From the NCBI GenBank assembly GCA_965220315.1, contig CBDCPP010000001.1, positions 972,806-1,036,805 of the forward strand: a stretch of DNA of 64,000 bases, read 5' to 3'. The translations under genes and the position numbers were made by a program. Source of the stretch: Dehalococcoidia bacterium (GTDB lineage Bacteria > Chloroflexota > Dehalococcoidia > Bin125). Of the stretch, positions 1 to 64,000 are shown one piece after another (position 1 is the first letter of the stretch; the number at the start of each line of letters is the position of its first letter). The notes beneath the pieces are model-generated. The model worked only from the letters and a program-made list of their open reading frames with translations. It had not been told where the DNA came from and ran no database searches.

Positions 1-528
1 GATCCTGTCATGCTTGATGAGCTCGAGCGCGATGCGGAGATGTTGCTGACGTTTGGGGAGAGTGAAAACGAACACCGCCGCGCCGTTGAGCTGATCGGGC
101 GCAACATCGCTATTAAGGCCGGCGTTGTCTCCGCCGATGAGCGCGAATCGGAGCTACGGATGATCCTTAACTATGGACATACCATCGCTCATGCGCTGGA
201 AGCAGTGACGGGCTACAGTCGCTTCTTGCATGGCGAAGCTTTGGGGATCGGCCTGCTGGGCGCCGCGCGGATCGCGGAGGAAGTGATGGGATTGGATAGT
301 GCGATCGTTGATCGACACCGTGCGGTTATTAAGCGCTACGGCTTGCCCCTGGCTGCTCCCGGTGTCGATGCTGGAGCGGTTCAGCAGGCCATCCGCAGTG
401 ATAAGAAAGTCAGCGCTGGATCCGTACGCTGGGTGCTTCTTGAAGAGCCGGGCCGTCCCGTTATCCGAGATGACGTGCCGTCCAAGTTGGTTGGGAAGGT
501 AGTCGGCCAGTTGACGTCTGAGGATTGA
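1..528 (+). CDS. aroB: 3-dehydroquinate synthase, C-terminal part (5' end lies outside the window)
   Basis: ORF 10..528 is in frame with the window start and has no upstream stop. Motifs NYGHTIAHALE and FLHGEALGIGL are typical of the DHQ synthase C-terminal domain. Confidence 0.8.
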   Translation, partial: DPVMLDELERDAEMLLTFGESENEHRRAVELIGRNIAIKAGVVSADERESELRMILNYGHTIAHALEAVTGYSRFLHGEALGIGLLGAARIAEEVMGLDSAIVDRHRAVIKRYGLPLAAPGVDAGAVQQAIRSDKKVSAGSVRWVLLEEPGRPVIRDDVPSKLVGKVVGQLTSED

Positions 529-537
529 GCGCGCCGC

Positions 538-855
538 GTGTCGCAGGACGACGTAACACCTGAGATCGTCCGCCTTAATGCTCAGCTCCGTGGACAGGTG
601 CAGGGAGTTGGCTTCCGTGACTTCTGCACACGAGTCGCTCACTCTTTGAGCGGCCCGGCGGCTGCAGGTGTTACGGGCTACGCACGCAACCTTCCGAGTG
701 GTACCGAGGTGGAAGTAGTGGCGGAAGCATCCCAAGACCAACTCGATCGTCTGTTGGAAAAGCTCCGCATCGGCCCGGCGGGGGCCCACGTCATCGCAGT
801 TGAGTCGTCCTTTAGCGCTGCTACCCGCGAGTTCGACGGCTTCACCTGGCGCTAA
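538..855 (+). CDS. acyP: acylphosphatase
   Basis: GTG start. Contains the V-Q-G-V-G-F-R signature of acylphosphatases. 105 aa. Confidence 0.85.
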   Translation: MSQDDVTPEIVRLNAQLRGQVQGVGFRDFCTRVAHSLSGPAAAGVTGYARNLPSGTEVEVVAEASQDQLDRLLEKLRIGPAGAHVIAVESSFSAATREFDGFTWR

Positions 856-986
856 GAGTTCAGGCCGGCGCTAGCGAGTACTCTCGTTTCTCAAGGGGGG
901 GGGGTCGGGCAGGCCGCTGCTTGGTCGGCGGTCTGGGCTTCGACTTGCACTAGGCCCTGGATTTGTTGAGGTGCTGACTCGCGTCT

Positions 987-1190
987 TTACTTTGGTGGCT
1001 TGTCTTTGCGGCGGATGTCGCCTGCCCACACAGCAACTGTTCCCGGCACCACCATCGCTGAGGCGACGATTGATACCGTCTCGATGCCTGTCGACGTGAT
1101 GTTGGGCGAACCATGCGTATTCAGCGCAATGATCACTGCCGCCCACGACAGCCACACGAAGATCGTTGCCACCACTCGGCTCTTGTTCAT
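987..1190 (-). CDS. small hypothetical membrane protein (2 predicted TM segments)
   Basis: 67-aa ORF with two hydrophobic stretches in a locally lower-GC spacer between acyP and moeA. No family recognised. Confidence 0.3.
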   Translation of the reverse strand: MNKSRVVATIFVWLSWAAVIIALNTHGSPNITSTGIETVSIVASAMVVPGTVAVWAGDIRRKDKPPK

Positions 1191-1560
1191 CGGATCTGCC
1201 TCGCCATCGTTTGGGCTTTCTGGTTAGTCCAGCATCGGCGGATACGCAGCGAGCACGCCCTTGCGGATCATGTCAGCGTCTGCCAGCGGAAAATCCGCAT
1301 GACCTGATCCAACTCCTCGCACGGGGAACGTTCAAGATCTTGCTCCCGTCCTGAGTTTCCACTGCGCTCTCGTACCGCTCCATCTTGCCACTTGCTTGCT
1401 CCTTTTTCGATAAGGCCGCGTGTCAGCTCAAAGCCGACTGCACAGTTTTCGGTGGTGAGGAGTCTGCTTGTGGGTCTCAGCAAGAATCGCATTGCTGTTT
1501 TCAGGCGCTGGCACGCATACCTCCATGAGGGACGTTAACTGCCTAATCGAAGCGGTACGC

Positions 1561-2862
1561 TCAACCCCAAGGCTGCTCCCAGTCCAGCATGATCACAGTG
1601 GTTTCTTCGCCGGGGTCGATCTGAGCTCGGTCTTCTGGACAGATTGCCAACCCGTTAGCCTGCGCCATCGACGTCAGTACACCTGATCCTTGCGATCCCG
1701 TCAGCCGTGCGTGCCAGCGGCCGTCCTCCCCCTTCCGCACGATCGCCCGCGCATACACGCGGCGCCCGTCTGTATTCACGATCGCCTCGTCCATTACTGC
1801 CTGCAGCAACGGTCGTGCTTCGGGTGTTCGCCCCAGCATCTTGTGGATCACTGGTCGCCCGAACAGCTCGAAGGCCAGCAGCGACGACACCGGATTGCCT
1901 GGCAGTCCGATATGCGGCACCCGACGCCCGTCCGGTGCCGTGAATGTTCCAAACGCCAGCGGCTTTCCCGGCTTCATCCGCACCGTCCAAAAATCGATTG
2001 ACCCTTCCCGCGCTAGGACCTCCTTCACAACGTCGAAGTCGCCACGCGATACCCCTGCCGATGTCACTACTAGGTCGGCTGATAGCGCCTCCTGAATTTT
2101 GGCCGTTAGTGCGTCAACGGTGTCTTTCGCGATCCCTAGCCGCAGCGCGACCCCGCCATATTCCTCCACTAACGCGGCCAGCCCAGGGGCATTGCTGTCG
2201 TAGATCTTGCCGGGTGCCGGTGGTTGGCTAGGCTGGAGCAATTCATCTCCCGTCGACAACACCGCGACGCGCGGTCGCCGGATCACGGTTACCTCGCTGG
2301 TCCCCATTGATGCCAGCACGGCTACCTGTGCCCCCCGCAGCAGCGTGCCCGTCTGCAAGATTGTTTCTCCGGCACGCACGTCTTCGCCTCGTCGCCGGAT
2401 GTTGGCACCGGGTTGCGCTACTCTCGTCACCCCGACTGATTTGGTCGCCTCGTGCGTCTGACCAGGTGCCCGCAGCCCTTCCTCGTCACTTTCTTCGAAC
2501 GGCACAATGCTGTCTGATCCCTCAGGGATCGGCGCGCCCGTCATGATCCGCACGGCCTCCCCTCCGCCCACTACTCCTTCGAAGACGTAACCTGCTGCAA
2601 GCTCCCCCACCACTGATAGCCGCACGACCTCCGTCTCGCTCGCCCCGGCGGTGTCAGCTGCGCGCACCGCGTATCCATCCATCGCCGTGTTGTCGAGCGG
2701 CGGAATGTCGAACGGCGCCTTCACGTCCTCCGCCAGTATTTGGCCGTGCGCTTCTTCGAAGGCTTGCCGCTCGGCGGGAAGCACTTCGCACAGATCGAGG
2801 ATCCGTGCTAACGCTTCTTCAACCGGCAGCATCTCCGCAGGCGGCACAAATCGTTGCGCCAT
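1561..2862 (-). CDS. moeA: molybdopterin molybdenumtransferase MoeA
   Basis: 433 aa. N-terminal ...PFDIPPLDNTAMDGYAVRAADT... and the MoCF-binding domain (STGDEL...GLPGNPVSS) are characteristic of MoeA/gephyrin E-domain. Confidence 0.9.
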   Translation of the reverse strand: MAQRFVPPAEMLPVEEALARILDLCEVLPAERQAFEEAHGQILAEDVKAPFDIPPLDNTAMDGYAVRAADTAGASETEVVRLSVVGELAAGYVFEGVVGGGEAVRIMTGAPIPEGSDSIVPFEESDEEGLRAPGQTHEATKSVGVTRVAQPGANIRRRGEDVRAGETILQTGTLLRGAQVAVLASMGTSEVTVIRRPRVAVLSTGDELLQPSQPPAPGKIYDSNAPGLAALVEEYGGVALRLGIAKDTVDALTAKIQEALSADLVVTSAGVSRGDFDVVKEVLAREGSIDFWTVRMKPGKPLAFGTFTAPDGRRVPHIGLPGNPVSSLLAFELFGRPVIHKMLGRTPEARPLLQAVMDEAIVNTDGRRVYARAIVRKGEDGRWHARLTGSQGSGVLTSMAQANGLAICPEDRAQIDPGEETTVIMLDWEQPWG

Positions 2863-2891
2863 GCGACCTCCTCAGTCGTGCGCCGCAGGCG

Positions 2892-3158
2892 TCAGCTCAA
2901 CTGCACCGTCAGACAGGTTGTCGTGCGCTTAACCCCGCTAACCGTCTGGATTCTCTCAGTAATGCACCGGCCCAGTTTGTTGAGATCGTCGGCCTCTAGG
3001 AGACAGATCACGTCGTAGGGGCCGGTGACCGTGTCGACGCCTACGATCTTCGCCTCGGGGTGTGTGAGTTGGCTCAGTGCGTCACTCACACTCTTCGCTT
3101 CACCCACCTCGGCCTCGATCAGTACGTAGCTCTTCACTGCCATGACCGCTCCCTTCAT
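2892..3158 (-). CDS. stand-alone AsnC/Lrp-type ligand-binding (RAM) domain protein
   Basis: 88 aa. SYVLIEAEVG...VCLLEADDLNKL pattern resembles the C-terminal RAM domain of Lrp/AsnC regulators without the HTH. Confidence 0.55.
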   Translation of the reverse strand: MKGAVMAVKSYVLIEAEVGEAKSVSDALSQLTHPEAKIVGVDTVTGPYDVICLLEADDLNKLGRCITERIQTVSGVKRTTTCLTVQLS

Positions 3159-3279
3159 ATTGCTGTGCTCGTGTTCCGTGTCCGGAATCCTAGCAAGCTC
3201 CCGTGTTCTTGATACCGGAAGCTAATCCGTTCGGACTCGATTGACCCTCGTAGGAGAGCGTTTGTACGGTGATTACACA

Positions 3280-4278
3280 ATGACGGACATTGATCTTGCC
3301 GCCGTTGAGCGTCGCGCTCTTGATGAGCTCGCTGCTGCCTGCGACAGCGCCGCCGCCGCCGCTTGGCGTACGCGCTACCTCGGCAAGAAGGGAGAGGTTA
3401 CCCAGCTGCTCCGCGGCCTGGGCGCGCTTCCGGCTGATCGGCGCAAGCAAGCGGGTCAGGCGGCCAACCGGCTGCGGGCCCTGCTGCAGGAAGCGTTCGA
3501 CCAACGGCGTGCGTCGCTTGAGGCATCCGTCTCAGCCCCTTCAGCGGCGATCGACGTCACGCTCCCTGCGCGTCCGCATCGGCAGGGTCACCTTCATCCG
3601 ATCACGCTTACCCTCCGAGAGATCGAGCGTGTCTTCCGTGACATGGGCTTCGCCGTCGTCGAGGGGCCGCAGGTCGAGTGGGACGAGTACAACTTTGAGC
3701 GACTACGTATTCCCGCTGATCATCCTGCGCGCGATATGTGGGACACGTTGTGGATCGACTACGAGCGTGACGGTCACTATCCAATGCTGCTTCGCACCCA
3801 TACCTCGCCTATGCAGATCCGTTACATTGAGCGCCGCCGCCCTCCAATCCGCGTCATCGTCCCCGGCACGTGCTATCGCTACGAAGCCACGGACGCTACC
3901 CATGAGTGGATGCTTACCCAAGTGGAAGGGCTCGTAATTGACGAGGGGATTAGTTTTGCCCACCTCAAGGGCACCCTGGAGGCTTTCGTTCACCGTCTCT
4001 TCGGTCCTCACGTCGAGGCACGCTTCCGTTGCGATTACTTCCCCTTCGTGGAGCCTGGCGCTGAGGTTGCTATCCGCTGGCGCGACCGGCGCTGGATTGA
4101 ACTACTGGGTGCCGGCATGGTTCACCCCGAGATCCTCGCCGCTGCCGGCTACGATCCCGCGCGCTATACCGGCTTTGCTTTCGGCATCGGTGTAGAGCGC
4201 ACCGCCATGCTGCGCTACGGGATCGACGATATCCGCTACTTCTATGACAATGCACTCGGCTTCCTTGAGCAGTTTTAG
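3280..4278 (+). CDS. pheS: phenylalanine--tRNA ligase alpha subunit
   Basis: Class II aaRS motifs (HPARDMWDT, FRCDYFPFVEPG, GAGMVHPEIL). ATG at 3280 gives a 332-aa product typical for PheS. The 3241 TTG extension is unlikely. Confidence 0.93.
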   Translation: MTDIDLAAVERRALDELAAACDSAAAAAWRTRYLGKKGEVTQLLRGLGALPADRRKQAGQAANRLRALLQEAFDQRRASLEASVSAPSAAIDVTLPARPHRQGHLHPITLTLREIERVFRDMGFAVVEGPQVEWDEYNFERLRIPADHPARDMWDTLWIDYERDGHYPMLLRTHTSPMQIRYIERRRPPIRVIVPGTCYRYEATDATHEWMLTQVEGLVIDEGISFAHLKGTLEAFVHRLFGPHVEARFRCDYFPFVEPGAEVAIRWRDRRWIELLGAGMVHPEILAAAGYDPARYTGFAFGIGVERTAMLRYGIDDIRYFYDNALGFLEQF

Positions 4279-4284
4279 AGTCGT

Positions 4285-6702
4285 ATGAAGCTTTCTCTGC
4301 GCTGGCTCGCTGAGTATGTCGATTTCAGGCTCTCCCCCGAGGAACTGGCACACCGTCTGACGATGGCGGGGGTGGAGGTCGAGGCGATCGAGGAGATCGG
4401 TAGCGACTGGGAACACGTCGTCGTTGGACGGGTGCAGGCACTTACCCCTCACCCGAACGCCGACCGTCTTCGCCTGGCTACCGTTGATATTGGTAGCGGC
4501 GAGCCTTCCACCGTCGTCTGCGGCGCGCCCAACATCGCTGTCGGCCAGACGGTCGCCTTCGCGCGCGAGGGTGCACGTCTGGTCGATGCGCACTCTGGCA
4601 GTCGTCGCGTCCTTAAGCGATCCAAAATCCGCGGCGTCGAATCCGCCGGCATGGTTTGCTCCGACCGCGAACTCGGCATCTCCGACGAGCACGAAGGGAT
4701 CAAAGTTCTTCCCGAGGCTGTGGCGGTCGGTACGCCCCTTGCCGCCACGATCGGCGACACGATCTTTGACTTCAGTCTCACTCCTAACCGGCCCGATCTC
4801 TTTTCCGCCCTAGGGATCGCACGTGAGGTCGCCGCGCTGACCGCTGGCAGCGTACGTGAGCCTGAACGCGGCTACACCGCAGGTGAGCTGCTCGCAGAGG
4901 AAGGCATGTCGGTGGAAATCGAAGCACCGGATCTCTGCACGCGCTATGTGGCTACGCTTGTTCGCGGCCTGACCGTCGCGCCGTCGCCACCCTGGCTCCA
5001 TGCTCGGCTCGAAGCGTCCGGGAGCCGGCCCATCAATAATGTTGTCGATATCACCAATTACGTGATGCTTGAGTTTGGCCAGCCCCTCCACGCTTTCGAC
5101 TTCGACAAGCTGGGAGGCGGCCGCATCGTCGTGCGGCGTGCCCGCGAGGACGAACGCATTACCTTGATCGACGGATCCGAGCATGCGCTCCGCACCGATA
5201 ATCTCGTAATCGCTGATGCGGAAGATGCGGTGGCGGTTGCTGGCGTCATGGGTGATGCGGTTTCACAGGTTTCGGACGACACCTCCACAGTCCTGTTGGA
5301 ATCTGCCACTTTCAACGGCCCAAGCATCCGGCGTACGGCTGCTGCTCTCAAGCTGCGTACGGAGGCCTCCACCCGGTTCGAGAAAGGGCTCACGTCCGAG
5401 CTGGCACGCGAAGCCTCGCGGCGTGCGACTAAGCTTCTCGTCGAGATCTGTGGCGGCACCGCTGCCGGTGTCATCGATGCCTATCCACAGCCACAAAACC
5501 CCGTTTCGATCACACTCACGCACGAGCGCCTCACTCGCGTGCTCGGCAGCGAGCTGCCGCCCGAGCAGATCGTGACGCCGTTAGAGGCGCTTGGTTTCAC
5601 CGTCGATTCTTTGCCGGACAGCTATGCGGTGACTGCACCTTACTGGCGCTCCGATGTGAAGATCGCCGATGACGTGGTGGAAGAGATCGCGCGTATCGTT
5701 GGCTACGATCACCTGCCCAGCGCGCCTCTTCAGGGTTCGATCCCAGATCCGGACCCACAGCCGCTGCGCGACACTGGGACGCGCGTGCGCGACGCGTTCG
5801 CCGCCGCCGGGCTGGTCGAAACGATCAACTATTCGTTGGTTAGCGTCGACGCCATCGCCAGCGTGCAGCCACTCGGTACTATCACCGACCTAGCTCCTCT
5901 CACCTTGCGCAATCCAATGAGCGAGGATCGTGAAGTCCTTCGGACGACTCTGCGTCCCGGCCTCCTCGAGAGTTTCGCTGCCAATCGCCGCCGCCAGCGT
6001 CGCGCTATCGCCCTCTTCGAGGTCGGTCGTGTGTTCCATCCTCGTCCCGACGACCTCCCGTATGAGCGTACGTTTGCGCTCGCGCTTCTCGGCGGGTTAG
6101 GGCCTCAGGCCGCTGTCCACGAGAAAAGTGGATCCGCAGCTGCTATCGACTTCTTCGACGCTAAAGCGGTCGGCCAGTCCGTCGCCGCGACGCTGCGTCT
6201 GGTCTTCACCTACGAGGCGGTGGATGATCCCGCCTTGTACACGGGCCGCTCGGCGCGCGTGCTTGTCGGCAACTCGGCGATCGGTTGTATAGGTCAAGTC
6301 GAGCCTGCGGTCGCGGCGCGCTTCGAGATCGAAGAGCCGATCTATCTGATCGAGTTGGATATCGACGTGCTTACACAAGTGATTGCCGAGCGAGGGCCGC
6401 TGGAATTCAGTCCGCCCAGCCGCTTCCCCGCAGTGGTAGAGGACCTCGCTGTTCTGGTGGACGAAGCCGTGCCCGCAGCCGACGTAGAGCGCCTTATCGC
6501 CCGCTCTCGGCTCGTCGAACGCGTAGAGCTATTCGATCTCTACCGTGGTGCCCCGGTTCCCGCTGGCAAGAAATCGCTGGCTTTCTCGATCGACTACCGT
6601 GCACCGGACCGTACGCTTACGGATAGCGATGTCGCCAAGGCGCGCAAGGGCGTCATCAAACGGCTGGAGCGGGAACTCGGCGCCGTCATCCGCGATGCTT
6701 AA
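4285..6702 (+). CDS. pheT: phenylalanine--tRNA ligase beta subunit
   Basis: 805 aa, starts MKLSLRWLAEYV. tRNA-binding, B3/B4, B5 and FDX-ACB domains in canonical order, immediately downstream of pheS. Confidence 0.95.
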   Translation: MKLSLRWLAEYVDFRLSPEELAHRLTMAGVEVEAIEEIGSDWEHVVVGRVQALTPHPNADRLRLATVDIGSGEPSTVVCGAPNIAVGQTVAFAREGARLVDAHSGSRRVLKRSKIRGVESAGMVCSDRELGISDEHEGIKVLPEAVAVGTPLAATIGDTIFDFSLTPNRPDLFSALGIAREVAALTAGSVREPERGYTAGELLAEEGMSVEIEAPDLCTRYVATLVRGLTVAPSPPWLHARLEASGSRPINNVVDITNYVMLEFGQPLHAFDFDKLGGGRIVVRRAREDERITLIDGSEHALRTDNLVIADAEDAVAVAGVMGDAVSQVSDDTSTVLLESATFNGPSIRRTAAALKLRTEASTRFEKGLTSELAREASRRATKLLVEICGGTAAGVIDAYPQPQNPVSITLTHERLTRVLGSELPPEQIVTPLEALGFTVDSLPDSYAVTAPYWRSDVKIADDVVEEIARIVGYDHLPSAPLQGSIPDPDPQPLRDTGTRVRDAFAAAGLVETINYSLVSVDAIASVQPLGTITDLAPLTLRNPMSEDREVLRTTLRPGLLESFAANRRRQRRAIALFEVGRVFHPRPDDLPYERTFALALLGGLGPQAAVHEKSGSAAAIDFFDAKAVGQSVAATLRLVFTYEAVDDPALYTGRSARVLVGNSAIGCIGQVEPAVAARFEIEEPIYLIELDIDVLTQVIAERGPLEFSPPSRFPAVVEDLAVLVDEAVPAADVERLIARSRLVERVELFDLYRGAPVPAGKKSLAFSIDYRAPDRTLTDSDVAKARKGVIKRLERELGAVIRDA

Positions 6703-7064
6703 CTTGCCGCGGCGAGCCCTGCCTTCGCTTGCGCGACGATTGCGGAGAATGCTTTTGGCTCTCGCACGGCTAGGTCCGCTAGCATCTTGCGGTCCACCTC
6801 AATGCTGGATAGGCGCAGACCGTGCATGAGACTGCTGTAGCTTAACCCCTCTTGGCGCGCCGCAGCGTTAATACGCTGGATCCACAATCGGCGGAAATCG
6901 CCCTTGCGAGCGCGTCGGTCGCGCTTGGCGTACGCCAGCGCGTGCAGCCGCGATTCGTTTGCCCGGCGGAAGATCCGGTGGCGCTGTCCGCGGTGGCCCT
7001 TGGTGGCTGCCAACACGCGCTTATGCCGTCGGCGGTTCTGTGGCCCGCCCTTAACGCGCGGCAT
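6699..7064 (-). CDS. rplT: 50S ribosomal protein L20
   Basis: MPRVKGG...RRLWIQRINAAARQEGLSYS matches the L20 consensus. Confidence 0.95.
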   Translation of the reverse strand: MPRVKGGPQNRRRHKRVLAATKGHRGQRHRIFRRANESRLHALAYAKRDRRARKGDFRRLWIQRINAAARQEGLSYSSLMHGLRLSSIEVDRKMLADLAVREPKAFSAIVAQAKAGLAAAS

Positions 7065-7066
7065 CG

Positions 7067-7279
7067 CTAGCGCTCCCCTACCCCAGTGGGGAGCAGCGCC
7101 TTGATTGTCTTACGGAGGCGCGGGACCGCCACTTCATGCATCTCTCGGATCGCATAGCGCTGGCGCTTGCTCTTTTTCGAGCGGTTATGGCCGCGGTTTC
7201 CCTTCATTCGCATTACTTTGCCTCGGCCGGTCAGTCCGAACCGCTTTTTGGTTCCTCGGTGAGTCTTCTGTTTCGGCAT
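7067..7279 (-). CDS. rpmI: 50S ribosomal protein L35
   Basis: MPKQKTHRGTKKRF...: basic 70-aa L35-like protein between infC and rplT. Confidence 0.9.
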   Translation of the reverse strand: MPKQKTHRGTKKRFGLTGRGKVMRMKGNRGHNRSKKSKRQRYAIREMHEVAVPRLRKTIKALLPTGVGER

Positions 7280-7998
7280 TACGAACCCTGTGGCGGGCCG
7301 TTTCCCACGGCGTCTGTGGATACCTCAGTGACTTTGTCGATGCTCGCCGCACCGTTGTCGTTGTTGGACAGAGTGGTGCCGTCGGTGGCGGCCTCTGATA
7401 CGGGCGGTGCGACACTCGGTTCCAAGTTGTCTCTCTCCACAGCGCGCGCGCGCTCGCGCTCTAGTGCCGCTGACTTCACCTTGTCCTCGGCCACGATCAC
7501 GCTCATGAAGCGGCCTTCCATGCCGATTGGCTTCTCGACCGACAGGGGAATGCCGCGCGCTTCCAAGGTTTGCATCACTCGTCCGATGAGTTCCCGTCCG
7601 ATCTCTGGATGCGTGATCTCGCGCCCCCGAAACATGACGGTGATCTTGAGCTTGTCGCCCTCTTCTAGCAACTTCTGCGCGGTACGGGTCTTGAAGTCGA
7701 TGTCGTGTTGGCCGATCTTCGGCTTCATCGTCACTTCCCGCAGCATCGCGTTCTTCTGTCGCTTGCGTCCTTCGTTGCGCCTCTTTGCTTGCTCGTATTT
7801 GAACTTGCCGTAGTCCAAGAACCGCACAACGGGTGGCGCCGCTCCCGGTGCTACCTCCACCAGATCGAGGCCAAGCTCTTGGGCTTGTGCGAGGGCCTCG
7901 AATGTAGGCAGGATGCCCATCTGCTCGCCGTCCTCGCCGATGACGCGGACATCGGGAACTTGAATCTCCCGATTGACCCGGGGTTCGCGAGTGGCCAG
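7279..7998 (-). CDS. infC: translation initiation factor IF-3; start is non-AUG (probably CUG at 7998 or 8001); the ORF-track ATG at 7920 is internal
   Basis: IF-3 N- and C-domains present (RFLDYGKFKYEQAKRR; MFRGREITHPEIGRE). Conserved N-terminal residues RVNREIQVPDVRVIGEDGEQ lie upstream of the ATG at 7920. The frame is closed by TGA at about 8022, with GGGAGG SD at 8010-8005. Confidence 0.8.
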   Translation of the reverse strand: MATREPRVNREIQVPDVRVIGEDGEQMGILPTFEALAQAQELGLDLVEVAPGAAPPVVRFLDYGKFKYEQAKRRNEGRKRQKNAMLREVTMKPKIGQHDIDFKTRTAQKLLEEGDKLKITVMFRGREITHPEIGRELIGRVMQTLEARGIPLSVEKPIGMEGRFMSVIVAEDKVKSAALERERARAVERDNLEPSVAPPVSEAATDGTTLSNNDNGAASIDKVTEVSTDAVGNGPPQGS

Positions 7999-8163
7999 CA
8001 GCGTCCTCCCGTATGTACGACTCAGTCAGCGATCGGATCGGTGTAGATACTCAGGCCATGCTACCAACGCCCGATTTTCGCGGTCAACCAACTGGGCACG
8101 GTGGGAACAAGTATTGCATTCTCTCGGTTGGCCCGTAGCTGCGCTCAGCGTGCGCTGCCCGGC

Positions 8164-8688
8164 CTAATCCGCCCCTGCGCTACTTAACTCGATCGTCAAG
8201 AGCGGTGCGCCTTGGTCAACGTTCTCGTCCACCGAGACGTGGACCGTCTTCACGATGCCAGCTGTCGGCGAGCGGATCTCGTTATTCATCTTCATCGCTT
8301 GAACCACTAGCAGGCTGTCGCGCTTGGCGACTGCGTCCCCCGCCTGCACCAGCACCTCAACGACTACCCCTGTCATCGGCGACTGTACCGTCAGCTCCCC
8401 TTCTTGCGCATCTGCATCGCCGATTCCCCCCGCCCCGGCTCGGCGCTTCGTCACCAAGAAACTGTCCGCGCCGACAATTGTCCGTATCCCTTGCCCTTCC
8501 CGCTGCAACAGCACCTCCGTCGCGTGATGGTCGAGTATCAGCTCGTACAGCGGCCCCTCCCCGATCCGCTTCAGATCCACGCTGTGCTCGATGCCGTCCA
8601 GGGCGAGTACCAAGCTGCTTTCATCGACCTCGCGGACTTCTACTTCGCGCGCCTCTTGCCCAATGGCCAGCGCTAGTTTCTTCGCCAT
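8164..8688 (-). CDS. biotin carboxyl carrier protein (biotin/lipoyl attachment domain)
   Basis: C-terminal AMKMNNEI biotinylation motif. 15-nt overlap with the upstream biotin carboxylase gene. Confidence 0.8.
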   Translation of the reverse strand: MAKKLALAIGQEAREVEVREVDESSLVLALDGIEHSVDLKRIGEGPLYELILDHHATEVLLQREGQGIRTIVGADSFLVTKRRAGAGGIGDADAQEGELTVQSPMTGVVVEVLVQAGDAVAKRDSLLVVQAMKMNNEIRSPTAGIVKTVHVSVDENVDQGAPLLTIELSSAGAD

Positions 8689-10217
8689 CCCGCCATCAAT
8701 CCTTGCCCCCCGCGAGAGCGTTGCACCCAGGGATCAGAGCCTGCTGCTGGACTACCCTGCTCCCTACTCAGGGTGCCGGCGCTTGCTCCGTTTTGCTGTA
8801 GGAAGCTGGCCGCCGCGAATGCCGCGATATCGGTGTGGTCGGGCCGATCGTCGATCGTCAGGTGCATCGTACGTTCAACGTAGTCCGTGTCGATTTCGCC
8901 CGCGATGAAGTTGGGATCCTGCAACATTGCAATGTGGAACGGTACGTTAGTTTGCAGACCCAGCAACCGGAACTCGGAGAGGGCGCGCAGCATTCGCCGC
9001 CGAGCCTGCTCCCGGTCCAGGCCCCGCGCGATGATCTTCGCGAGCAGCGGGTCATAGTGGACGCCGACGATCATCCCGTTATAGAGGCCACTGTCGACGC
9101 GGATCCCCGGCCCCGCAGGCTCACGGTAATGATGCACAGTGCCGGTACTCGGTAGGAACCCCTGGTAGGGGTCCTCCGCTGCTACCCGGCACTCGATCGC
9201 CCAGCCGCGCATCGTTAAGTCGTTCTCCGCGAACGCCAGCGGCTGCCCCGCTGCGACGCGCAACTGCTCCGCCACCAAGTCGACCCGCCAGACCATTTCG
9301 GTCACGGGATGCTCGACCTGTAGCCGCGTGTTCATTTCCAAAAAGGCAAACTGGTCGTCGTCGTATACCAGGCACTCAACTGTGCCTGCATTCACGTAGC
9401 CACACGCCTCCGCCACCTTGCGCGCCGCTTCCCGCATCCGCATCCGCAGTTCCGGGGTTATCGTCGGCGCCGGTGCCTCTTCGATCAGTTTCTGCCGGCG
9501 CCGTTGAATCGAGCACTCGCGCTCGCCGAGTGTGACGACTTGGCCTTGGTGGTCGGCGATTAACTGGATCTCGATATGGCGCACGGGGCGTAACAACTTT
9601 TCGACATAGATCGCGTCGTCGCCAAACGCCGCGCGCGCCTCCTGCTGTGCGTTAGCGATCGCGCGCGGCAGCTCCTCGGCGTCGTTGACTTCACGGATTC
9701 CCTTGCCTCCGCCTCCTGCCGAGGCCTTGATCAAAAGCGGATACCCGATTTCCCGCGCTACCTGCTCCGCTTCAGATGGGTTCCGCACCGGCTCGATCGT
9801 TCCAGGGATGAGCGGGACTCCTGCTGCTTGCAGGGTGCGGCGTGCTTCCAGCTTACTGCCCATCTTCTCTATCGCTTCCGGCGGCGGTCCGATGAAAACG
9901 AAACCCGCGTCGGTGCAGGCGCGCGCGAATTCCGCATTTTCCGCCAAAAAGCCATAGCCGGGATGCACCGCCTCCGCTTGGGAACGCCGCGCCACATCGA
10001 GGATTTTCTCGATCGCCAAGTAGCTCTCCGACGCCTCCGCTGGGCCGATCGTGTAGGCCTCATCCGCGTAGCGGACATGTGGCGCTGCCTGGTCTGCCTC
10101 TGAGCAGATCGCCACCGATTCCACCCCCAGATCCCGACAACCTCGCACAACGCGTAATGCGATCTCGCCGCGGTTGGCGACAAGCACTTTGCGGAACGGA
10201 GGCGCGGTGTCCGTCAT
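8673..10217 (-). CDS. accC: biotin carboxylase (acetyl/propionyl-CoA carboxylase BC subunit) with a roughly 60-aa C-terminal extension
   Basis: KVLVANRGEIALRV..., ATP-grasp and biotin-carboxylation motifs. Probable start is MTDTAPPFRKVLVANRGEIA. Confidence 0.88.
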   Translation of the reverse strand: MTDTAPPFRKVLVANRGEIALRVVRGCRDLGVESVAICSEADQAAPHVRYADEAYTIGPAEASESYLAIEKILDVARRSQAEAVHPGYGFLAENAEFARACTDAGFVFIGPPPEAIEKMGSKLEARRTLQAAGVPLIPGTIEPVRNPSEAEQVAREIGYPLLIKASAGGGGKGIREVNDAEELPRAIANAQQEARAAFGDDAIYVEKLLRPVRHIEIQLIADHQGQVVTLGERECSIQRRRQKLIEEAPAPTITPELRMRMREAARKVAEACGYVNAGTVECLVYDDDQFAFLEMNTRLQVEHPVTEMVWRVDLVAEQLRVAAGQPLAFAENDLTMRGWAIECRVAAEDPYQGFLPSTGTVHHYREPAGPGIRVDSGLYNGMIVGVHYDPLLAKIIARGLDREQARRRMLRALSEFRLLGLQTNVPFHIAMLQDPNFIAGEIDTDYVERTMHLTIDDRPDHTDIAAFAAASFLQQNGASAGTLSREQGSPAAGSDPWVQRSRGGQGLMAGWRRN

Positions 10218-10321
10218 GGCGGGGAACCTATACACGGATCATGGATGTGTCCGCGATCATAGGACACTCTGTGGCTGCCAGGCTCTAGTCTGGTCGTTAA
10301 GCGCGTTACCGCCTGCTTAGC

Positions 10322-12148
10322 TCAAGTGCGGCGGTGCACTTCCTCCAATAGCTGCGACTGCAGATCGGCCACTGGCAGCACGCCGAGGTTCTTGCCGTCC
10401 CGACGCCGCACGGCCACCGCCGGCGCTGCTGCTTCCGCTTCACGGTCGCCTACTACCAGCATGTATGGCACCTTTTCCAGCTGCGCGTCGCGGATCTTGG
10501 CATTCATCCGCTCGCTCCGTGCATCGACGTCGGCGCGCAGCCCCGCTGCCTTGAGCGAGGCAGCGACCCGCTGCGCGTATTCGACGTGCCGGTCCGCGAT
10601 CGGGATCAACCGTGCCTGCACCGGCGCCAGCCACAGTGGGAAGGCGCCGCCATAGTGCTCGATCAGAACGGCGAAGAAGCGTTCCATGCTGCCCAGCAAC
10701 GCGCGGTGCACCAGGTAGGGGCTGTGCTCCGCGCCGTCCTCACCCACGTAAGTCAGGCCGAAGCGCGTGCCCATGTTGAAGTCGAACTGCACGGTCGTCA
10801 GCTGCCACTCCCGCGCCAGCGCGTCGACGACCCTCAAGTCGATCTTGGGTCCATAGAACGCACCGCCTCCCTCGTCCACTTCGTATTCCAGCGCCGCCTC
10901 CGCCAGCGCCCGGCGCAGTGCCGCCTCCGCTACCTCCCAGGCCGCCGGCTCTCCCACGGCCTTTTCCGGCCGCGTCGATAGGAAGGCGGTGAAAGTGTCG
11001 AAGCCGAACGTGCGCAGCATCTCCACCGAGAACCGCACCACCTCCACGATCTCGGACTCCACTTGCTCGGGCGTGCAGAAAATATGCGCGTCATCCTGGG
11101 TGAAACCGCGCACCCGCAGTAGCCCGTGCATCGTCCCCGAGCGCTCGTAGCGGTACACCGTGCCCAGTTCCGCCAGTCGCAGCGGCAGCTCTCGGTACGA
11201 CCGTCGTGCGTTGCGGTAGATCATGATGTGGAACGGACAGTTCATGGGCTTCGCGTAGAAGTCCTCGCCGTCCACCTCCATCGGCGCGTACATGCTCTCC
11301 TTGTAAAAATCCAGATGCCCACTGGTCTCCCACAGCCACGACTTTCCGAAGTGCGGCGTGTAGACCAGCTCGTAGCCGCCTTCTAGATGGGCCCGGCGCC
11401 AGTAGTCCTCCACCTCCAGCCGCACCCGTCCGCCCTTGGGATGCCAGAAGACCAGCCCCGGTCCTGCCTCTTCGTGCAGCGAAAACAGATCCAGGTCACG
11501 TCCCAAGCGTCGGTGGTCGCGCTTTTCCGCCTCTTCGAGCCGCTGCAAGTAGGATTCGAGTTCGGCTTCCGTGGGGAAAAGCGCGCCGTATACGCGTTGG
11601 AGCTGTGGCCGCGACTCATCGCCGCGCCAGTAGGCGCCGGCTACGTTCATGATCTTGAACGGCCCGATCTGTTTCGTGTGCTCCACGTGCCCGCCCCGGC
11701 AGAGGTCTGTGAAGTCGGCGTGGCTGCAGATCCCCAGCGTCTCGCCCGCGAACTCGTCGATCAGCTCCAGCTTGAACGGTTGGTCCGCGTAGCGTTGCCG
11801 CGCCTCCGCTTCCGTGATCGGTTCCCACACGAACGGGTGCTTCTTCGCCATCTCCTCGCGCATGCGCCGCTCGATCGTTTCCAGATCGTCCGGCGTCAAC
11901 GGGCGTGGCAACAGAAAGTCGTAGTAGAACCCAGTATCGATCGGTGGCCCAATGGCGAGTTTGGCGTCCGGGAAAATCTCCAATACCACCTGCGCCAGTA
12001 CGTGGGCGGCGGAGTGCCGCATCCGTCGCCGGAACTCCGCTTCATCAAGCTGGTCGGGCGACTCATCGAGACTCACGCCGCTGCCATCGGTCATCCTCGG
12101 CTTCGTCACGAGTTGCTCTTCAGCCACGCGTTCGTCGTCACCACTCAT
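10322..12148 (-). CDS. thrS: threonine--tRNA ligase
   Basis: 608 aa. HxxxH/CxxxH editing-domain region, class II catalytic core (FRYERSGTMHGLLRVRGFTQDDAHIF) and C-terminal anticodon-binding domain. Confidence 0.95.
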   Translation of the reverse strand: MSGDDERVAEEQLVTKPRMTDGSGVSLDESPDQLDEAEFRRRMRHSAAHVLAQVVLEIFPDAKLAIGPPIDTGFYYDFLLPRPLTPDDLETIERRMREEMAKKHPFVWEPITEAEARQRYADQPFKLELIDEFAGETLGICSHADFTDLCRGGHVEHTKQIGPFKIMNVAGAYWRGDESRPQLQRVYGALFPTEAELESYLQRLEEAEKRDHRRLGRDLDLFSLHEEAGPGLVFWHPKGGRVRLEVEDYWRRAHLEGGYELVYTPHFGKSWLWETSGHLDFYKESMYAPMEVDGEDFYAKPMNCPFHIMIYRNARRSYRELPLRLAELGTVYRYERSGTMHGLLRVRGFTQDDAHIFCTPEQVESEIVEVVRFSVEMLRTFGFDTFTAFLSTRPEKAVGEPAAWEVAEAALRRALAEAALEYEVDEGGGAFYGPKIDLRVVDALAREWQLTTVQFDFNMGTRFGLTYVGEDGAEHSPYLVHRALLGSMERFFAVLIEHYGGAFPLWLAPVQARLIPIADRHVEYAQRVAASLKAAGLRADVDARSERMNAKIRDAQLEKVPYMLVVGDREAEAAAPAVAVRRRDGKNLGVLPVADLQSQLLEEVHRRT

Positions 12149-12530
12149 CGCTTCCTGAATACAGATCTCGCCCGGCGCCGCGATCGCTATCTTTATAAGA
12201 TCCTATGGGAGCATATACGTCTGGCAAGCGCACGGCGGTCTGCGGTGATCGGTACTTCCTGCTCGCGCTGGTATCCGATGCGAGGTTTTCGAACTCCTGC
12301 CCTTGCACTCCCGATGGGTGATTCTGGTCGAGGCCGGCAAAGGTCGAGCCGGTTCCATGGCACGTCGGCTTAGCCGCTCTCAGCGTTTCGCCAACTGGAG
12401 CATCTCCGCATACTTTCAGTACCTGGAGATGGGCTGAGGTGCCGGTTCGGACTGCACGCGCGGAGGAGATATCGCTGGCTGTGGATCGCCTGACGGTCAG
12501 TCCCTATCTTGACAGAGGGGAAAGCTAACT

Positions 12531-14810
12531 TTGATCGGTTCTCTCGTCCGGATCAGTGTGCGGCGTCCACTGGTGACCATCGGCGTGTGGGCCGCGCTGG
12601 TGGTGATTGCCGCCGTGATCACCTCCAATCTGCTCGATAGCGCGACCACGACCGAGTTTCGGCTGGCTGGCAGGTACGAGTCCGAGCGAGCGGCCGCCTT
12701 GCTGGAGGACAGGCTGCGCGGGCCGGAGAGGCTGGCCGAGATCGTCATCGTGCAGTCGCCGTCCCTGACAGTGGACGATCCCGTCTTCCGCGCCAAAGTG
12801 GAGGCGCTCCACGCCCAGATTCTCGCACTGGGGCCGGAGACGATCGAGGGGGGGATAGGCGGCGAGCCGCTGCATCACTACTACCAGGTCGCCGATGCCG
12901 GAGACCGCATCAACCCGCCGCAGCGGGAGGTGCTGCTCTCGCTGATGGTCTCCGACGACCGCCGGACCGTCTTGTTGCACTACACCCTGGCCGGCAGCAC
13001 GGATGAGGCTACCGAAAACGTCGAAGACGTCCTTCACGTTGTCGAGGAAGCGAACGGAGCGGACGACTTCCTCGTGCTCATTGGCGGAGATGCCAGCGTC
13101 GCTTTTGAGAACAACGAGTTGGCGGCTGAAGACCTGGAGAAGGGCGAGCAGGCTGGCATTCCGGTGGCGCTGATCGTGTTGCTGGGGCTCTTGGGCACCG
13201 TCGTTGCCACCCTGCTGCCGTTGGGGCTAGCGATCGTCTCCATCGCCGTCGCGCTGGCCGCGGTCTCGATCATTGGCCAACAATTCCAGCTGATCTTCTT
13301 CGTCCAGATGATGGTCGTCATGATCGGCCTGGCGGTGGGCATCGACTATTCGCTGCTGATCGTCTCCCGCTTCCGGGAGGAGATGGGCCGCGGTCTGTCG
13401 CCGAGAGACGCGGTCATGCGAGCGGGCGATACGGCGGGCCGCACGGTGCTGTTCAGCGGTGCTACCGTTGTGCTGGCCTTGATCGGGCTGCTGATCGTGC
13501 CCGCGTCTTTCTACCAGTCGCTCGCCCTGGGCGCCATTCTCGTGGTCCTCGCGGCGCTGGCGGCGACCCTCACACTGCTACCCGCTGTGCTCGCGCTGCT
13601 CGGCCCCAAAGTGGACTTCCTCTCCATTCCCATCCTCGCCAGGTTCTCGCTGAAAAACGCCGAGACCTCTCGGCGGGGCCCCCAGGAACTCATGACGCGC
13701 GCCGTGATGCGGTACCCGATCGTCAGTATTGTTCTGGTCGGCGCTCCACTGATCGCCCTGTCGTATTTTTACTTCGACATCGAAACTGGACTCAACGACG
13801 TCAACAGCTTTCCCGACAAAGCTCGAACCAAGGAGGCGTTTCTCCTCTTTGAGGAGAAGTTCTCCGAGGGGACTGTCAGTCCCGCCGGATACCTCAGCCC
13901 GGCCGAGATCGTCATCGTCGGCGACATTGACGATCCCCAGGTGGATCAGGCGATCGGACACCTCGAGCAATCCCTTCTGGCCGACCCCACCTTCCCGGTT
14001 CCACCTGGGCGGGAAGTCAACGACGCCCGCGACCTCGCCCTGCTGACGCTCCCGTTCCCCGGAAAGCCGGCCAGCCCGGAGGCCGCCGAGGACATGGCCA
14101 CGCTCCGCGACCGGCACATTCCGGCCGCTTTCGTCGGTGTCGCGGCGGAGGTCTATGTCGGCGGCGTGACGGCCGAGGTCACCGACTTCTATGGCATTGT
14201 CGATTTCTACACGCCGATTGTCTTTGTCTTCGTGCTTGGTCTCAGCTTCATCATCTTGATGATGGTCTTCCGCTCGATCGTCATCCCGATCAAGGCCATC
14301 ATCATGAACCTGCTCTCCGTCGGCGCTACCTACGGGCTGCTGGTGCTGGTGTTCCAGAAAGGGGTCGCCACGGAACTGCTGGGGTTTCAACAGGCGGAGG
14401 TCATCGACGCCTGGATACCGCTGTTCCTCTTCGCCATCCTCTTCGGGCTTTCCATGGACTATCATGTCTTTCTGCTCAGCCGTATCCGGGAGCGCTACGA
14501 CGAGACCGGCGACAACACCGAGGCCGTGAGCTACGGCCTGCGTTCGACCGGAAGGATCATCACCGGCGCCGCCCTCATCATGGTCGCGGTGTTCGGTGGA
14601 TTCTCCATGGGGGAGACCGTCGTCAATCAGATCGTGGGCTTCGGCCTCGGTATAGCCGTACTGCTGGATGCGACGCTGGTGCGCTCGATCTTGGTTCCCG
14701 CTAGTATGGAGGTCTTAGGCAAGCGGAATTGGTACCTGCCACCGGCGTTGCGTTGGCTGCCCGACTTGCGAGTCGAGGCAAGCGACGAAAGTTCAGCGCA
14801 CGGGCAGTAG
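12531..14810 (+). CDS. MMPL/RND-superfamily membrane transporter
   Basis: 759 aa, two 6-TM bundles separated by periplasmic domains. GIDYSLLIVSRFREE and GLSMDYHVFLLSRIRE are the duplicated MMPL signature. TTG start as listed; a GTG at 12552 is an alternative. Confidence 0.88.
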   Translation: MIGSLVRISVRRPLVTIGVWAALVVIAAVITSNLLDSATTTEFRLAGRYESERAAALLEDRLRGPERLAEIVIVQSPSLTVDDPVFRAKVEALHAQILALGPETIEGGIGGEPLHHYYQVADAGDRINPPQREVLLSLMVSDDRRTVLLHYTLAGSTDEATENVEDVLHVVEEANGADDFLVLIGGDASVAFENNELAAEDLEKGEQAGIPVALIVLLGLLGTVVATLLPLGLAIVSIAVALAAVSIIGQQFQLIFFVQMMVVMIGLAVGIDYSLLIVSRFREEMGRGLSPRDAVMRAGDTAGRTVLFSGATVVLALIGLLIVPASFYQSLALGAILVVLAALAATLTLLPAVLALLGPKVDFLSIPILARFSLKNAETSRRGPQELMTRAVMRYPIVSIVLVGAPLIALSYFYFDIETGLNDVNSFPDKARTKEAFLLFEEKFSEGTVSPAGYLSPAEIVIVGDIDDPQVDQAIGHLEQSLLADPTFPVPPGREVNDARDLALLTLPFPGKPASPEAAEDMATLRDRHIPAAFVGVAAEVYVGGVTAEVTDFYGIVDFYTPIVFVFVLGLSFIILMMVFRSIVIPIKAIIMNLLSVGATYGLLVLVFQKGVATELLGFQQAEVIDAWIPLFLFAILFGLSMDYHVFLLSRIRERYDETGDNTEAVSYGLRSTGRIITGAALIMVAVFGGFSMGETVVNQIVGFGLGIAVLLDATLVRSILVPASMEVLGKRNWYLPPALRWLPDLRVEASDESSAHGQ

Positions 14811-14891
14811 ATTGCAAGTCTGGAGCCTCACGGTCACTGAATTGGATCCCGCAGTGGAAAAGGGTCATTCGAGGGCTTTGGGAGCATTGTC

Positions 14892-16100
14892 ATGGGCACC
14901 ATGAATCCACCAATGGTTATACCAAGCGACTATAAGCAGGGGTATGAGATGGCCCGCGCAGTCGCGCCCGAGATGGCGTCCAACTACATCGCGCACACGA
15001 CCATTGGAGATCCGATAGCCGAAGCGATGACGGAGGATCTCGCCAAGTTCGACATGCAAGATTCACAGCGATTCATCCAGGCGGCTATGGATAACGCAGG
15101 CGATGAGGCTCTTCGGGACGCGCCGGCCTCGCTGCGAGAATTCTTCGCGGAGGCGGACACTCCGCCGGATTGGTTTGATCCGTCGGCATTCGCCCCCGGC
15201 GTCCGCATGTTTCACAGGAATTCTAGAACGGTTCTGGTGGCGTTCGTCGCGGGTGTTCTGGTAGAAGGCTTTACAACGAATATCGCCAAGTCCTTCTTTA
15301 TCACCGGGCGGGTGCGCGATCAGGGCGTCAGACGCTTGAAACAGAATAACCGCCACATGATGGATATATTCCTGCCCGGTGGCTTGGATAGGGATGGGGA
15401 CGGCTGGAAATTATCCGTTCGTATTCGGATAGTTCACGCACGACTTCGATACCTGCTGAACCACTCGGAGGAATGGGATGCGGAGGCTTGGGGCGAGCCG
15501 ATCAGCGCGGCGCATCTGGGTTACGCTATTGCCGCTTTTTCAGCGAGGTTACTGAAACACATGAAAACCCTGGGATCTGTCTACAGCGACGAGGAGTACG
15601 AAAGCTTCATGGCCGTCTGGCGTTACTCCGGTTACTTGATGGGCATTCCCGAGACGATCCTATTCCGCGATGCGGATGACGCCCTGAAACTGTATGACGT
15701 CGGTCTCCTGTGTGAGCCCAATACGGAGATTGAATCGATCGTGATGGCGCATTCTCTAATTAACTCCGCTCCCTTGATTGCTGGGATGACCGAGCCGGCC
15801 GCCCGCCGCGAGTTAGCTCGATACGCGTACCGGCTTTCGCGCGTAATCATTGGGACGGAGCTTGCCGACACGCTCTTGTTTCCTTCGAATCGTTCGGTCT
15901 TGGATTCCCTGGGAATTGTCCGGTCGTTTCGAATGCGAGAACGTTATAATCATGTCCTAGATAAGATGATTCCAGGACGTGCTCGAGGCAGCAGTTTCAA
16001 TAGATTCTCAACTTTGCTCGAAACGTCGGTCTTCGATGAGGCGGGCATCAGCTACCGATTGCCCGACCACGTGTACGCGGAAGAGTCCAGCAAGTGGTGA
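14892..16100 (+). CDS. hypothetical protein, possibly DUF2236 / MpaB-like oxygenase family
   Basis: 402-aa soluble protein. Weak resemblance to the ER-bound-oxygenase/latex-clearing (DUF2236) family. Assignment is tentative. Confidence 0.45.
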   Translation: MGTMNPPMVIPSDYKQGYEMARAVAPEMASNYIAHTTIGDPIAEAMTEDLAKFDMQDSQRFIQAAMDNAGDEALRDAPASLREFFAEADTPPDWFDPSAFAPGVRMFHRNSRTVLVAFVAGVLVEGFTTNIAKSFFITGRVRDQGVRRLKQNNRHMMDIFLPGGLDRDGDGWKLSVRIRIVHARLRYLLNHSEEWDAEAWGEPISAAHLGYAIAAFSARLLKHMKTLGSVYSDEEYESFMAVWRYSGYLMGIPETILFRDADDALKLYDVGLLCEPNTEIESIVMAHSLINSAPLIAGMTEPAARRELARYAYRLSRVIIGTELADTLLFPSNRSVLDSLGIVRSFRMRERYNHVLDKMIPGRARGSSFNRFSTLLETSVFDEAGISYRLPDHVYAEESSKW

Positions 16101-16214
16101 GGCCGGCTAGCAGTCATCGAGGACCGTAGGCGCCAGAGCGGGACCGACTCGTTAGCCTCCTTTACGCGCCAAGTCGCACGGTGGGCGACATGACAATGAG
16201 TCGGGCTATGGTTT

Positions 16215-17081
16215 ATGAGCGAGCGCCTCGCCGAAGGCGAGGGCTCCGAAGGTGCCGCCAGCGGCTCTCCACTGCTTTATGCTGTCGCCGTACATGTTGG
16301 TGAGGTGCAGAAGACTGTGCTAAGACCTCTTGCGCTGGCCGCCGCAATCGTCGTGCTCACCTCCATCTGCCTCTCGTGCAGTGGTGGGTCCGATACCGTC
16401 CGTATGGGAACGGAAGGGGCCTATCCCCCGTACAACTTCATTAACGAAAGCGGCGAGGTCGATGGATTCGAGAGGGAGCTGGGTGACGAGCTGTGCCGGC
16501 GTGCCGACCTCGAATGCACCTGGGTGACCAATGCATGGGACAGCATGATCCCCAACCTCATTGCGGGCAGCTACGACACCATCCTCGCCGGCATGAGCAT
16601 CACCGATGAGCGTGACGCGGTGATCGATTTCACGCAGCCGTACATCCCGCCCAGTCCCTCGGTCTACATTGCGCAGGCTGGTGCGGGCGACGGGGTGGTC
16701 GCCGGCAAAGTGGCTGCTCAGGTAGCCACCATCCAGGCTGACTACCTGTCCCAATCGGGCGCGACGCTGTTGGAGTACGCATTGGCCCCGGAGCTCGTTG
16801 CTGCCGTCCTGAGCGGCGAGGTGGATGCCGCGCTGGTCGACTTGGGGTTTGCCCTGGACAGGCTGGAGGAGAGCGGAGAACGGCTGACCCTCGCCGGCCC
16901 CGAGGTGATGTTGGAGTCCGGTGTGGGCGTCGGCATTCGGGAGAGCGATGGCTGGTTGAAGGACAAATTGGACCGGGCCATCGATGGCATGAAGAGAGAC
17001 GGCTCCTTGAATGCCCTCATCGAGCAGTGGTTCGGCCCGGACGCCGAGGTCTGGCCTAGCGTTGGTGACACGGGCTCCTGA
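16215..17081 (+). CDS. amino-acid ABC transporter substrate-binding protein (family 3), secreted/lipoprotein
   Basis: Signal peptide ...LALAAAIVVLTSICLSCSGG, then PBPb motifs (YPPYNF, GFERELGDELC, GSYDTILAGMSITDER). The true start may be the GTG at about 16316, which has GAGGTG SD; the first 30 aa of the listed ORF look non-native. Confidence 0.8.
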   Translation: MSERLAEGEGSEGAASGSPLLYAVAVHVGEVQKTVLRPLALAAAIVVLTSICLSCSGGSDTVRMGTEGAYPPYNFINESGEVDGFERELGDELCRRADLECTWVTNAWDSMIPNLIAGSYDTILAGMSITDERDAVIDFTQPYIPPSPSVYIAQAGAGDGVVAGKVAAQVATIQADYLSQSGATLLEYALAPELVAAVLSGEVDAALVDLGFALDRLEESGERLTLAGPEVMLESGVGVGIRESDGWLKDKLDRAIDGMKRDGSLNALIEQWFGPDAEVWPSVGDTGS

Positions 17082-17152
17082 GGTAAGCGGGAGTTGCCGG
17101 AAGATTTGGGTAGCGCCGGCGCATTACAACGATGCGTAACGGAGGGATGGCG

Positions 17153-17560
17153 CTAACTCCGGCCCTCGACGTCCAGCGTGTCGAACACGGGTGCCATGAC
17201 CGTGACCGCGATCAATATGACCACTGTGTCGGAGACGACCGGCGTCAGTATGCGGCGCAGCAGCGAGAGGCGCGCCGCCAGCAGGAATTGAAACAGCGAC
17301 GACACGACGATGAGGCTCACCATCGTGGACGGGCCGCCTTCCATCAAGGCCACGACGCAGACCGCGTTGAAAGCTCCCGACGTGCCCATGACCAGCACGT
17401 GCCCGGCCCCGATCCGCCCGACCCGGACGGCCTGGAGAACGGTGGTAACGCCGCTGATGAGCAACGCCGCGAAGACGGCCCACGACAGGTAACTCTCGGG
17501 CTGTTCGGCGATCCGGGCCACGATGACCACGGTCAGGACTACCGGCGCCACGATGACCAT
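17153..17560 (-). pseudogene. permease-like membrane protein fragment (probable gene remnant)
   Basis: 135-aa all-hydrophobic ORF next to tRNA-Val, far too short for a transporter. Overlapping junk ORFs on both strands. No start context. Confidence 0.3.
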
Positions 17561-17798
17561 GGCGGCCTGAACGCCGGCGCCAATGGCTACAGCGGAAGGG
17601 GGCGCTCATGCGGTTCGTAACGGATGTGGTCGTTTACGTCTGTCGCGGCCAAGGGTCACACTTCGATCAGCCGCGTGGCGGCGCCGATCACCCCCGGAGT
17701 CCCTGCGCTAGGAAGGGGGAATCCTTTTCGGCTGCCGATGGCAACCACTCTCATCGGCGCAGTTCTTCCTAGGGGTAAGGGTTCCTATAGGCAAGTGA

Positions 17799-17875
17799 TG
17801 GTGGGCGATACTGGACTCGAACCAGTGACCTCTGCGATGTCAACGCAGCGCTCTAGCCATCTGAGCTAACCGCCC
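17799..17875 (-). tRNA. tRNA-Val (anticodon GAC)
   Basis: Read on the minus strand: GGGCGGTTAGCTCAGATGGCTAGAGCGCTGCGTTGACATCGCAGAGGTCACTGGTTCGAGTCCAGTATCGCCCACCA. 7-bp acceptor stem, GTTCGAGTC T-loop, anticodon loop TTGACAT, encoded CCA. Confidence 0.92.
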
Positions 17876-18062
17876 TCGGCCCCTGTCCATACATGGCGCC
17901 GACCGATCGATGCTACTCAGGCCCGAGCGAGACGGTCAATCTGGACGCTGCCGACAGCCTTTCCGATGTGTCCCTATGCACTGCAGTCCAGAGCGATGAT
18001 CGGCTCCGTCAGTGATAAGATCGTTGCGGTAGTTCGCCCGCTCGCAGGGCGCGGACCAGTGT

Positions 18063-18138
18063 GGGCCGCTAGCTCAATTGGAAGAGCAGCTGACTCTTAA
18101 TCAGCCGGTTGTAGGTTCGAGTCCTACGCGGCTCACCA
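18063..18138 (+). tRNA. tRNA-Lys (anticodon CTT); integration target of the adjacent element
   Basis: GGGCCGCTAGCTCAATTGGAAGAGCAGCTGACTCTTAATCAGCCGGTTGTAGGTTCGAGTCCTACGCGGCTCACCA. Cloverleaf with anticodon loop CTCTTAA and encoded CCA. Confidence 0.92.
18093..18138 (+). repeat. attL core, which is the 3' half of tRNA-Lys and is repeated at 25441..25486 and 26262..26306
   Basis: 46-nt segment ACTCTTAATCAGCCGGTTGTAGGTTCGAGTCCTACGCGGCTCACCA. Direct repeats downstream have 3 and 4 mismatches. Confidence 0.8.
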
Positions 18139-18218
18139 CCCACCCCTCGCGATTTCCCTAGCGCCGTAGGGAAATCGGCACACCCCACCCCGCTGGAAGT
18201 GGCACGGGCGTTCCCGCA

Positions 18219-18240
18219 TGCCACTCGCGTGCCACTCCCT
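18219..18240 (+). repeat. TGCCACTCGCGTGCCACTCCCT motif near attL, with the inverted copy GTGGCACG at 18199; candidate integrase arm-type site
   Basis: A near-identical 20-nt motif TGCCACTCCCGTGCCACTCC recurs at 25319..25338, about 100 bp inside attR, in the same orientation. Confidence 0.4.
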
Positions 18241-18278
18241 GCTGTCTCGCGGGGGCACGCCCGCCGTAGTCTTGGGCT

Positions 18279-19381
18279 ATGCCCCGCTCCCGCTCCGGCT
18301 CCAAGCGCCCGCCCGGTTCTGGCTCCGTTCGCCAGTTACGGCCGGGCGTCTGGCAGGCCCGCTGGTCCGTCGGCAGCGGCCCCGGACGCCGTTATCTGTC
18401 CGAGGTGATCCACGGCACGAAGGCTGAGGCGGAGGCGCTCCTGCGGCACTGGCTGGCCGAACGGGAGCGGACGCGCGGCCTCAGCGGCCTGGCCGGGAAC
18501 CCGCACCTGACCGTGGAGCAGTGGCTGCGTCACGCCTGCGCCCCGGTACCCTGCGCAGCTACACGAACATCGTCGAGGTGGAGCTCATCCCCGGTCTGGG
18601 ATCGCGCCGCCTCAATCGGCTGGCCGTGGGCGACTTGCAGGCCTTCTTCCACACGCTGGCGGACCGTCCCCACTGGCGGCGCTTCGTCCGCTCCGTGCTG
18701 CGTTCGGCCCTGAGCGAGGCGGAGCGCCAGGAGCTCGTGCCCCGCAACGTCGCCCGCCTGGTGCGGCTGCCCACGCCCCCGCGCAAGGAAGTGCAGCCGC
18801 TGACGGAGGAGCAGACGCGGGCGTTCCTGCGGGCCGTCGAGGGGGACCGCCTGGAGGCGCTCTACAAGCTGGCGATCGCCACGGGCATGCGCCAGGGCGA
18901 GTTCCTGGGCCCCACCTGGCCGGACGTCGACCTCGAGGCGGGCACGCTCGCCGTACGGCGCAGCCTCAAGTACTACCACGGGGGCTACCACCTCGACGCC
19001 GTGAAGACGGACCGCTCCCGCCGCACGCTGACGCTGGCTCCGCCGCTGGTGACGGCCCTGCGCCAGCACCGACGGGCGCAGATCGTCCGCTCCTCCTGGC
19101 GACTGGTCTTCGTCACGCGGAACGGGCAGCCTCTGAACGGCACGAACGTCACCCACACGCTTCAGCGCCACCTCGCGCGGGCCGGGCTCCCCCGCATCCG
19201 CTTTCACGATCTGCGCCACGGTGCCGCCACCTACTTGCTGGGGGCGGGCGTGGGCATGAAGGAAGTCTCGGACCTGCTGGGCCACCAGCAGATGAGCACC
19301 ACGGCCGACATCTACGCGCACACGCTCCCGGAGGCGCGGCGGGTAGCCATGGATAAGCTCGCGGACGTGGTCTTCAGCTAA
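18279..19381 (+). pseudogene. int: tyrosine-type site-specific integrase with a frameshift. N-terminal arm-binding domain 18279..~18530; catalytic core 18521..19381 in another frame
   Basis: ORF1 ...GVWQARWSVGSGPGRRYLSEVIHGTKAEAEALL...TVEQWLRHA is a phage-integrase N-terminus. ORF2 (GTG 18521) LRPGTLRSYTNIVEVELIPGLG... carries R...HDLRH...Y (RFHDLRHGAATYLL, ADIYAHT). The two overlap in different frames around 18500-18540. Confidence 0.85.
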
Positions 19382-19507
19382 CTGCGGGCTCCGGCTGGTC
19401 AACGATGCCAACGAGAAAATCGAAGTATTCCTATTGGCTGAGCTGGGTACTCGCTTGCACTAAACTCGGCAGGAGTCGGCTCGAAAATCAGACCACGAGA
19501 AGGCGAG

Positions 19508-19846
19508 ATGCTTCCTGAGACCTTTTGGAACGACGTACCGCCGCTCGACATCATTGAGTACGCGAACAACGTTGAAGCAGAGAGCTCCGTGGCCGACGCG
19601 ACCACTGCTAGAGACTGTGAAATCCAAGCCCTGTGCAAGCTCCACCTCATACGAACTGGGGCAGAGCCAGAGATGATGAAGGAAACCGTACAGTCGAGGG
19701 TCAATACCCGGAGGCTTTTCTTCGGAGAGTGGACCAACGACGGCGGCCCGTTCTCAGAAGAGGAAGTGCTCAACCTACGCTCGCAGGTCAAGCCGTGGGC
19801 ATTCCCTCCGGATTTCAGGTCCTTGCTGGCCGAAATCTTCGTATAG
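19508..19846 (+). CDS. hypothetical protein (island cargo, lower-GC)
   Basis: 112-aa ORF in an AT-richer segment right after the integrase. No recognisable motifs. Confidence 0.35.
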   Translation: MLPETFWNDVPPLDIIEYANNVEAESSVADATTARDCEIQALCKLHLIRTGAEPEMMKETVQSRVNTRRLFFGEWTNDGGPFSEEEVLNLRSQVKPWAFPPDFRSLLAEIFV

Positions 19847-20005
19847 ACCGCATATAGGGCTGTCTGGAACGACGAGTGCTAGTGCTGTAGCGCGTCGTCG
19901 TACACGATCGCGCTCCCAGCCTCCGCCGCCCACACGTAGACATCCACGCCGGTCGTGGGCCGCACCGTGATCCGTTCGCCCGGCGCGAGCGTGAAGGCGG
20001 GGGAG

Positions 20006-27555: not shown

Positions 27556-28359
27556 GTGCAAAACCGCTACGTCGGCGATATCGGGGACTTTGGCAAGTAC
27601 GGGCTGTTGCGGTCCCTTTCCGGACTGCGATCTGATCGCAGCTCTGATGTGCCGTTGCGCTTGGGTGTCGTCTGGTATCTCTACCCGGACGAAGCTCACA
27701 ACGCCGACGGTAAATTCACTGACTACCTTGCCGGTACCCCGGGTAACTACTCCAGGTTTCAGGCCTGCGATCCCCTGCTCTACCAGGCGCTTCGCCAGTT
27801 GGTGGCCGAAGACAGCCGTGGTATCGCCGCGGTCCGCCGCAGGGGAATCCTGCCCGGCGACACGGCATTCTGTGAGCGCAGCCTGTTCTACGCACCCGGC
27901 TCGTCGCGAGCTGCAAGACAGGCAATCCGCGAAAACTGGATCGAAGAAGCTCTCGAAGTCACCGCCGAGTCGGATCTGGTTTTCTTCGATCCCGACAACG
28001 GCGTCTCCGACCCAGCCAGCGGCATCGCGAAGACGGTGAACCCTTGGGACGTGAAAGGTCCCAAGCATGTGCGGCTCGACGAACTGCGCCGTTTCTCGGA
28101 GCGGGGCCAAAGCCTCGTCATCTACCATCACCTGAGCCGCCACGGCACAGCGGTTCAGCAGATCCGCCGCGTTTCCAAGACCCTGCGTTCGAGCCTTCGT
28201 CCGGCCTGCCGCCTGTGGTCACTGCGGTACCGCAGGGGAACGTCGCGCGCTTTCTTCGTTGCTGCGCAGAAGCAGCACGAGTCCATTCTTGAGAATCGGC
28301 TGGCGAGTTTCTTCGACGGCCCGTGGGGCACGCGCAAGCATTTCGAGTTGGTCGAATGA
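27556..28359 (+). CDS. conserved-looking hypothetical protein of unknown family (possible PD-(D/E)xK-like DPD...WDVK motif)
   Basis: GTG start with GGGAG SD. 267 aa, soluble. N-terminal YVGDIGDFGKYGLLR. Central LVFFDPDNGVS...NPWDVKGPKH. No family assigned. Confidence 0.6.
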   Translation: MQNRYVGDIGDFGKYGLLRSLSGLRSDRSSDVPLRLGVVWYLYPDEAHNADGKFTDYLAGTPGNYSRFQACDPLLYQALRQLVAEDSRGIAAVRRRGILPGDTAFCERSLFYAPGSSRAARQAIRENWIEEALEVTAESDLVFFDPDNGVSDPASGIAKTVNPWDVKGPKHVRLDELRRFSERGQSLVIYHHLSRHGTAVQQIRRVSKTLRSSLRPACRLWSLRYRRGTSRAFFVAAQKQHESILENRLASFFDGPWGTRKHFELVE

Positions 28360-28376
28360 ACCGTAAGGCGTTGAGT

Positions 28377-30015
28377 TCAGTCGTGAAGCAGGCTCTTCGC
28401 GAGCAGTCTTGCCTCGTCCAGGTTGTCCACGAAGTGTTCCCCGGGAACCTGTTTGAGAGCGTTGAGGGCGTGGAGGGTTTTGGCGACGGAGGCGGAGAGG
28501 TTCATCACGATGCATTCCGTACTCTCTTCGCCGGCGGTTTCGATGAGCTGCTCGATGACCAGGGCGGCGCTGTCGTCCATGTGCGTGGCCTTTGAGAAGT
28601 CGAGGATCACGACCTCGTGTTCCCGAATGTCGGCGCCGATCACCCGGACCAACTCATTGGCGGAGGCGACGGAGAAGCGCCCCCGCAAGGCGACGAGCCC
28701 GGCGCGGGCTAGGTAAGGATCCGCCTCGGCTGCGTCCGCCTGGTTTGGAAAGAATGTTTGGTCCAGCAGAGGGACGGACACCACGTTGTCGAGCTCGAGC
28801 CGTTCGTACTCCTTGGAGTGTGCGATTCCTGCGGCGACGAGCCCCAGGGCGACGGCCGTCACGAGATCGACGAACACCGTGAGGGCCAGGGTGGTGATCA
28901 TCACCAGGATGTAGTCGCGTCGGATGTGGCGAATACGGGTGAGGAAACGCCAGTCGATAATGTCCCAGCCGACTTTCAGGAGAATGCCGGCGAGGACGGC
29001 ATGCGGGATCGGCTCGGTGACCTCTCCGATACCCAATACCAGGGCTAACAGGATGCCCGAGCGCAAGACGCCGGAGAGCGGAGTGCGGCCTCCGGCGCGG
29101 ATGTTGACTACGGTGCCCATGGTGGCCCCGGCGCCGGGAAGGGCGCCGATCAGGCCCGCGATCAAGTTGCCCAGCCCCTGGCCCATGAGTTCACGGTTGG
29201 GCTTGTGCCGTATGTGGGTGAGGGAGTCGGCTACGAGCGCGGTCAGCAGGCTGTCGATGGAGCCGAGGAGAGCGAGGATGAAAGCCGGTTGTAAGGCGTC
29301 CGCGAGGAACCCGGGCGCGAGTTCCGGCAGTTGCAAGTCGGGCAAGCCCGTCGGTACCGCTCCGATGATGGGGGCATCACCGAACCAGGCGAGCGCGAAA
29401 AGAGTGCCGGCGATCAATGCGCCGAGAGGGGCGGGCAAGAATTTGCGGAGTTTGCGAGGCCAGAAGATGCAGACCGTCAGTGCAATGGCGCCGACGGCGA
29501 GGGCGTCCGGGTTGAGATTTGTCACCGCCTCGGGCCAGGCGCGGACGGAATTGAGCGGCCCGCCCGGGACGGTGGGGGTGCCGAGCAATGGCAGGATTTG
29601 GATCACGATGATGATGATGCCGATGCCGGACATGAATCCGGAGATCACGGAGTAGGGCGTGTAGGCGATAAAACTGCCGACTCTCAGCGCGCCCAAGGCG
29701 AACTGAAGCAACCCGCCCAGCATGACGATGGTGAATGCTTCGGGAAGATTGTCGGCGTGTTGGGTGACGACCACCGCCATGGCGATGGTCATTGGCCCAG
29801 TGGGGCCGGAGATCTGAGAGGGCGTCCCACCGAAGACCGCCGCGAAGAAACCGACGGCGATCGCGCCGTAGAGGCCGGCGATAGGCCCGAGGCCCGAGGC
29901 CCGACGCCACGCCAAAGGCCAACGCCACCGGCAACGCCACCACGGCCGCCGTAACCCCGCCGAAGACATCTCCGGAGAGATCCTGGGATTTGTAGAAGTG
30001 ACGCATTTTGGACAT
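28377..30015 (-). pseudogene. SulP-family anion transporter with C-terminal STAS domain, frameshifted by expansion of a 7-nt tandem repeat
   Basis: ORF 29377..30030 (N-terminus ...VALPVALAFGVASGLGP) and ORF 28377..29969 (...ASGLGPIAGLYGAIAVGFFAAVFGG...STAS) are consecutive SulP pieces in different frames. Removing one AGGCCCG unit restores VASGLGPIAGLY in frame. Confidence 0.85.
29884..29904 (+). repeat. (AGGCCCG)x3 heptanucleotide tandem repeat inside the SulP gene. Two copies would be in frame
   Basis: Plus strand reads ATAGGCCCGAGGCCCGAGGCCCGACGCC. Read directly from the sequence. Confidence 0.9.
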
Positions 30016-31124
30016 GAGTGGTGTAGGCAAAGGGATTGTGACGGAATTCCTGGAGCAAGCTACCTTCAGGAAGGCTCAGGACGAGGATGAGCGCGCTTGC
30101 CGTTCAGGAAATTGGCACGTGGCCAGCAGGATGACGGAGAGACCCAGTCGTATCAATATGAACGGCAGGTGCACGCTGATAGCGAGGGCTGCGGATGAGT
30201 TCTTTCGTCTGTCAGCGCTCCGGATTTTGCGGAGGAACGTGCGTGACCGGTCTGAGCTACCGGTCCAATCGGGCGAGCTTCCCCTCTTGATCTGACATAA
30301 TGTGTGACAACGGCACGGATACCAAGGCGTCCGAGACAACCACCAGGGGCCCAGCTGCCGGAACGAGAATGCCTGCTTCTGTGGCGGGCATTAACTCTAT
30401 GGGGGCATTAACATGACGCGCGAGGTCATCGTTCCTGCCAACCAGGCCGGCCATCACCAACCGAGCAGTGGTGATACGGGTATCGTTCCCAGCGGCTTGA
30501 TTGCTGCCGGTGCTGTGCGGATGGCTTGCCTTCTACAGATCCCGCATCACTTGATAGGGCCACAGCCACCACAGAATCGGGCCGCATCACTACGCCACCC
30601 CCGCTTTGGAGAGAACCGTTGCTCGTGGGCTCCCAACGTCACGAGCTTCGCCGACGCTCGGTGTAGCCACAGGTAAAACGCGATCACGGTAGCGGCGACA
30701 TCGCGATGGTGAGGCCGCCGATCACCAGGATGAGGAAGAGGTAAACCATAACCCTGGATCCGCATCACCCTGGACCGCCAACTCGTCGAAGATCAGTGGG
30801 CCGAGTGCAAGGTCGAGCCTCCCGGCCAGGTCGAAGTCGGCGATAACCAAGAGGGTGATCACTATGCGAAAGAAGGTGTCGAGGCTGAACAGACCCAACA
30901 GGTCCGCAGTCGCCTTTGCTCGCACCCGGAGCGACCGCTACTCGCGCTTGGGCTTAGAAAGTTGGGTTCACCGTTGGAGGCCGCTCCCGTGCTCCGGCGC
31001 GGCGCCAGACGGCTATTCTTTTTAGAATGCTAAGAAGAAGGCTGCGAATCACAACGCAGGGGCAGTACTGACCACAGCTTCCTGTCCAAGCTTTTCATCT
31101 CTTAGTGGCCCGATTCGAGGCGTC

Positions 31125-32975
31125 ATGCAGCGCGATCGCATTCGCAATTTCAGCATTATCGCCCATATCGATCATGGCAAGTCGACTCTGGCCGATCGCC
31201 TGCTCGAACTCACCGAGACCGTCGCCGAGCGCGCGATGGCAGCGCAGCTCCTCGACTCCATGGAGCTCGAGCGCGAGAAAGGCATCACGATCAAGGCCCG
31301 TGCTGTACGCATGGCCTACACCGCGCGCGATGGCTGCGCGTACCAGCTTAATCTGGTCGATACCCCGGGCCACGTGGATTTCACCTACGAGGTCTCGCGC
31401 TCACTCGCCGCGGTGGAAGGCGCGCTGCTCGTTGTCGATGCTGGCGAGGGCATTCAAGCGCAGACACTTGCCAATGCGTACATGGCGTTGGAGCAAGACC
31501 TCACGATCATCCCCGTCGTCAACAAAATCGACCTTCCCGTCGCACAGCCCCAGCAGGTAATGCGCGAGCTGGTCGATGTGATCGGCTTCAGCGAGGGCGA
31601 GATCCTCTTTCTCTCCGCCAAGACGGGATCGGGCGTGCCCGAGTTGCTCGAGGCGATCATCCAGCGCCTGCCGGCGCCCGCAGGCGACCCAGCCGCTCCG
31701 CTCCGCGCTCTTCTCTTCGACTCTGAATACGATGCGTACAAGGGCGTGCTTGCCTACGTGCGCGTGGTGGATGGGGGGATCGCTGGCAGCGCGCCGCTGC
31801 GTCTCATGCAACGGCAGCGCAAGCTGGAGCCGCTCGAGCTCGGCACATTCACGCCGGAGCTCGCGGCGCGCTCTCGCCTCGACGCCGGCGAGGTCGGCTA
31901 CGTCGCCACTGGCTTGAAGGATGTCGCCGACGTGCGCGTTGGTGACACGCTGACCAGCGTGGCGAGGCCTGCTGCCCAGCCCCTGCCTGGCTACACCGAG
32001 GCCAAGCCGATGGTCTTCGCTGGCCTGTATCCTGCCCAATCCAGTGAGTATCCGGCGCTCAAGGCGGCGTTGGAGAAGCTGCGTCTCAACGATGCCTCCC
32101 TCCACTACGAGCCAGAGACCTCGGTTGCCTTGGGCTTTGGCTTCCGTATGGGCTTTCTCGGCCTCCTCCATATGGAGATCGTGCAGGAGCGTCTCGAGCG
32201 TGAGTACGATATCGCGCTAGTTTTCACTGCGCCCTCTGTTGAGTACGAAGTCCTTGCCAGCGACGGTACCGTCCGCCGGATCGATAATCCGGCCGATCTG
32301 CCGGACCCCAGCCGCATCAGTGAGGTGCGCGAGCCCTGGTTGCGCCTCAGCGTGATCACGCCCAACAGCTACGTCGGCACTGTGATGGAGTTGGTAATCG
32401 GTCGCCGGGGCCGCTTCGACAAGATGGAATATATCGATCGCGATGTCTCTGCCGTGGATGCTGGTCGCCAGCGCGTTCTTCTGGAGTTCGAAGCGCCCCT
32501 GGCCGAGATCCTGGTTGACTTTTACGACGAGCTGAAGTCGGGAACGCAGGGCTACGCCAGCCTCGACTACACCCTGATCGACTACCGTGCCGCGAAGCTC
32601 GTCAAGCTGGAGATCTTGGTCAACGGCGAGCCGGTCGACGCGCTTTCCAGCATCGTCCACCGCGCCCGCGCCGATGTGAGCGGTCGGGCTTTGGTCCAGC
32701 GATTGCGCTCGCTCATTCCGCGGCAACTGTTCGATGTGCCGCTGCAAGCTGCCGTCGGCGGCCGCATAATCGCCCGCGAGACGGTCAAAGCGGCTCGCAA
32801 GAATGTGCTCTCAAAGTGCTATGGCGGTGATGTCACTCGCAAGCGCAAGCTGCTGGCGAAGCAAGCCGAGGGCAAGCGACGCATGAAGCGCGTCGGCAAC
32901 GTGGAGATCCCGCAGGAGGCGTTTCTGTCCGTTTTGCGATTAAGTGACTCGAAACCCCGCAAAGCGCGTACCTAG
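31125..32975 (+). CDS. lepA: elongation factor 4 (translational GTPase LepA)
   Basis: [25 protein letters not shown]..., G1-G5 motifs and the LepA-specific C-terminal domain. 616 aa. Confidence 0.95.
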
Positions 32976-34582
32976 CTGGACCCTGCCTCTTCCGCTGCTA
33001 CCGGTAGAGGCGTCTCGGCCGCTCCGTCGGAGCCATTGCTCTCGTTGGATCGGCTCGTGCTAGTCGCTTGCGGGAGCGGTGGCGTTGACGTTGGCTCTGC
33101 GGCTTCTACCTCGAGCGCGGGCCCCGGCTCCTCGGCCACGCTCTCTCCTTCTACCTCGAGCGCGGGCCCCGGCTCCTCGATCACGCTCGCTCCTTCTGCC
33201 TCGAGCGCGGGCTCCGGCTCCTCGGTCACGCTCTCTCCTTCCGCCGCCTCTTCGATCACGACGAGACCCTCTGCGTCCAGGATGGTGCGGCGGATCGCCG
33301 CCAGGGTCTCCGCGTCGGCGCCCTCCAGTGCATGTCTGACCAGTTGGAACAGCGCCTCACCCGTGATGAGCGCGTAGCCGAAGTTTGCGCTGGCGTTGAT
33401 CAAGGTCTGGGACAGGGCCTCGCCGCGATCCTTCGGATGCAGGAGCCGCTTTCCGTTGACGGCGATTACGCCCTTGCGCAACACCCCACTGCTGATGAAC
33501 TCTTTTTCGATCCGGCGCTGCAGCTGGAAGTAACTCGACTCTTTGACCGTGTGCGACGACGCGTCCACCTCCAGCAGGGCGATCTCATCGCCGTCGGCTA
33601 GCTCGGCTGGCTCCCTGAGTTCGGGCGTCACCGTGAAGCCCAGTGCCCGGAACGCATCCCGTACCAGTGGCTCGAAGGCATATCGCCCTTCGCGCCACAG
33701 CAATCCTTGGTAGCGCGCCGCGTCGGTCAGCGCCGCTCGCATTTCTTGCAGGTGTCTCTCTGCTTCCACGAAGGTCTGCTCCGCCTGCTCAACCGTCTCG
33801 CGCAAGTCGCGCAGGTCTGGCAAGTCATATTTCTTGAGCCACGGCGGCGCCTTTTCCTCCTCTGGACTCTCGAGGCTGCGCAGCAGACTTTCCAGCAGCG
33901 CTTCGGTCACATTTCGCCGTGCGGCGCCGCGCGGCTCGGTGTTAGGCGGTGGGAGGAAAACTATTCGGCCTGCCAGCGCCTGAAACTCCACGGCCACGGC
34001 CGCGCCGCCCTGACTGCGCGCCAGCACCGTGCCCACGTTTTGGAAGCCGCTGATCGCGTTCACGTCCCACCAGGCCTGGAAGCGCAGCCGTCCGGCGAGA
34101 TCGTCCAAGTAGGCTGCGAATGCGTGTGCGCGATCGAGTGGTGCGAAGGTTCCGCCGCCCGCACCGGCCAGCAGTTGTGGCGGGCGGTAGACGACCCCGG
34201 GCGGGGCCGGCAGGATCGTGTAACGATCGGCTCCTGGGAGCGTCGACACTGCGGCATGCGGCACAGTTGGGTAGCCGAATACCGCCACCACCCCACCTCT
34301 CTCCAGCAGCAGCTGCAACTCACGGCGGCGCTGCTCCAACAGCTCGCCGAGGCCAAAATGGAAGGCGCCGCTAGCACCGGGCAGCACTGGCGTGCCGCTC
34401 GGTGTTTGATAGGTTCCACCGCTTGTCGCGCCAGCTCCTGCGGCAAGCTCCTCGATCTGCCGTGAGAGCGCTGCTGGATCGATCACACACGCGTCGTATT
34501 CGAATAGCGCCGGCGCGTTCGCGACCGAGTGGTTATCCACTTGCGGATCGGGGAGAGAGAATCCAAGCGATACGATTCGCAT
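32972..34582 (-). CDS. hypothetical protein. Roughly 420-aa globular part plus an acidic C-terminal region with 15-aa tandem repeats ([15 protein letters not shown])
   Basis: 536 aa, no signal peptide. Central segment ...[45 protein letters not shown]... is reminiscent of restriction-endonuclease-like folds, but no family assigned. Stop overlaps the lepA stop on the opposite strand. Confidence 0.65.
33103..33237 (+). repeat. 3 x 45-nt tandem repeat (plus a degenerate fourth unit), coding, inside the 32972..34582 gene
   Basis: Units start at 33103, 33148 and 33193 (CTTCTACCTCGAGCGCGGGCCCCGGCTCCTCGGCCACGCTCTCTC and variants). Produces spurious ORFs 33036..33377 and 33079..33339 on the plus strand. 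Confidence 0.85.
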
Positions 34583-35169
34583 TGTCGTTAAGTTCTCATT
34601 CCCATCAGATCTATACGGCGCGTCCCGCGGCCGCAGGCCGAAAGCGGCTAGCGTTTGTGCTCTGAGTTTACAATTCTATAGGACCTCTGCCCTTCCACTG
34701 CTGTACTGGTTTGCTCGTGGTGTAGGTAGTTGCTATATGTCGGCTCGCATCGACGCTTTGGATAGGCTGTTTTTTCAGATGCGCGCCTTGTCTGGCGCTT
34801 TTCCGATACTCTGATCACGGTCGTGCTAGGCGGGGAGCTAGCGGTGCCCTGGACCCGCAATCCGCTTTAGCGGGGTCGAATTCCCGCCTGAGGGCGTCCA
34901 CTGTGGAAACTGGCGCGGCTAAGCGGCGCTGAAGCTTGGGTCCCGTGCGGCGAGACGCTACGAACCCCGTCAGATCCGAGAGGAAGCAGCGGTAAGTAGC
35001 AGCTTTCGGGTGCCACGGGAGTGCCTGGGCTGAGTTGGCTGGTCGCGACAAGCCCGTGGCGGCGTTCGAAGGCGGGTGCACGGCCATTTTTAACAAACTG
35101 GACCGGTTCGACGGAGGAGCTGCTGTGCCAGTGACTGCGCCGTCCAAGAGGGGACAACAGCGGGATAGG

Positions 35170-36054
35170 GTGCAGAAGGGACGCACTGCGCAGCGCAAGC
35201 GCGTGGTGCGTAGGTCTCGAAAGCCCCCCCTTGGCCAACACTTTCTGCGCGACGCGGCCGTTCTCGACCGTGTCCTCGCCGCTGTCCCGGACGATGGCTT
35301 GCCGTTGATCGAGATCGGCGCCGGCGATGGCGCGCTCACTCTGCCTCTGGCTCAGTTGGGCCGCACCCTGGCCGCTATCGAACTCGACCTCCGACTCTCA
35401 CGCTCCACCGCCCGTGCGCTGAGTGCATACCCCAACACCCGCCTCGTGCAGGGGGATATCCTCGAGTTGGCACCTACCCGGATCCTCAGGGAGTTGGGCG
35501 CTGCTCCACCCTACGGACTCGTCGGCAACCTGCCGTACGCTATCACCGCGCCTATTTTTCGCCGCTTCCTCTCACAACCCGAGCATCGTCCGCGCTGGAT
35601 GTTGATCATGATCCAGCATGAGGTGGCGCTGCAAGTCGTGGCTCCGCCTGGCAAGCGTTCCTTGCTCAGCCTTGCCGTACAGCTCTACGCCGATCCGCGC
35701 CTCCTCTTCCCCGTGGACCGCGCCGCGTTCGAGCCGCCTCCTCAAGTGCGATCGGCCGTGCTTTTCATCCCTCTACGCGACACTGTGCCGGTAACACTCC
35801 CTTCTGAGGCTCGCTTCTTCGAGGTTGCACGGGCCGCTTTCCGCGCCCCGCGCAAACAGCTCCGCAACGCGCTTTCTCTCGGCTTCTCTATCCCGGCCGC
35901 TGAATCCGAAGCATGGCTGCGTGCGAGTGGCGTCGATCCGATCCGCCGTGCAGGCACGCTCACACTCGACGAGTGGGCCGCACTCGCCTGGACGCGCGAG
36001 CGCGCTGGCGCGCCGGCTCCCAAGCCTCTCGATCTCAACCTGAATCAGTCGTGA
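35170..36054 (+). CDS. rsmA: 16S rRNA (adenine1518-N6/adenine1519-N6)-dimethyltransferase
   Basis: LGQHFLRD..., SAM-binding IEIGAGDGALT, and KsgA C-terminal domain. The listed ORF starts at 35035 but a GTG at 35170 gives a typical-length protein. Confidence 0.88.
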   Translation: MQKGRTAQRKRVVRRSRKPPLGQHFLRDAAVLDRVLAAVPDDGLPLIEIGAGDGALTLPLAQLGRTLAAIELDLRLSRSTARALSAYPNTRLVQGDILELAPTRILRELGAAPPYGLVGNLPYAITAPIFRRFLSQPEHRPRWMLIMIQHEVALQVVAPPGKRSLLSLAVQLYADPRLLFPVDRAAFEPPPQVRSAVLFIPLRDTVPVTLPSEARFFEVARAAFRAPRKQLRNALSLGFSIPAAESEAWLRASGVDPIRRAGTLTLDEWAALAWTRERAGAPAPKPLDLNLNQS

Positions 36055-36965
36055 TCACCACCGCGCTCCGTACTGTTGCGCCAGCCAAGCTTAATCTCAC
36101 GCTTGAGGTCCTCGGACGCCGTGACGATGGTTTTCACGATCTCATCTCCGTCGTCCAAACAGTCGATCTCTGCGATACGATCACGATCGCCCCCGCTCCT
36201 GAGCGCAGCCTCCGGTTCGAGATGTCGGACGCTCTTCAGCGCTCCCTGTCGCTGCCCGCTGAAGGCGAGCTCATTGCCCGGATCTGGGACCTGCTGATCG
36301 AAAACTACGGCCCCGCCGTGATCGATGACCGTGCCGCCGTGCACGTCGTTAAGCGCATTCCGATTGCTGCTGGGCTCGGTGGAGGTTCCTCCGATGCCGC
36401 CGCCTTCCTCCGACTCGCCCGCGCCTTCTGGAAGCTGCCCCTGAGCGACGCCACCGCGATCGAACTGCTTGCGCAGGTCAGCTCCGATGCGCCGCTTTTT
36501 CATGCGGCTGGCGCTGTGCTGATGGAAGGTCGCGGTGAGCGACTCACTCCACTCCCGGATCATGCGGGCGCCACTTGGAAGGGCGTGATCTGGACCCCTG
36601 AGTTGCCCCGCCCCGAGCGCAAGACGGCGACCATGTTCAGCGCACTCCGGCCGCCGCATTTTGGCAGTGGTGATCGATCGCGCGCACTAGCTACCCGTCT
36701 TCGGAAGGGACTCCCGCTGCACTCTGAGGACCTCGTCAATACCTTTGACCGAGTAGCCGATGAGGTTTTCGTTGGTTTGCGCGCCGCGCGCCGCCGCTTC
36801 GCCGTCGAGGCCCGATCACTTCCCCATCTGGCTGGTGCTGGACCATCGCTATTCTTGCTTAACCCTCCTGATCTTGAAGACGTTCCCTTCACGACCATCG
36901 TGCGGCCACTTCCGCGCGCGGCCTGCGCTGTCGAATCCGTGCTGCCGGTCCCCACCAATGCCTAG
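36051..36965 (+). CDS. ispE: 4-diphosphocytidyl-2-C-methyl-D-erythritol kinase
   Basis: APAKLNLTLEVLGRR, and the GHMP kinase motif PIAAGLGGGSSDAAA. GTG 36051 overlaps the rsmA stop (GTGA). The part of the listed ORF upstream of 36051 (from 35913) overlaps rsmA in another frame. Confidence 0.9.
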   Translation: MITTALRTVAPAKLNLTLEVLGRRDDGFHDLISVVQTVDLCDTITIAPAPERSLRFEMSDALQRSLSLPAEGELIARIWDLLIENYGPAVIDDRAAVHVVKRIPIAAGLGGGSSDAAAFLRLARAFWKLPLSDATAIELLAQVSSDAPLFHAAGAVLMEGRGERLTPLPDHAGATWKGVIWTPELPRPERKTATMFSALRPPHFGSGDRSRALATRLRKGLPLHSEDLVNTFDRVADEVFVGLRAARRRFAVEARSLPHLAGAGPSLFLLNPPDLEDVPFTTIVRPLPRAACAVESVLPVPTNA

Positions 36966-36992
36966 GCGTCGGCTCGTGGTGCGCACTGCTTA

Positions 36993-37403
36993 ATGGAGTC
37001 GTTGTTATCCGGCTTCGTAGCAGGCTACGCATTCGGTTTGCTTGCGCTCATTCTCCTCGCCATGAGCCCACGGACGCTCCTTGGCTGGAGCCGTCGCCTG
37101 CAGGCTCAATTTCCAGATAATGCCTCGCTACCGGCAGCCTTTGCCGGCGTTGCGCTCGTCGCGCAGACGAGCTGGGGGATCGTTGGTTTAGTCTTCGGCG
37201 CCATCTACTGGGCGCTGCGCGATACTGGTGGCGGCCTCGGCAGCCCCAGCCTCGCTTTCACTATTGCCGTCCTCATGCTCGCGGCGGGTGGCGCCGTCGC
37301 GGCCTGGGTTGTGCAGCCTGCGTGGACGCGGCGCGTCCTCGTCTCCGCGATCTTCTTCGCCGCTATCTTCGGCTGGCTCCTGCCCCATCTCGCAGAGGCG
37401 TGA
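36993..37403 (+). CDS. hypothetical integral membrane protein (4 TM)
   Basis: 136-aa hydrophobic ORF between ispE and the dinG-like gene on the same strand. Confidence 0.5.
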   Translation: MESLLSGFVAGYAFGLLALILLAMSPRTLLGWSRRLQAQFPDNASLPAAFAGVALVAQTSWGIVGLVFGAIYWALRDTGGGLGSPSLAFTIAVLMLAAGGAVAAWVVQPAWTRRVLVSAIFFAAIFGWLLPHLAEA

Positions 37404-37468
37404 CTATGCGCCCGCGCGCGCTACGCTAATCGTGCGCGCCGTTCGTTCGCGTCTAGGTAGGGGAAGGT

Positions 37469-40378
37469 GTGGCCTCCCGCGCTCCCGCTTCCGCGGTACC
37501 GAAGCTCGCAGACTTTGTCGCCCTCGACGTCGAGACCACCGGACTCGACCCGAGCCACGACCGCATTACTGAGTTCGGCGCTGTCCGCTTCACGTTCACG
37601 GGGGCTTCCGAGACATACGAGACACTCGTCGACCCGGGTATTCCCCTGCCAGAAGCCGTGGTCCGTATTACCGGCATCACCCCTGCGCTGCTCCATGGTG
37701 CTCCCTCGTTCAACGCTGTCCGCCTCGACATTGAGGACTTCCTTGGCGACGCTGCGATCGTCGGCCACAACATCGCTTTCGACTTGGAGTTCCTCGCTCG
37801 CGCCGGCGTCGAGCCGCCGGGTCTTGCACTTGACACCTTCGAATTCTCGGCGCTTCTCGCCCCCAGCGAGCGCAAGCACAATTTGGAAGCGGTGGCAGCG
37901 CGTCTCGGCGTTGGCGCGAGCACCCACCACCGCGCCCTCGCCGACGCTGAGACTAGCCGTCGTGTCTTCCTGGTGCTGGTCCAGCAGGCTCGCGCGCTCC
38001 CACCGGATCTCCTGAGAGACCTCGTCGTGCTTGGTGCCGGCGCTGACTGGCCGTTGGCGCAGCTTCTGCGTTCACTCTCCACAGCGGACTCCACTGGCGT
38101 GCCGCCTCCCCCGCCAACGCGCCGCCCGGCGACTCCCGTTCCTCGGAGGGATAAGGAAGCTTCACCCACGCTATCAGCGCCGCTGCCGAGTTGGGACGGC
38201 CCCCCGCCCAGTCTAGCGGGAGAAACTACTGTTCTCCCCTCCCCGGAGGAGCAGATTACTCTGGCACTCGACACGCTCGCCTTCGGCACTGCTCACCCAG
38301 AGATCTTCGGCACCTTCGAGCAGCGCCCGGAGCAGGTCGGCATGACCCGCGCCGTCGCCGCCGCCGTCGCTCAAGGCCGCCACCTCGTGGTTGAGGCCGG
38401 CACCGGTACGGGTAAGACGCTCGCCTATCTCGTCCCAGCCGCTCTTCATGCGCTACGTGAAGGCCAACGCGTGATCGTCAGTACGAACACAATCAACCTA
38501 CAAGAGCAAGTGCTGAGCAAGGACATTCCCGCCCTGCGGATCCTGATCGCGGACGCGATCGGCGGCGAGGCCGCTGCCCAACTGCGCGTCACTGAACTCA
38601 AAGGGCGTCGCAACTACCTCTGTCGCCGTCGCGTCGCGACGGAACGTCTCGCTGACACCAATACCACAGCTGATGCAGGACTCCTCGCTCGCCTCAGCGT
38701 CTGGCTGCGCAGTACCGAAACGGGAGATCGCGCTGATCTTCGCCTGCTCCCTGGTGAGGATTCGATCTGGAACCGCTTCAGCGCGGAGAGTGAAGATTGC
38801 CTGTCCGATCCTAGCTGCCCCTTCGTGCGCAACGGCACCTGCTTCCTACAACGAGCGCGCAAGCGCGCGGAAGCGGCGCATATCGTCGTTGTCAATCACG
38901 CTTTGCTGCTCAGTGATCTCGCTGCAGGTGGCAGCGCTCTTCCTGCCGCCGACACCGTCGTGGTCGACGAAGCGCACCACTTGGAGGACGCCGCCACTCA
39001 ACACATGGGTGTGAGCTTTAGCCCTGAATCCTTTCAGGAACCGCTCGACCGAATCCAACGTCCCGGCCCTCGCGGTGCCCCCGTGGGCCTCGTACCCCTG
39101 ATCGTACGCAAGCTCGGTACCGTTAAAGCTGGGGCCGATACTCCTGTCGATGCAGCTGATATCGCAGCCTCTCTCCCAGCTCTCGCCGCTCGTGTAAACG
39201 AAGCCCTTGATGCACTCGTCGAACTTCTCCGTCGCTTCGCCGCCGATCAGGCAGACGATGCTTTTGGACAAGAGCGTCGGCTGCGCCTCACCGCAGGCCG
39301 CCGCGCCCAGCCAGCCTGGAGCGAGGTCGAGATACAGTGGGAAGTCGCCTGGGACGCGCTCCGTGCGCTCGACGCACGCCTTGAGGCGCTGCACGATGCG
39401 CTTGAGCACGCCGCTCTCTACGTACCCGAACTCGACTCGCTCGCGGCCGATGTTGAGCAGCTGCGCGGGCTTATCCTCGACCGTACTGAGGTAGGCGGCC
39501 GCCTCCTCACACAAACCGACGATGCCATGATCGTCTGGCTGACCGTTTCCAAGCGCACTGGTGCCGTCTCGCTTGGTGCCGCCCCTCTATATGTGGCCGA
39601 GCGTCTTGCCGAGGAATTCTTCGGGCGCAAGCGCTCGGTCATTCTTACAGGTGCGACTCTCTGCACCGAAGGCCGCTTTGACTATCTCCGTGGCCTCGTC
39701 GGCTTGGATGACGCCGACGAGGCCTGCTTCGGCTCTCCGTTCGATTACCGCCGCGCTGTTCGCCTCCTCCTTCCCACAGCCTTCCCCGCTCCTAATGAGC
39801 CCGGCTTCCAGCAGGCATTCAACGAGGTGCTGATCGACCTCGTCCTTGCTAGTGAAGGACGAGCTCTGGCCCTTTTCACTTCGCACGGTGCCCTTCGTGG
39901 TACCGCTAGGGACGTACGCGGCCCGCTCGCCGAAGCTGGCATTCTCACTCTCGCACAGGGTATTGATGGTTCCCCCGCGCGCCTCGTCGCCGAATTGCTT
40001 CGCAATCCCCGCGCGCTCTTGCTCGGTAGCGCGGCCTTCTGGGAAGGCGTCGACCTCCCCGGCGACGTGGTTTCGCTCATCGTCATCGCCCGTCTCCCTT
40101 TCGCCGTTCCCAGTGATCCCGTCTTTACAGCCCGATCCGAACTCTACGAGGACTCGTTCTACGAGTACGCTATCCCCCAGGCCATTGTGCGCTTTCGCCA
40201 GGGATTCGGCCGCTTGATCCGACGATGCGGCGATCGTGGCGTCGTCGCTGTCTTGGATGGGCGCATCACGAGTAGGCGCTACGGCGGGAGTTTCCTGGGG
40301 TCGCTTCCGCCTGCAGAGCAGCGCCGTGTCCCAGCCGCTGAATTTGGTGCCCTCACCGCAGAGTGGCTGAGCCGATGA
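37469..40378 (+). CDS. dinG: DinG-family ATP-dependent DNA helicase fused to an N-terminal DnaQ-like 3'-5' exonuclease domain
   Basis: FVALDVETTGLDPSHDRITEFGAV (Exo I), HNIAFDLEFL (Exo II), HRALADAE (Exo III). Then Rad3/DinG helicase motifs (VEAGTGTGKTLAYLVPA, VVVDEAHHL). 969 aa. Confidence 0.9.
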   Translation: MASRAPASAVPKLADFVALDVETTGLDPSHDRITEFGAVRFTFTGASETYETLVDPGIPLPEAVVRITGITPALLHGAPSFNAVRLDIEDFLGDAAIVGHNIAFDLEFLARAGVEPPGLALDTFEFSALLAPSERKHNLEAVAARLGVGASTHHRALADAETSRRVFLVLVQQARALPPDLLRDLVVLGAGADWPLAQLLRSLSTADSTGVPPPPPTRRPATPVPRRDKEASPTLSAPLPSWDGPPPSLAGETTVLPSPEEQITLALDTLAFGTAHPEIFGTFEQRPEQVGMTRAVAAAVAQGRHLVVEAGTGTGKTLAYLVPAALHALREGQRVIVSTNTINLQEQVLSKDIPALRILIADAIGGEAAAQLRVTELKGRRNYLCRRRVATERLADTNTTADAGLLARLSVWLRSTETGDRADLRLLPGEDSIWNRFSAESEDCLSDPSCPFVRNGTCFLQRARKRAEAAHIVVVNHALLLSDLAAGGSALPAADTVVVDEAHHLEDAATQHMGVSFSPESFQEPLDRIQRPGPRGAPVGLVPLIVRKLGTVKAGADTPVDAADIAASLPALAARVNEALDALVELLRRFAADQADDAFGQERRLRLTAGRRAQPAWSEVEIQWEVAWDALRALDARLEALHDALEHAALYVPELDSLAADVEQLRGLILDRTEVGGRLLTQTDDAMIVWLTVSKRTGAVSLGAAPLYVAERLAEEFFGRKRSVILTGATLCTEGRFDYLRGLVGLDDADEACFGSPFDYRRAVRLLLPTAFPAPNEPGFQQAFNEVLIDLVLASEGRALALFTSHGALRGTARDVRGPLAEAGILTLAQGIDGSPARLVAELLRNPRALLLGSAAFWEGVDLPGDVVSLIVIARLPFAVPSDPVFTARSELYEDSFYEYAIPQAIVRFRQGFGRLIRRCGDRGVVAVLDGRITSRRYGGSFLGSLPPAEQRRVPAAEFGALTAEWLSR

Positions 40379-40896
40379 CTTGTGGAGAAGGAGAGCGGTG
40401 GCCGCGTTATTTGCGCTCTAAGCGCCTTCGCCTGCGTGCTATTGCCCCTGCAGATTTGGCCGACGAGCCACCGGAATGGCTTGCCGCAGCCGAGCATGAG
40501 ATCTTGGGCAGGGAGCGGCCCGTGGCTCTCTATACCCAGATGCAAGAGGGATCTGCGGCCTTCTGGATCGACCTGCGTTTGCCTGGCGGCCTTTGTACTG
40601 TAGGCGCGCTCAGGGCGCGACTCACAGAAGGCGATCTCACCTGGGGTTGGCTCGCCATCGATCCTGCTTGGCGCGCACGCGGCCTCGCCGCCGCCGCCGC
40701 CTTGCTGATCGAGCGTGCTGCTGTTCGTGCAGGGGCCGCACGAGCGTGCGTGCATGTCTCCGCTGCCAACGGCATTGCACTCTACTTTTGGTTGCGTCTC
40801 GGCTATCGGCCGCTTCCGGGCGCTCTCGCCAGCACTGCCCTGCATAACAGTGGTGATGATCATGAAGGCATGTGGATGCTTCGCGAACTCTCGTAA
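40375..40896 (+). CDS. GNAT-family N-acetyltransferase
   Basis: WLAIDPAWRARGLAAAAALLIERAA (motif A, acetyl-CoA binding) ... YFWLRLGYRP. ATG 40375 overlaps the dinG stop (ATGA). Confidence 0.7.
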   Translation: MTCGEGERWPRYLRSKRLRLRAIAPADLADEPPEWLAAAEHEILGRERPVALYTQMQEGSAAFWIDLRLPGGLCTVGALRARLTEGDLTWGWLAIDPAWRARGLAAAAALLIERAAVRAGAARACVHVSAANGIALYFWLRLGYRPLPGALASTALHNSGDDHEGMWMLRELS

Positions 40897-40906
40897 GCGA
40901 AGGATG

Positions 40907-41269
40907 TTAGAAAACGCGCTCCTGCAGCAGCCGTTCCCGCTCGCCCTCAGCGCGTTGTCGGTCCAGCGCAGCCTGCCGCTGGCGCCGCCGGATCAGATCC
41001 TGCCGCACAAGCCGTGCAAGCCCGCTTCCCGTTCCCACCGCTCCTGCGATCAGAGCCACGGCGCTCACAGTCTCTGTGAACGAAAGCGTTCCGCCCAGCC
41101 ACAACCCGGCGAAGAAAGCGGTGAACACCCCAACGGTGGGTAGCCACCACGCGCGCCGCCTTGCACTTGGCCGGGCAGAGTACTCTTCTCTTGGATCAGT
41201 GGTAGGCACGGCGGTGCGCTGCCGCGTTGCCGCTGGGCGGTGTCGACGTCGGCGACGCTGGCGCGGCAC
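40907..41269 (-). CDS. small hypothetical membrane protein (2 TM) with Arg-rich termini
   Basis: 120-aa ORF. The central WWLPTVGVFTAFFAGLWLGG...AVALIAGAVGTG segment is hydrophobic. Start uncertain. Confidence 0.35.
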   Translation of the reverse strand: MPRQRRRRRHRPAATRQRTAVPTTDPREEYSARPSARRRAWWLPTVGVFTAFFAGLWLGGTLSFTETVSAVALIAGAVGTGSGLARLVRQDLIRRRQRQAALDRQRAEGERERLLQERVF

Positions 41270-41272
41270 GCG

Positions 41273-41602
41273 CTATTCGATCTTGCGCCGCACGATATCG
41301 CGCGCGCTCCCTGATTGCCTGCGTGCACGTCCCGGACGGCGAGGCTTGTTCGAAGTCTCATTTCTTGGCGCGGGTTCGTCGCCCAACTGGGCGAGGCAGT
41401 GCTGGCAGCCGAACTCCAATGCCATCGTGGATTCGTCGATCCAAACCGACCCACAGTCCTTGCCGGTCTCACCGCTCCCATCACCGCCGGATGCGTTCGT
41501 CAGCACCAGATGAAAGCGCTGACCGCATTGTGAGCAGTGCGCTGAGTTGGAGTCGTTCGATTCCTCCTTGCATACATGGCAGCGCTCGCTCGTGCTGGTC
41601 AT
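41273..41602 (-). CDS. hypothetical double zinc-ribbon protein
   Basis: Four CxxC pairs (CHVCK, CSQCG, C...C, CQHC). ATG at 41602 with GGAAGG SD. The listed longer ORF (to 41773) overlaps the cca gene. Confidence 0.4.
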   Translation of the reverse strand: MTSTSERCHVCKEESNDSNSAHCSQCGQRFHLVLTNASGGDGSGETGKDCGSVWIDESTMALEFGCQHCLAQLGDEPAPRNETSNKPRRPGRARRQSGSARDIVRRKIE

Positions 41603-41753
41603 CGTTCCTGCCTTCCCATACGCGCCCGATTCTATCTGATATTTTGCACTACACCTTTCGGCGTATTCGCCTTCGTACTGCTTGCTTCCTGCTCTGCCCG
41701 GTTGCGCTGTCTGAAAGCTTCTCATCGAGCATGGCGTCGTGGAGACCAGCACA

Positions 41754-42923
41754 TCAGGTGCCGAGCGCTGCATCGCACAGACCCAGTGCCGCGAGTTCCG
41801 CGGCGCTCAGTGGTGACTCGACATTGCGCCACGCTGCTAGATACAGCCGCACACGCTCCCCCGCACGCCCCGTCCACAGGGCCGCAGCAGCCTCCACCAC
41901 CGACTCCGGCTCTTCCCGCAGGAACGCTGCCGTTGCACGAGGAGCTAGCGCGCGTGCCGCGATCTGTAAACGGCGCTGCCGCAAATGCTGGCCGTGTTCC
42001 AACGCTTGCCGCTCCTTGCGACGCAGCACGCAGCGCTTAGCCACGCGCTGCGTCAACGATGGCTCCTCCACGAGCCCTTGCAGTGCCCAGAAGTGCTCGC
42101 TCTGTCGTCTTTCCATCTCACCCAGTCGCGCCCAGGCACGCAGCAGACGCGGTGGCGGTCGCCAGCCTCGCACCGCTGCTTCTGTTAATCCCCACTTGAC
42201 CGCTCGCTGCAGCGCGCCGTCTGCTGCCTTGTCCTCTAGTAGTCGGCGCCACTCTGTTCCGAAGCGTCCATCGCTCAACCCCTGCAATTTATCCGTGTCG
42301 CGCCGCAACAGCCGCATCGTTTCGTGGGAGAGGCGTCCTTCCAACCGGGCGGCGTAGCGGCAGGCTCTCAATAGGCGCGTGGGATCGTGAATGAATGAGT
42401 GCGTGTGGAGCACGCGGATCCGCCGCGCGCGTAGGTCGTACAGTCCGCCGCATAGATCCAACAGTTCTCCCCGGCGCTCGTTCGTTAGCGCCAGCGCCAC
42501 TGCGTTGACACTGAAGTCTCGCCGCGGCAAGTCATCGACGATCGCTGCGGGCCATACCACGGGTAGTGCTGCCGGCTCGGGGTAACGCTCACGTCGGGCT
42601 CTGGCGAGATCGACGGTCGCGCTGCCGAACTGCAGACGTGCGGTCAGGAAGCGCGGGAAGAGCGTGAACTCCGCCTTGCTAGCTTGCGCGGCAGCGCGAG
42701 CGATGGCCTCAACCTTGCCCTCCACTACTAAATCGATCTCGTACGTTGGACCTGGTTGGTCGCGCAGCAGATCGCGTAACGCACCCCCCACGAGGTAGAG
42801 CGCCGCCCCGTGGCGCTCCGACTGGTCGACACACACGCGGGTCAGCGTCGCCGCTTCCCGCGTGGAAGTGCGTTCGAGCTGCTCGATCAGATCCGATCTC
42901 AAAGCAAGATGCGTACTCGTCAT
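41754..42923 (-). CDS. cca: CCA-adding enzyme / tRNA nucleotidyltransferase (poly(A) polymerase head-domain family)
   Basis: ALYLVGGALRDLL...EIDLVV (GG and D.D nucleotidyltransferase motifs), RDFSVNAVA, and C-terminal HD-like region. Start taken at ATG (MTSTHLALRS...); the listed ORF extends to the GTG at 43034. Confidence 0.85.
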   Translation of the reverse strand: MTSTHLALRSDLIEQLERTSTREAATLTRVCVDQSERHGAALYLVGGALRDLLRDQPGPTYEIDLVVEGKVEAIARAAAQASKAEFTLFPRFLTARLQFGSATVDLARARRERYPEPAALPVVWPAAIVDDLPRRDFSVNAVALALTNERRGELLDLCGGLYDLRARRIRVLHTHSFIHDPTRLLRACRYAARLEGRLSHETMRLLRRDTDKLQGLSDGRFGTEWRRLLEDKAADGALQRAVKWGLTEAAVRGWRPPPRLLRAWARLGEMERRQSEHFWALQGLVEEPSLTQRVAKRCVLRRKERQALEHGQHLRQRRLQIAARALAPRATAAFLREEPESVVEAAAALWTGRAGERVRLYLAAWRNVESPLSAAELAALGLCDAALGT

Positions 42924-43024
42924 AATGATGAATCGTGATAGTGAGCTATCGAGTGCCGCGATAGGGGAGGATAAACTGCGCATGTGTCTGAGCGGCTGAC
43001 GATTAGCCTTCTGGACCTCTGGTC

Positions 43025-43789
43025 GTGACTGCACAGGCGGTTCTCGACTCTGCGGCCCTCTCGCGTGCTCATAGTGGTCGGCGCCTGGACGCTCTCACCC
43101 GCCGCCTTGGTTACCGCTTCGATAACACCGCGTTGCTGCGTCAAGCGTTCCTCCATCGTTCCTATCTCAATGAGAACCCCCAAGAGCTTCTCGAATCAAA
43201 CGAGCGCTTGGAGTTCCTCGGCGACGCCGTTCTCGACCAGATCATCTCCCGCCGTCTCTATGATGATTATCCTGCGGCGGGCGAGGGTTGGCTGACAGAA
43301 GTGCGCTCTCTTCTCGTGCGAAACGAAACACTCGCCCTTCTCGCCGAGCAATATGGCCTTGGTTCATACATCGTGCTCGGCAAGGGTATCGGCGCGCAGA
43401 ACGGCCGCGAGCAACCTGCCATTTTGGGTCGTACCTTCGAGGCGCTGATCGGTGCCATCTATATCGACGGAGGGCTCAGAGCCGCACAGCGTTTCGTCCT
43501 CCGCGCGCTCGCCGCCGAGCTTGACGCCATCGCCATCGCTGGTTTTGAGCGTGATCCGAAGACGCTCCTCCAAGAAGCCTGCCAGAGTCGCTGGCACGCT
43601 ACCCCCACGTACCACACGATCGACGAACGCGGCCCCGCCCACGCACGTGAGTTCACCGTGTTGGTCCGTTTGAAAGACCGCGATCTCGCCACTGGTGATG
43701 GCAAGAGCAAGCAGGCCGCCGAGAAATTAGCCGCGGAAGCAGCTCTGCGCTTACTGCCAGCGGCCGCGCCAGCCGGCTCGCGAGGGTGA
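43025..43789 (+). CDS. rnc: ribonuclease III
   Basis: RNase III signature ERLEFLGDAVL, EALIGAIYIDGG, and a C-terminal dsRBD. Confidence 0.93.
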   Translation: MTAQAVLDSAALSRAHSGRRLDALTRRLGYRFDNTALLRQAFLHRSYLNENPQELLESNERLEFLGDAVLDQIISRRLYDDYPAAGEGWLTEVRSLLVRNETLALLAEQYGLGSYIVLGKGIGAQNGREQPAILGRTFEALIGAIYIDGGLRAAQRFVLRALAAELDAIAIAGFERDPKTLLQEACQSRWHATPTYHTIDERGPAHAREFTVLVRLKDRDLATGDGKSKQAAEKLAAEAALRLLPAAAPAGSRG

Positions 43790-43796
43790 CGCGATC

Positions 43797-46700
43797 GTGC
43801 ACCTGAAGCAGATCGAGATCCAGGGTTACAAGTCGTTCGCTAGTAAGACGGTGGTTGAGATCGATCCTGGGATCACCGCCGTCGTCGGTCCTAACGGCTC
43901 TGGCAAGTCCAACATCACCGACGGTGTGCGCTGGGTGCTGGGTGAGCACAGTGGTAAGGCGATGCGCACCCGCCGTCTGGAGGAAGTGATCTTCGCCGGC
44001 TCCGATCAGCGGCCACCTGCTGGTATGGCGGAAGTCAAGATTACCCTCAATAACGAGGACAATTGGCTGCCGCTCGACTTCACCGAGGTCAACGTCGCCC
44101 GCCGTGTGCACCGCAACGGTGACTCCGAATTCTTCATCAACAACAACAGAGTGCGCCTGCGCGATATCCAGGAACTCTTCCTACGCAGTGGTCTTGGTCC
44201 TAGTTCTTACGCAATCCTGGGTCAAGGTCTCATCGAGGAAGTACTCCGCCTCCGGCCCGAGGAGCGCCGCGCGTTGATCGAAGAGGTCGCGGACGTGCGC
44301 CGCCACCGTGTCCGTATTGAAGAGGCACAGCGCAAACGTGGCGAGGCTCATGAGAATCTTGGCAAAGTGCGCCTACTACTTGATGAGATCGAACCTCGCA
44401 TGCGCGCGCTCGAGCGCCAAGCTAAGCGTGCGCTCAAGCACGCCGAGTTCCAACGCGACCTTCGTCGCGCACTGGCAGACTGGTATGGTCGTGAGTGGCG
44501 ACGTACGGACAATAATCGCGCGCACGCACGCGAAACCTTCGATCTCCACGAGCGCCAGCAGAGCGAGGCCGCAAGAGCAGTGAGCGCTGCTGAAGCGGCG
44601 GTGGCGGAAGCCGAGAGCCAGCTGCGCGCGACGCGCCTTGAGGCTGAGCGCGCCGCCGCCGCGCAGCGCCGCCGCACCGATCATATCCGTCGTCTCGAAC
44701 AAGAGCAGGCGCTGGCCGATGAGCGCAAGCGCTTGCTGACTGATCGCGCCGCTGAACTGCGGCGGGATCTTGGTGCGCTCGATCGCGACGGCGCGGCAGC
44801 AGCGCGCGATACCAACATCGAACTGGACCCCAATTTGGAGCGGTCCCTCGCGGAAGCCGAAGGCGCACTCGACGCTGCCCGCGACCGCCTCGCCCGGGTC
44901 GATGCCGAGCAGGAAGCGATCCGCGGTCGGCTGATCGAGATCGATGGAGACCTCGCTCGCCTCCGCGGAGCCCAAGCTGAAGGCGACGCGCGCTTGAGTC
45001 ATATCAACACTGAGCGCGAGCGCCTCGGCGGCGATATCACGGAAGCGCGCAGATCAACTCTGCAAGCTGCACTGGAGGAGGCCGAGGCTGTAGCTGCGCG
45101 CGCCGAGGAAGTAAGTGTCGAGGGTGCCGCCATCGCCAAGCAGGCGCGCGCGCGCCGCGAGAGCTTGGCTCAGCGCTACTACGCCGCTTCCGCTTACATT
45201 CGTAACCTGGAGAGTTCTCGCGCCGATCGTGAACGGCGGCTGCAAGCGGCTCGTGACCGGCTCGATATTCTGCGCGCGATGCAGGCGGAAAGCGAGGGCA
45301 TGCGCCAAGGGTTGCGCGCCCTCTTCGGCAGTCGCGGCGTGCCTCGCGGCGACGAGCCTACCGGCATCCCCGGCGTGCTCGGCGTGCTCCGCCATTTAAT
45401 GCGTGTTCCCCGTGGCCTCGAACATGCGATCGAAGCTGCGCTTGAGGACTACGTGGACGCCGTCGTCTTTGATGACGCAGAGCAAGCGCTCCAGATCATT
45501 GATGCACTTTCGCGTGAGCACGCCGGACGGATCGTCACGCTCCCGCTCGATACGCTGCGCCACCGAAGCCCACTCGCGCTCCAACGCGAGTCGGCTGTCA
45601 TCGGAACAGCATCCGACCTCGTTCAGTGCGATGATCGCTTTCGCCCCCTAATCGACACGGTGCTCGGTCGCACCATCGTTGTGGAGGACATTGCCACCGC
45701 TCGTCAGATCCTTGGGCGGGGGTTGAGTAGTGTGGTGACTCGCGAAGGCCACCTGTTGCGTCCGCTCGGTGCCATCGTCGGTGGCGAGGTGGCCAAGAGC
45801 AGTTCGTTCGGCCGCGAGAGCGAGCTGCAGTCGTTGCCAGGCGAGATCACCGACCTCGAACGTTCTCTACAGCAATCCGGCGAATATGAAGAGCGTAAGG
45901 ACGAGTTGGTCGATATCGAGTGCCAACTCACTGCCGCTGAAGCCGAAACCGAGCACACGGCTGAGCAACGCGCGATCGCTATCGACGATGCTGCTGCCCG
46001 CAGGGCTGAAGCGCTTCGCTTGCGCGGCGAATTCGAGAGTATTGAGGCTGAGGTCGCCCGCGCACGCGCGCACCTCGCTACTCTTGATGAAGAAGAGGCA
46101 CGCCTCCGTCAAGAGATCGCCACTCGGGATGCCGAGAGCGACGCGATCGAAGGCCGACGGCCGCCCCTTGCTACGATGGAAGAGTTCGACAGCCGCCGTC
46201 GCGAGTATGCACAACTCGTCGGAGAGGCAGAGGCCCGCCATAGCACGTTCGCCGGCCGCCACGAGACGATTGAAGCAGCTTTGCGCGCACGCGCGGCCGC
46301 CCAAGTCCGTATGCGTGAGCAACGCCAGGCGCGCACCGCCCGGCTTCAAGAGGTTGAGCGTGAGCTGACCGAGATCGCAGAGGAAGCCGTCCAGCGCGAG
46401 CGCGACCTCGCCCACCTGCGCGAGGAGCACGCTGTCGTTCTCGCCGCTAGCCCGGACAGCGATGCCGTTTCCCGTCTCGCCGAAATAGAGGCTGCCCGTC
46501 GCGAGACCGTGCAAGCCTCGCAGAAAGGGCTGCTCACTGCGGATCGGGCCCTTCTTAACGCTAAGGCTGCTTTACAGGAGAACCACGCTGCCCGTGAGCG
46601 CTTACGTGAGACGATGCGTACCGATGGGTTCGATGTCGACGACCGCGGTCGCATTCTCATATTGGACGGGCTTCCCGGAGCGGTCCCGGCCCAAGGAGAG

Positions 46701-47579
46701 GCGCGGATGGACGGTACCAGTACTGCCGCTCCCATGCAGATGAGTATTACCCGCTCCGCCACGCACACCGTGCTCGAGAGCGGTCCCGGCGTTCCCGATC
46801 CTTCGCGTGAGGACAGCGGTCAAGGTGATGGTGCGATCACGGACGAGGCTCTTGCGGAGGGGTCTCTTGGTTCGGCGCCCGTTCCCGTCACCGACGATCC
46901 TGAGATGGCCGGCCTCCCCGACGACGAACTGCGCGAGCTGGTGGAGGAGAATCGCGCCCGCTTGCGCCGACTTGGCACCGTCAACGTTGATGCGGCGGCC
47001 GAGTACAAGGAGATTAGTGAACGGCATGCCTATCTCAGTGGCCAGGTCACTGACCTCGAAGATGCTGAGCGACGCATGCTGGAGGTCGAAACCGAACTGA
47101 CTGGGCTGCTCCGCGTCTCCTTCCGCGAGACTTTTGATAAAGTTGACGAGCAGTTCCGACGCTACTTCAAGGTGATGTTCAGTGGCGGTCGCGCGCAGCT
47201 CACTATCCCTGACGATGATTGGGATCAGGGAGGCGTTGAGCTAGAGGCGCAACCTCCCGGCAAGCGCGTTGAAGCGCTCTCTATGCTCTCTGGAGGTGAA
47301 CGATCCCTCACTGCCATTGCCCTGCTCTTCGCGGTGCTGGAAGTCAACCCCGCTCCCTTCTGCGTCCTCGACGAGGTCGATGCCGCCTTGGATGAGGCCA
47401 ACGTCGGCCGCTTCGTATCTGCGCTCAAGGAACTGGCCATGCGCACTCAATTCGTCGTGATTACACATAACCGCCGCACGATCGAACAGGCCGACACCAT
47501 CTACGGCATCACGATGGGCGAGGACTCCGTTAGCCGTGTTCTCTCCGTGCGCCTGGCCGAACTCAATCTCGCTGAGTAG
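43797..47579 (+). CDS. smc: chromosome partition protein SMC
   Basis: 1260 aa. Walker A GPNGSGKSN, long coiled coils, hinge, C-terminal LSGGE signature and Walker B. rnc-smc-ftsY synteny. Confidence 0.95.
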   Translation: MHLKQIEIQGYKSFASKTVVEIDPGITAVVGPNGSGKSNITDGVRWVLGEHSGKAMRTRRLEEVIFAGSDQRPPAGMAEVKITLNNEDNWLPLDFTEVNVARRVHRNGDSEFFINNNRVRLRDIQELFLRSGLGPSSYAILGQGLIEEVLRLRPEERRALIEEVADVRRHRVRIEEAQRKRGEAHENLGKVRLLLDEIEPRMRALERQAKRALKHAEFQRDLRRALADWYGREWRRTDNNRAHARETFDLHERQQSEAARAVSAAEAAVAEAESQLRATRLEAERAAAAQRRRTDHIRRLEQEQALADERKRLLTDRAAELRRDLGALDRDGAAAARDTNIELDPNLERSLAEAEGALDAARDRLARVDAEQEAIRGRLIEIDGDLARLRGAQAEGDARLSHINTERERLGGDITEARRSTLQAALEEAEAVAARAEEVSVEGAAIAKQARARRESLAQRYYAASAYIRNLESSRADRERRLQAARDRLDILRAMQAESEGMRQGLRALFGSRGVPRGDEPTGIPGVLGVLRHLMRVPRGLEHAIEAALEDYVDAVVFDDAEQALQIIDALSREHAGRIVTLPLDTLRHRSPLALQRESAVIGTASDLVQCDDRFRPLIDTVLGRTIVVEDIATARQILGRGLSSVVTREGHLLRPLGAIVGGEVAKSSSFGRESELQSLPGEITDLERSLQQSGEYEERKDELVDIECQLTAAEAETEHTAEQRAIAIDDAAARRAEALRLRGEFESIEAEVARARAHLATLDEEEARLRQEIATRDAESDAIEGRRPPLATMEEFDSRRREYAQLVGEAEARHSTFAGRHETIEAALRARAAAQVRMREQRQARTARLQEVERELTEIAEEAVQRERDLAHLREEHAVVLAASPDSDAVSRLAEIEAARRETVQASQKGLLTADRALLNAKAALQENHAARERLRETMRTDGFDVDDRGRILILDGLPGAVPAQGEARMDGTSTAAPMQMSITRSATHTVLESGPGVPDPSREDSGQGDGAITDEALAEGSLGSAPVPVTDDPEMAGLPDDELRELVEENRARLRRLGTVNVDAAAEYKEISERHAYLSGQVTDLEDAERRMLEVETELTGLLRVSFRETFDKVDEQFRRYFKVMFSGGRAQLTIPDDDWDQGGVELEAQPPGKRVEALSMLSGGERSLTAIALLFAVLEVNPAPFCVLDEVDAALDEANVGRFVSALKELAMRTQFVVITHNRRTIEQADTIYGITMGEDSVSRVLSVRLAELNLAE

Positions 47580-47605
47580 CGCGCGGACGCTGGCGAGGCT
47601 CTGTA

Positions 47606-48661
47606 ATGAGGCTGCTCCGTATCGGTCGCAAGACTCCGCCCGAACTGGGAGTACAGCAGGCTGAAGCGGCCGAACTGGCTCGCCGTATGGAGCGTGTGAC
47701 CGCTCCCAGTCGCCGCTCCGTCATCGGACGGATCGGATCGGTGCTGCACCGCCGCCCGATCAATGAGGAGCTTTGGGACGAACTCGAAGAGCTCTTGATC
47801 GAGGCCGACCTCGGCGTGCCGACCGCCGCCTTCCTGATCGAGAGCCTGCGCGCCGCCGCCGTTCTCGATGCTACCGGCCTGCGCGCGTGCCTGCGCGATG
47901 ATCTGATCGCGCTACTGCAGGCCCCCGACTACTGCGACTCTCCCGATGGCCCCGCCGGCGCTCTCTGGGACCCTGCGGTTGTGAGCCGAGATCGACCCGA
48001 ACCTCCCTTTCCCCATGTGGTACTCGTGGTTGGCGTTAATGGTGCTGGCAAGACCACCACTATTGCGAAACTGGCTCACGCATACGGAGCCGAGGGCCGC
48101 GATGTCCTCATCGCCGCCGCGGACACATTCCGCGCCGCTGCGGTGGAGCAGTTGCGGCACTGGGGCGATCGCGTTGGAGCCGATGTGATCGCGCATGCTC
48201 CCGGCGCCGATCCCGGCGCCGTCACCTATGATGCGCTCGACGCGGCCGTTGCCCGCGGCGTAGCTCTCGTCCTGATCGACACCGCCGGCCGCCTCCAGAC
48301 CAAGAGAAACCTCATGGCCGAGCTGGCCAAGGTGCGTCGCGTGATCGCCGGGCGAGTAGAGGGTGCGCCCCACGAAGTGTTGCTCGTGCTGGACGCTAAC
48401 ACCGGCCGTAACGGCCTCAGTCAGGCCCGTCTCTTCCGTGAAGCTGTGGGAGTGACCGCCGTCTGCCTCGCCAAGCTGGACGGCTCCAGTAAGGGCGGCA
48501 CCGTTTTCGCCGTGACGCGGGAACTGGGGCTGCCGGTGCGCTTCGTTGGTACCGGTGAAGGCCTTGATGATATCGCCCCGTTCGCTCCCGCAGCCTTCGT
48601 CGACGCGCTCCTTGTTCCCGCCTCTGCCGGCATCGAGGACAGAGAGTCGGCCGATGCATAA
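47606..48661 (+). CDS. ftsY: signal recognition particle receptor FtsY
   Basis: NG domain [30 protein letters not shown]... Confidence 0.93.
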
Positions 48662-48761
48662 TGGACCGCTACCATTCTCGAGGCGGCGGCGGACGCCAGG
48701 TACACTTGGCTCAAGCGCCGTCGCGAAGTCGTCAAGAGCTCGATCGTAAGGAGCATGTCCC

Positions 48762-49295
48762 ATCGAGCGCATCGCCGGTCTGATCCAAGCGCTCCCGCGC
48801 GAACATAGTCAGCTGCTGCCCGCACTGCATCTCGTGCAAGAAGAACTCGGCTGGATCCCACGCGAGGCGATCTCGATCGTCGCCAAGCACCTACGCCTTA
48901 GCGAGGCCCAAGTTTATGGGCCCGTCACCTTCTATTCTGAATTTCGTGAGATCCCACCCCCTCGCACTCTCGTCGTCTGGTGCAGCGGGGCCAGCTGCCG
49001 CATCGTAGGCGGCGGGTCCATCAAGGCCGTGCTCGAAGCCGAGTTCGGCTGTCGCCTCGGTGAGAACGGTCCTGACGATGCGTATGGGCTCTGGCTGGGG
49101 CAGTGCAACGGCACCTGCGAACGAGCGCCCCAAGTCTGGGTCAACGGCCGCGTGATCGGCCCGCTCACCGTCGCTAAGGCCGTACGGTTGGCGCGCCGCG
49201 TCAAATCCGGTGAGCAAGTTGTGCCGCCCCCTGCCGCTTCCGATGTCGATGTGCCGATCGTGCCCTGGCGCGGTGCCGCGGAGCAGCAAGCATGA
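48762..49295 (+). CDS. nuoE: NuoE-like [2Fe-2S] thioredoxin-fold subunit (24-kDa subunit family). Start is non-canonical (ATC 48762) or the gene carries a 1-nt frameshift
   Basis: Conserved [16 protein letters not shown]...[14 protein letters not shown]...[11 protein letters not shown] (four Cys ligands). The conserved N-terminal helix lies upstream of the first in-frame NTG (48834). AAGGAG SD at 48748-53. ATG 48755 is out of frame by one C of a CCC run. Confidence 0.8.
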
Positions 49296-51277
49296 GTGAG
49301 CGCTACGCCGCTCTGCGCGCCGCCGCCCGCGCTAGCTGGGACGAGCGTCACGGGATCGATGCCGAGCGAACGGTGCTGCGCGTCGATCTCAGTACCTCTT
49401 CAATTGCGGCCGGCGCTGACTACACTCTCGCCGCGTTGCGCGATGCCGTCGCTGCTCGCCGCTTGGACTGCGCGATCGTCGTGACCGGCACCACTGGCGC
49501 CGCTTTTGCCCTCCCCACAGTCGAAGTTCAGCACCCAGGCATGGCCCCAGTGCTCTACGGCCCCGTACCGGCCGATTCGGTGGGCGAATTCATAGCCGCT
49601 GTAGTCTGGGAGGGCGACCCCCGTGCCCGCTGGGCTTTGGGCTGGCGCGCTCAGCCCGTCCTCTTCTCCCCCGATGCCCCGACCGGTGCGCATGCCAGCG
49701 TTGCCGTTCGTCCCGAAGACGAGAGCGAGGGGGTGCCGGCGCTCACAGAGCATCCTTTCTGGCGGCATCAACAGCGGCGAGTGATGCAGTGGATGGGCGT
49801 GATCGACCCCGAATCGATCGACGATGCGCTTGCGGTCGGCGCCTACGTCGGGCTGGATCAAGCCCTGAGCATGGAACCGCTTGCGATCTGCGACCTTGTC
49901 GAAGAGGCCGGCGTCGGTGGCCGCGGCGGCGGAGGGTTTCCCGCTGGTCGCAAGTGGAAGTTCCTGCAAGGCGCCTCCGGTCCCGCCAAGTACATGGTCT
50001 GCAACGCCGATGAGGGCGACCCTGGCGCCTTCGTCAACCGCGTGCAGATGGAATCGGACCCCCACGCGCTGATTGAGGGCATGATTATCGCCGGCCGCGC
50101 CACCGGTGCCGCCTACGGCTATATCTATATCCGCGATGAGTATCCACTAAGCATCGCCCGCGTGCAGCGCGCCATCGACTGCGCGCGCGCGCGCGGTCTC
50201 CTGGGCGGTGACATCCTGGGGAGCGGTTTCGCCTTCGACCTTGAGATCACCCGCGGTGCCGGTTCCTACGTCTGTGGTGAAGAGACCGGCCTGATCGCTT
50301 CGATCGAAGGGCTACGCGGCATGCCCAAGATCCGCCCGCCCTTCCCCGCCCAGCGCGGTGTTTTCGCCCAGCCCAGCAACGTGAACAACGTCGAGACCTA
50401 CGCGAACGTGCCACTGGTGCTGCGCCACGGCACTGCCTGGTACCGTGAGGCTGGCGTCCAAGCAGATGCTGGTACCAAGATGTTCAGCATCAGCGGGCAT
50501 CTACAGCGCCCTGGCGTGCTGGAGGTGCCCTTCGGGCTGCCGCTCTCCGCGCTGCTCATGGAAGCCGGTGGGGGCACGCCGGACGGCCGCCCTGTTAAGG
50601 GCGTCCAGCCCGGCGGTCCTCTGGGTGGGATTCTGGGAGCTGGCGATCTTGATCTGCCGTTGGAGCGGGCTCCCTTCACCGAGCGCTCGTTGCTGTTGGG
50701 ATCCGGCGGCCTCATTCTTTTCGACGACAGTACCTGCGTGCTGGACCTGGCCCTTTACTTCAGCGAGTTTTGTGAGGACGAGTCCTGCGGTCGCTGCACG
50801 ACCTGTTTTGGCGGTGGGCAGCGCCTGGTGGAGGTGCTGGCCCGCATCGCTGCCGGCGGTGGCCGTGAAGACGACCTCGATCGGATCGGTGCAATCGATC
50901 GCACGATGCAGAACGCTAATTGCTTGCACGGGCAATTCACTCCTTACGCTGTCCGCAGCGTGCTGCGCTTCTTCCGCGACGAATTGGATGCGCACGTGCG
51001 CGAGCGCCGCTGCCCGGCCCGCCGCTGTCGCGGCCTGATCCGCCACCGCATCAGCATGCCAGACCATCCTGCGCTGTCCGAGGCGGCGGATCTCTGCCCT
51101 ACTGATGCGATCGTCGATGGCCTTTCTACCGGTGATGGGTGGGCGATCGACGATGCGCTTTGCATTCAATGCGGTCTCTGCCGTGAGCTGGCGCCCGAGG
51201 CAGTGGTCGTCGTGGATCGTTTCGCATCAGCGACTCCCGCCCGCGCGGCCGAGGAGCCGGTTTCGTCGCTTGCTTAG
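49292..51277 (+). CDS. nuoF: NuoF-like NAD(P)H-binding FMN/[4Fe-4S] flavoprotein (51-kDa subunit family) with N-terminal extension and C-terminal 2x[4Fe-4S] ferredoxin domain
   Basis: GGRGGGGFPAGRKWKF, CNADEGDPGAF, ESCGRCTTC, C-terminal CIQCGLCRELAPE. No nuoA-D/G-N nearby, so probably a soluble diaphorase module. Confidence 0.9.
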   Translation: MSERYAALRAAARASWDERHGIDAERTVLRVDLSTSSIAAGADYTLAALRDAVAARRLDCAIVVTGTTGAAFALPTVEVQHPGMAPVLYGPVPADSVGEFIAAVVWEGDPRARWALGWRAQPVLFSPDAPTGAHASVAVRPEDESEGVPALTEHPFWRHQQRRVMQWMGVIDPESIDDALAVGAYVGLDQALSMEPLAICDLVEEAGVGGRGGGGFPAGRKWKFLQGASGPAKYMVCNADEGDPGAFVNRVQMESDPHALIEGMIIAGRATGAAYGYIYIRDEYPLSIARVQRAIDCARARGLLGGDILGSGFAFDLEITRGAGSYVCGEETGLIASIEGLRGMPKIRPPFPAQRGVFAQPSNVNNVETYANVPLVLRHGTAWYREAGVQADAGTKMFSISGHLQRPGVLEVPFGLPLSALLMEAGGGTPDGRPVKGVQPGGPLGGILGAGDLDLPLERAPFTERSLLLGSGGLILFDDSTCVLDLALYFSEFCEDESCGRCTTCFGGGQRLVEVLARIAAGGGREDDLDRIGAIDRTMQNANCLHGQFTPYAVRSVLRFFRDELDAHVRERRCPARRCRGLIRHRISMPDHPALSEAADLCPTDAIVDGLSTGDGWAIDDALCIQCGLCRELAPEAVVVVDRFASATPARAAEEPVSSLA

Positions 51278-51519
51278 GCTTTTGACTGCTGGCAGGCACC
51301 GCCGATCTGCGACAGCTTGGCGGGGCCGATGAGGTCAATAGCAAGCTTTTATGTGAGCGCATGATCGATTTCAGGTGAGCCTTGATAGGCTGGATCGACG
51401 TGGTCGTACGCCTGCTCAGTGGAGGTGGGCGAGTGCGTTGTCAGTCGGGGTCGGTGCGGAGTACACGTTTCCGTGCATACGCGATACCGTGTAGAGTGAT
51501 CGCGTAACTGAACGTGTGA

Positions 51520-54513
51520 GTGGGAGACGTTCTGAGTACCCCGGTCCGTCGCCAGTATTTGGAGATCAAGGCGCGCCACCCGGACGCGATCCTTTTCTTT
51601 CGGCTGGGTGACTTCTACGAAACCTTTGACGAAGACGCCAAATTAGTCAGCCGCGAATTGGGCGTGACGCTCACGAGCAAGCCGCTGGGTAAAGGGCTGC
51701 GTGTCCCGCTAGCCGGCGTGCCCGTGGCTAGTGTCGAGGGCCACCTGGCGCGACTGGTTGCCAAGGGGCACCGCGTCGCCATTTGCGAGCAGCTGAATGC
51801 AGCCGGAGAGATTCAGGACAAGGTGCCGGGGAAAGACTACGCCGCGAAGCGTTTGGTACGACGTGGAGTCGTGCGGATCGTCTCGCCTGGCACCGCCCTT
51901 GAACCGGCGCTGCTGGCAGGTGGTCGCAGCAATTACTGTGCTGCCCTCGTAGCGCTGCCGGACTCGCGCAACAGACAGGAAGCCGGGACTCGTCAAGGGC
52001 TGTCCGTAGGGTACTGGGGACTCGCGGCGGCTGACCTCAGTACCGGCGAGTTTCACTGCTGCGAGTTCAGAGGACCAGATGCGGCTGCGCGCTGCGCTGC
52101 CGAATTGGAATTGCTGGCGCCTACAGAGCTACTGCAGCCGCAGCCGATGCACTCTGTCGCGGCAACGGCGCGATCGAAGCCGCCGCAAGTAAACGATGCG
52201 GCTGTGCCGCTGCCGCTCGCGCGGGTTCTGGCAGAGCTGGGACCGGTGCATACGCCTCGCCCGCCGGCGCAGTTTCAGCCAGATGCGGCTGCGGTTGGCC
52301 TGCTCGCGCACTACCGCTTGGCTGCGATCGATGGACTAGGGTTGGGCGAACGTCCCGCCGCACTCGCCGCCGCCGGGGCCCTGCTTGCTTACTTGCAGGA
52401 GAGTCAAGCGGGAGAGCTGGCTCAGTTAGAACGGCCGCGGTTACACGAGCCCGGGGCCTATATGCGTCTTGACGGCCCCACACTACGCGCGCTTTCTCTC
52501 TTTGAGGATTGGTCGGGCGGTGCTTCAACGCAAAGCGGGAGCGGCTCGCCCACTACTCTGCTGGGGGTGCTGGATCGTACTCGCACCGCCGCCGGGCGCC
52601 GACTCTTGCGCGATCGGTTGGCGCGGCCGCTTCTGGAACTTGGGTTGATTGAGGCGCGGCTAGACCGGGTGCAGTTGTTCCGCGAGCGGCCGCTGTTGCG
52701 GGTGGCTGTACGGGAGGAGTTGGGTGCTGTTCCAGACTTAGAGCGACTACTGTCTCGGACGGTCGCTGGGCTGGCTCCGCCGCCGGAGGTGGTCCGGCTG
52801 GGGGCGGGGCTCGCATCCGCCGCCCGGCTCGGCCAGATCGTTGCCAAAGCGCTTCGGGAGGTCGGAGGCGGAGCAGACAGACCTGCGGGCGAGGGCGCGG
52901 GAACGACCATGGCCGATCCATTGCCCATCGCGCGAGTCGGGGAGTTGCGGGAGGTGTTCGCGGACGAGTTATGCCCAGCTGCTGCTGCCCAGGAGGCGAT
53001 CACGGCCCGGTTTGAGGAACGTCAGGGATCCTGCGTGGAAGAGGGAGGCGTGCTGCGTCCTGGAGCCGACAGCGCTTGCGACACCTTCCGCACAAAACTG
53101 CGCGCCGCACGGGCGGCCATCGCCGAGCTCGAGACAGAAGAGCGCCGGCGCAGCGGTATCGCCAACCTCAAGATCGGTTATCACCGCACCTTTGGCTACT
53201 ACTTCGAGGTCAGCAAAAGCGGGCTAGCGCTTGTCCCCTCTGACTACGAGCGGCGCCAGACCTTGGCCGGAGGCGAGCGCTTCGTCACACCAAAGCTGCG
53301 CGCACTTGAGGCAGAGGCGCTTGAAGCTCGCGAGGCCTTGGTGGCCCGAGAGCGCGAGCTGCTTGCGCAGCTGCGGCGCGAACTGGGTGAGCAGGCCGCA
53401 GCCGTGCGCGCGCTGGCGCGTGGCGTAGCGCGCCTCGATGTCGATTGTGCACTGGCCGCGGTGACGGCGGAGCGCGACTATACCCGACCGTGCTTGGACC
53501 GCTCAGGCGTGCTGGCTATCCGTGCAGGCCGGCACCCGATCGTGGAAGCCGCCGCCAGCTCTTTCGGATCCTCCGGCCTTTTCGTTCCCAACGACATTGA
53601 GCTGCAGGCCGGTTCCGCTCCGGGGCCGCCGCAGTTATTGGTCCTGACCGGTCCCAACATGGGGGGTAAGAGCACGTACCTGCGTCAGTCGGCGCTGATC
53701 GTGCTAATGGCGCAGTGCGGTAGCTTCGTACCGGCCGCCGCCGCTCGGATTGGGCTGGTGGACCGCGTTTTTGCGCGTGTAGGTGCGCACGATCGCCTCG
53801 CTGCTGGACAGAGCACTTTTATGGTGGAGATGCTGGAGAGCGCCGCCATCCTGGCTTCAGCCAGTGAACGCTCCTTGCTGGTGTTGGATGAGATCGGCCG
53901 CGGCACGAGCACTTACGACGGACTTGCGGTAGCACAGGCGCTACTCGAGCATTTAGTCGAGTTTCGGCGCGATGGGAGCGGAGGTGGGCCCCGCACGCTC
54001 TTCGCTACACACTTCCACGAACTCACCGCGCTCGCGGGCGATTATCCTCGTGTTGCGAACGCGCACGTTGCGGTCGACGAAGGAAAGGCTTCTTTCGAGC
54101 CTGAGCGCTCAAGCGCCACCTCTTCCGAAACGCCGTCGGCGGCGGATCTGCGCTTTCTCTACAAAGTGCAGCCAGGCGCGGCCGATCGCTCCTACGGGCT
54201 ACAAGTCGCGGCGATGGCCGGACTGCCGGTTCCGCTGCTAGCGCGCGCGGGCCAGCTGCTGCGGACGCTGGAGGCTGACGCGCGCGAGCCTGCGTCGCTC
54301 CCTGCTTTCCTGCGGGCTGAGCCCCCTGTGGGCCCGATGGCCGGCGCTGCGGCCGATCTTGCTGAGCATCTGGCCGAACTTGATATCGATGCGATCACAC
54401 CGCTTGAGGCGATCGCCGCACTCTACGCCCTGCGCGATCAGGCCCGCCGCGCGCTCGGTGATGCGTCTGCTGAGCAAGTCGCATTGCCCTTTGGGCCAAG
54501 GACGGGCACGTGA
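51520..54513 (+). CDS. mutS: DNA mismatch repair protein MutS
   Basis: Mismatch-binding N-domain (F.RLGDFYETFDEDA), Walker A GPNMGGKST, HTH at C-terminus. 997 aa. Confidence 0.95.
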   Translation: MGDVLSTPVRRQYLEIKARHPDAILFFRLGDFYETFDEDAKLVSRELGVTLTSKPLGKGLRVPLAGVPVASVEGHLARLVAKGHRVAICEQLNAAGEIQDKVPGKDYAAKRLVRRGVVRIVSPGTALEPALLAGGRSNYCAALVALPDSRNRQEAGTRQGLSVGYWGLAAADLSTGEFHCCEFRGPDAAARCAAELELLAPTELLQPQPMHSVAATARSKPPQVNDAAVPLPLARVLAELGPVHTPRPPAQFQPDAAAVGLLAHYRLAAIDGLGLGERPAALAAAGALLAYLQESQAGELAQLERPRLHEPGAYMRLDGPTLRALSLFEDWSGGASTQSGSGSPTTLLGVLDRTRTAAGRRLLRDRLARPLLELGLIEARLDRVQLFRERPLLRVAVREELGAVPDLERLLSRTVAGLAPPPEVVRLGAGLASAARLGQIVAKALREVGGGADRPAGEGAGTTMADPLPIARVGELREVFADELCPAAAAQEAITARFEERQGSCVEEGGVLRPGADSACDTFRTKLRAARAAIAELETEERRRSGIANLKIGYHRTFGYYFEVSKSGLALVPSDYERRQTLAGGERFVTPKLRALEAEALEAREALVARERELLAQLRRELGEQAAAVRALARGVARLDVDCALAAVTAERDYTRPCLDRSGVLAIRAGRHPIVEAAASSFGSSGLFVPNDIELQAGSAPGPPQLLVLTGPNMGGKSTYLRQSALIVLMAQCGSFVPAAAARIGLVDRVFARVGAHDRLAAGQSTFMVEMLESAAILASASERSLLVLDEIGRGTSTYDGLAVAQALLEHLVEFRRDGSGGGPRTLFATHFHELTALAGDYPRVANAHVAVDEGKASFEPERSSATSSETPSAADLRFLYKVQPGAADRSYGLQVAAMAGLPVPLLARAGQLLRTLEADAREPASLPAFLRAEPPVGPMAGAAADLAEHLAELDIDAITPLEAIAALYALRDQARRALGDASAEQVALPFGPRTGT

Positions 54514-56405
54514 GTAAGCACGCGCCCGTCGAGTTGTCCGAAGCGGAGTTGGCTGCTGCCATCCGGCGATTGCCGGAGTCTGTGGCCGCGCAGATCGCAG
54601 CGGGCGAGGTGATTGAGCGCCCGGCATCGGTCGTCAAGGAACTGCTAGAGAATGCGGCCGATGCGGGGGCTACGCGGATCGAGGTCGCGATCGAGGGGGC
54701 GGGATTGGAGCGGATCCGCGTCAGTGACAATGGCCGCGGGATGCGCGCCGACGAGCTGCCCCTCGCTTTCGAGCGACATGCCACTTCTAAGCTGTATGAG
54801 GCCGATGATCTCTGGGCGCTGCGCAGCTACGGTTTCCGCGGAGAAGCGCTGCCCAGCATCGTTGCGGTGGCGGCAGTCGACTGCATTAGTCGGCCTCGCG
54901 ACCCCCATCCAGGACAGAGCGACTTAGGCGCTGGCGTCCGGCTCTGCTTTCGTAACGGCAGTGTCCAGGTACTCGAAACCACGGCTGCGCCTCCTGGGAC
55001 GACGCTGGAAGTGCATCAGCTGTTCGCGCGCCAACCCGCCCGCCGCAAGTTTCTGAGCGGCGAGCGGGCGGAGCGATCTGCGATCGCGCGCGTCTGCGGC
55101 GACCAAGCCTTGGCCCTCCCGAACGTGGCTTTGCAGCTAACGATCGAGGGACGCCGGGCTCTGCACAGCGGCGGCGAGGGCCAGCGGCGGGCCGTGCTCG
55201 CCGAGCTTTGGGGTGCGCCCGCGGCGGAGGCGGCCCTCTTCTTTGCTGGAGCCCAGCCACGGGCAGGAATTCGGGTGGAAGGGTTGGCAGCGCCGCCTCA
55301 GTATCACCGAGCCCACCGCGGCGAGATGCGGCTCTTCGTCAACGGGCGCGCGGTGCAATCGCGCCGCATGAGCTACGCCCTGCAGGAGGCCTATCGCGAG
55401 CTGCTGCCCGCGCGCCGCTTCCCGCTCGTCGCATTGTTCCTTGAGGTCGATCCTGCGCGTGTGGATGTCAACGTTCATCCGACCAAAGCACAGGTCAAGC
55501 TGTCCGACGAGGACGCTGCCTTCGTGCTGATCCAGCGCAGTCTGCGTGAGGCACTGTTGACGGGGCGGCTAACTTTGGAGGGCCGGACTTCCGCGCCGGA
55601 GGCGCCGACTGCTGCCACGATGTCGGCTGCGCCGAGTTCGGTTCGATCCACAGCTCGGCTGCTGTCTGCCTGGGACCGCGTTGGCCCGCCGACACTGGAG
55701 CGCCCCGGACCCGGGTCGGTGCTCGCCTCCGCAGAGGTAGTCGCTTCAGGGAGGCAGCCCGAGTTACCGGGTACCGCCTCGCCGCCCCTGCGCGTTCTTG
55801 GTCAGATTGACGCTGCCTTCCTCGTGGCAGAGGGACCCGACGGGCTTTATTTAGTTGACCAGCATGCGGCGCACGAGCGCGTGCTCTACGAACAGTTACT
55901 GGACGCCGAAACCGCCCCCCGCTCTACTTCGCAGCAGGCGCTGTTGGACCTGGATCCGATCGAGTTGAGCGCCGCACAGGCTGGAGCTTTGACCGACTTC
56001 GCTCCCGCGTTGCGGTCTCTGGGTTGGGAGGTCGAGCCTTTTGGAGAGCGGGCGCTGCGCCTGCGTGCCCTCCCGGCGGCGCTGGCGCGCGGATTGGGGG
56101 GAGAGCGTTCCGACCAGAGGCTCTCGCGCGATCCTGCAGGGTGTATCACCGCGCTGCTGGATGAACTGGCGCAAACCTCACCCGCTTCGCTCACCGCCGA
56201 TGATCCGCAGCGCTTCGACCCTGTCGCCGCAGCCAGCGCCTGTCATAGTGCTGTCCGCGTCGGCGACCCTTTAACACCGGAGGAACAACGTGCATTGTTG
56301 CGTGCGCTTGAGGCTTGCGCGCGCTCCCAGACTTGTCCGCACGGGCGTCCCACGCTGCTGCGGCTTCCGCGCGAAGAGATCCTGCGTCGATTCTTGCGGC
56401 GCTAG
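54510..56405 (+). CDS. mutL: DNA mismatch repair protein MutL
   Basis: GHKL ATPase motifs (VVKELLENAADAGA, DNGRGM), C-terminal dimerisation/endonuclease domain. Start overlaps the mutS stop. Confidence 0.95.
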   Translation: MSKHAPVELSEAELAAAIRRLPESVAAQIAAGEVIERPASVVKELLENAADAGATRIEVAIEGAGLERIRVSDNGRGMRADELPLAFERHATSKLYEADDLWALRSYGFRGEALPSIVAVAAVDCISRPRDPHPGQSDLGAGVRLCFRNGSVQVLETTAAPPGTTLEVHQLFARQPARRKFLSGERAERSAIARVCGDQALALPNVALQLTIEGRRALHSGGEGQRRAVLAELWGAPAAEAALFFAGAQPRAGIRVEGLAAPPQYHRAHRGEMRLFVNGRAVQSRRMSYALQEAYRELLPARRFPLVALFLEVDPARVDVNVHPTKAQVKLSDEDAAFVLIQRSLREALLTGRLTLEGRTSAPEAPTAATMSAAPSSVRSTARLLSAWDRVGPPTLERPGPGSVLASAEVVASGRQPELPGTASPPLRVLGQIDAAFLVAEGPDGLYLVDQHAAHERVLYEQLLDAETAPRSTSQQALLDLDPIELSAAQAGALTDFAPALRSLGWEVEPFGERALRLRALPAALARGLGGERSDQRLSRDPAGCITALLDELAQTSPASLTADDPQRFDPVAAASACHSAVRVGDPLTPEEQRALLRALEACARSQTCPHGRPTLLRLPREEILRRFLRR

Positions 56406-56530
56406 CGCGAATGGACCCGGCTTCGTCTGCGTCTAGTCGCCGATCCGGCCGCTGGAAGAGACGCGTAATAGACGTTGCATTAGAAATTGCACACAGCCTG
56501 TGTCTGTTTGTATAGATCGCGACTGGTTCG

Positions 56531-58222
56531 TTGTTAGGCTTTCTGTACAGAGAATGGCCAATGGAAGTCCTAGATCGAGAATCGAGTTCGCTTGTGTTTG
56601 ATTCGAATAGCCCGAGCGCCGCGCCGCAGCAGACGAATATTGCGGGAGTCGCCCTGCTGGCACAGCCCCCATCCGAGGCTGCTCATGTCCTCAGCGACGA
56701 GGCACTCGCCTTCGTGGCGGGTCTTCAGCGACGCTTCAATGCCACCCGCCAGCTGCTTCTGGAGCGCCGTCGCGATCGTCAGGCTCACCTCGACGCCGGC
56801 CAACGCCCCGACTTCCTTCCCGAAACCGCTAGGATCCGCGAGGATCCCGACTGGCGGGTGGCGCCGACGCTGCCAGATTTGCAGAAGCGCTGGGTGGAGA
56901 TCACCGGCCCGGTCGAGCGCAAGATGATGATCAACGCGCTCAACTCCGGCGCTGATGTCTTCATGGCCGATTTCGAGGACGCGCTTTCCCCCAGCTGGAA
57001 CAACGTCGTTCAGGGTCAGGCGAACTTGATCGACGCCGTGCGCCGCGCGCTCGCGCTCGATATCCCCAGCGGAAAGTCCTACCGTCTTAATCCGCAGATC
57101 GCCACACTGATGGTGCGGCCCCGCGGTTGGCAGCTCGATGAGCGCCACTTACTTGTCGACGGCGCTCCCATCTCAGCTAGCCTCTTCGATTTCGGTCTCT
57201 ACTTCTTTCACAATGCTCAGGAGTCGCTCCAGCGCGGCACGGGCCCCTACGTCTACCTGCCTAAGCTGGAGAGCCACTTGGAGGCGCGACTCTGGAACGA
57301 TGTCTTTGTCCATGCCCAGGAGGCACTAGGCGTTCCCCAAGGCAGCGTACGCGCCACCGTTCTGATTGAGACCATCCTGGCTGCTTTCGAGATGGAGGAG
57401 ATCCTCTACGAGCTGCGCGACCATGCCGCCGCTCTCAACGCGGGCCGTTGGGACTACATCTTCAGTTTGATCAAGAAATTCCGGACCGATGAGGCCAGCG
57501 TACTTCCAGATCGAGCCCAGATATCCATGACCGTTCCTTTCATGCGCGCTTACACCGAACTGCTCGTCAAGACTTGCCATAGACGCGGCGCGCACGCTAT
57601 CGGCGGAATGGCCGCCTTTATCCCCAGCCGCCGTGACGCTGCTGTGAACGAGGTGGCGTTAGCGAAGGTACGCGACGATAAGCAGCGTGAATCTGGAGAC
57701 GGCTTCGACGGCACCTGGGTTGCTCACCCGGATCTTGTCCCCGTGGCCGGCGAGATCTTCGCTGCCGCTCTGCGCGAGAACGATCACCAGAAGCAACGTC
57801 TGCGCGCCGAAGTCACCGTGGACGCGGATGCACTGCTCACTCTCCGCGTTCCCGATGGCGCCGTCACTCTCGATGGCCTGCGCAGTAACATCAGCGTGGC
57901 CCTTCAATACCTCGACGCTTGGCTGCGGGGTAACGGTGCCGTCGCGATTTTCAACCTCATGGAGGACACGGCTACCGCCGAAATCAGCCGCGCCCAGCTC
58001 TGGCAGTGGTTGCGCCACCGCGTCGCCTTGACGGATGGTGAAGGCACTGACGCGAACGTCTCGGCCGAACTCTACGCTCGCATCCGCGACGAGGAGATCG
58101 AGAATCTGGGCGGGCGCGAGAGTGGCGAACTGGGCCAAGCCGCCGACCTGCTCGACGACCTCGTCATGGGTGATGACTTCATAGATTTCCTCACCCTCGA
58201 CGCCTACGGAAGGCTCCCGTGA
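56531..58222 (+). CDS. aceB: malate synthase A
   Basis: [38 protein letters not shown]. 563 aa. Start may be the downstream ATG (MEVLD...). Confidence 0.9.
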
Positions 58223-58295
58223 TCTTCCTCACCGCGATCGAGGCGTTACCCTCTCGTCGCTACTGAGCGCCTTCATGCGCTAGCGCGGCACGCCT

Positions 58296-60608
58296 CTAGC
58301 CGGGATCCAGCGGCCGGTCGAAGTTCGCCCGCAGGAAATTCACTAGGTCCCAGCGATCCTGCTCGCTTAGCTCCCCGCTCCAGGCTGGCATTCCCGTGCC
58401 GCGAATCCCGTCGCTGATCCACGTGAACAACACGCCGTCGGAGTGGAACGGCACATGCACGCGGAAGTTGGCCGGCGGTGCGGGCAACGTGCCCGCCAGT
58501 GGCCCATCCCCCAACCCGTCCTCGCCGTGACATTGCGCGCAGTTCGTCACGAATAGCGCCGCGCCATTCGCGACGGATTCCGCGGTCCGCTCCACCGGGT
58601 TCTCCCGCGTCCGTCCCGGCTCTACTTCCAAGCCCCAGAGCATCACTACTGCCGCCGCCATGCACAGGACACCCGCCGCCAGCGACAGATCGCCCGTGCG
58701 TGGCGATACGTGCTTGCGCAGCGGCGCCCGGTAGGCGATCAGGAGACCGGCTCCTACCGCCGCCCACAGCGCCGCGATCCCGTCCCAATCGAATTGCGTG
58801 ATCGGCAGGCTCAGCGCTTCTGGCTGTGCCTGCCCGAATGGAAGCACTTCGATGAACCCTTGCTCGACGTTGGTCGTGATCCCGCCGATCACATCGTCCG
58901 AGCGTTCGCGCCGCACTTCGATATCGACATCCCAAGCACCGGCCAGCCCGAAGAAGGCGCCCTCGATGACGTAGCGGCCACCCTCCGGCTCCGCGGGTAT
59001 GACCACTGGACCCACGCTAGGGTCCTTGTAACGGAAATGGAGCCGGACTTCCGTGACCGGGTCGGCCTGCCTGCCGTTGTTCTCTTCGAGCTGCACTTCG
59101 TAGCGGTTCACTCCCACAAGATTTGGTTCGATCGTCAACTGCGCCGTCAGGTCATTCAGCCTGACCGTCTCATTGATCGCGCGCTCCTTCTGGACCGCAC
59201 CTACCGCCGGCAACTCGCTCCGAGCCGATGGCAGTTGCGTCAGCGCGGCTGTTGCCGCGAGCACCGCCAGCGCCAATCCCAGCTCCATCCGCATCAGCAT
59301 CCGGAAGCGGCGCTCCCCTCGCGAAGTCTCGTGCCCCTCGGTTCCCGCTCGCTGTGAGCGGGGGCGTAACACCAGTGCGTTCGCCGCCGCCGCCGTGAAT
59401 AGGAGCGCCAGTAATCCCAACTTGACAAGCATCGCCAAGCCCCAAGACGTGTTGATGAAGCCGTGTAAGACCGGTACTGCGGCCAGCAGGCTGAGTACGC
59501 CCGCGGCGATCAGGATCGGTACGCAACCCGCCGCCGCCCAAGAGAAGCGGCGTATGGCTTCGATCTGGAACGTGCGCCGCTGCCGTTGCTCTGCGACTCG
59601 CCGTGTAGCCCACAGCGTCCACACCAGTGCCGCGAGCATCCCGATCCACATAGCTGCGGCTGCCAGGTGCACCGCGTCGAACAACGTGGCCCAAATCCAA
59701 CCTTGATCCAGCGCCGCGCCATGGCTCACGCTTGCGAAGCTTGCGATCAGTCCCGCGCCCAAGATCACGAGCGTGAGCAGCGCCTCTCGCGATGCCCGCA
59801 GTGCTGGCCGCCACTGCACCGTGAGCAACAGCGCCGCCGTCATGATTAGGAGCAGCCAGCGGATCAGCAGCCACAGCCCGTTGCGTGTGTCGAACAACGC
59901 CTCGTCCAGGAATGCCAGTCCGCCTAGCCGCAGCGCGGCGGAGGCTGCGTCGTAACCTGTCGTGCAGATCAGAAGTACGGTTGCGACGGTTGCTCCCTCC
60001 CAGGCGTAGTTCAGCGCCGCTCCCGCGAAGCGCGGCCCGGCTCCGCTTACCAGGCGCGCGGCCGGGCGTGCTGCCCACAATGCGAACAGCGCGCCGCCCA
60101 CCAACCCGATGAGGGCCATGAAGCTGAACCACTTCACCGCCGCATCTGCTCCCGCCGGCGGTCCGGGCCGTGAGAGATCCGGCGCGAAGGCTGCCCCGGC
60201 TGGCGCGCTTCCGTCGGGGTTCAGCACCGTGAACGCGAAGGACCCCGTCCACGTATGTCCGTCTACCTCGGATAACGTCCGCCAGGCGACGGTGTAAATT
60301 CCCGGATCGAGCCGCTCGACCCTTGTGCTCATCTGCGTTGCATCCTCCGGGTTGAACAGCACTCCGCCTCGGTCCACTCGCCGTCCCAGACTGTCGAGCA
60401 CCTCTATTCCCGAGAAATCCCGCTGGAGCGGCTCTGTCATGATCAGGTTCACGATCCGTGGGGACTCCTGCAGCGTGGCGTTGATCGGCGGATCCGAGCG
60501 CTTCAGCAACGCATGCCCAGCAACTGGATCCGTTGAGAGCAGGAGCCAGACAATGACGCCGCCGAGCAGCGCCAACGCAAAGAGCGCACGGAGAGCGCGG
60601 GCGGTCAC
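58296..60608 (-). CDS. multidomain copper-handling protein: signal peptide, CopC domain, CopD (8-TM) domain, YtkA/FixH-like domain, C-terminal mono-haem cytochrome c
   Basis: HALLKRSDPP...YTVAWRTLSEVDGH (CopC fold starting at mature His1), then CopD-type TM region, then CAQCHGEDGLGDGPL...M (CxxCH haem c site). GTG 60608 overlaps the stop of the upstream gene (GTGA). The ORF-track start 60932 adds an implausible Arg/His-rich 108-aa leader. Confidence 0.78.
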   Translation of the reverse strand: MTARALRALFALALLGGVIVWLLLSTDPVAGHALLKRSDPPINATLQESPRIVNLIMTEPLQRDFSGIEVLDSLGRRVDRGGVLFNPEDATQMSTRVERLDPGIYTVAWRTLSEVDGHTWTGSFAFTVLNPDGSAPAGAAFAPDLSRPGPPAGADAAVKWFSFMALIGLVGGALFALWAARPAARLVSGAGPRFAGAALNYAWEGATVATVLLICTTGYDAASAALRLGGLAFLDEALFDTRNGLWLLIRWLLLIMTAALLLTVQWRPALRASREALLTLVILGAGLIASFASVSHGAALDQGWIWATLFDAVHLAAAAMWIGMLAALVWTLWATRRVAEQRQRRTFQIEAIRRFSWAAAGCVPILIAAGVLSLLAAVPVLHGFINTSWGLAMLVKLGLLALLFTAAAANALVLRPRSQRAGTEGHETSRGERRFRMLMRMELGLALAVLAATAALTQLPSARSELPAVGAVQKERAINETVRLNDLTAQLTIEPNLVGVNRYEVQLEENNGRQADPVTEVRLHFRYKDPSVGPVVIPAEPEGGRYVIEGAFFGLAGAWDVDIEVRRERSDDVIGGITTNVEQGFIEVLPFGQAQPEALSLPITQFDWDGIAALWAAVGAGLLIAYRAPLRKHVSPRTGDLSLAAGVLCMAAAVVMLWGLEVEPGRTRENPVERTAESVANGAALFVTNCAQCHGEDGLGDGPLAGTLPAPPANFRVHVPFHSDGVLFTWISDGIRGTGMPAWSGELSEQDRWDLVNFLRANFDRPLDPG

Positions 60609-61654
60609 GGTGCTTCGGCCAGCTCCGCCGGGAACGCTCCGTACCAGTCGTGCGTACCGTGGAGTTCGCCCGGCACGATGATCGTGCGCGTCGTGCGCGT
60701 GTTCACCTCGGTTAGGTATATGCCGAACGTCCCGCGCAGGAGGATGTGCCGCCCGTTTTGAGACCAAGCGAAGTCCGGTTGATCCTCCTCCACGGTCGTG
60801 AGCCGGTTCAGCCCGCTGCCATCCGGCCGGATCAGCCAGATATCCTGTACGCCGTTGCTGCGGTTGAGCGCTGAAGGTATGGGCCGACTCGACACCAAGC
60901 GCCCATCTCCCGATGCCGCTACCGCGATCCATTCGCCATTGGGCGAGAACTGGGGCAGGCGAAACACGGCCAGACCATCGCTTAATGCAAGGAGCTGCGT
61001 CCGCTCGCCCGTTTTCAAGTTCAGCACCGATAGTTTGTGATCCAACGCGGGATCGTCGACGAAGACCAACAGATTCCCGTCGGGCGAGAGCGCCGGGTCT
61101 CGCGCGTTCTTCACCAGGATCTCGACCTCGCTCGTTGCGAGGTTGATCCGCTCAACGTTGATCTGAAAAGCGCGTTCCTCATCGTCTGGCTGATTCAGTT
61201 GGTGTGCGTAGACTAGTGATCCCTGATCGGGTGCCCACTGCGGCGTCCACACAAACGCTCCCGTAGCTCTAGGCGTGACAACGACGCGGCTCTCGCCTGT
61301 CAGGTCGGCTACTCGAATGTCGCTGAGCACCGTTGCGGTCTCGCTTCCGGCGAAAATCGCGAAGCGTACATAGGCCACCTCTTGACCGTCGGGCGAGATC
61401 CGCGGTGACACGTACGAGACGTTCAAGCTGGGCGCGACCACCAGTTTCCGTAGATCGCCGTTCTGTTCCAATTGGAGGTTGCCTCCGACCGAATAGACGG
61501 TGAGCCCCGGTATGCCGAGCGCTTTGCTCTCGTCCGCGGCCAGACTCTGCGAGGAAGACAGATCGCCCTGATCGATCGCCGGCGCGTCGTCTCCGCAAGC
61601 GACGGTCATCGCTCCAGCTACGAACAGTGACGCCGCTGCGAGGAGAGCCCTCAC
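60605..61654 (-). CDS. TolB-like periplasmic beta-propeller lipoprotein (PD40 repeats)
   Basis: Lipoprotein signal ...FVAGAMTVAC. Repeated SPDG/SPNG blades (YVSPRISPDGQEVAYV, SPDGNLLVFV, SPNGEWIAVA, SQNGRHILLR). Confidence 0.75.
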   Translation of the reverse strand: MRALLAAASLFVAGAMTVACGDDAPAIDQGDLSSSQSLAADESKALGIPGLTVYSVGGNLQLEQNGDLRKLVVAPSLNVSYVSPRISPDGQEVAYVRFAIFAGSETATVLSDIRVADLTGESRVVVTPRATGAFVWTPQWAPDQGSLVYAHQLNQPDDEERAFQINVERINLATSEVEILVKNARDPALSPDGNLLVFVDDPALDHKLSVLNLKTGERTQLLALSDGLAVFRLPQFSPNGEWIAVAASGDGRLVSSRPIPSALNRSNGVQDIWLIRPDGSGLNRLTTVEEDQPDFAWSQNGRHILLRGTFGIYLTEVNTRTTRTIIVPGELHGTHDWYGAFPAELAEAP

Positions 61655-62325
61655 GACCTCTTATTCCTCCCAGCCTTGGCTATCCGCCCCCCGACAAGCC
61701 CTGCCACTGCTATTACGCTCACTATCGCTAGCGCGATCGGACCCGCACCGATCCCGCCGTCATCTAGCTCCTCGGCCAGCGGGAGCGTGACGGGATCGAT
61801 GGTATCTGCCTCCGCACCTTCGGCTTGCTTGAGATTAGGTTCGTCACCCGGGAACGGGATCAAGAGTTCTTCGGCGAGAACGCGATCGTTCGCCTCGTCG
61901 GCAACGGCGGGAATCGATGCGACATAAAATGGGTACCGGCCCGAGTCGTCGTCTCCGTCTTCTGCGGAGAGGTTGGTCCATTCGACTACGTAGCGACCCG
62001 GTGGGAGCGGTTCCGTGACTTCGGCGAAGAGATGCTGGCGGTCGGCGCTGTCGATCAGCGCTTCGCTCAAGAGCCTTGCGGCGCCGGTGGAGTCCAGCAA
62101 TCGGATCCTGTTCGCTCCCTGGCGTCGGAACAGTTGCTGGCTGAACCAGAGATCGATTCGATCCGGGGCCTTCGTTAGTTCGGCGGCGAATGCGGGCTCG
62201 GAGCGAACGTAGCTCGCGTGCGCCTCGGTCTGACTGGGCCACAGGATTCCGGCGATCACGCCTGCGGTAGCGGCGATGCTGAGAAGGAGCCGGGCCAGGA
62301 CCGGAGCGAAGCCGCCTCCGGCCAT
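61651..62325 (-). CDS. CopC-like periplasmic copper-binding protein with C-terminal TM anchor
   Basis: Signal peptide then HASYVRSEPAFAAEL...RIDLWFSQQL...GRYVVEWTNLSAEDGDDDSGRYPFYV (CopC beta-sandwich pattern with N-terminal His). Stop overlaps the TolB-like start. Start taken at internal ATG (MAGGGF...). Confidence 0.7.
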   Translation of the reverse strand: MAGGGFAPVLARLLLSIAATAGVIAGILWPSQTEAHASYVRSEPAFAAELTKAPDRIDLWFSQQLFRRQGANRIRLLDSTGAARLLSEALIDSADRQHLFAEVTEPLPPGRYVVEWTNLSAEDGDDDSGRYPFYVASIPAVADEANDRVLAEELLIPFPGDEPNLKQAEGAEADTIDPVTLPLAEELDDGGIGAGPIALAIVSVIAVAGLVGGRIAKAGRNKRS

Positions 62326-62341
62326 GGCCCGGCCGGATTGG

Positions 62342-63001
62342 CTATTCGTGTTTGCTCTCCCCATGCTCGCTGCTCTGCTCATCACCGGAGTTGTAATGGC
62401 CGCTTTCCTCTCCGTACTCGTCCGCCATGCGGTCGCTCCCCATATCGTGCTCCTCGGCGGTCTGTTCAGAACGCTGGGAGGCTTGGTGATCGTGCATGGG
62501 CTCTGTCGAATTGCTGATCTCAGGTGGTGGCGGCACCGCTTCTCCCCTCAAGAAGGCGTTCACCGCCTCTTCGAAGGCATGGGCATGGGCGTGCACCACC
62601 CGCACGGGACGCCCGGCCGCTTGAGCGTCGTCGTTCAGGATCGGGCCTTCCAGGGTCTGAAGCGCGGTGAGGAACCCTGCTACGTGTGCATTTAGATCGG
62701 TCGGCCAGATCGGCGCCTGCAGTGTGCTGATGGCACGAGTCACAATCCCAGGATGGGTGGCGTGGATCATGGCCTCGTTATTGATCAGATCGTCCATTGA
62801 GTGAAACTGCGCCACTTGGAGCACCGGCAGCGATGCCACCAAGAGTGCTCGGTCCGATGTCTCGCCCGCGCGCTCCAGCAGGCTGCGCAGCTCAACCACC
62901 TCCTGTTGCAGCGTCTCGAACTCCGATCTACTCACCTCGCCGCCGCCACAGGCTGCAGCCAGTGCAGCCATCGTGGCCAGCGTTCCGTAAGTCAGCAGCA
63001 T
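62342..63001 (-). CDS. His/acidic-rich lipoprotein (putative periplasmic metal-binding protein)
   Basis: Lipobox ...MAALAAACGG. HAHAHAFEE and C-terminal EHDMGSDRMADEYGEESGHYNSGDEQSSEHGESKHE tail. Same strand and operon as the cop genes. Confidence 0.5.
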   Translation of the reverse strand: MLLTYGTLATMAALAAACGGGEVSRSEFETLQQEVVELRSLLERAGETSDRALLVASLPVLQVAQFHSMDDLINNEAMIHATHPGIVTRAISTLQAPIWPTDLNAHVAGFLTALQTLEGPILNDDAQAAGRPVRVVHAHAHAFEEAVNAFLRGEAVPPPPEISNSTEPMHDHQASQRSEQTAEEHDMGSDRMADEYGEESGHYNSGDEQSSEHGESKHE

Positions 63002-63141
63002 CAGCCGTTTCCGCAACCTCGATCTAGACGGAAACGATCCCACGAGCGAACACTCCTTTATTTTATGTGACATAAAGTTTTGCAGATGAGTCAGGATTAG
63101 GGTGCGGCTGGGACGGCCGCACCACTAGGCGAGTGAAGGAG

Positions 63142-63549
63142 CTATCGCGGCGGGGGCGTCGCAGGCCGGACCGCTGGCTGCTCGGTCCAGCGTTTCGCAG
63201 AGGCGATCGTTACCAGCACCGGCGCTGGCAGCTCAGGGGTCGGGGCGGTCACGTCAAGGATCAGTGGCACCGCGCCGGATCCCAAGCCACCGCTGTCGCC
63301 GTGGCCGTGCGCGCTGTGACTGGCCGTTGTTGGGCCGTGTGCGACAGTTGAGTCGTTGGCTTTGGGACTATGACTGGCGTGTCGGCTGACGGACTCCCCC
63401 GCATCGAAGATGGTGGGAGATGGTAGGTGGTCCAGATAGGACAGTGCTGGTAGCCAGGCGAGCAGCAGGATCGTCGCGATCCAGGCAGGCCGCCCCAGCA
63501 AGCGAGATTGGGCACAGGGAAAGGCTCGAGGCGGGAGCGTGGCTGCCAT
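63142..63549 (-). CDS. small membrane protein with His-rich motif (SHSAHGHGDSGG)
   Basis: 135 aa. One N-terminal TM helix (WIATILLLAWLPALSYL) then His-rich low-complexity region. First gene of the minus-strand copper cluster. Confidence 0.4.
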   Translation of the reverse strand: MAATLPPRAFPCAQSRLLGRPAWIATILLLAWLPALSYLDHLPSPTIFDAGESVSRHASHSPKANDSTVAHGPTTASHSAHGHGDSGGLGSGAVPLILDVTAPTPELPAPVLVTIASAKRWTEQPAVRPATPPPR

Positions 63550-63820
63550 GCCGAGAAGCGTACACTCCTACGATTCAGGCATGCCTGGTGATGGATTAAG
63601 GGCGGTTCCGTCGCGCTAGCTAGCCGTCCGGAACGCGCCGTACCCCGCAGCCGCTCAACAACTCCGAGGACCTCAGTGCGATCCAGTTCGCTATTTTGAA
63701 GGTGTTAGGTGCCACAGCCCCGGCGCTTGGAGCGGGATAGCGCCAGAGCTGGGCCTCGGGGGCGTGCCACCATCGCCCGGCCGGGATGCAATCCCAGCCG
63801 GGCCAAGCGGCTGGGTTTTC

Positions 63821-64000
63821 CTACTGAACGCCGTACAGGTCCTCGAGGGTGGCGTCCTCGGGGGCGCCTGGGAAGACGGATCCGGTGACGCGGTTGGCGA
63901 CGCGGCTGCGGATGGCGGCGTAGAAGCTATCGGGCAGCTGGATATAGCCCACCTCGGGAGAGCTGATGATTGGTCGACCCTCGCTGAGGTAGTAGTTCAC
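63821..64000 (-). CDS. 3' end of an unidentified gene (5' part outside window)
   Basis: Open minus-strand frame to the window edge: ...VNYYLSEGRPIISSPEVGYIQLPDSFYAAIRSRVANRVTGSVFPGAPEDATLEDLYGVQ*. Confidence 0.3.
   Translation of the reverse strand: MNYYLSEGRPIISSPEVGYIQLPDSFYAAIRSRVANRVTGSVFPGAPEDATLEDLYGVQ

Follow-up and report, generated by a model that had tools for sequence, protein, structure and literature searches.

The 267-aa protein examined here, for which X serves as a working label, is a stand-alone and apparently intact member of an unnamed family, and it is tentatively read as a conflict-system enzyme that modifies bases or nucleotides, a reading to which we give slightly less than an even chance. 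It is not a PD-(D/E)xK nuclease, as had originally been proposed: the conserved (D/E)xK is missing, and both predicted structures obtained for the family display a methyltransferase-like fold. The family itself is real, strongly conserved and patchily distributed. In lineages other than that of the window (the whole stretch of 64,000 nucleotides that was analysed), X is tightly and repeatedly coupled to enzymes that remove ADP-ribose and to modification-dependent nucleases (McrBC, GmrSD) within defence islands, or else to a module of adenylosuccinate-synthetase-like, dCTP-deaminase-like and P-loop-kinase proteins.

The gene and its family

The original description of a well-formed gene, with a GTG start, a Shine-Dalgarno sequence and no overlap with its neighbours, agrees with the ORF list and the sequence (Table 1), and the peptides YVGDIGDFGKYGLLR, FFDPDNGVS and WDVKGPKH are all found in the translation. 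Support for the start codon comes from 62 aligned relatives, in which M1 is invariant and the N-terminus MQNRY coincides with the start of the protein. The start of an EamA gene (26539-27474, - strand) lies 81 nt from X and the end of a SulP gene (28377-29969, - strand) 17 nt from it; with LepA, these are the neighbours of the locus, such that X sits solo between two intact transporter genes. The transporter beside X had been taken to be decayed, yet EamA is intact, with 311 aa and two EamA repeats (E=2e-33). The notion of an accessory stretch holds in part: a strain-variable island with an integrase is located nearby, at ~18.1-25.3 kb of the window, while X, just outside it, belongs to conserved backbone whose segment is 99.9% identical to that of a sister strain. 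The exact X protein is recorded in three public contigs. A scan of positions 27350-28500 for promoter and terminator consensus sequences, which is uninformative for this organism, returned no match. Within the 64-kb window there are no Macro, ARH, NUDIX, McrB/C or vWA relatives, nor any other usual partner of the family. For annotation of the window the practical result is a modest one, namely that X is an intact, solitary, conserved gene of unproven chemistry that does not encode a nuclease.

Table 1. Features of the X gene and protein, by position in the window; A1 to A4 are the alignments described in the text
Feature	Positions	Strand	Details
X coding sequence	27556..28359	+	GTG start; TGA stop 28357-28359; full-length homologues with coincident N-terminus
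Shine-Dalgarno-like AGGGAG	27540..27545	+	10 nt before the GTG of X; read from sequence
N-terminal motif Y5-V-G-D8-I-G-D11-F-G-K14-Y-G-L-L-R19	27568..27612	+	D8, D11 invariant; K14 128/133; A1-A4
Three-helix insert (residues 62-95) separating strand 1 from strand 2	27739..27840	+	DSSP of model 1
D145-P146-D147-N148-G149, end of buried beta-strand, motif-IV-like position	27988..28002	+	Alignments and model
Variable-length loop, residues 150-169, holding W164-D165-V166-K167	28003..28062	+	Indels in A1, A3; pLDDT 64-75
K170 of G-P-K motif	28063..28065	+	Invariant in A1, A3, A4; 128/133 in A2
Y190-H191-H192-L-S-R195, strand after motif IV	28123..28140	+	Y190 invariant in A1, A2, A4; 23/25 in A3
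R227-G-T-S-R231, turn of C-terminal beta-hairpin	28234..28248	+	R231 130/133

A word-indexed search identified 1,560 homologues of X, and an exhaustive profile search recovered 3,944 clusters at 50% identity (1,104 with E<=1e-30), which are spread patchily over many bacterial phyla, archaea, plasmids and prophages at loci that change between lineages. The original prediction had recognised no family and had allowed for an uncharacterised conserved protein; both statements are borne out, given that X has no significant match in NCBIfam, PADLOC, PHROGs, PDB sequences or Pfam (best DUF3089, E=0.26). Similarly, no Pfam family was matched consistently by 133 diverse members, PADLOC-DB v2 returned zero families for X and for an McrBC-linked relative (E<=10 / 1e-3), and tblastn detected no match to X among GenBank phages. 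Nor is X described in the literature searched on the PurA-like/DCD-like module, McrBC with Macro, RlmJ-like defence proteins, or ARH/Macro defence operons. Direct family assignment from the single protein and three family profiles was rejected, the best matches being a TetR regulator (E 0.075-0.22) and colicin immunity proteins (E 0.2); AI-designed TIM barrels were discarded as relatives, their score being a repeat artefact. Domain fusions were likewise set aside as a clue to function: the extensions of P0125, P0215, P0231, P0254, P0473, P0464 and P0495 have no Pfam or PDB match, showing weak DUF6998 and DUF4351 only and one weak cross-match among the collected loci, and P0231 may represent two fused gene calls because its C-terminus is the start of a second X copy. 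One further relative, P0001, is truncated and 96% identical to X.

Conserved residues and predicted fold

Column counts were taken from four alignments, A1 (62 close homologues), A2 (133 diverse members), A3 (25) and A4. Residues D8, D11, K14, W40, D51, G52, R125, W128, D145, P146, D147 and K170 are invariant even in phage and plasmid copies. At the motif-IV-like position the counts are 129/133 for D145, 133/133 for both P146 and D147, and 126/133 for N148; H192 and R195 are conserved in at least 90% of members, and the helical insert carries conserved C71-D72 and R88. The residues that were to complete a nuclease site fare differently. D165 is Asp in 3 of the 62 close homologues and Arg in 42 of them, and a Lys that is semi-conserved in the family aligns with V166, not with K167. 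Such non-conservation is what the original description had named as grounds for giving up the nuclease idea. D145-P146-D147 and K170 are indeed well conserved but occupy a position resembling methyltransferase motif IV.

AlphaFold models were obtained for X (model 1; pLDDT 88.2, pTM 0.89) and for a 30%-identical lineage (model 2; pLDDT 92.6, pTM 0.90), and the order of secondary structure is the same in both. It appears to run from an N-terminal helix with the Asp/Lys motif through strand 1, the helical insert (helices 59-88 in model 2), strand 2 and the D-P-D-N strand to a strand-helix-strand-hairpin unit; class-I methyltransferase folds have as their hallmark a sheet closed by an antiparallel hairpin of two strands. 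When model 2 was compared with 350,542 PDB chains using Foldseek, the best two matches were E. coli RlmJ, 6qe5_A (E=2.7e-3, prob 0.98, TM 0.42/0.39) and 4blw_B (E 3.0e-3, prob 0.97), with TM values for RlmJ chains of 0.36-0.42 and a third match ten-fold weaker. RlmJ is absent from the top 50 PDB matches of model 1, for which nearly every weak match, PDB or viral, is a class-I methyltransferase (METTL13 at E=3.5e-3, along with spermidine synthase, NNMT, METTL16, COMT, fibrillarin and FtsJ). Neither model has a match at E<=1e-3, TM values are ~0.4, and no nuclease fold is present in the top 50 PDB matches of either. Taken together, the models suggest that the fold of X is methyltransferase-like, with RlmJ as its nearest solved structure, and that it looks like a reduced version of the Rossmann fold found in RlmJ-type amino-methyltransferases.

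RlmJ, which had been proposed as a relative from motif resemblance before the structural search, is the 23S rRNA m6A2030 methyltransferase (PF04378; 4BLW, 6QE5). Its defining features include a helical subdomain inserted in the methyltransferase fold, a motif X of G11-N12-x-A14-D15-x-x-K18-H19, catalytic Y4, H6, K18 and D164, and a base-stacking W195 (PMC3814359). X is of similar size (267 vs 280 aa) and likewise single-domain, and RlmJ is the best structural match of model 2 over its full length, X appearing to share its Rossmann-like methyltransferase fold with a helical insert past strand 1. Compared by eye, both seem to carry an N-terminal G-(N/D)-x-(A/G)-D-x-x-K-(H/Y), in that G7-D8-x-G10-D11-x-x-K14-Y15 of X, conserved throughout its family, parallels motif X of RlmJ, the N-termini having been aligned by no program; both also have a motif-IV strand that ends in D-P and an aromatic residue on the next strand. 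The insert of X probably occupies the same topological position as the RlmJ subdomain, and Y190 would be the equivalent of W195.

Despite these likenesses, several differences separate the two proteins. Firstly, sequence homology is not detectable: hmmscan matched neither X (E<=10) nor any of the 133 members to PF04378, and hhalign of the X family against E. coli RlmJ or a shallow 17-sequence RlmJ profile gave a probability of 0.3%, aligning only the DPDNG strand to RlmJ 161-LIDPPYE-168 at a level that is not significant. The profile test was weaker than intended because the homologues listed for it are all at least 83% identical to the query; a forced global alignment was meaningless, and RlmJ homology by sequence was rejected. 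Secondly, the canonical SAM motifs are replaced in X: the sequence after strand 1 is W-Y-L-x-P-D-E...D-G-K, which contains neither GxGxG nor any other Gly-rich loop (motif I), the motif-II acidic position E107 is acidic in 76 of 133 members (57%), and motif IV reads DPDN in place of DPPY. The strand-3/motif-III unit has no counterpart in either X model, leaving one strand-helix unit fewer than in RlmJ between strand 2 and D-P-D-N. X possesses extra invariant Asp residues (D8, D51, D72, D147), and its tail at the position of RlmJ Y4/H6 is ~4 residues shorter. Finally, X is patchy and mobile whereas RlmJ is a housekeeping enzyme, and the partners of X are ADP-ribose erasers and nucleotide enzymes rather than ribosome biogenesis factors.

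Dam and other group-alpha N6-adenine DNA methyltransferases resemble X in an N-terminal G-K-Y-x-L-L, in a D-P-x-x past a hydrophobic strand, and in often being phage-borne as solitary genes. In these enzymes motif X is 'GGK' and motif IV is DPPY. X differs from them in matching no profile and in lacking both the FxGxG SAM loop and a target-recognition domain, and they do not appear in the Foldseek top 50 of either model. A K-D interaction is discussed in the work on RlmJ (PMC3814359).

Genomic partners in other lineages

The contexts of X were surveyed in 160 genome and metagenome loci, a non-random sample composed of the best matches to chosen queries, and neighbour counts were dereplicated to 65 lineages; the informative contexts belong to relatives only ~30-40% identical to the window protein. 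An ADP-ribose partner (Macro, ADP-ribosylglycohydrolase or NUDIX) accompanies X in 6 of the 65 lineages (~9%). Of the 17 loci with Macro, 15 have it no more than 50 nt from X, and McrB and McrC each occur at 10 of the surveyed loci. The observed gene orders include McrB-McrC-Macro-X, McrB-McrC-X-Macro-ARH/SseB, Macro-X-ARH and McrB-McrC-X-NUDIX, in X lineages that share no more than 43% identity. Elsewhere the core of X and Macro/ARH persists with a different nuclease partner, namely HamA, GmrSD+HNH or GmrSD-MTase-HATPase (precomputed annotations), and these operons adjoin type I R-M and Cas6. Macro and ARH occur with X in one operon at four loci (L153, L169, L107, L190). The Macro partner is 338-368 aa long and consists of a macro domain with a ~200-aa C-terminal extension. 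On the neighbourhood analysis that it called for, the original suggestion of a defence-related gene is upheld for the relatives, whose defence-island partners were found in ~9% of lineages, and not for the window, which holds no such partner in its 64 kb.

Three further identifications were not adopted. A conserved 298-aa gene following ARH/SseB in these operons, considered as a hidden ADP-ribosyltransferase, has no Pfam or PDB match; the Macro partners matched Pfam Macro and no PADLOC DarG model, and were not taken to be DarG; and RefSeq 'GIY-YIG nuclease' labels flanking X on an Ensifer plasmid are not relied on, because Pfam did not confirm them at E<=1e-3.

This set of partners recalls the 'ARG-centric' systems of hosts, whose predicted role is to counteract ADP-ribosylation by viruses (Iyer, Burroughs, Anantharaman and Aravind, 2022, Viruses 14:1977; PMC9503650). 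The systems combine ARG with SseB/vWA chaperones, Macro/NADAR and REases/helicases, often include an extra phosphatase for further processing of the released ADP-ribose, and are defined by having no coupled writer (ART or sirtuin), being read as erasing phage-made ADP-ribosylation (PMC9503650). With these systems, the X operons of gut Bacillota and others share an ADP-ribosylglycohydrolase-SseB fusion, vWA, Macro, restriction-fold nucleases and helicases, as well as the swapping of variable modules within defence islands. Differences also exist: X is not among the components in section 3.8 or the term matches of the paper, the rhodanese-phosphatase and Nudix/WYL regulators named there were not seen beside X, and the window locus has none of these parts, the operon core being present for the 30-40% identical relatives. 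ARPP, the one novel enzyme-like component of Iyer et al., was rejected as a prior name for X on fold and conserved residues, as it is a beta-meander/beta-barrel protein with a conserved Cys and Gln (PMC9503650).

Writer-eraser pairs provide a second comparison. DarT-DarG, SirTM-Macro and DraT-DraG resemble the X modules in their tight two-gene link to Macro/ARH, in either order, and in their location in defence islands; DarG, moreover, has a two-domain build comparable to that of the Macro partner of X. However, X matches no DarT (PF14487; DUF4433), ART or sirtuin profile, its fold is methyltransferase-like and not ART-like, and most X genes have no eraser.

A second module accompanies X in 11 of the 65 sampled lineages (~17%), the window's own clade among them. 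It comprises an adenylosuccinate-synthetase-like protein (PurA; PF00709), a dCTP-deaminase-like protein (DCD; PF22769) with a membrane or coiled-coil tail, an AAA_33/18 kinase or an RNase_H_2-DUF429-kinase fusion, and DUF7002, and it stands beside X in at least four clades, again including that of the window. A kinase-PurA fusion was also seen. No PADLOC system matched the module, and it was not found in the literature searched.

Of the 65 lineages, 47 (72%), including that of the window, have neither kind of partner, and several of these solo copies lie among housekeeping genes, as in the TIM-X-MiaA arrangement of one Dehalococcoidia lineage. X is carried by three plasmids and, as a moron, by one prophage lineage, in which it lies antisense between terminase and portal in 12 syntenic viral contigs.

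Possible chemistries and their meaning

Among the chemistries open to a base- or nucleotide-modifying enzyme, group transfer by a 'writer' acting on a nucleic-acid base or a nucleotide is favoured because of the predicted pocket and the altered cofactor site. The retained Asp-Pro, Lys and aromatic residues would form a pocket able to accept either an extra-helical base or a free nucleotide bearing an exocyclic amine (adenine-type), and the very acidic, remodelled cofactor half-site (D8, D51, D72, D147) may bind a ligand other than SAM, or SAM in an unusual manner. In the lineages linked to Macro/ARH, ADP-ribose donated by NAD+ is the likeliest candidate for the transferred group, a mark that the adjoining erasers could remove and the adjoining type IV nucleases could read; X of the window, partnerless within its 64 kb, would perform the same chemistry alone or with partners elsewhere in the genome. 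Several observations weigh against a writer. X has no sequence-level homology to RlmJ or any other methyltransferase, Foldseek E-values never reach 1e-3, TM values stay at ~0.4 and RlmJ falls outside the model 1 top 50; 72% of lineages are partnerless, and harm would be expected from a DNA/RNA writer that has no eraser; solo copies occupy housekeeping surroundings such as TIM-X-MiaA; and in the published ARG-centric systems the same partner set is defined without a coupled writer, such that a processing role fits X at least equally well (PMC9503650). ADP-ribosyl or other non-methyl transfer receives the largest, though still minor, share of belief.

One elaboration, which we consider improbable as a whole scenario, would make X the founder of a novel ADP-ribosyltransferase class that uses NAD+ to modify nucleic acids and has an RlmJ/Dam-like amino-methyltransferase fold in place of that of ARTs, sirtuins or TIR proteins. 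X would flip a base and place ADP-ribose on its exocyclic amine by way of the D-P pocket that methyltransferases use, with the extra invariant Asp residues handling the nicotinamide ribose; in defence islands, invading DNA or RNA would thereby be singled out for McrBC and GmrSD, while Macro, ARH and NUDIX cleared the mark from self. Where the PurA-like module is the partner, X may act on N6-substituted adenine nucleotides. ADP-ribosylation of N6-adenine does exist, as made by CmdT (PMC11618068).

Hydrolysis is a rather unlikely alternative to transfer. X would then be a hydrolase or phosphoesterase that processes ADP-ribose or nucleotide adducts, working with Macro, ARH and NUDIX against adducts or soluble ADP-ribose-derived molecules that phage enzymes make and, when alone, in harmless house-cleaning. 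The partner set is that of the systems described by Iyer et al. (2022), which often add a phosphatase (PMC9503650), and the joint presence of Macro and ARH in four X operons would be redundant for a simple writer-eraser pair. The many invariant Asp residues, with Arg, Lys and His, suit metal-dependent phosphoester chemistry, the 72% of solo lineages, several in housekeeping surroundings, would be easily tolerated for a hydrolase, and its presence as a moron in a prophage lineage would suit a counter-defence directed at nucleotide signals. Yet the nearest fold is that of transferases (RlmJ, class-I methyltransferases) and of no known ADP-ribose hydrolase or phosphatase, the two-gene Macro-X modules, in both orders, resemble writer-eraser pairs, and the adenylosuccinate-synthetase-like/dCTP-deaminase-like module is left unexplained. 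Some chemistry other than those named here is given a similarly small share.

Ordinary SAM-dependent methyl transfer to an exocyclic amine of rRNA, tRNA or DNA, through an unusual SAM site and as housekeeping RNA modification in the window's organism, is unlikely. RlmJ does top the matches of model 2 and SAM methyltransferases make up the weak matches of model 1; the retained motif-IV D-P and N-terminal Asp...Lys resemble RlmJ D164 and K18; X adjoins miaA, encoding the tRNA A37 N6-isopentenyltransferase, in one Dehalococcoidia lineage; and orphan methyltransferases are common phage morons. These points are opposed by the state of the cofactor site itself, in which motif IV is DPDN and not (D/N)PP(Y/F/W), strand 1 leads into no Gly-rich motif I, the unit that holds the SAM adenine in RlmJ is absent from both models and the motif-II acidic residue is kept in little more than half of the members. 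No methyltransferase profile matched, a gene with so patchy a spread, variable loci and carriage by plasmids and prophages does not look like that of a housekeeping rRNA enzyme, and the coupling to Macro, ARH and NUDIX would go unexplained.

It is very improbable that X is a nucleotide sensor or adaptor without catalytic activity, acting to regulate adjoining effectors. Conflict systems often use Rossmann-like domains to sense ligands, and X adjoins many different effectors; however, the invariance of some twelve charged or aromatic residues over more than 3,900 clusters is typical of an active site, and most copies have no effector to regulate. A ligand-sensor role has been discussed for SLOG domains by Iyer et al. 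(PMC9503650). Least credible of all, and to be dismissed, is a PD-(D/E)xK nuclease with P146-D147 and D165-V166-K167 as catalytic residues: X has P-D...D-x-K at suitable spacing, D147 is invariant and relatives adjoin restriction components, but the D-x-K residues of this single-gene candidate are not conserved and lie in a variable, low-confidence loop with no beta-strand, no nuclease is found among the top 50 structural matches of either model, no PDDEXK-type Pfam or PADLOC profile matches X and no Pfam nuclease any of the 133 relatives, and the nuclease role in the operons is already taken by McrC, GmrSD, HNH or a separate PDDEXK_1 protein.

A family of ~4,000 clusters in bacteria, archaea, plasmids and prophages, for which no Pfam, NCBIfam, PHROG or PADLOC model or name was found, constitutes genomic dark matter on a sizeable scale. 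Because X recurs, in varying gene order, beside three unrelated families of ADP-ribose-removing enzymes and beside type IV nucleases, it is a testable candidate for a missing component of ARG-centric systems, which were predicted in 2022 and for which no characterisation was found in the literature searched. The module of adenylosuccinate-synthetase-like and dCTP-deaminase-like proteins with a kinase and DUF7002 merits study by itself. Should X prove to be a hydrolase, a new fold would join the repertoire of ADP-ribose erasers; should it prove to be a writer, the methyltransferase fold would turn out to have been adapted to the transfer of another kind of group, and certain type IV restriction systems to make the very mark that they target.

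Position of the gene within the window

As originally predicted, the coordinates, strand, GTG start and upstream Shine-Dalgarno-like motif of the gene encoding the 267-residue protein (hereafter X), together with the absence of any overlap, were confirmed in the sequence, and the start is backed by 62 of 62 aligned homologues, which carry M-Q-(N/D)-R-Y at the identical position. X is transcribed divergently from the EamA-family gene and converges with the SulP/STAS gene, with 17 nt between stops; since both transporter genes are intact, the sequence does not support the suggestion that X adjoins a decayed transporter. A consensus scan, which is uninformative for this organism, detected neither a sigma-70-like promoter nor an intrinsic terminator around X.

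The exact protein is recorded in three public contigs. A sister strain (locus L194) encodes an identical X and shares 99.9% identity with the window over 25,320-37,916, a segment spanning tRNA-Leu, EamA, X, SulP, LepA, a 536-residue ORF and RrnaAD, while the two strains differ in a cassette within the integrase-bearing element that starts at tRNA-Lys. X, which had been placed in an accessory stretch, therefore occupies conserved backbone approximately 2 kb outside the strain-variable island. None of the partner families of X described below was found by tblastn anywhere in the 64-kb window. X's 90% cluster is represented by P0001, which has 185 aa, lies on a 2.56-Mb contig and is 96% identical over 69% of the length; truncation, a frameshift or a different choice of start codon in a close relative might explain its shortness.

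The integrase-bearing element contains a split phage-type integrase and a DEAD-box helicase, assigned via sister-strain annotation. Its variable cassette encodes an ankyrin-repeat protein and a small membrane-like ORF in the window and, instead, an AAA_15/AAA_21 ATPase and a 139-aa gene in L194; GC falls to 55% at 24-25 kb. The ankyrin-repeat protein begins with a signal-like sequence and contains two almost identical copies of a segment of approximately 55 aa (ANVDVTVWRLVADPSLLYVSTRPEGGSWRTLNTPLDMSALSSSGNFHQSNAVRV); such cargo is uncommon in a Chloroflexota-like genome. The 536-residue ORF, kept in the sister strain and without a Pfam match, ends in acidic, proline-rich repeats visible as a 98-nt self-match at 33,103-33,245.

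Features of the window and loci carrying relatives of X (locus:coordinates)
Feature	Position	Strand	Details
X ORF	27556-28359	+	GTG start, 267 codons, TGA stop (ORF list and sequence)
Shine-Dalgarno-like AGGGAG	27540-27545	+	10 nt before X GTG, from sequence
EamA-X intergenic region	27475-27555		81 nt
EamA-family transporter gene	26539-27474	-	311 aa, two EamA repeats, E=2e-33
SulP/STAS sulfate-permease gene	28377-29969	-	
tRNA-Leu(tag)	26404-26488		
lepA	31125-32975		
536-residue ORF	32972-34582	-	
Integrase-bearing element	18063-25320		
tRNA-Lys	18063-18138		beside element start
Variable cassette	22,815-25,319		
Ankyrin-repeat protein gene	23503-25242	+	579 aa, Ank E=3.6e-41
Nucleotide-module loci	L025:4040-7394, L040:5150-9738, L197:7001-10195, L004:6005-9373		
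Gut Bacillota islands	L190:3454-11585, L153:2454-10587, L192:7001-11213		
Viral contig, example	L097:4389-8162		
Ensifer adhaerens plasmid NZ_CP118613.1	L088:7014-9319		

Family, conservation and predicted fold

The original view that X belongs to no recognisable family is upheld by database searches, in which the best Pfam match was DUF3089 (E=0.26), NCBIfam, PADLOC and PHROGs gave zero matches, and no PDB sequence matched better than E=0.2. A word-indexed search returned 1,560 homologues, the best 120 of which are full length (249-282 aa, 49-64% identity) and carry no Pfam domain, the few named ones being "hypothetical protein". Searched exhaustively with a profile, 1.84 billion representatives yielded 3,944 clusters at 50% identity, of which 2,853 reached E<=1e-10 and 1,104 E<=1e-30; almost all are single-domain and of 245-280 aa, and 133 diverse members scanned individually share no common Pfam family. 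X thus represents a real, large, unnamed family. Across four alignments (62 close homologues, the 133 diverse members, phage/plasmid copies and a Bacillota-led set), D8, D11, W40, G52, R125, W128, P146, D147 and Y190 show no or almost no variation, and K14, D51, C71, D72, R88, D145, N148, G149, K170, H192, R195, R231 and W257 are conserved at 90% or more, the pattern of an enzyme. Because the window protein retains all of these residues, this copy looks functional.

An AlphaFold2 model of the window protein built with 62 homologues (model 1; pLDDT 88.2, pTM 0.89) comprises, in its N-terminal half, helix 9-22, strand 1 (36-40), three inserted helices (62-95), strand 2 (104-106) and a long helix, followed in its C-terminal half by a strand ending D145-P-D-N, a variable loop and a helix-strand(YHH)-helix-strand-hairpin-helix succession. 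Foldseek returned nothing at E<=1e-3 for this model; its weak PDB matches were nearly all class-I SAM methyltransferases, namely METTL13 (E=3.5e-3) and, after it, spermidine synthase, NNMT, METTL16, COMT, fibrillarin and FtsJ, and methyltransferases were again returned from a viral structure library. An independent model from a 30%-identical gut-Bacillota lineage (model 2, first sequence P0412; pLDDT 92.6, pTM 0.90) has the same order of elements, and its best two matches among 350,542 PDB chains are both E. coli RlmJ (6qe5_A, E=2.7e-3, probability 0.98, TM 0.42/0.39 over 282 columns; 4blw_B, E=3.0e-3, probability 0.97), the third being an order of magnitude weaker.

A likeness to RlmJ had been noted from sequence motifs before the structure search, G-D-x-G-D-F-G-K-Y and D-P-D-N in X being comparable with H-A-G-N-x-A-D-V-L-K-H and D-P-P-Y in RlmJ. 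RlmJ carries a helical subdomain inserted into a Rossmann-like fold, an N-terminal motif X (Y4, H6, N12, D15, K18, H19), and motifs II (E118), III (D143-G-F), IV (164-DPPY-167) and VI (W195), with Y4, H6, K18 and D164 essential (PMC3814359). Profile comparison by hhalign of the X family with RlmJ, or with a shallow RlmJ profile, gave 0.3% probability and aligned the DPDNG/DPPYE strand alone, and a forced global alignment was meaningless. Taken together, an RlmJ-like fold of the class-I methyltransferase type is moderately supported, and we read X as lying outside the RlmJ family itself. Unlike RlmJ, X has no Gly-rich loop after strand 1, lacks one strand-helix unit (strand 3/motif III) in both models, reads DPDN in place of DPPY at motif IV, and has four additional conserved Asp residues (D8, D51, D72, D147); at the motif-II position, E107, only 76 of 133 members have an acidic residue. 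These differences predict a remodelled cofactor half-site.

The earlier proposal of a PD-(D/E)xK nuclease, built on P146-D147 and D165-V166-K167 (the WDVK of WDVKGPKH), is ruled out by residues and fold alike. P146-D147 is invariant in the family, but the putative catalytic D165 and K167 are not conserved: among 62 close homologues, position 165 is Asp in just 3 and Arg in 42, and the semi-conserved Lys of the 150-169 stretch aligns with Val166 rather than K167. Residues 150-169 form an indel-rich loop (pLDDT 64-75), not a beta-strand, and the restriction-endonuclease fold is absent from the 50 best structural matches of either model.

Mobility and partner modules of the relatives

Counting one genome per species, relatives of X occur in at least 533 species. 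Dehalococcoidia prevail among the nearest relatives in the matches listed, and others are found in Archaea (Methanosarcinales, Methanomicrobiales, Hydrothermarchaeales) and in Bacillota, Acidobacteriota, Alphaproteobacteria (e.g., Bradyrhizobium sp. C9, Methylobacterium mesophilicum), Planctomycetota, Omnitrophota, Myxococcota, Actinomycetota and other bacteria. Distant copies lie on three plasmids, all labelled "hypothetical protein", and 19 IMG/VR viral contigs carry X; GenBank phages gave no tblastn match. In 12 syntenic IMG/VR contigs (L091-L102; approximately 60% GC), X stands alone and antisense between the large-terminase gene and an SPP1-type portal gene, and in one other viral contig its GC3 is 0.61 against approximately 0.85 in its neighbours; this layout is that of a moron, or cargo gene. 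Related Dehalococcoidia hold X at different loci (TIM-X-MiaA; InhA-like/thioredoxin-like; GFO/IDH/MocA oxidoreductase/sulfatase), so that even a solitary X acts as a mobile unit of one gene. A distribution this patchy and mobile is at odds with a housekeeping role in rRNA methylation. On the Ensifer adhaerens plasmid, X is flanked by two RefSeq "GIY-YIG nuclease family protein" genes, unconfirmed by Pfam at E<=1e-3, and overlaps the downstream one by 4 bp; SRAP peptidase and DNA methyltransferase genes lie nearby.

Recurrent neighbours were identified by clustering the flanking ORFs of 186 X loci, with Pfam, PADLOC and precomputed annotations. The part of the family that includes the window protein yields a nucleotide module, ordered PurA-like, dCTP-deaminase-like, X and small P-loop kinase, which occurs in Dehalococcoidia and Alphaproteobacteria, often with DUF7002 adjoining. 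Its components are an adenylosuccinate-synthetase-like protein (PF00709, approximately 350 aa); a dCTP-deaminase-like protein (PF22769, approximately 290 aa), whose C-terminal tail is hydrophobic or a coiled coil and whose gene overlaps X by 4 bp; and an AAA_33/AAA_18 kinase, either free-standing or fused to the PurA-like protein or to RNase_H_2-DUF429. The arrangement differs in Alphaproteobacteria, where the PurA-like gene and an RNase_H_2-DUF429-kinase fusion run convergently to X. Linkage to this module appears in at least four separate clades of a neighbour-joining tree, one of which holds the window protein; within that clade, L197 has a kinase-PurA-like fusion with DUF7002, and L196 an IS66 insertion between the PurA-like gene and X. 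PADLOC recognised no known system in the module, which is apparently undescribed.

An ADP-ribose module emerged from the lower-GC part of the family, in a metagenome scan led by a McrBC-linked copy. Specifically, 17 loci encode a Macro-domain protein (338-368 aa), in 15 of them no more than 50 nt from X, and McrB and McrC occur in 10 loci each. X lineages sharing at most 43% identity display the architectures McrB-McrC-Macro-X-vWA-DUF7255, ZacC helicase-221 aa-Macro-X-vWA-PDDEXK_1, McrB(Mrr_N+AAA_5)-McrC-X-Macro-[ADP-ribosylglycohydrolase+SseB], McrB-McrC-X-NUDIX, McrB-McrC-X-[TOTE primase-helicase-PLD] and Macro-X-[ARH+SseB]. In annotated contigs of Stecheria intestinalis and relatives, the X and Macro/ARH core is constant while the adjoining nuclease is exchanged (HamA with a helicase-McrC fusion; GmrSD+HNH; GmrSD-methylase-HATPase_c_3), and adjacent type I R-M genes and Cas6 place these loci in defence islands. 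The suggestion of an uncharacterised conserved protein with a possible defence role finds support in the family as a whole, though not at the window locus. The gut Bacillota islands have a conserved 298-305-aa gene, without Pfam or PDB match, after the X, Macro and [ADP-ribosylglycohydrolase-SseB] core, and in other lineages a gene of approximately 221 aa immediately precedes X (L114, L118), precedes the Macro gene (L109) or lies approximately 660 nt away on the upstream side (L130, L131). Each of these two genes is a candidate for an additional component of the system.

Dereplication at 60% identity, with 2.5 kb of flank required on both sides, left 65 lineages, of which 11 (17%) carry the PurA/DCD module, six (9%) an ADP-ribose-processing partner (three of these also with McrBC), one McrBC alone and 47 (72%) none of these partners. 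Macro and PurA genes each occur about once among the thousands of genes of a genome, such that chance adjacency within 4 kb would be well below 1%; enrichment beside X is therefore large, although the loci were taken as top matches to selected queries and do not sample the family at random.

Candidate activities and known systems

Beyond the partner modules, conserved residues and replaced SAM motifs, we infer a mechanism by analogy. In RlmJ, D164, D15/K18 and W195 hold the flipped adenine via its N6 amino group (PMC3814359). The retained D-P, N-terminal Asp...Lys and aromatic Y190 of X appear to parallel these residues, suggesting that X probably binds an extra-helical base or a free adenine-type nucleotide. 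An N6-substituted adenine would be a theme uniting both modules, the product of an adenylosuccinate synthetase being an N6-succinyl adenine nucleotide. N6-ADP-ribosyl-adenine, made by CmdT, is a proven defence-related adduct (PMC11618068).

X may be a transferase whose mark is erased and read by neighbouring enzymes, a reading favoured because three unrelated ADP-ribose-removing families recur beside X, in either order, alongside modification-dependent nucleases. Only slightly below it stands a processing hydrolase of ADP-ribose systems, which better accounts for most copies being solitary and for Macro and ARH co-occurring with X. A conventional SAM methyltransferase is possible, but the canonical SAM motifs are missing and the ADP-ribose partners would be left unexplained.

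The partner set of the ADP-ribose module closely matches the "ARG-centric" host systems of Iyer et al. (2022), which are predicted to counter phage-made ADP-ribosylation, combine ARG having SseB or vWA chaperones with Macro/NADAR and variable restriction-fold nucleases and helicases, and have the lack of a coupled ART or sirtuin as their defining trait (PMC9503650). X was not found among the components described in section 3.8 of that article, and ARPP, the one novel enzyme-like component there, is unlike X, being a beta-meander/barrel with conserved Cys and Gln (PMC9503650). PADLOC did not identify the Macro partners as DarG. No account of X turned up in the literature searched, nor one of an RlmJ-like protein linked to defence or ADP-ribose, nor one of the PurA-like/DCD-like module. 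As far as could be found, then, X is an undescribed, recurrent component of NAD+/ADP-ribose-linked and nucleotide-linked conflict modules, and the window carries a solitary copy from a large, unnamed enzyme family with a probable RlmJ-like fold.

Follow-up and report, generated by a model that had tools for sequence, protein, structure and literature searches.

A third copy of a 7-bp repeat in a BicA-like SulP transporter gene of a Dehalococcoidia bacterium: probably a young, inherited frameshift pseudogene

How should a gene be interpreted when it is broken into two reading frames exactly at a short tandem repeat? The question is raised by a SulP/STAS transporter gene in a 64-kb stretch of the genome of Dehalococcoidia bacterium GCA_965220315.1 (contig CBDCPP010000001.1, positions 972,806 to 1,036,805 of the forward strand), the whole of which is referred to here as the window. 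An earlier note on this DNA had placed the N- and C-terminal parts of the gene in different frames, with their junction at three copies of the heptamer AGGCCCG, and had left three options open: an ON/OFF contingency locus, a fixed pseudogene, or an error of assembly. The description holds good, as the gene is spread over two minus-strand ORFs, and a tblastn search with the repaired protein (the product after removal of the extra repeat unit) finds the same two frames, meeting exactly at the tract (29883-29903). Among the options, the evidence favours a fixed, heritable pseudogene and argues against both a contingency switch and an assembly error. The relevant features are as follows.

28377..30015, minus strand: SulP/SLC26-family transporter gene, BicA-like, probably a pseudogene; 1639 nt, made up of 543 codons, a stop and 7 extra bases
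29883-29903, coding strand minus: perfect heptamer tract, AGGCCCG three times (unit CGGGCCT on the coding strand), read from the sequence
29377..30015, minus strand: N-terminal frame in the three-copy state; 42 native residues (M1-P42), then 170 out-of-frame residues
28377..29969, minus strand: C-terminal ORF of 530 aa (P0001, the gene-caller version); 24 out-of-frame residues, then native S38-D543

On the plus strand, positions 29880-29909 read gat-AGGCCCG-AGGCCCG-AGGCCCG-acgcca, and Tandem Repeats Finder reports an array at 29883-29908 with period 7, 3.7 copies and 94% matches. In the disrupted gene the tract occupies codons 38-44; its counterpart in an intact gene would be codons 38-42, encoding S-G-L-G-P, so that the current allele is one unit in excess. 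Removal of one unit restores a single 543-codon ORF, starting at the ATG at 30015 and containing the motif FGVASGLGPIAGLYGAI, which bears out the expectation that two copies would put the canonical motif in frame. A check of copy numbers indicated that the frame is kept only by two or five copies, and five copies would insert seven residues into the conserved SGLGP motif. There is no other perfect three-copy tandem repeat with a unit of 4-9 bases in the 64-kb window, and a three-copy heptamer was present in none of 200 simulated sequences (first-order Markov). Two-copy heptamers, on the other hand, are at chance level in the window (7 observed, 5.4 expected). To explain the tract it is therefore enough to suppose that two copies arose by chance and were then extended by one duplication event. 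(A map of ORFs and GC3, intended to reveal further broken genes, proved too noisy for use in this DNA, which has 63% G+C.)

That the repaired protein belongs to the SulP/SLC26 anion transporter family, with a Sulfate_transp domain followed by a C-terminal STAS domain, is confirmed by Pfam, in agreement with the identity first proposed: Sulfate_transp (PF00916) matches residues 13-371 with an E-value of 7.8e-84 (282 bits, cut-off 23.2), and STAS (PF01740) matches residues 437-533 with 6.9e-12 (45.5 bits, cut-off 22.6). The closest solved structure is that of BicA (PDB 6KI1; E 1.5e-109 over residues 11-386), further PDB matches being to SLC26Dg, SULTR4;1 and prestin. BicA, a cyanobacterial Na+-dependent bicarbonate transporter of the SulP family, shares the Sulfate_transp plus STAS architecture, but the gene discussed here is disrupted, and its repaired product scores 514.9 bits with the NCBIfam BicA equivalog model (NF050096), below the cut-off of 880 bits. 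We therefore describe the protein as BicA-like, without assigning a substrate to it.

Neither of the two ORFs would specify this protein in full. The N-terminal one (29377..30030, with the native ATG at 30015, in agreement with the start of the orthologue P0121) reads ...FGVASGLGPRAYRRP..., in which a SulP start, ...VFGGVTAAVVALPVALAFGVASGLGP, gives way to Arg/His-rich nonsense that continues to the stop; only residues 13-42 of its product match Sulfate_transp, at 21.4 bits, which is below the cut-off. The C-terminal ORF reads ...RRASGLGPIAGLYGAI...: it has an out-of-frame start, MSSAGLRRPWWRCRWRWPLAWRRA, continues SGLGPIAGLYGAIAVGFF... and has a normal C-terminus. This 530-aa ORF lacks the native first transmembrane segment, having an Arg/Trp-rich peptide in place of the first hydrophobic helix. 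Beyond the 7 extra bases, no other disabling lesion was found in the SulP gene.

In relatives the gene is intact. A scan guided by the protein, with each GTDB species represented by one genome, located 80 loci, nearly all of them in Chloroflexota/Dehalococcoidia MAGs, and in this comparison, which the earlier note had recommended, SulP proved to be one continuous ORF at every locus (80/80), with none lacking a frame elsewhere. The window's own species is absent from the GTDB species representatives, the best orthologue being 88% identical, and an exact-flank, variable-gap DNA pattern had no match among them. The nearest loci, L002 and L003 (88% amino acid identity), are syntenic with the window, sharing a gene for a 536-aa protein, LepA (95%), SulP and EamA (about 90%), and at the repeat site they have TCGGGCCTCGGTCCCATC, an imperfect pair of units, in frame. 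The ORF in the window is thus disrupted by comparison with intact orthologues in syntenic context, which is what identifies a frameshift pseudogene. With a degenerate pattern that covered the motif and left room for 0-28 extra bases, 20 SulP genes were retrieved from JGI metagenomes, all of them in frame and none with a three-copy allele or even two perfect copies; a perfect repeat was therefore present at the site in 0/80 genome orthologues and 0/20 metagenome relatives. From this absence it follows that the tract is not conserved, and there is no sign of slippage recurring at the site; the frameshift is apparently specific to the window's lineage. The orthologue P0008 has exactly the repaired motif, and P0002-P0007 and P0121 have it almost unchanged. 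Isolate names among them, COS3, RHO and SB066x for instance, resemble those used in series of sponge-metagenome MAGs, and the relatives suggest that the bacterium is sponge-associated. As a separate observation, N-terminal SulP fragments of 190-330 aa (P0150, P0163, P0176, P0179, P0183, P0185, P0193 and P0194) occur on contigs of 0.17 Mb to >5 Mb, and truncated SulP seems to be fairly common in related MAGs.

The most informative relative is the one closest to the window. P0121, the only other member of the 90% cluster to which P0001 belongs, is a protein of 543 aa from a 2.56-Mb ENA contig; it begins MSKMRHFY, as in the window, has the motif region ...GVASGLGPIAGIYGAI... and is identical to the repaired window protein at 532/543 positions. 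Between this sister genome and the window, neighbouring proteins show about 98-99% identity. With L002 and L003 as outgroups, amino acid replacements could be polarised (at the protein level only, P0121 being known as a protein). In SulP, 7 fell on the frameshifted lineage, 0 on the intact lineage and 4 were ambiguous, as against 7:10 (frameshifted to intact) for EamA, RrnaAD and the 536-aa gene combined; the difference gives a two-sided Fisher p of 0.019 (one-sided, 0.0099), on small numbers and replacements only. Two of the derived changes, A163T and V436A, affect residues shared by all other relatives examined, and a third, A178T, affects a residue shared by all but one of them. This pattern of seven substitutions suggests that the SulP gene has been under relaxed constraint on the frameshifted lineage.

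Is the third copy present in the organism at all, or could it be an artefact of sequencing or assembly, the true state being two copies and an intact gene? Doubts of this kind are prompted by the source of the sequence, which is a metagenome-assembled genome, and also by the abundance of truncated N-terminal SulP fragments on Mb-scale contigs, some of which could be assembly frameshifts. The answer lies largely in other assemblies. The 530-aa ORF P0001 is recorded verbatim on three contigs among NCBI and ENA protein records, the longest of 1.53 Mb. One carrier is a 148-kb contig of ENA assembly ERZ25072076, ctg242071_3x_l (L001, L082, L083 and L105), which has the same three heptamer copies and is 99.93% identical to the window across 12.1 kb, the differences amounting to 5 mismatches and 3 gaps. 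Leftward of window position 25320 the two diverge: a segment of 2.6 kb has been replaced, and beyond it are stretches only 95.6%, 97.4% and 88% identical to the window. The replaced segment and the diverged flanks indicate that this contig represents a different strain, and not the same assembly copied. A 774-kb ENA contig is probably the third carrier of P0001, by elimination: its flanking 306-aa and 93-aa proteins are the same as on the 148-kb contig, a neighbouring gene is present as a distinct allele of 551 aa, and no further SulP product of the species was found on it in the protein records or the P0001 cluster. Exact look-ups with the window's LepA, 267-aa and EamA proteins led to the 148-kb contig and to a 1.2-kb Logan contig that ends short of the repeat, and a protein search with the N-terminal 190 residues, aimed at partial genes of the species in further assemblies, gave a best match no closer than 84% identity. 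The neighbourhood that bears on the comparison of strains contains the following.

33103-33241, in the minus-strand gene 32972..34582: 45-bp in-frame tandem repeat, 3.1 copies (Tandem Repeats Finder)
27556-28359, plus strand: gene for a 267-aa protein with no Pfam match, between SulP and EamA
about 22814-25320: strain-variable segment, with plus-strand gene 23491..25239 for a 583-aa ankyrin-repeat protein (Ank, 3.9e-41)
26404-26488, plus strand: tRNA-Leu(TAG), between EamA and the strain-variable segment
17799-17875, minus strand: tRNA-Val
18063-18138, plus strand: tRNA-Lys
34821-35083, plus strand: large SRP RNA

Gene 32972..34582 encodes the 536-aa protein, which has no Pfam match; versions of 521, 536 and 551 aa, differing by one 15-aa unit, are found in related assemblies, and the 45-bp repeat is evidently a genuine coding VNTR among strains. 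The gene for the 267-aa protein is absent from L002 and L003, in which SulP adjoins EamA, and is represented by a 185-aa version in the 2.56-Mb sister genome. The ankyrin-repeat gene itself holds tandem repeats (216-bp at 24274-24857 and 189-bp at 23611-23973). In the strain of the 148-kb contig (L105, 12140-14728) its place is taken by an AAA_15/AAA_21 ATPase and a 139-aa gene, with a DEAD helicase and integrase fragments after them and flanking identity down to 95.6%; the tRNA-Leu(TAG) site may be an integration hot spot.

Returning to the possibility of an artefact, the second contig bears a 3x coverage label, and in the near-identical 12-kb block some reads might be common to both assemblies, despite the 5 mismatches and 3 gaps there. 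Nevertheless, the occurrence of an identical allele in distinct strains makes a random assembly error unlikely: the same 7-bp insertion is seen in a contig from a demonstrably different strain, and probably in a third contig too. The same assemblies resolved the whole-unit differences of the nearby 45-bp repeat, and the excess of replacements on the frameshifted lineage would be unexpected if the gene were intact. The usual error of long reads is a change in homopolymer length, from which the clean duplication of a 7-bp unit would be an atypical departure. We consider an artefact very unlikely on these grounds, and the three-copy lesion appears to be a real inherited allele, common to distinct strains.

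We are therefore left with an allele to be explained, and the explanation that we prefer, with a probability of roughly 0.8, is that a BicA-like SulP/STAS transporter gene has recently been turned into a frameshift pseudogene, and one that is inherited, by one tandem duplication of 7 bp. In the ancestor, the codons TCG GGC CTC GGG CCT (S-G-L-G-P) would by chance have comprised two adjacent CGGGCCT units, and slipped-strand mispairing at replication could then have added the third. A ribosome translating the resulting message would leave the native frame after Pro42 and terminate after 170 foreign residues, while the downstream ORF, having neither the native N-terminus nor the first membrane helix, would not supply a complete 14-helix transporter. 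The lesion would have been inherited by distinct strains, the gene presumably drifting since; as there is no second disabling lesion, the inactivation is likely to be recent. Loss of one unit could in principle bring about reversion, although we see no indication of frequent or selected switching. The type of event is very familiar. Bacterial frameshift pseudogenes generated by slippage likewise have an extra unit of a short repeat, are lineage-specific and inherited, and then show signs of relaxed constraint; there is no essential difference from them here, and this is one more instance, itself new, in an uncultured Chloroflexota MAG.

Might the locus instead be a selected contingency locus, with heptamer slippage switching the transporter reversibly between ON (two copies) and OFF (one, three or four)? 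It has some of the attributes to be expected: a unit of 7 nt, not divisible by 3, lies inside an ORF and near its 5' end, as in phase-variable loci, and the gene has no other lesion. An ON-type protein (P0121) and OFF-type alleles occur among genomes about 98-99% identical in neighbouring proteins, and three heptamer units reach the permissive threshold used for the detection of simple sequence repeats (SSRs) in Haemophilus influenzae (PMC2651432). Known heptanucleotide systems, though, look different. In Escherichia coli K1, the capsule O-acetyltransferase gene neuO contains (AAGACTC)n with 3-53 units, most often 20, and mixtures of 20, 21 and 22 units are measurable within a culture (PMC13001214). 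As in the SulP gene, a 7-nt unit is situated in the 5' part of an ORF, whose frame depends on copy number modulo 3, but the neuO repeats form a tolerated N-terminal extension and vary freely in number among strains, whereas here there are three units in a conserved membrane motif, constant in the readable assemblies. The heptanucleotide SSRs of H. influenzae hmw1A and hmw2A are also tandem repeats that change by slippage, but these are present in 13-38 copies, in promoters, where they modulate transcription (PMC2651432), and not in three copies within an ORF.

The properties of the tract itself argue in the same direction. Three units barely attain the threshold of detection and fall short of a hypermutable length; a tract maintained by selection would be expected in relatives, and 0/100 of them have a perfect repeat at the site. 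What it encodes is not a dispensable leader but GLGP, a conserved motif of the membrane core, and the sole other in-frame length, five copies, puts seven residues into that motif. The window has no other three-copy repeat with a unit length of 4-9. The state of the gene follows phylogeny, with near-identical assemblies OFF and a more diverged one ON, and the 7:0 asymmetry of replacements has the look of drift on the OFF lineage. The 45-bp repeat 3 kb away varies by whole units, but the heptamer count is constant wherever it could be read (three in both readable assemblies, n=2). To our knowledge, a housekeeping-type anion transporter is not typical of the classes of genes that are phase-variable. 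We accordingly consider a selected contingency locus highly improbable, and it is slightly harder still to credit that so minimal a tract of three units truly switches an anion or bicarbonate transporter ON and OFF at a low rate, even though low-frequency two-copy or four-copy subpopulations are possible. If it did so, this would be a contingency locus in an organism other than a pathogen, affecting a metabolic transporter of a probably sponge-associated Chloroflexota symbiont, and frequent switching between two and three copies would raise the interest of the locus.

Finally among the alternatives, the idea that a functional protein is still made, whether by programmed +1 frameshifting, by transcriptional slippage or as an N-terminally altered transporter encoded by the 530-aa ORF, is extremely improbable in spite of the 506 downstream native codons that remain open and the overlap of the two ORFs across the repeat, for a +1 shift would be needed at GCC-U-AUC or CCU-C-GGG (neither of them a slippery motif known to us), RNA folding of 141 nt, taken around the tract and downstream of it, is no more favourable than that of shuffled sequences (z = -1.1), a promoter and terminator scan and an Rfam scan showed nothing near the SulP gene suggestive of recoding or a regulatory RNA, a recoded protein would hold two extra residues in the conserved GLGPIAG, the 530-aa ORF is without the first hydrophobic helix, and no orthologue is arranged as two frames, all being single ORFs.

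A frameshift pseudogene being much the best reading, the locus should be annotated as a SulP pseudogene, and not as the 530-aa 'SulP transporter' P0001, which is its out-of-frame remnant. For the organism, it would mean that one BicA-like anion uptake function has probably been lost in this sub-lineage while being kept in a 98%-identical sister genome, and the locus thus offers a small, datable case of gene decay in uncultured Chloroflexota.

What the first reader, a model, noticed from the sequence alone, without database searches (positions are those of the whole stretch)
58296..63549. Five-gene copper-homeostasis operon with a CopC-CopD-YtkA-cytochrome c fusion and a TolB-like propeller
On the minus strand, with 4-nt start/stop overlaps suggesting translational coupling. 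The order is: His-rich membrane peptide, His/acidic-rich lipoprotein, CopC-like anchored protein, TolB-like beta-propeller lipoprotein, then a 770-aa fusion of CopC + CopD + YtkA/FixH-like + mono-haem cytochrome c. Fusing a c-type cytochrome to CopCD suggests a redox step (Cu(II)/Cu(I) conversion) coupled to periplasmic copper uptake or delivery. A TolB-like propeller in a cop operon is unusual.
Basis: partly seen in the sequence, partly recalled or inferred. Interest (0 to 1): 0.55.

Follow-up and report, generated by a model that had tools for sequence, protein, structure and literature searches.

The report
Copper-uptake operon with fused cytochrome c
A Chloroflexota operon encodes a YcnJ-like copper importer that has a haem c domain fused to it and sits with three conserved helper proteins, which makes it a testable candidate for the unknown step that reduces copper during bacterial copper uptake.

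Summary
Five minus-strand genes lie at 58296-63549. g1 (770 aa) has a CopC domain, an 8-TM CopD domain, a YtkA-like domain, two more TM helices and a class I cytochrome c domain. Every copper and haem ligand is invariant across 39 homologues, and the predicted topology puts all soluble domains outside the cell.

- **g2:** a six-bladed, TolB-type propeller lipoprotein. It is not TolB.
- **g3:** a membrane-anchored CopC in which the second copper-binding His is replaced by Asp or Glu.
- **g4:** a lipoprotein with an unannotated helical domain of about 105 aa and an invariant H / WP / Hx3H signature. Elsewhere this domain is fused to PCuAC, cupredoxin, YtkA and cytochrome c.

Only g3/g2 and g2/g1 have 4-nt overlaps. 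The order g4-g3-g2-g1 is conserved down to 52% g1 identity, in different genomic contexts. The triad of a g4-like gene, a CopC gene and a CopCD gene recurs in other lineages, often beside Sco or PCuAC. g5 occurs only in close relatives.

The best reading is a copper acquisition and relay system that serves cuproenzymes, with the haem as an inferred Cu(II)/Cu(I) redox step. It is a new variant of a known kind. CopD-cytochrome fusions have already been noted in Proteobacteria.

The parts
63142..63549 (-). g5: a 135-aa His-rich protein with one TM helix (res 21-39) and the conserved motifs SYLDHLP and HGHG..GGLGSGAVPL. It is present only in the closest relatives.
   Evidence: ORF and TM helix. 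tblastn finds it in L001, L002 and L083 at 50-69% identity with the same length and stop context. Codon-position differences of 27/22/46 are consistent with a coding sequence. A gene caller did not call it in L089. It is absent from L084-L086.
63101..63123 (-). Conserved stem-loop (GGTGCGGC / 7-nt loop / GCCGCACC) in the spacer between g5 and g4. It may be a processing, attenuation or weak termination element.
   Evidence: Sequence. The alignment with L001 and L002 shows the stem is kept, with one compensatory G-C to A-T change in L001 and a G-T wobble in L002. No T-tract follows it, and the terminator scan did not call it.
62342..63043 (-). g4: a 233-aa lipoprotein (lipobox LAAAC, Cys32). It has an all-helical core domain of about 105 aa with invariant H81, W113-P114, H151 and H155 (plus D84, E90 and E158 within its own clade). 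A PPPP linker follows, then a variable His- and acid-rich tail.
   Evidence: start; invariant residues; all-helical model, pLDDT 49.7. describe the domain family. It has 92 representative clusters and 1-6 copies per protein, with fusions to Cupredoxin_1 (8), PCuAC (4), plastocyanin-like (3), cytochrome c (2), YtkA (2) and a multicopper oxidase domain (1). The domain itself has no Pfam or PDB match.
61651..62364 (-). g3: a CopC-domain protein with a signal peptide, a predicted mature N-terminal His36, an acidic linker and a C-terminal TM anchor. Candidate starts are ATG 62364, ATG 62325 and GTG 62385. The second His of the His-Asp-His Cu(II) site is replaced by Asp or Glu (EDGDDD).
   Evidence: Pfam CopC at 4.5e-14 and TM helices. 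The alignment of orthologues shows H36 and D123 are invariant and D/E sits at the usual His position. Standalone CopCs of the same subfamily that sit next to cytochrome-less CopCD genes keep EDGH.
60605..61654 (-). g2: a 349-aa lipoprotein that consists only of a six-bladed PD40 (TolB-type) beta-propeller. It belongs to a distinct clade found next to g1-type genes. Invariant polar residues include H151, N267, D271, E290, D291, D294, E330 and H332; H303 and D336 are nearly invariant (at least 90%).
   Evidence: Pfam PD40 at 3.4e-9. NCBIfam TolB scores 59 bits against a cutoff of 343. The clade P0130-P0155 has E<=1e-41, against >=4e-18 for other PD40 proteins. Invariant residues. AlphaFold pLDDT 83.9 with 24 strands. 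Foldseek's top hits are TolB propellers at TM 0.6 and E 5e-15.
58296..60608 (-). g1: a 770-aa fusion protein. Its parts in order are a signal peptide, CopC, an 8-TM CopD, a YtkA-like domain, 2 TM helices and a mono-haem cytochrome c.
   Evidence: More than 100 clusters share the CopC+CopD+cytochrome c architecture, almost all from Chloroflexota MAGs.
60225..60515 (-). g1 CopC domain (res 32-128). After signal-peptide cleavage His32 is predicted to be the N-terminal residue, and D116-G-H118 completes the His-Asp-His Cu(II) site. There is no Met-rich Cu(I) site.
   Evidence: Pfam. D116 and H118 are invariant and H32 nearly invariant in 39 sequences. It matches the solved YcnJ CopC domain 9c14.
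59232..60140 (-). g1 CopD membrane domain (res 157-459, 8 TM helices) with invariant H296 and H314.
   Evidence: NCBIfam CopD covers profile positions 6-291 of 295. Hydropathy peaks and invariant residues. The two His residues correspond to the two conserved CopD histidines, YebZ H135 and H154, that are needed for copper uptake (PMC11923076).
58854..59183 (-). g1 YtkA-like beta-sandwich domain (about res 476-585). The Met motif (M..M.MG) seen in some YtkA domains is replaced by Y.DP.VGP.
   Evidence: Pfam YtkA at E 1.2e-3, below threshold. hhalign gives 99.3% and E 4e-20. Sequence comparison.
58638..58781 (-). Two extra TM helices (res 610-626 and 641-657) that bring the chain back to the outside. 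The short loop between them is Arg/Lys-rich.
   Evidence: Hydropathy.
58323..58613 (-). g1 cytochrome c domain (res 666-762). It has C690-xx-C693-H694, the axial ligand M740, and invariant H718, H722 and D724.
   Evidence: Pfam and invariant residues. The closest solved structure is Thioalkalivibrio paradoxus CytC552 (7o9u and 9vr0, E about 1e-17). H718 aligns with CytC552 His83.

Best explanation
This is a cell-surface copper acquisition and relay system of the YcnJ/CopCD type in a Chloroflexota bacterium. It most likely feeds copper to membrane cuproenzymes, chiefly haem-copper oxidases.

**Proposed path of copper.**
1. Cu(II) is captured by the lipoprotein g4, through a three-His helical domain and a His- and acid-rich tail. 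In close relatives the small His-rich membrane protein g5 may also take part.
2. Cu(II) passes to the membrane-anchored CopC paralogue g3, and then to the His-brace Cu(II) site of the g1 CopC domain (H32, D116, H118).
3. It is handed to the His296/His314 gate of the g1 CopD channel for import. Alternatively it goes to the YtkA-like domain for delivery outside the membrane.

**Role of the haem.** The c-type haem tethered to g1 on the same side of the membrane supplies the redox step. It reduces CopC-bound Cu(II) to Cu(I), using electrons from the respiratory chain. That would release copper from a site that binds only Cu(II).

**Role of the propeller.** g2 acts as a protein-binding scaffold for the complex.

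**Status of each step.** Shown here by computation: the domain identities, the conserved ligands, the outward-facing topology, the conserved gene order and the copper-specific fusion partners of the g4 domain. Taken from published work: the roles of CopC, CopD and YtkA in YcnJ and YebZ. Inferred: the order of copper hand-offs, the reductase role of the haem (my estimate is about 0.35-0.4 on its own) and the scaffold role of g2.
For: **Architecture and ligands.**
- Domains are assigned.
- The copper ligands D116, H118, H296 and H314 and the haem ligands C690, C693, H694 and M740 are invariant across 39 homologues that go down to 28% identity; H32 is nearly invariant.
- There are eight plus two TM helices, so CopC, the YtkA-like domain and the cytochrome c domain are all extracytoplasmic.

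**Conserved gene order.**
- The order g4-g3-g2-g1 is conserved in L001, L002, L083, L084, L085 and L086, with different flanking genes and tight or overlapping junctions.
- The order g4-like, standalone CopC, CopC-CopD(-YtkA) recurs in unrelated metagenomic loci. All six loci with enough downstream sequence have it (L093, L094, L095, L097, L099, L101).
- PCuAC lies upstream in L093 and L095. It also lies upstream of the g4-like repeats in L100, whose contig ends before any CopC gene. SCO1/SenC is upstream in L090 and a copper-type P-ATPase is upstream in L101.
- L101 also has the cytochrome c fused to CopCD, at 58% identity to the g1 haem domain, and has no propeller gene.

**The g4 domain.** It is fused elsewhere to PCuAC, cupredoxin, YtkA and cytochrome c.

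**The haem domain.**
- Its closest solved relative is the electron partner of a copper enzyme, and its gene lies next to a cluster containing copCD.
- A standalone relative at 49.5% identity sits between SURF1 and Rieske/cytochrome b genes, so domains of this type belong to the respiratory chain.

**Literature.**
- YcnI and YcnJ exchange Cu(II) (PMC12362106).
- YebZ H135 and H154 are required for uptake (PMC11923076).
Against: - There is no experimental or expression data for this locus.
- No copper-responsive regulator is adjacent, and none was found in the window.
- The YtkA-like domain lacks the Met motif and has no invariant His, Met or Cys, so a chaperone role for it is doubtful.
- g3 lacks the canonical second His.
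- Thermodynamics are unknown. A class I cytochrome may not be reducing enough for tightly bound Cu(II)-CopC unless a strong Cu(I) acceptor is coupled to it.
- The invariant H718/H722 motif is shared with CytC552, so it is a family feature and not evidence for a copper site.
- One 63%-identical homologue (L081) and the distant homologues L087 and L088 lack adjacent g2-g4 genes, so the helper proteins are not obligatory.
- Whether the genome has haem-copper oxidases or a cytochrome c maturation system could not be checked from a 64-kb window.
Confidence: 0.55

Rival explanations
1. The haem domain is an oxidase-biogenesis tether and does not act on copper. The cytochrome c domain would dock g1 to the bc complex or to the cytochrome c site of subunit II of a haem-copper oxidase, or would simply carry respiratory electrons. 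Copper brought by CopC, CopD and the YtkA-like domain would then be delivered right at the CuA or CuB assembly site. The redox state of copper would be handled elsewhere, for example by thiols or thioredoxin-like proteins.
For: - A standalone relative of the haem domain sits in a SURF1 / Rieske / cytochrome b cluster.
- Sco and PCuAC genes neighbour the g4-like / CopC / CopCD triad.
- CopD-cytochrome c fusions in other lineages carry Sco1- or TlpA-like thioredoxin domains (PMC11923076).
- CtaK (YtkA) and the YcnJ YtkA domain support CuA assembly (PMC13344008).
Against: - The YtkA-like domain in g1 has no conserved copper ligand.
- The haem ligands and the propionate-contacting His are strictly conserved, which fits an electron-transfer role at least as well as a docking role.
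- No oxidase, Sco or PCuAC gene lies in this window.
Confidence: 0.2
2. This is a copper resistance system. The surface proteins would sequester excess copper, and the haem domain would oxidise toxic Cu(I) to Cu(II). CopC would then bind the Cu(II), and the electrons would pass to the respiratory chain. That would be a cytochrome-based analogue of CopA/PcoA-CopC or CueO.
For: - CopC and CopD were first described in resistance operons.
- The CopC site here binds only Cu(II), so it would be a natural sink for the product of Cu(I) oxidation.
- The many His- and acid-rich tails could buffer metal.
- The distant homologue locus L088 carries CsoR and other metal genes, and L091 has CusF after a CopD-cytochrome fusion.
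Against: - There is no multicopper oxidase, CopB, efflux ATPase or copper sensor in the operon or the window.
- CopCD alone causes copper hypersensitivity and uptake (PMC8689200, PMC11923076).
- The YcnJ-type architecture is linked to copper limitation (PMC12362106, PMC13344008).
- The CopD histidines needed for import are conserved.
Confidence: 0.15
3. The propeller g2 is the functional centre. It would be a metal-dependent redox enzyme loaded with copper by CopC and CopD, with the fused cytochrome c as its electron acceptor. This mirrors thiocyanate dehydrogenase, a beta-propeller tri-copper enzyme that works with CytC552 and has copCD in its gene cluster.
For: - The haem domain's closest solved relative is CytC552, the electron acceptor of thiocyanate dehydrogenase. 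copCD lie in that gene cluster.
- g2 has a clade-specific set of invariant His, Asp and Glu residues.
- g2 is translationally coupled to g1.
Against: - g2 is a six-bladed PD40/TolB-type propeller. Its Foldseek top hits are TolB and S9-peptidase propellers, with no thiocyanate dehydrogenase or N2O reductase among the matches listed.
- It has only 5 His, of which two are invariant and one nearly so.
- The cytochrome fusion exists without any propeller in L081 and L101, so the haem does not depend on g2.
Confidence: 0.06
4. The genes are merely adjacent and do not form a functional unit.
For: - No promoter or terminator was identified.
- g5 is separated from g4 by a hairpin.
- One close homologue of g1 lacks the partner genes.
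Against: - The order is conserved with 4-8 nt overlaps across loci whose flanking genes differ, while protein identity falls to 29-52%.
- The core triad recurs independently in other lineages.
Confidence: 0.02

Closest known systems
Bacillus subtilis YcnJ (CopC-CopD-YtkA) with its partner YcnI, in the ycnKJI operon
   Same: - The order CopC, 8-TM CopD, YtkA-like domain is the same.
- The Cu(II) His-brace ligands and the CopD histidines are conserved.
- A membrane-anchored copper-binding partner protein is encoded next to it.
- The likely role is support of haem-copper oxidases when copper is scarce (PMC13344008, PMC12362106).
   Different: - g1 has two extra TM helices and a c-type cytochrome domain.
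- The partners are a CopC paralogue (g3), a new helical His3 lipoprotein (g4) and a propeller (g2), in place of the DUF1775 protein YcnI.
- There is no YcnK-type repressor.
- The YtkA-like domain lacks the Met motif.
Proteobacterial CopD with a cbb3-type cytochrome c domain and a Sco1/thioredoxin-like domain (for example Methylosinus trichosporium OB3b CopD; about 4% of proteobacterial CopDs, PMC11923076)
   Same: A c-type cytochrome domain of the same Pfam family is fused downstream of CopD. Examples P0106 and P0107 were recovered here.
   Different: - Those proteins lack the N-terminal CopC and the YtkA-like domain, and they end in a thioredoxin/Sco-like domain.
- g1 has no such domain.
- The function of the haem is unknown in both cases.
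[quoted passage not shown]
   Same: A CopC-type Cu(II) binder works with a CopD importer that has two essential histidines, together with an extra periplasmic metal-binding helper (PMC11923076, PMC8689200).
   Different: - The AZY components are separate polypeptides.
- The helper is DUF2511.
- There is no cytochrome, no YtkA domain and no propeller.
Corynebacterium glutamicum CtiP (CopD-CtaG fusion) with the anchored CopC Cg1884 and the PCuAC protein Cg1883 (PMC9145763)
   Same: - A standalone CopC is anchored by a C-terminal TM helix, like g3.
- A CopD domain is fused to another module concerned with oxidase biogenesis.
- PCuAC lies nearby, as it does in the related loci L093, L095 and L100.
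   Different: - The fusion partner is Caa3_CtaG, not YtkA plus cytochrome c.
- No propeller or g4-type protein has been described there.
Thioalkalivibrio paradoxus CytC552 (PDB 7o9u, 9vr0), the electron acceptor of thiocyanate dehydrogenase
   Same: - It is the best solved match to the g1 haem domain (E about 1e-17).
- The two share CxxCH, the axial Met and the HxPxHSDG motif, which includes His83, the residue proposed to link a copper centre to the haem propionate.
- copCD lie in the adjacent gene cluster.
   Different: - CytC552 is a soluble, standalone protein with His-rich disordered tails.
- Its partner is a seven-bladed tri-copper enzyme that has no counterpart here.
TolB (Tol-Pal system)
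   Same: Both have a six-bladed PD40 beta-propeller. TolB is the best structural match (TM about 0.6).
   Different: - g2 has no N-terminal alpha/beta domain.
- Identity is only about 18%, and the NCBIfam TolB score is far below the cutoff (59 against 343).
- g2 is a lipoprotein.
- There are no tol/pal genes nearby, and the host phylum is Chloroflexota.

Membership tests
YcnJ-type CopC-CopD-YtkA copper importer | N-terminal CopC domain with a Cu(II) His-brace (N-terminal His plus Asp-x-His) | tested here: met
   Pfam CopC at 1.3e-15. D116 and H118 are invariant and H32 is nearly invariant in 39 sequences. It matches the YcnJ CopC structure 9c14. Cleavage before H32 is predicted from the VAG/H context only.
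YcnJ-type CopC-CopD-YtkA copper importer | 8-TM CopD domain with the two conserved histidines | tested here: met
   Pfam CopD at 62 bits, above the 32.1 cutoff. The NCBIfam CopD profile is covered at positions 6-291 of 295, but at 92.9 bits it is below the equivalog cutoff of 195. There are eight hydropathy peaks. H296 and H314 are invariant.
YcnJ-type CopC-CopD-YtkA copper importer | YtkA-like domain after CopD | tested here: inconclusive
   Pfam YtkA gives 19.9 bits against a cutoff of 25.9. hhalign gives 99.3% and E 4e-20 to the equivalent domains of CopCD proteins. Homology is therefore clear, but the Met motif is missing and the Pfam threshold is not reached.
YcnJ-type CopC-CopD-YtkA copper importer | Copper import activity, induction by copper limitation, and YcnK/YcnI partners | not testable with these tools
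   There is no expression or transport data. No gene of the operon matched any further Pfam family besides CopC, CopD, cytochrome c and PD40, so a DUF1775 (YcnI-type) protein is not encoded there.
Class I c-type cytochrome (Pfam Cytochrome_CBB3 / Cytochrom_C) | CxxCH haem attachment motif, an axial Met, and a location outside the cytoplasmic membrane | tested here: met
   Pfam 48.2 and 45.3 bits, both above the cutoffs. C690, C693, H694 and M740 are invariant. The topology of 10 TM helices after CopC places the domain outside. Haem attachment itself was not tested.
TolB (Tol-Pal) | N-terminal alpha/beta domain together with the propeller, and the tol-pal gene context | tested here: not met
   g2 is 349 aa and consists of a signal peptide and 24 strands only. 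The NCBIfam TolB equivalog scores 59 against 343. No tol/pal genes were seen among the neighbours.
cop/pco copper resistance operon (copABCD) | A multicopper oxidase CopA/PcoA and an outer-membrane CopB alongside CopC and CopD | tested here: not met
   Only CopC, CopD, cytochrome c and PD40 domains are found in the five genes. Targeted tblastn queries found no further copper genes in the window.
CopD-cytochrome cbb3-Sco1-like fusion (M. trichosporium OB3b type) | A C-terminal Sco1/thioredoxin-like domain after the cytochrome domain | tested here: not met
   g1 ends 8 residues after the cytochrome domain and has no AhpC-TSA, Redoxin or SCO1 hit. P0106 does have one.
Thiocyanate dehydrogenase-type copper propeller with a CytC552 partner | A seven-bladed propeller that holds a His-rich trinuclear copper site | tested here: not met
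   g2 has six blades. No thiocyanate dehydrogenase or NosZ appears in the PDB sequence hits or among the 50 Foldseek matches listed. Only two His residues are invariant and one more is nearly invariant.

The most novel reading that the evidence does not exclude
The haem c domain fused to g1 is a built-in cupric reductase. It would take an electron from the respiratory chain and reduce Cu(II) held in the CopC His-brace. Copper would then be released as Cu(I) into the CopD channel. This would be the first bacterial 'reductive copper import' machine, comparable in logic to eukaryotic Fre/STEAP plus Ctr1. It would also identify the reductase missing from YcnJ/CopCD-type uptake. Alongside it, the g4 helical H/WP/Hx3H domain would be a new family of extracytoplasmic copper chaperone, and the g2 clade a new copper-system propeller scaffold.
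Probability: 0.3. Interest if true: 0.75.

Novelty: new variant of a known kind. Interest (0 to 1): 0.5.

Why it matters
**The open question.** How bacteria bring copper in and load it onto respiratory oxidases is still poorly understood. CopC binds Cu(II), while cytoplasmic sensors, chaperones and CopA-type P-type ATPases handle Cu(I). A 2026 study of YcnJ states that no associated reductase is known (PMC13344008).

**What this locus offers.**
- A natural fusion that is conserved in more than 100 sequence clusters. It places a redox-competent haem on the same polypeptide, and on the same side of the membrane, as the CopC, CopD and YtkA modules. That gives a concrete protein on which the redox step can be tested.
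- An unannotated copper-associated helical domain (g4). It is found as 1-6 copies per protein and is fused to PCuAC, cupredoxin, YtkA or cytochrome c.
- A dedicated clade of TolB-like propellers.

The g4 domain and the propeller clade are both candidates for new components of copper trafficking in environmental bacteria.

Tried and rejected
- **Exact look-up of g1.** It returned nothing. The locus was reached through g4 instead, but only on a 7.4-kb contig.
- **Genome-collection scan with g1 alone.** It gave two true relatives and about 78 hits that matched only the cytochrome domain. Synteny was therefore taken from per-protein look-ups.
- **g4 structure.** The AlphaFold model was too poor (pLDDT 49.7) to justify a fold search. 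A profile of the g4 domain against PDB and Pfam gave only chance-level hits.
- **g2 as a copper enzyme like thiocyanate dehydrogenase.** Rejected on fold, since g2 has six TolB-type blades.
- **P0101 as a genuine propeller-CopCD fusion.** This 1217-aa protein matches g2 and then patches of g1. The matches are interrupted by unrelated sequence, which points to frameshift errors merging adjacent genes. It was not used as fusion evidence.
- **H718/H722/D724 as an extra copper site.** Not supported, because the motif is shared with standalone CytC552, where His83 contacts the haem propionate.
- **Regulatory elements.** The promoter and terminator scan found nothing above the shuffled background, apart from a hairpin after the upstream gene. 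Rfam gave no credible RNA family.
- **Other copper genes.** tblastn found no Sco, CsoR, CopA-type ATPase, PCuAC, NicO, ArsP, DUF1980 or CcdA homologues in the window.
- **Metagenome scan.** A four-sequence sub-alignment worked.
- **Literature.** Lawton et al. 2016 (the CopC family paper) could not be retrieved.

Full report
**What is in the sequence.** Five co-directional minus-strand ORFs occupy 63549..58296.
- Upstream, a PBP_like_2 solute-binding gene ends at 63821 and is followed by a hairpin and a 270-nt spacer.
- Downstream, a convergent malate synthase gene ends at 58222.
- The other neighbours are housekeeping genes: MutL, MutS, a NuoF-like gene, FtsY, SMC and RNase III.
- GC content across the operon (0.61-0.66) matches the surroundings.
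- The closest relatives come from Chloroflexota/Dehalococcoidia MAGs.

**Gene junctions.** I read the junctions directly from the sequence.
- g3/g2 and g2/g1 share GTGA start/stop overlaps.
- g4/g3 is either a 23-44 nt overlap or a 16-nt gap, depending on the g3 start.
- g5 and g4 are separated by 98 nt, or 68 nt if the upstream ATG at 63073 is the g4 start. The spacer holds a stem-loop (63123-63101) that is kept in L001 and L002, with one compensatory base-pair change.
- g4 most likely starts at GTG 63043, after an AAGGAG motif. An independent gene call on contig L089 agrees.

**g1, the fusion protein.** Pfam places CopC at residues 32-128, CopD at 350-456 and a class I cytochrome c at 679-760, all above their gathering scores. 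The NCBIfam CopD profile is covered almost end to end, at residues 157-458.

The whole protein did not hit YtkA. The excised middle domain gives PF13115 at E=1.2e-3 over 81 of 85 profile positions, below the cutoff. A profile-profile comparison with the C-terminal domains of ordinary CopC-CopD proteins gives 99.3% probability and E=4e-20. One of those proteins passes Pfam YtkA. However, the M..M.MG motif seen in some members is replaced here by Y.DP.VGP, and the domain has no invariant His, Met or Cys.

Hydropathy shows a signal sequence, eight TM helices in CopD and two further TM helices at 610-657. CopC, the YtkA-like domain and the cytochrome therefore all face outward, as haem attachment requires.

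In an alignment of 39 homologues that goes down to 28% identity, these residues are invariant:
- the Cu(II) ligands D116 and H118 (H32 is nearly invariant);
- the CopD pair H296 and H314, which correspond to YebZ H135 and H154, both needed for copper uptake (PMC11923076);
- the haem ligands C690, C693, H694 and M740.

**The haem domain.** Its best solved relative is CytC552 of Thioalkalivibrio paradoxus (E about 1e-17).
- That cytochrome accepts electrons from thiocyanate dehydrogenase, a copper enzyme built on a beta-propeller (PMC9456337). The enzyme's gene cluster contains copCD (PMC5744179).
- The invariant H718 of g1 aligns with CytC552 His83, which has been proposed to connect the copper centre to the haem propionate. 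I read this as a family feature, not as a new copper site.
- A standalone cytochrome 49.5% identical to the g1 domain lies between SURF1 and Rieske/cytochrome b genes in L102. Domains of this type therefore belong to the respiratory chain.

**g2, the propeller.**
- It is a lipoprotein with PD40 repeats.
- Its AlphaFold model (pLDDT 83.9) has 24 strands, which is six blades.
- The best PDB matches are TolB propellers (TM about 0.6), followed by S9-peptidase propellers. Neither thiocyanate dehydrogenase nor N2O reductase appears.
- It lacks TolB's N-terminal domain and scores far below the TolB model cutoff, so it is TolB-like in fold only.
- It belongs to a sharply separated clade (E<=1e-41, against >=4e-18 for other PD40 proteins). 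That clade has its own conserved polar residues: H151, N267, D271, E290, D291, D294, E330 and H332 are invariant, and H303 and D336 nearly so.

**g3, the anchored CopC.** It has a C-terminal membrane anchor. Its predicted N-terminal His and the Asp are invariant, but the second His of the usual His-Asp-His site is Asp or Glu in all its orthologues. Standalone CopCs of the same subfamily that sit beside cytochrome-less CopCD genes keep that His. The one other lineage with a cytochrome fusion (L101) also has Asp. This may reflect a single evolutionary event, so I report it as an observation only.

**g4, the helical lipoprotein.** It has no Pfam, NCBIfam or PDB match.
- An exhaustive HMMER search with its core found 92 representative clusters.
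- The unit is an all-helical domain of about 105 aa, present in 1-6 copies per protein. It has an invariant His, a Trp-Pro pair and an Hx3H motif.
- Of 86 member proteins, 8 also carry Cupredoxin_1, 4 PCuAC, 3 a plastocyanin-like domain, 2 cytochrome c, 2 YtkA and 1 a multicopper oxidase domain.
- This is strong guilt-by-association evidence for a role in copper handling.

**g5.** It is a small His-rich membrane protein. It is conserved in length, motifs and codon-position pattern in L001, L002 and L083. It is absent from more distant loci and was not called by one gene finder.

**Conservation of the unit.**
- The order g4-g3-g2-g1 is kept in L001, L002, L083, L084, L085 and L086. Identity falls to 52% for g1, about 33% for g2, 40% for g3 and about 29% for g4. 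The flanking genes differ, and the junctions remain overlaps of 4-8 nt or short gaps.
- A 63% homologue (L081) and two distant ones (L087, L088) lack these neighbours, although L088 has CsoR, CopC genes and a PD40 propeller nearby.
- Independently, loci found through a different subclade of the g4 domain always show g4-like, then standalone CopC, then CopC-CopD(-YtkA), wherever enough sequence follows. That is six of six loci.
- PCuAC lies upstream in L093 and L095, and also in L100, whose contig ends before any CopC gene. A copper-type P-ATPase is upstream in L101. SCO1/SenC is upstream in L090.
- L101 carries the cytochrome fusion but has no propeller.
- The core is therefore a triad of a g4-like gene, a CopC gene and a CopCD gene. 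The propeller and, in part, the cytochrome are lineage-specific additions.

**Interpretation.** The system matches the YcnJ/YcnI and YobA/YebZ acquisition systems, not cop/pco resistance. The operon has no multicopper oxidase, CopB, efflux pump or sensor, and a protein search of the window for Sco, CsoR, a copper ATPase and PCuAC found none. The import-critical residues are conserved. The recurring neighbours elsewhere are the oxidase chaperones Sco and PCuAC.

I therefore commit to a surface copper relay that feeds cuproenzymes. The tethered haem most plausibly supplies the electron that converts CopC-bound Cu(II) to Cu(I). That step is explicitly unassigned for YcnJ (PMC13344008). The hand-off order, the reductase role and the scaffold role of g2 are inferences.

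The rivals, in order of weight, are:
1. a docking or electron-carrier role for the haem in oxidase biogenesis;
2. a resistance or Cu(I)-oxidase role;
3. g2 as a redox enzyme.

**Novelty.** The proteins are already in public databases under automatic names ('CopD family protein', 'c-type cytochrome'). CopD-cytochrome fusions have been noted in Proteobacteria (PMC11923076). I found no paper in the library describing the CopC-CopD-YtkA-cytochrome architecture, its propeller partner or the g4 domain. I rate the locus a new variant of a known kind, of moderate interest.

Noticed in passing
window 63101-63123 (minus strand): A conserved 8-bp stem-loop lies between the g5 stop and the g4 start, with one compensatory change in L001 and no T-tract. 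It may set different expression levels for g5 and g4-g1, or mark an RNA processing site.
   Followed up: partly
window 61651-62364 (g3); L090, L093-L095, L097, L099, L101: The standalone CopC has Asp or Glu in place of the second copper-binding His (EDGD) in every locus where CopCD carries a cytochrome c. It keeps His (EDGH) in L090, L093, L095 and L099, where the CopCD has none, and in L094 and L097, where the contig ends before the end of the CopCD gene. The cytochrome-bearing loci may share one ancestor, so this is not yet an independent correlation.
   Followed up: partly
window 62510-62947 (g4 core); proteins P0181-P0271: An unannotated helical domain family of about 105 aa (invariant H, WP, Hx3H). 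It occurs as tandem repeats of up to 6 copies and is fused to PCuAC, cupredoxin, YtkA, cytochrome c or multicopper oxidase domains. It is a candidate new copper-binding domain with no Pfam model or solved structure.
   Followed up: partly
P0101 (1217 aa): This protein matches g2 (46% over 309 aa) and then scattered pieces of g1. It looks like adjacent g2 and g1 genes merged by frameshift errors in an assembly, not a true fusion.
   Followed up: yes
L088:5175-17433: The locus of a distant g1 homologue carries NicO, CsoR, a thioredoxin-like gene, a two-component system, two CopC genes, ArsP_1 plus DUF1980, and a Big_5/PD40 propeller. It appears to be a metal island next to integrase and transposase genes.
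   Followed up: no
L102:3738-9714: A SURF1 gene is followed by three unannotated ORFs (189, 175 and 136 aa), a membrane cytochrome c (49.5% identical to the g1 haem domain), a Rieske gene and a cytochrome b gene. This suggests the g1 haem domain was recruited from a cytochrome associated with the bc complex.
   Followed up: partly
L092:1-7059: P0156, a PD40 propeller just outside the g2 clade, lies near an HMA-type P-ATPase, an ArsR/MarR-type regulator, a thioredoxin-like gene and signal peptidase II. It is another loose link between a propeller and metal genes.
   Followed up: no
L081:9753-10004: In the 63%-identical homologue that lacks g2-g4, an 83-aa ORF with no Pfam hit overlaps the g1 start by 4 nt. 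It was not characterised.
   Followed up: no
window 63793-63815: A GC-rich hairpin sits directly after the stop codon of the upstream PBP_like_2 gene. The T-run is on the plus strand only. It probably marks the end of that transcription unit and the start of the copper locus's regulatory region.
   Followed up: no
window 62252-62348: A weak Rfam hit to EBER1 (22.9 bits against a gathering score of 50, E 0.14) lies on the plus strand inside the g4/g3 junction. I treat it as chance.
   Followed up: yes
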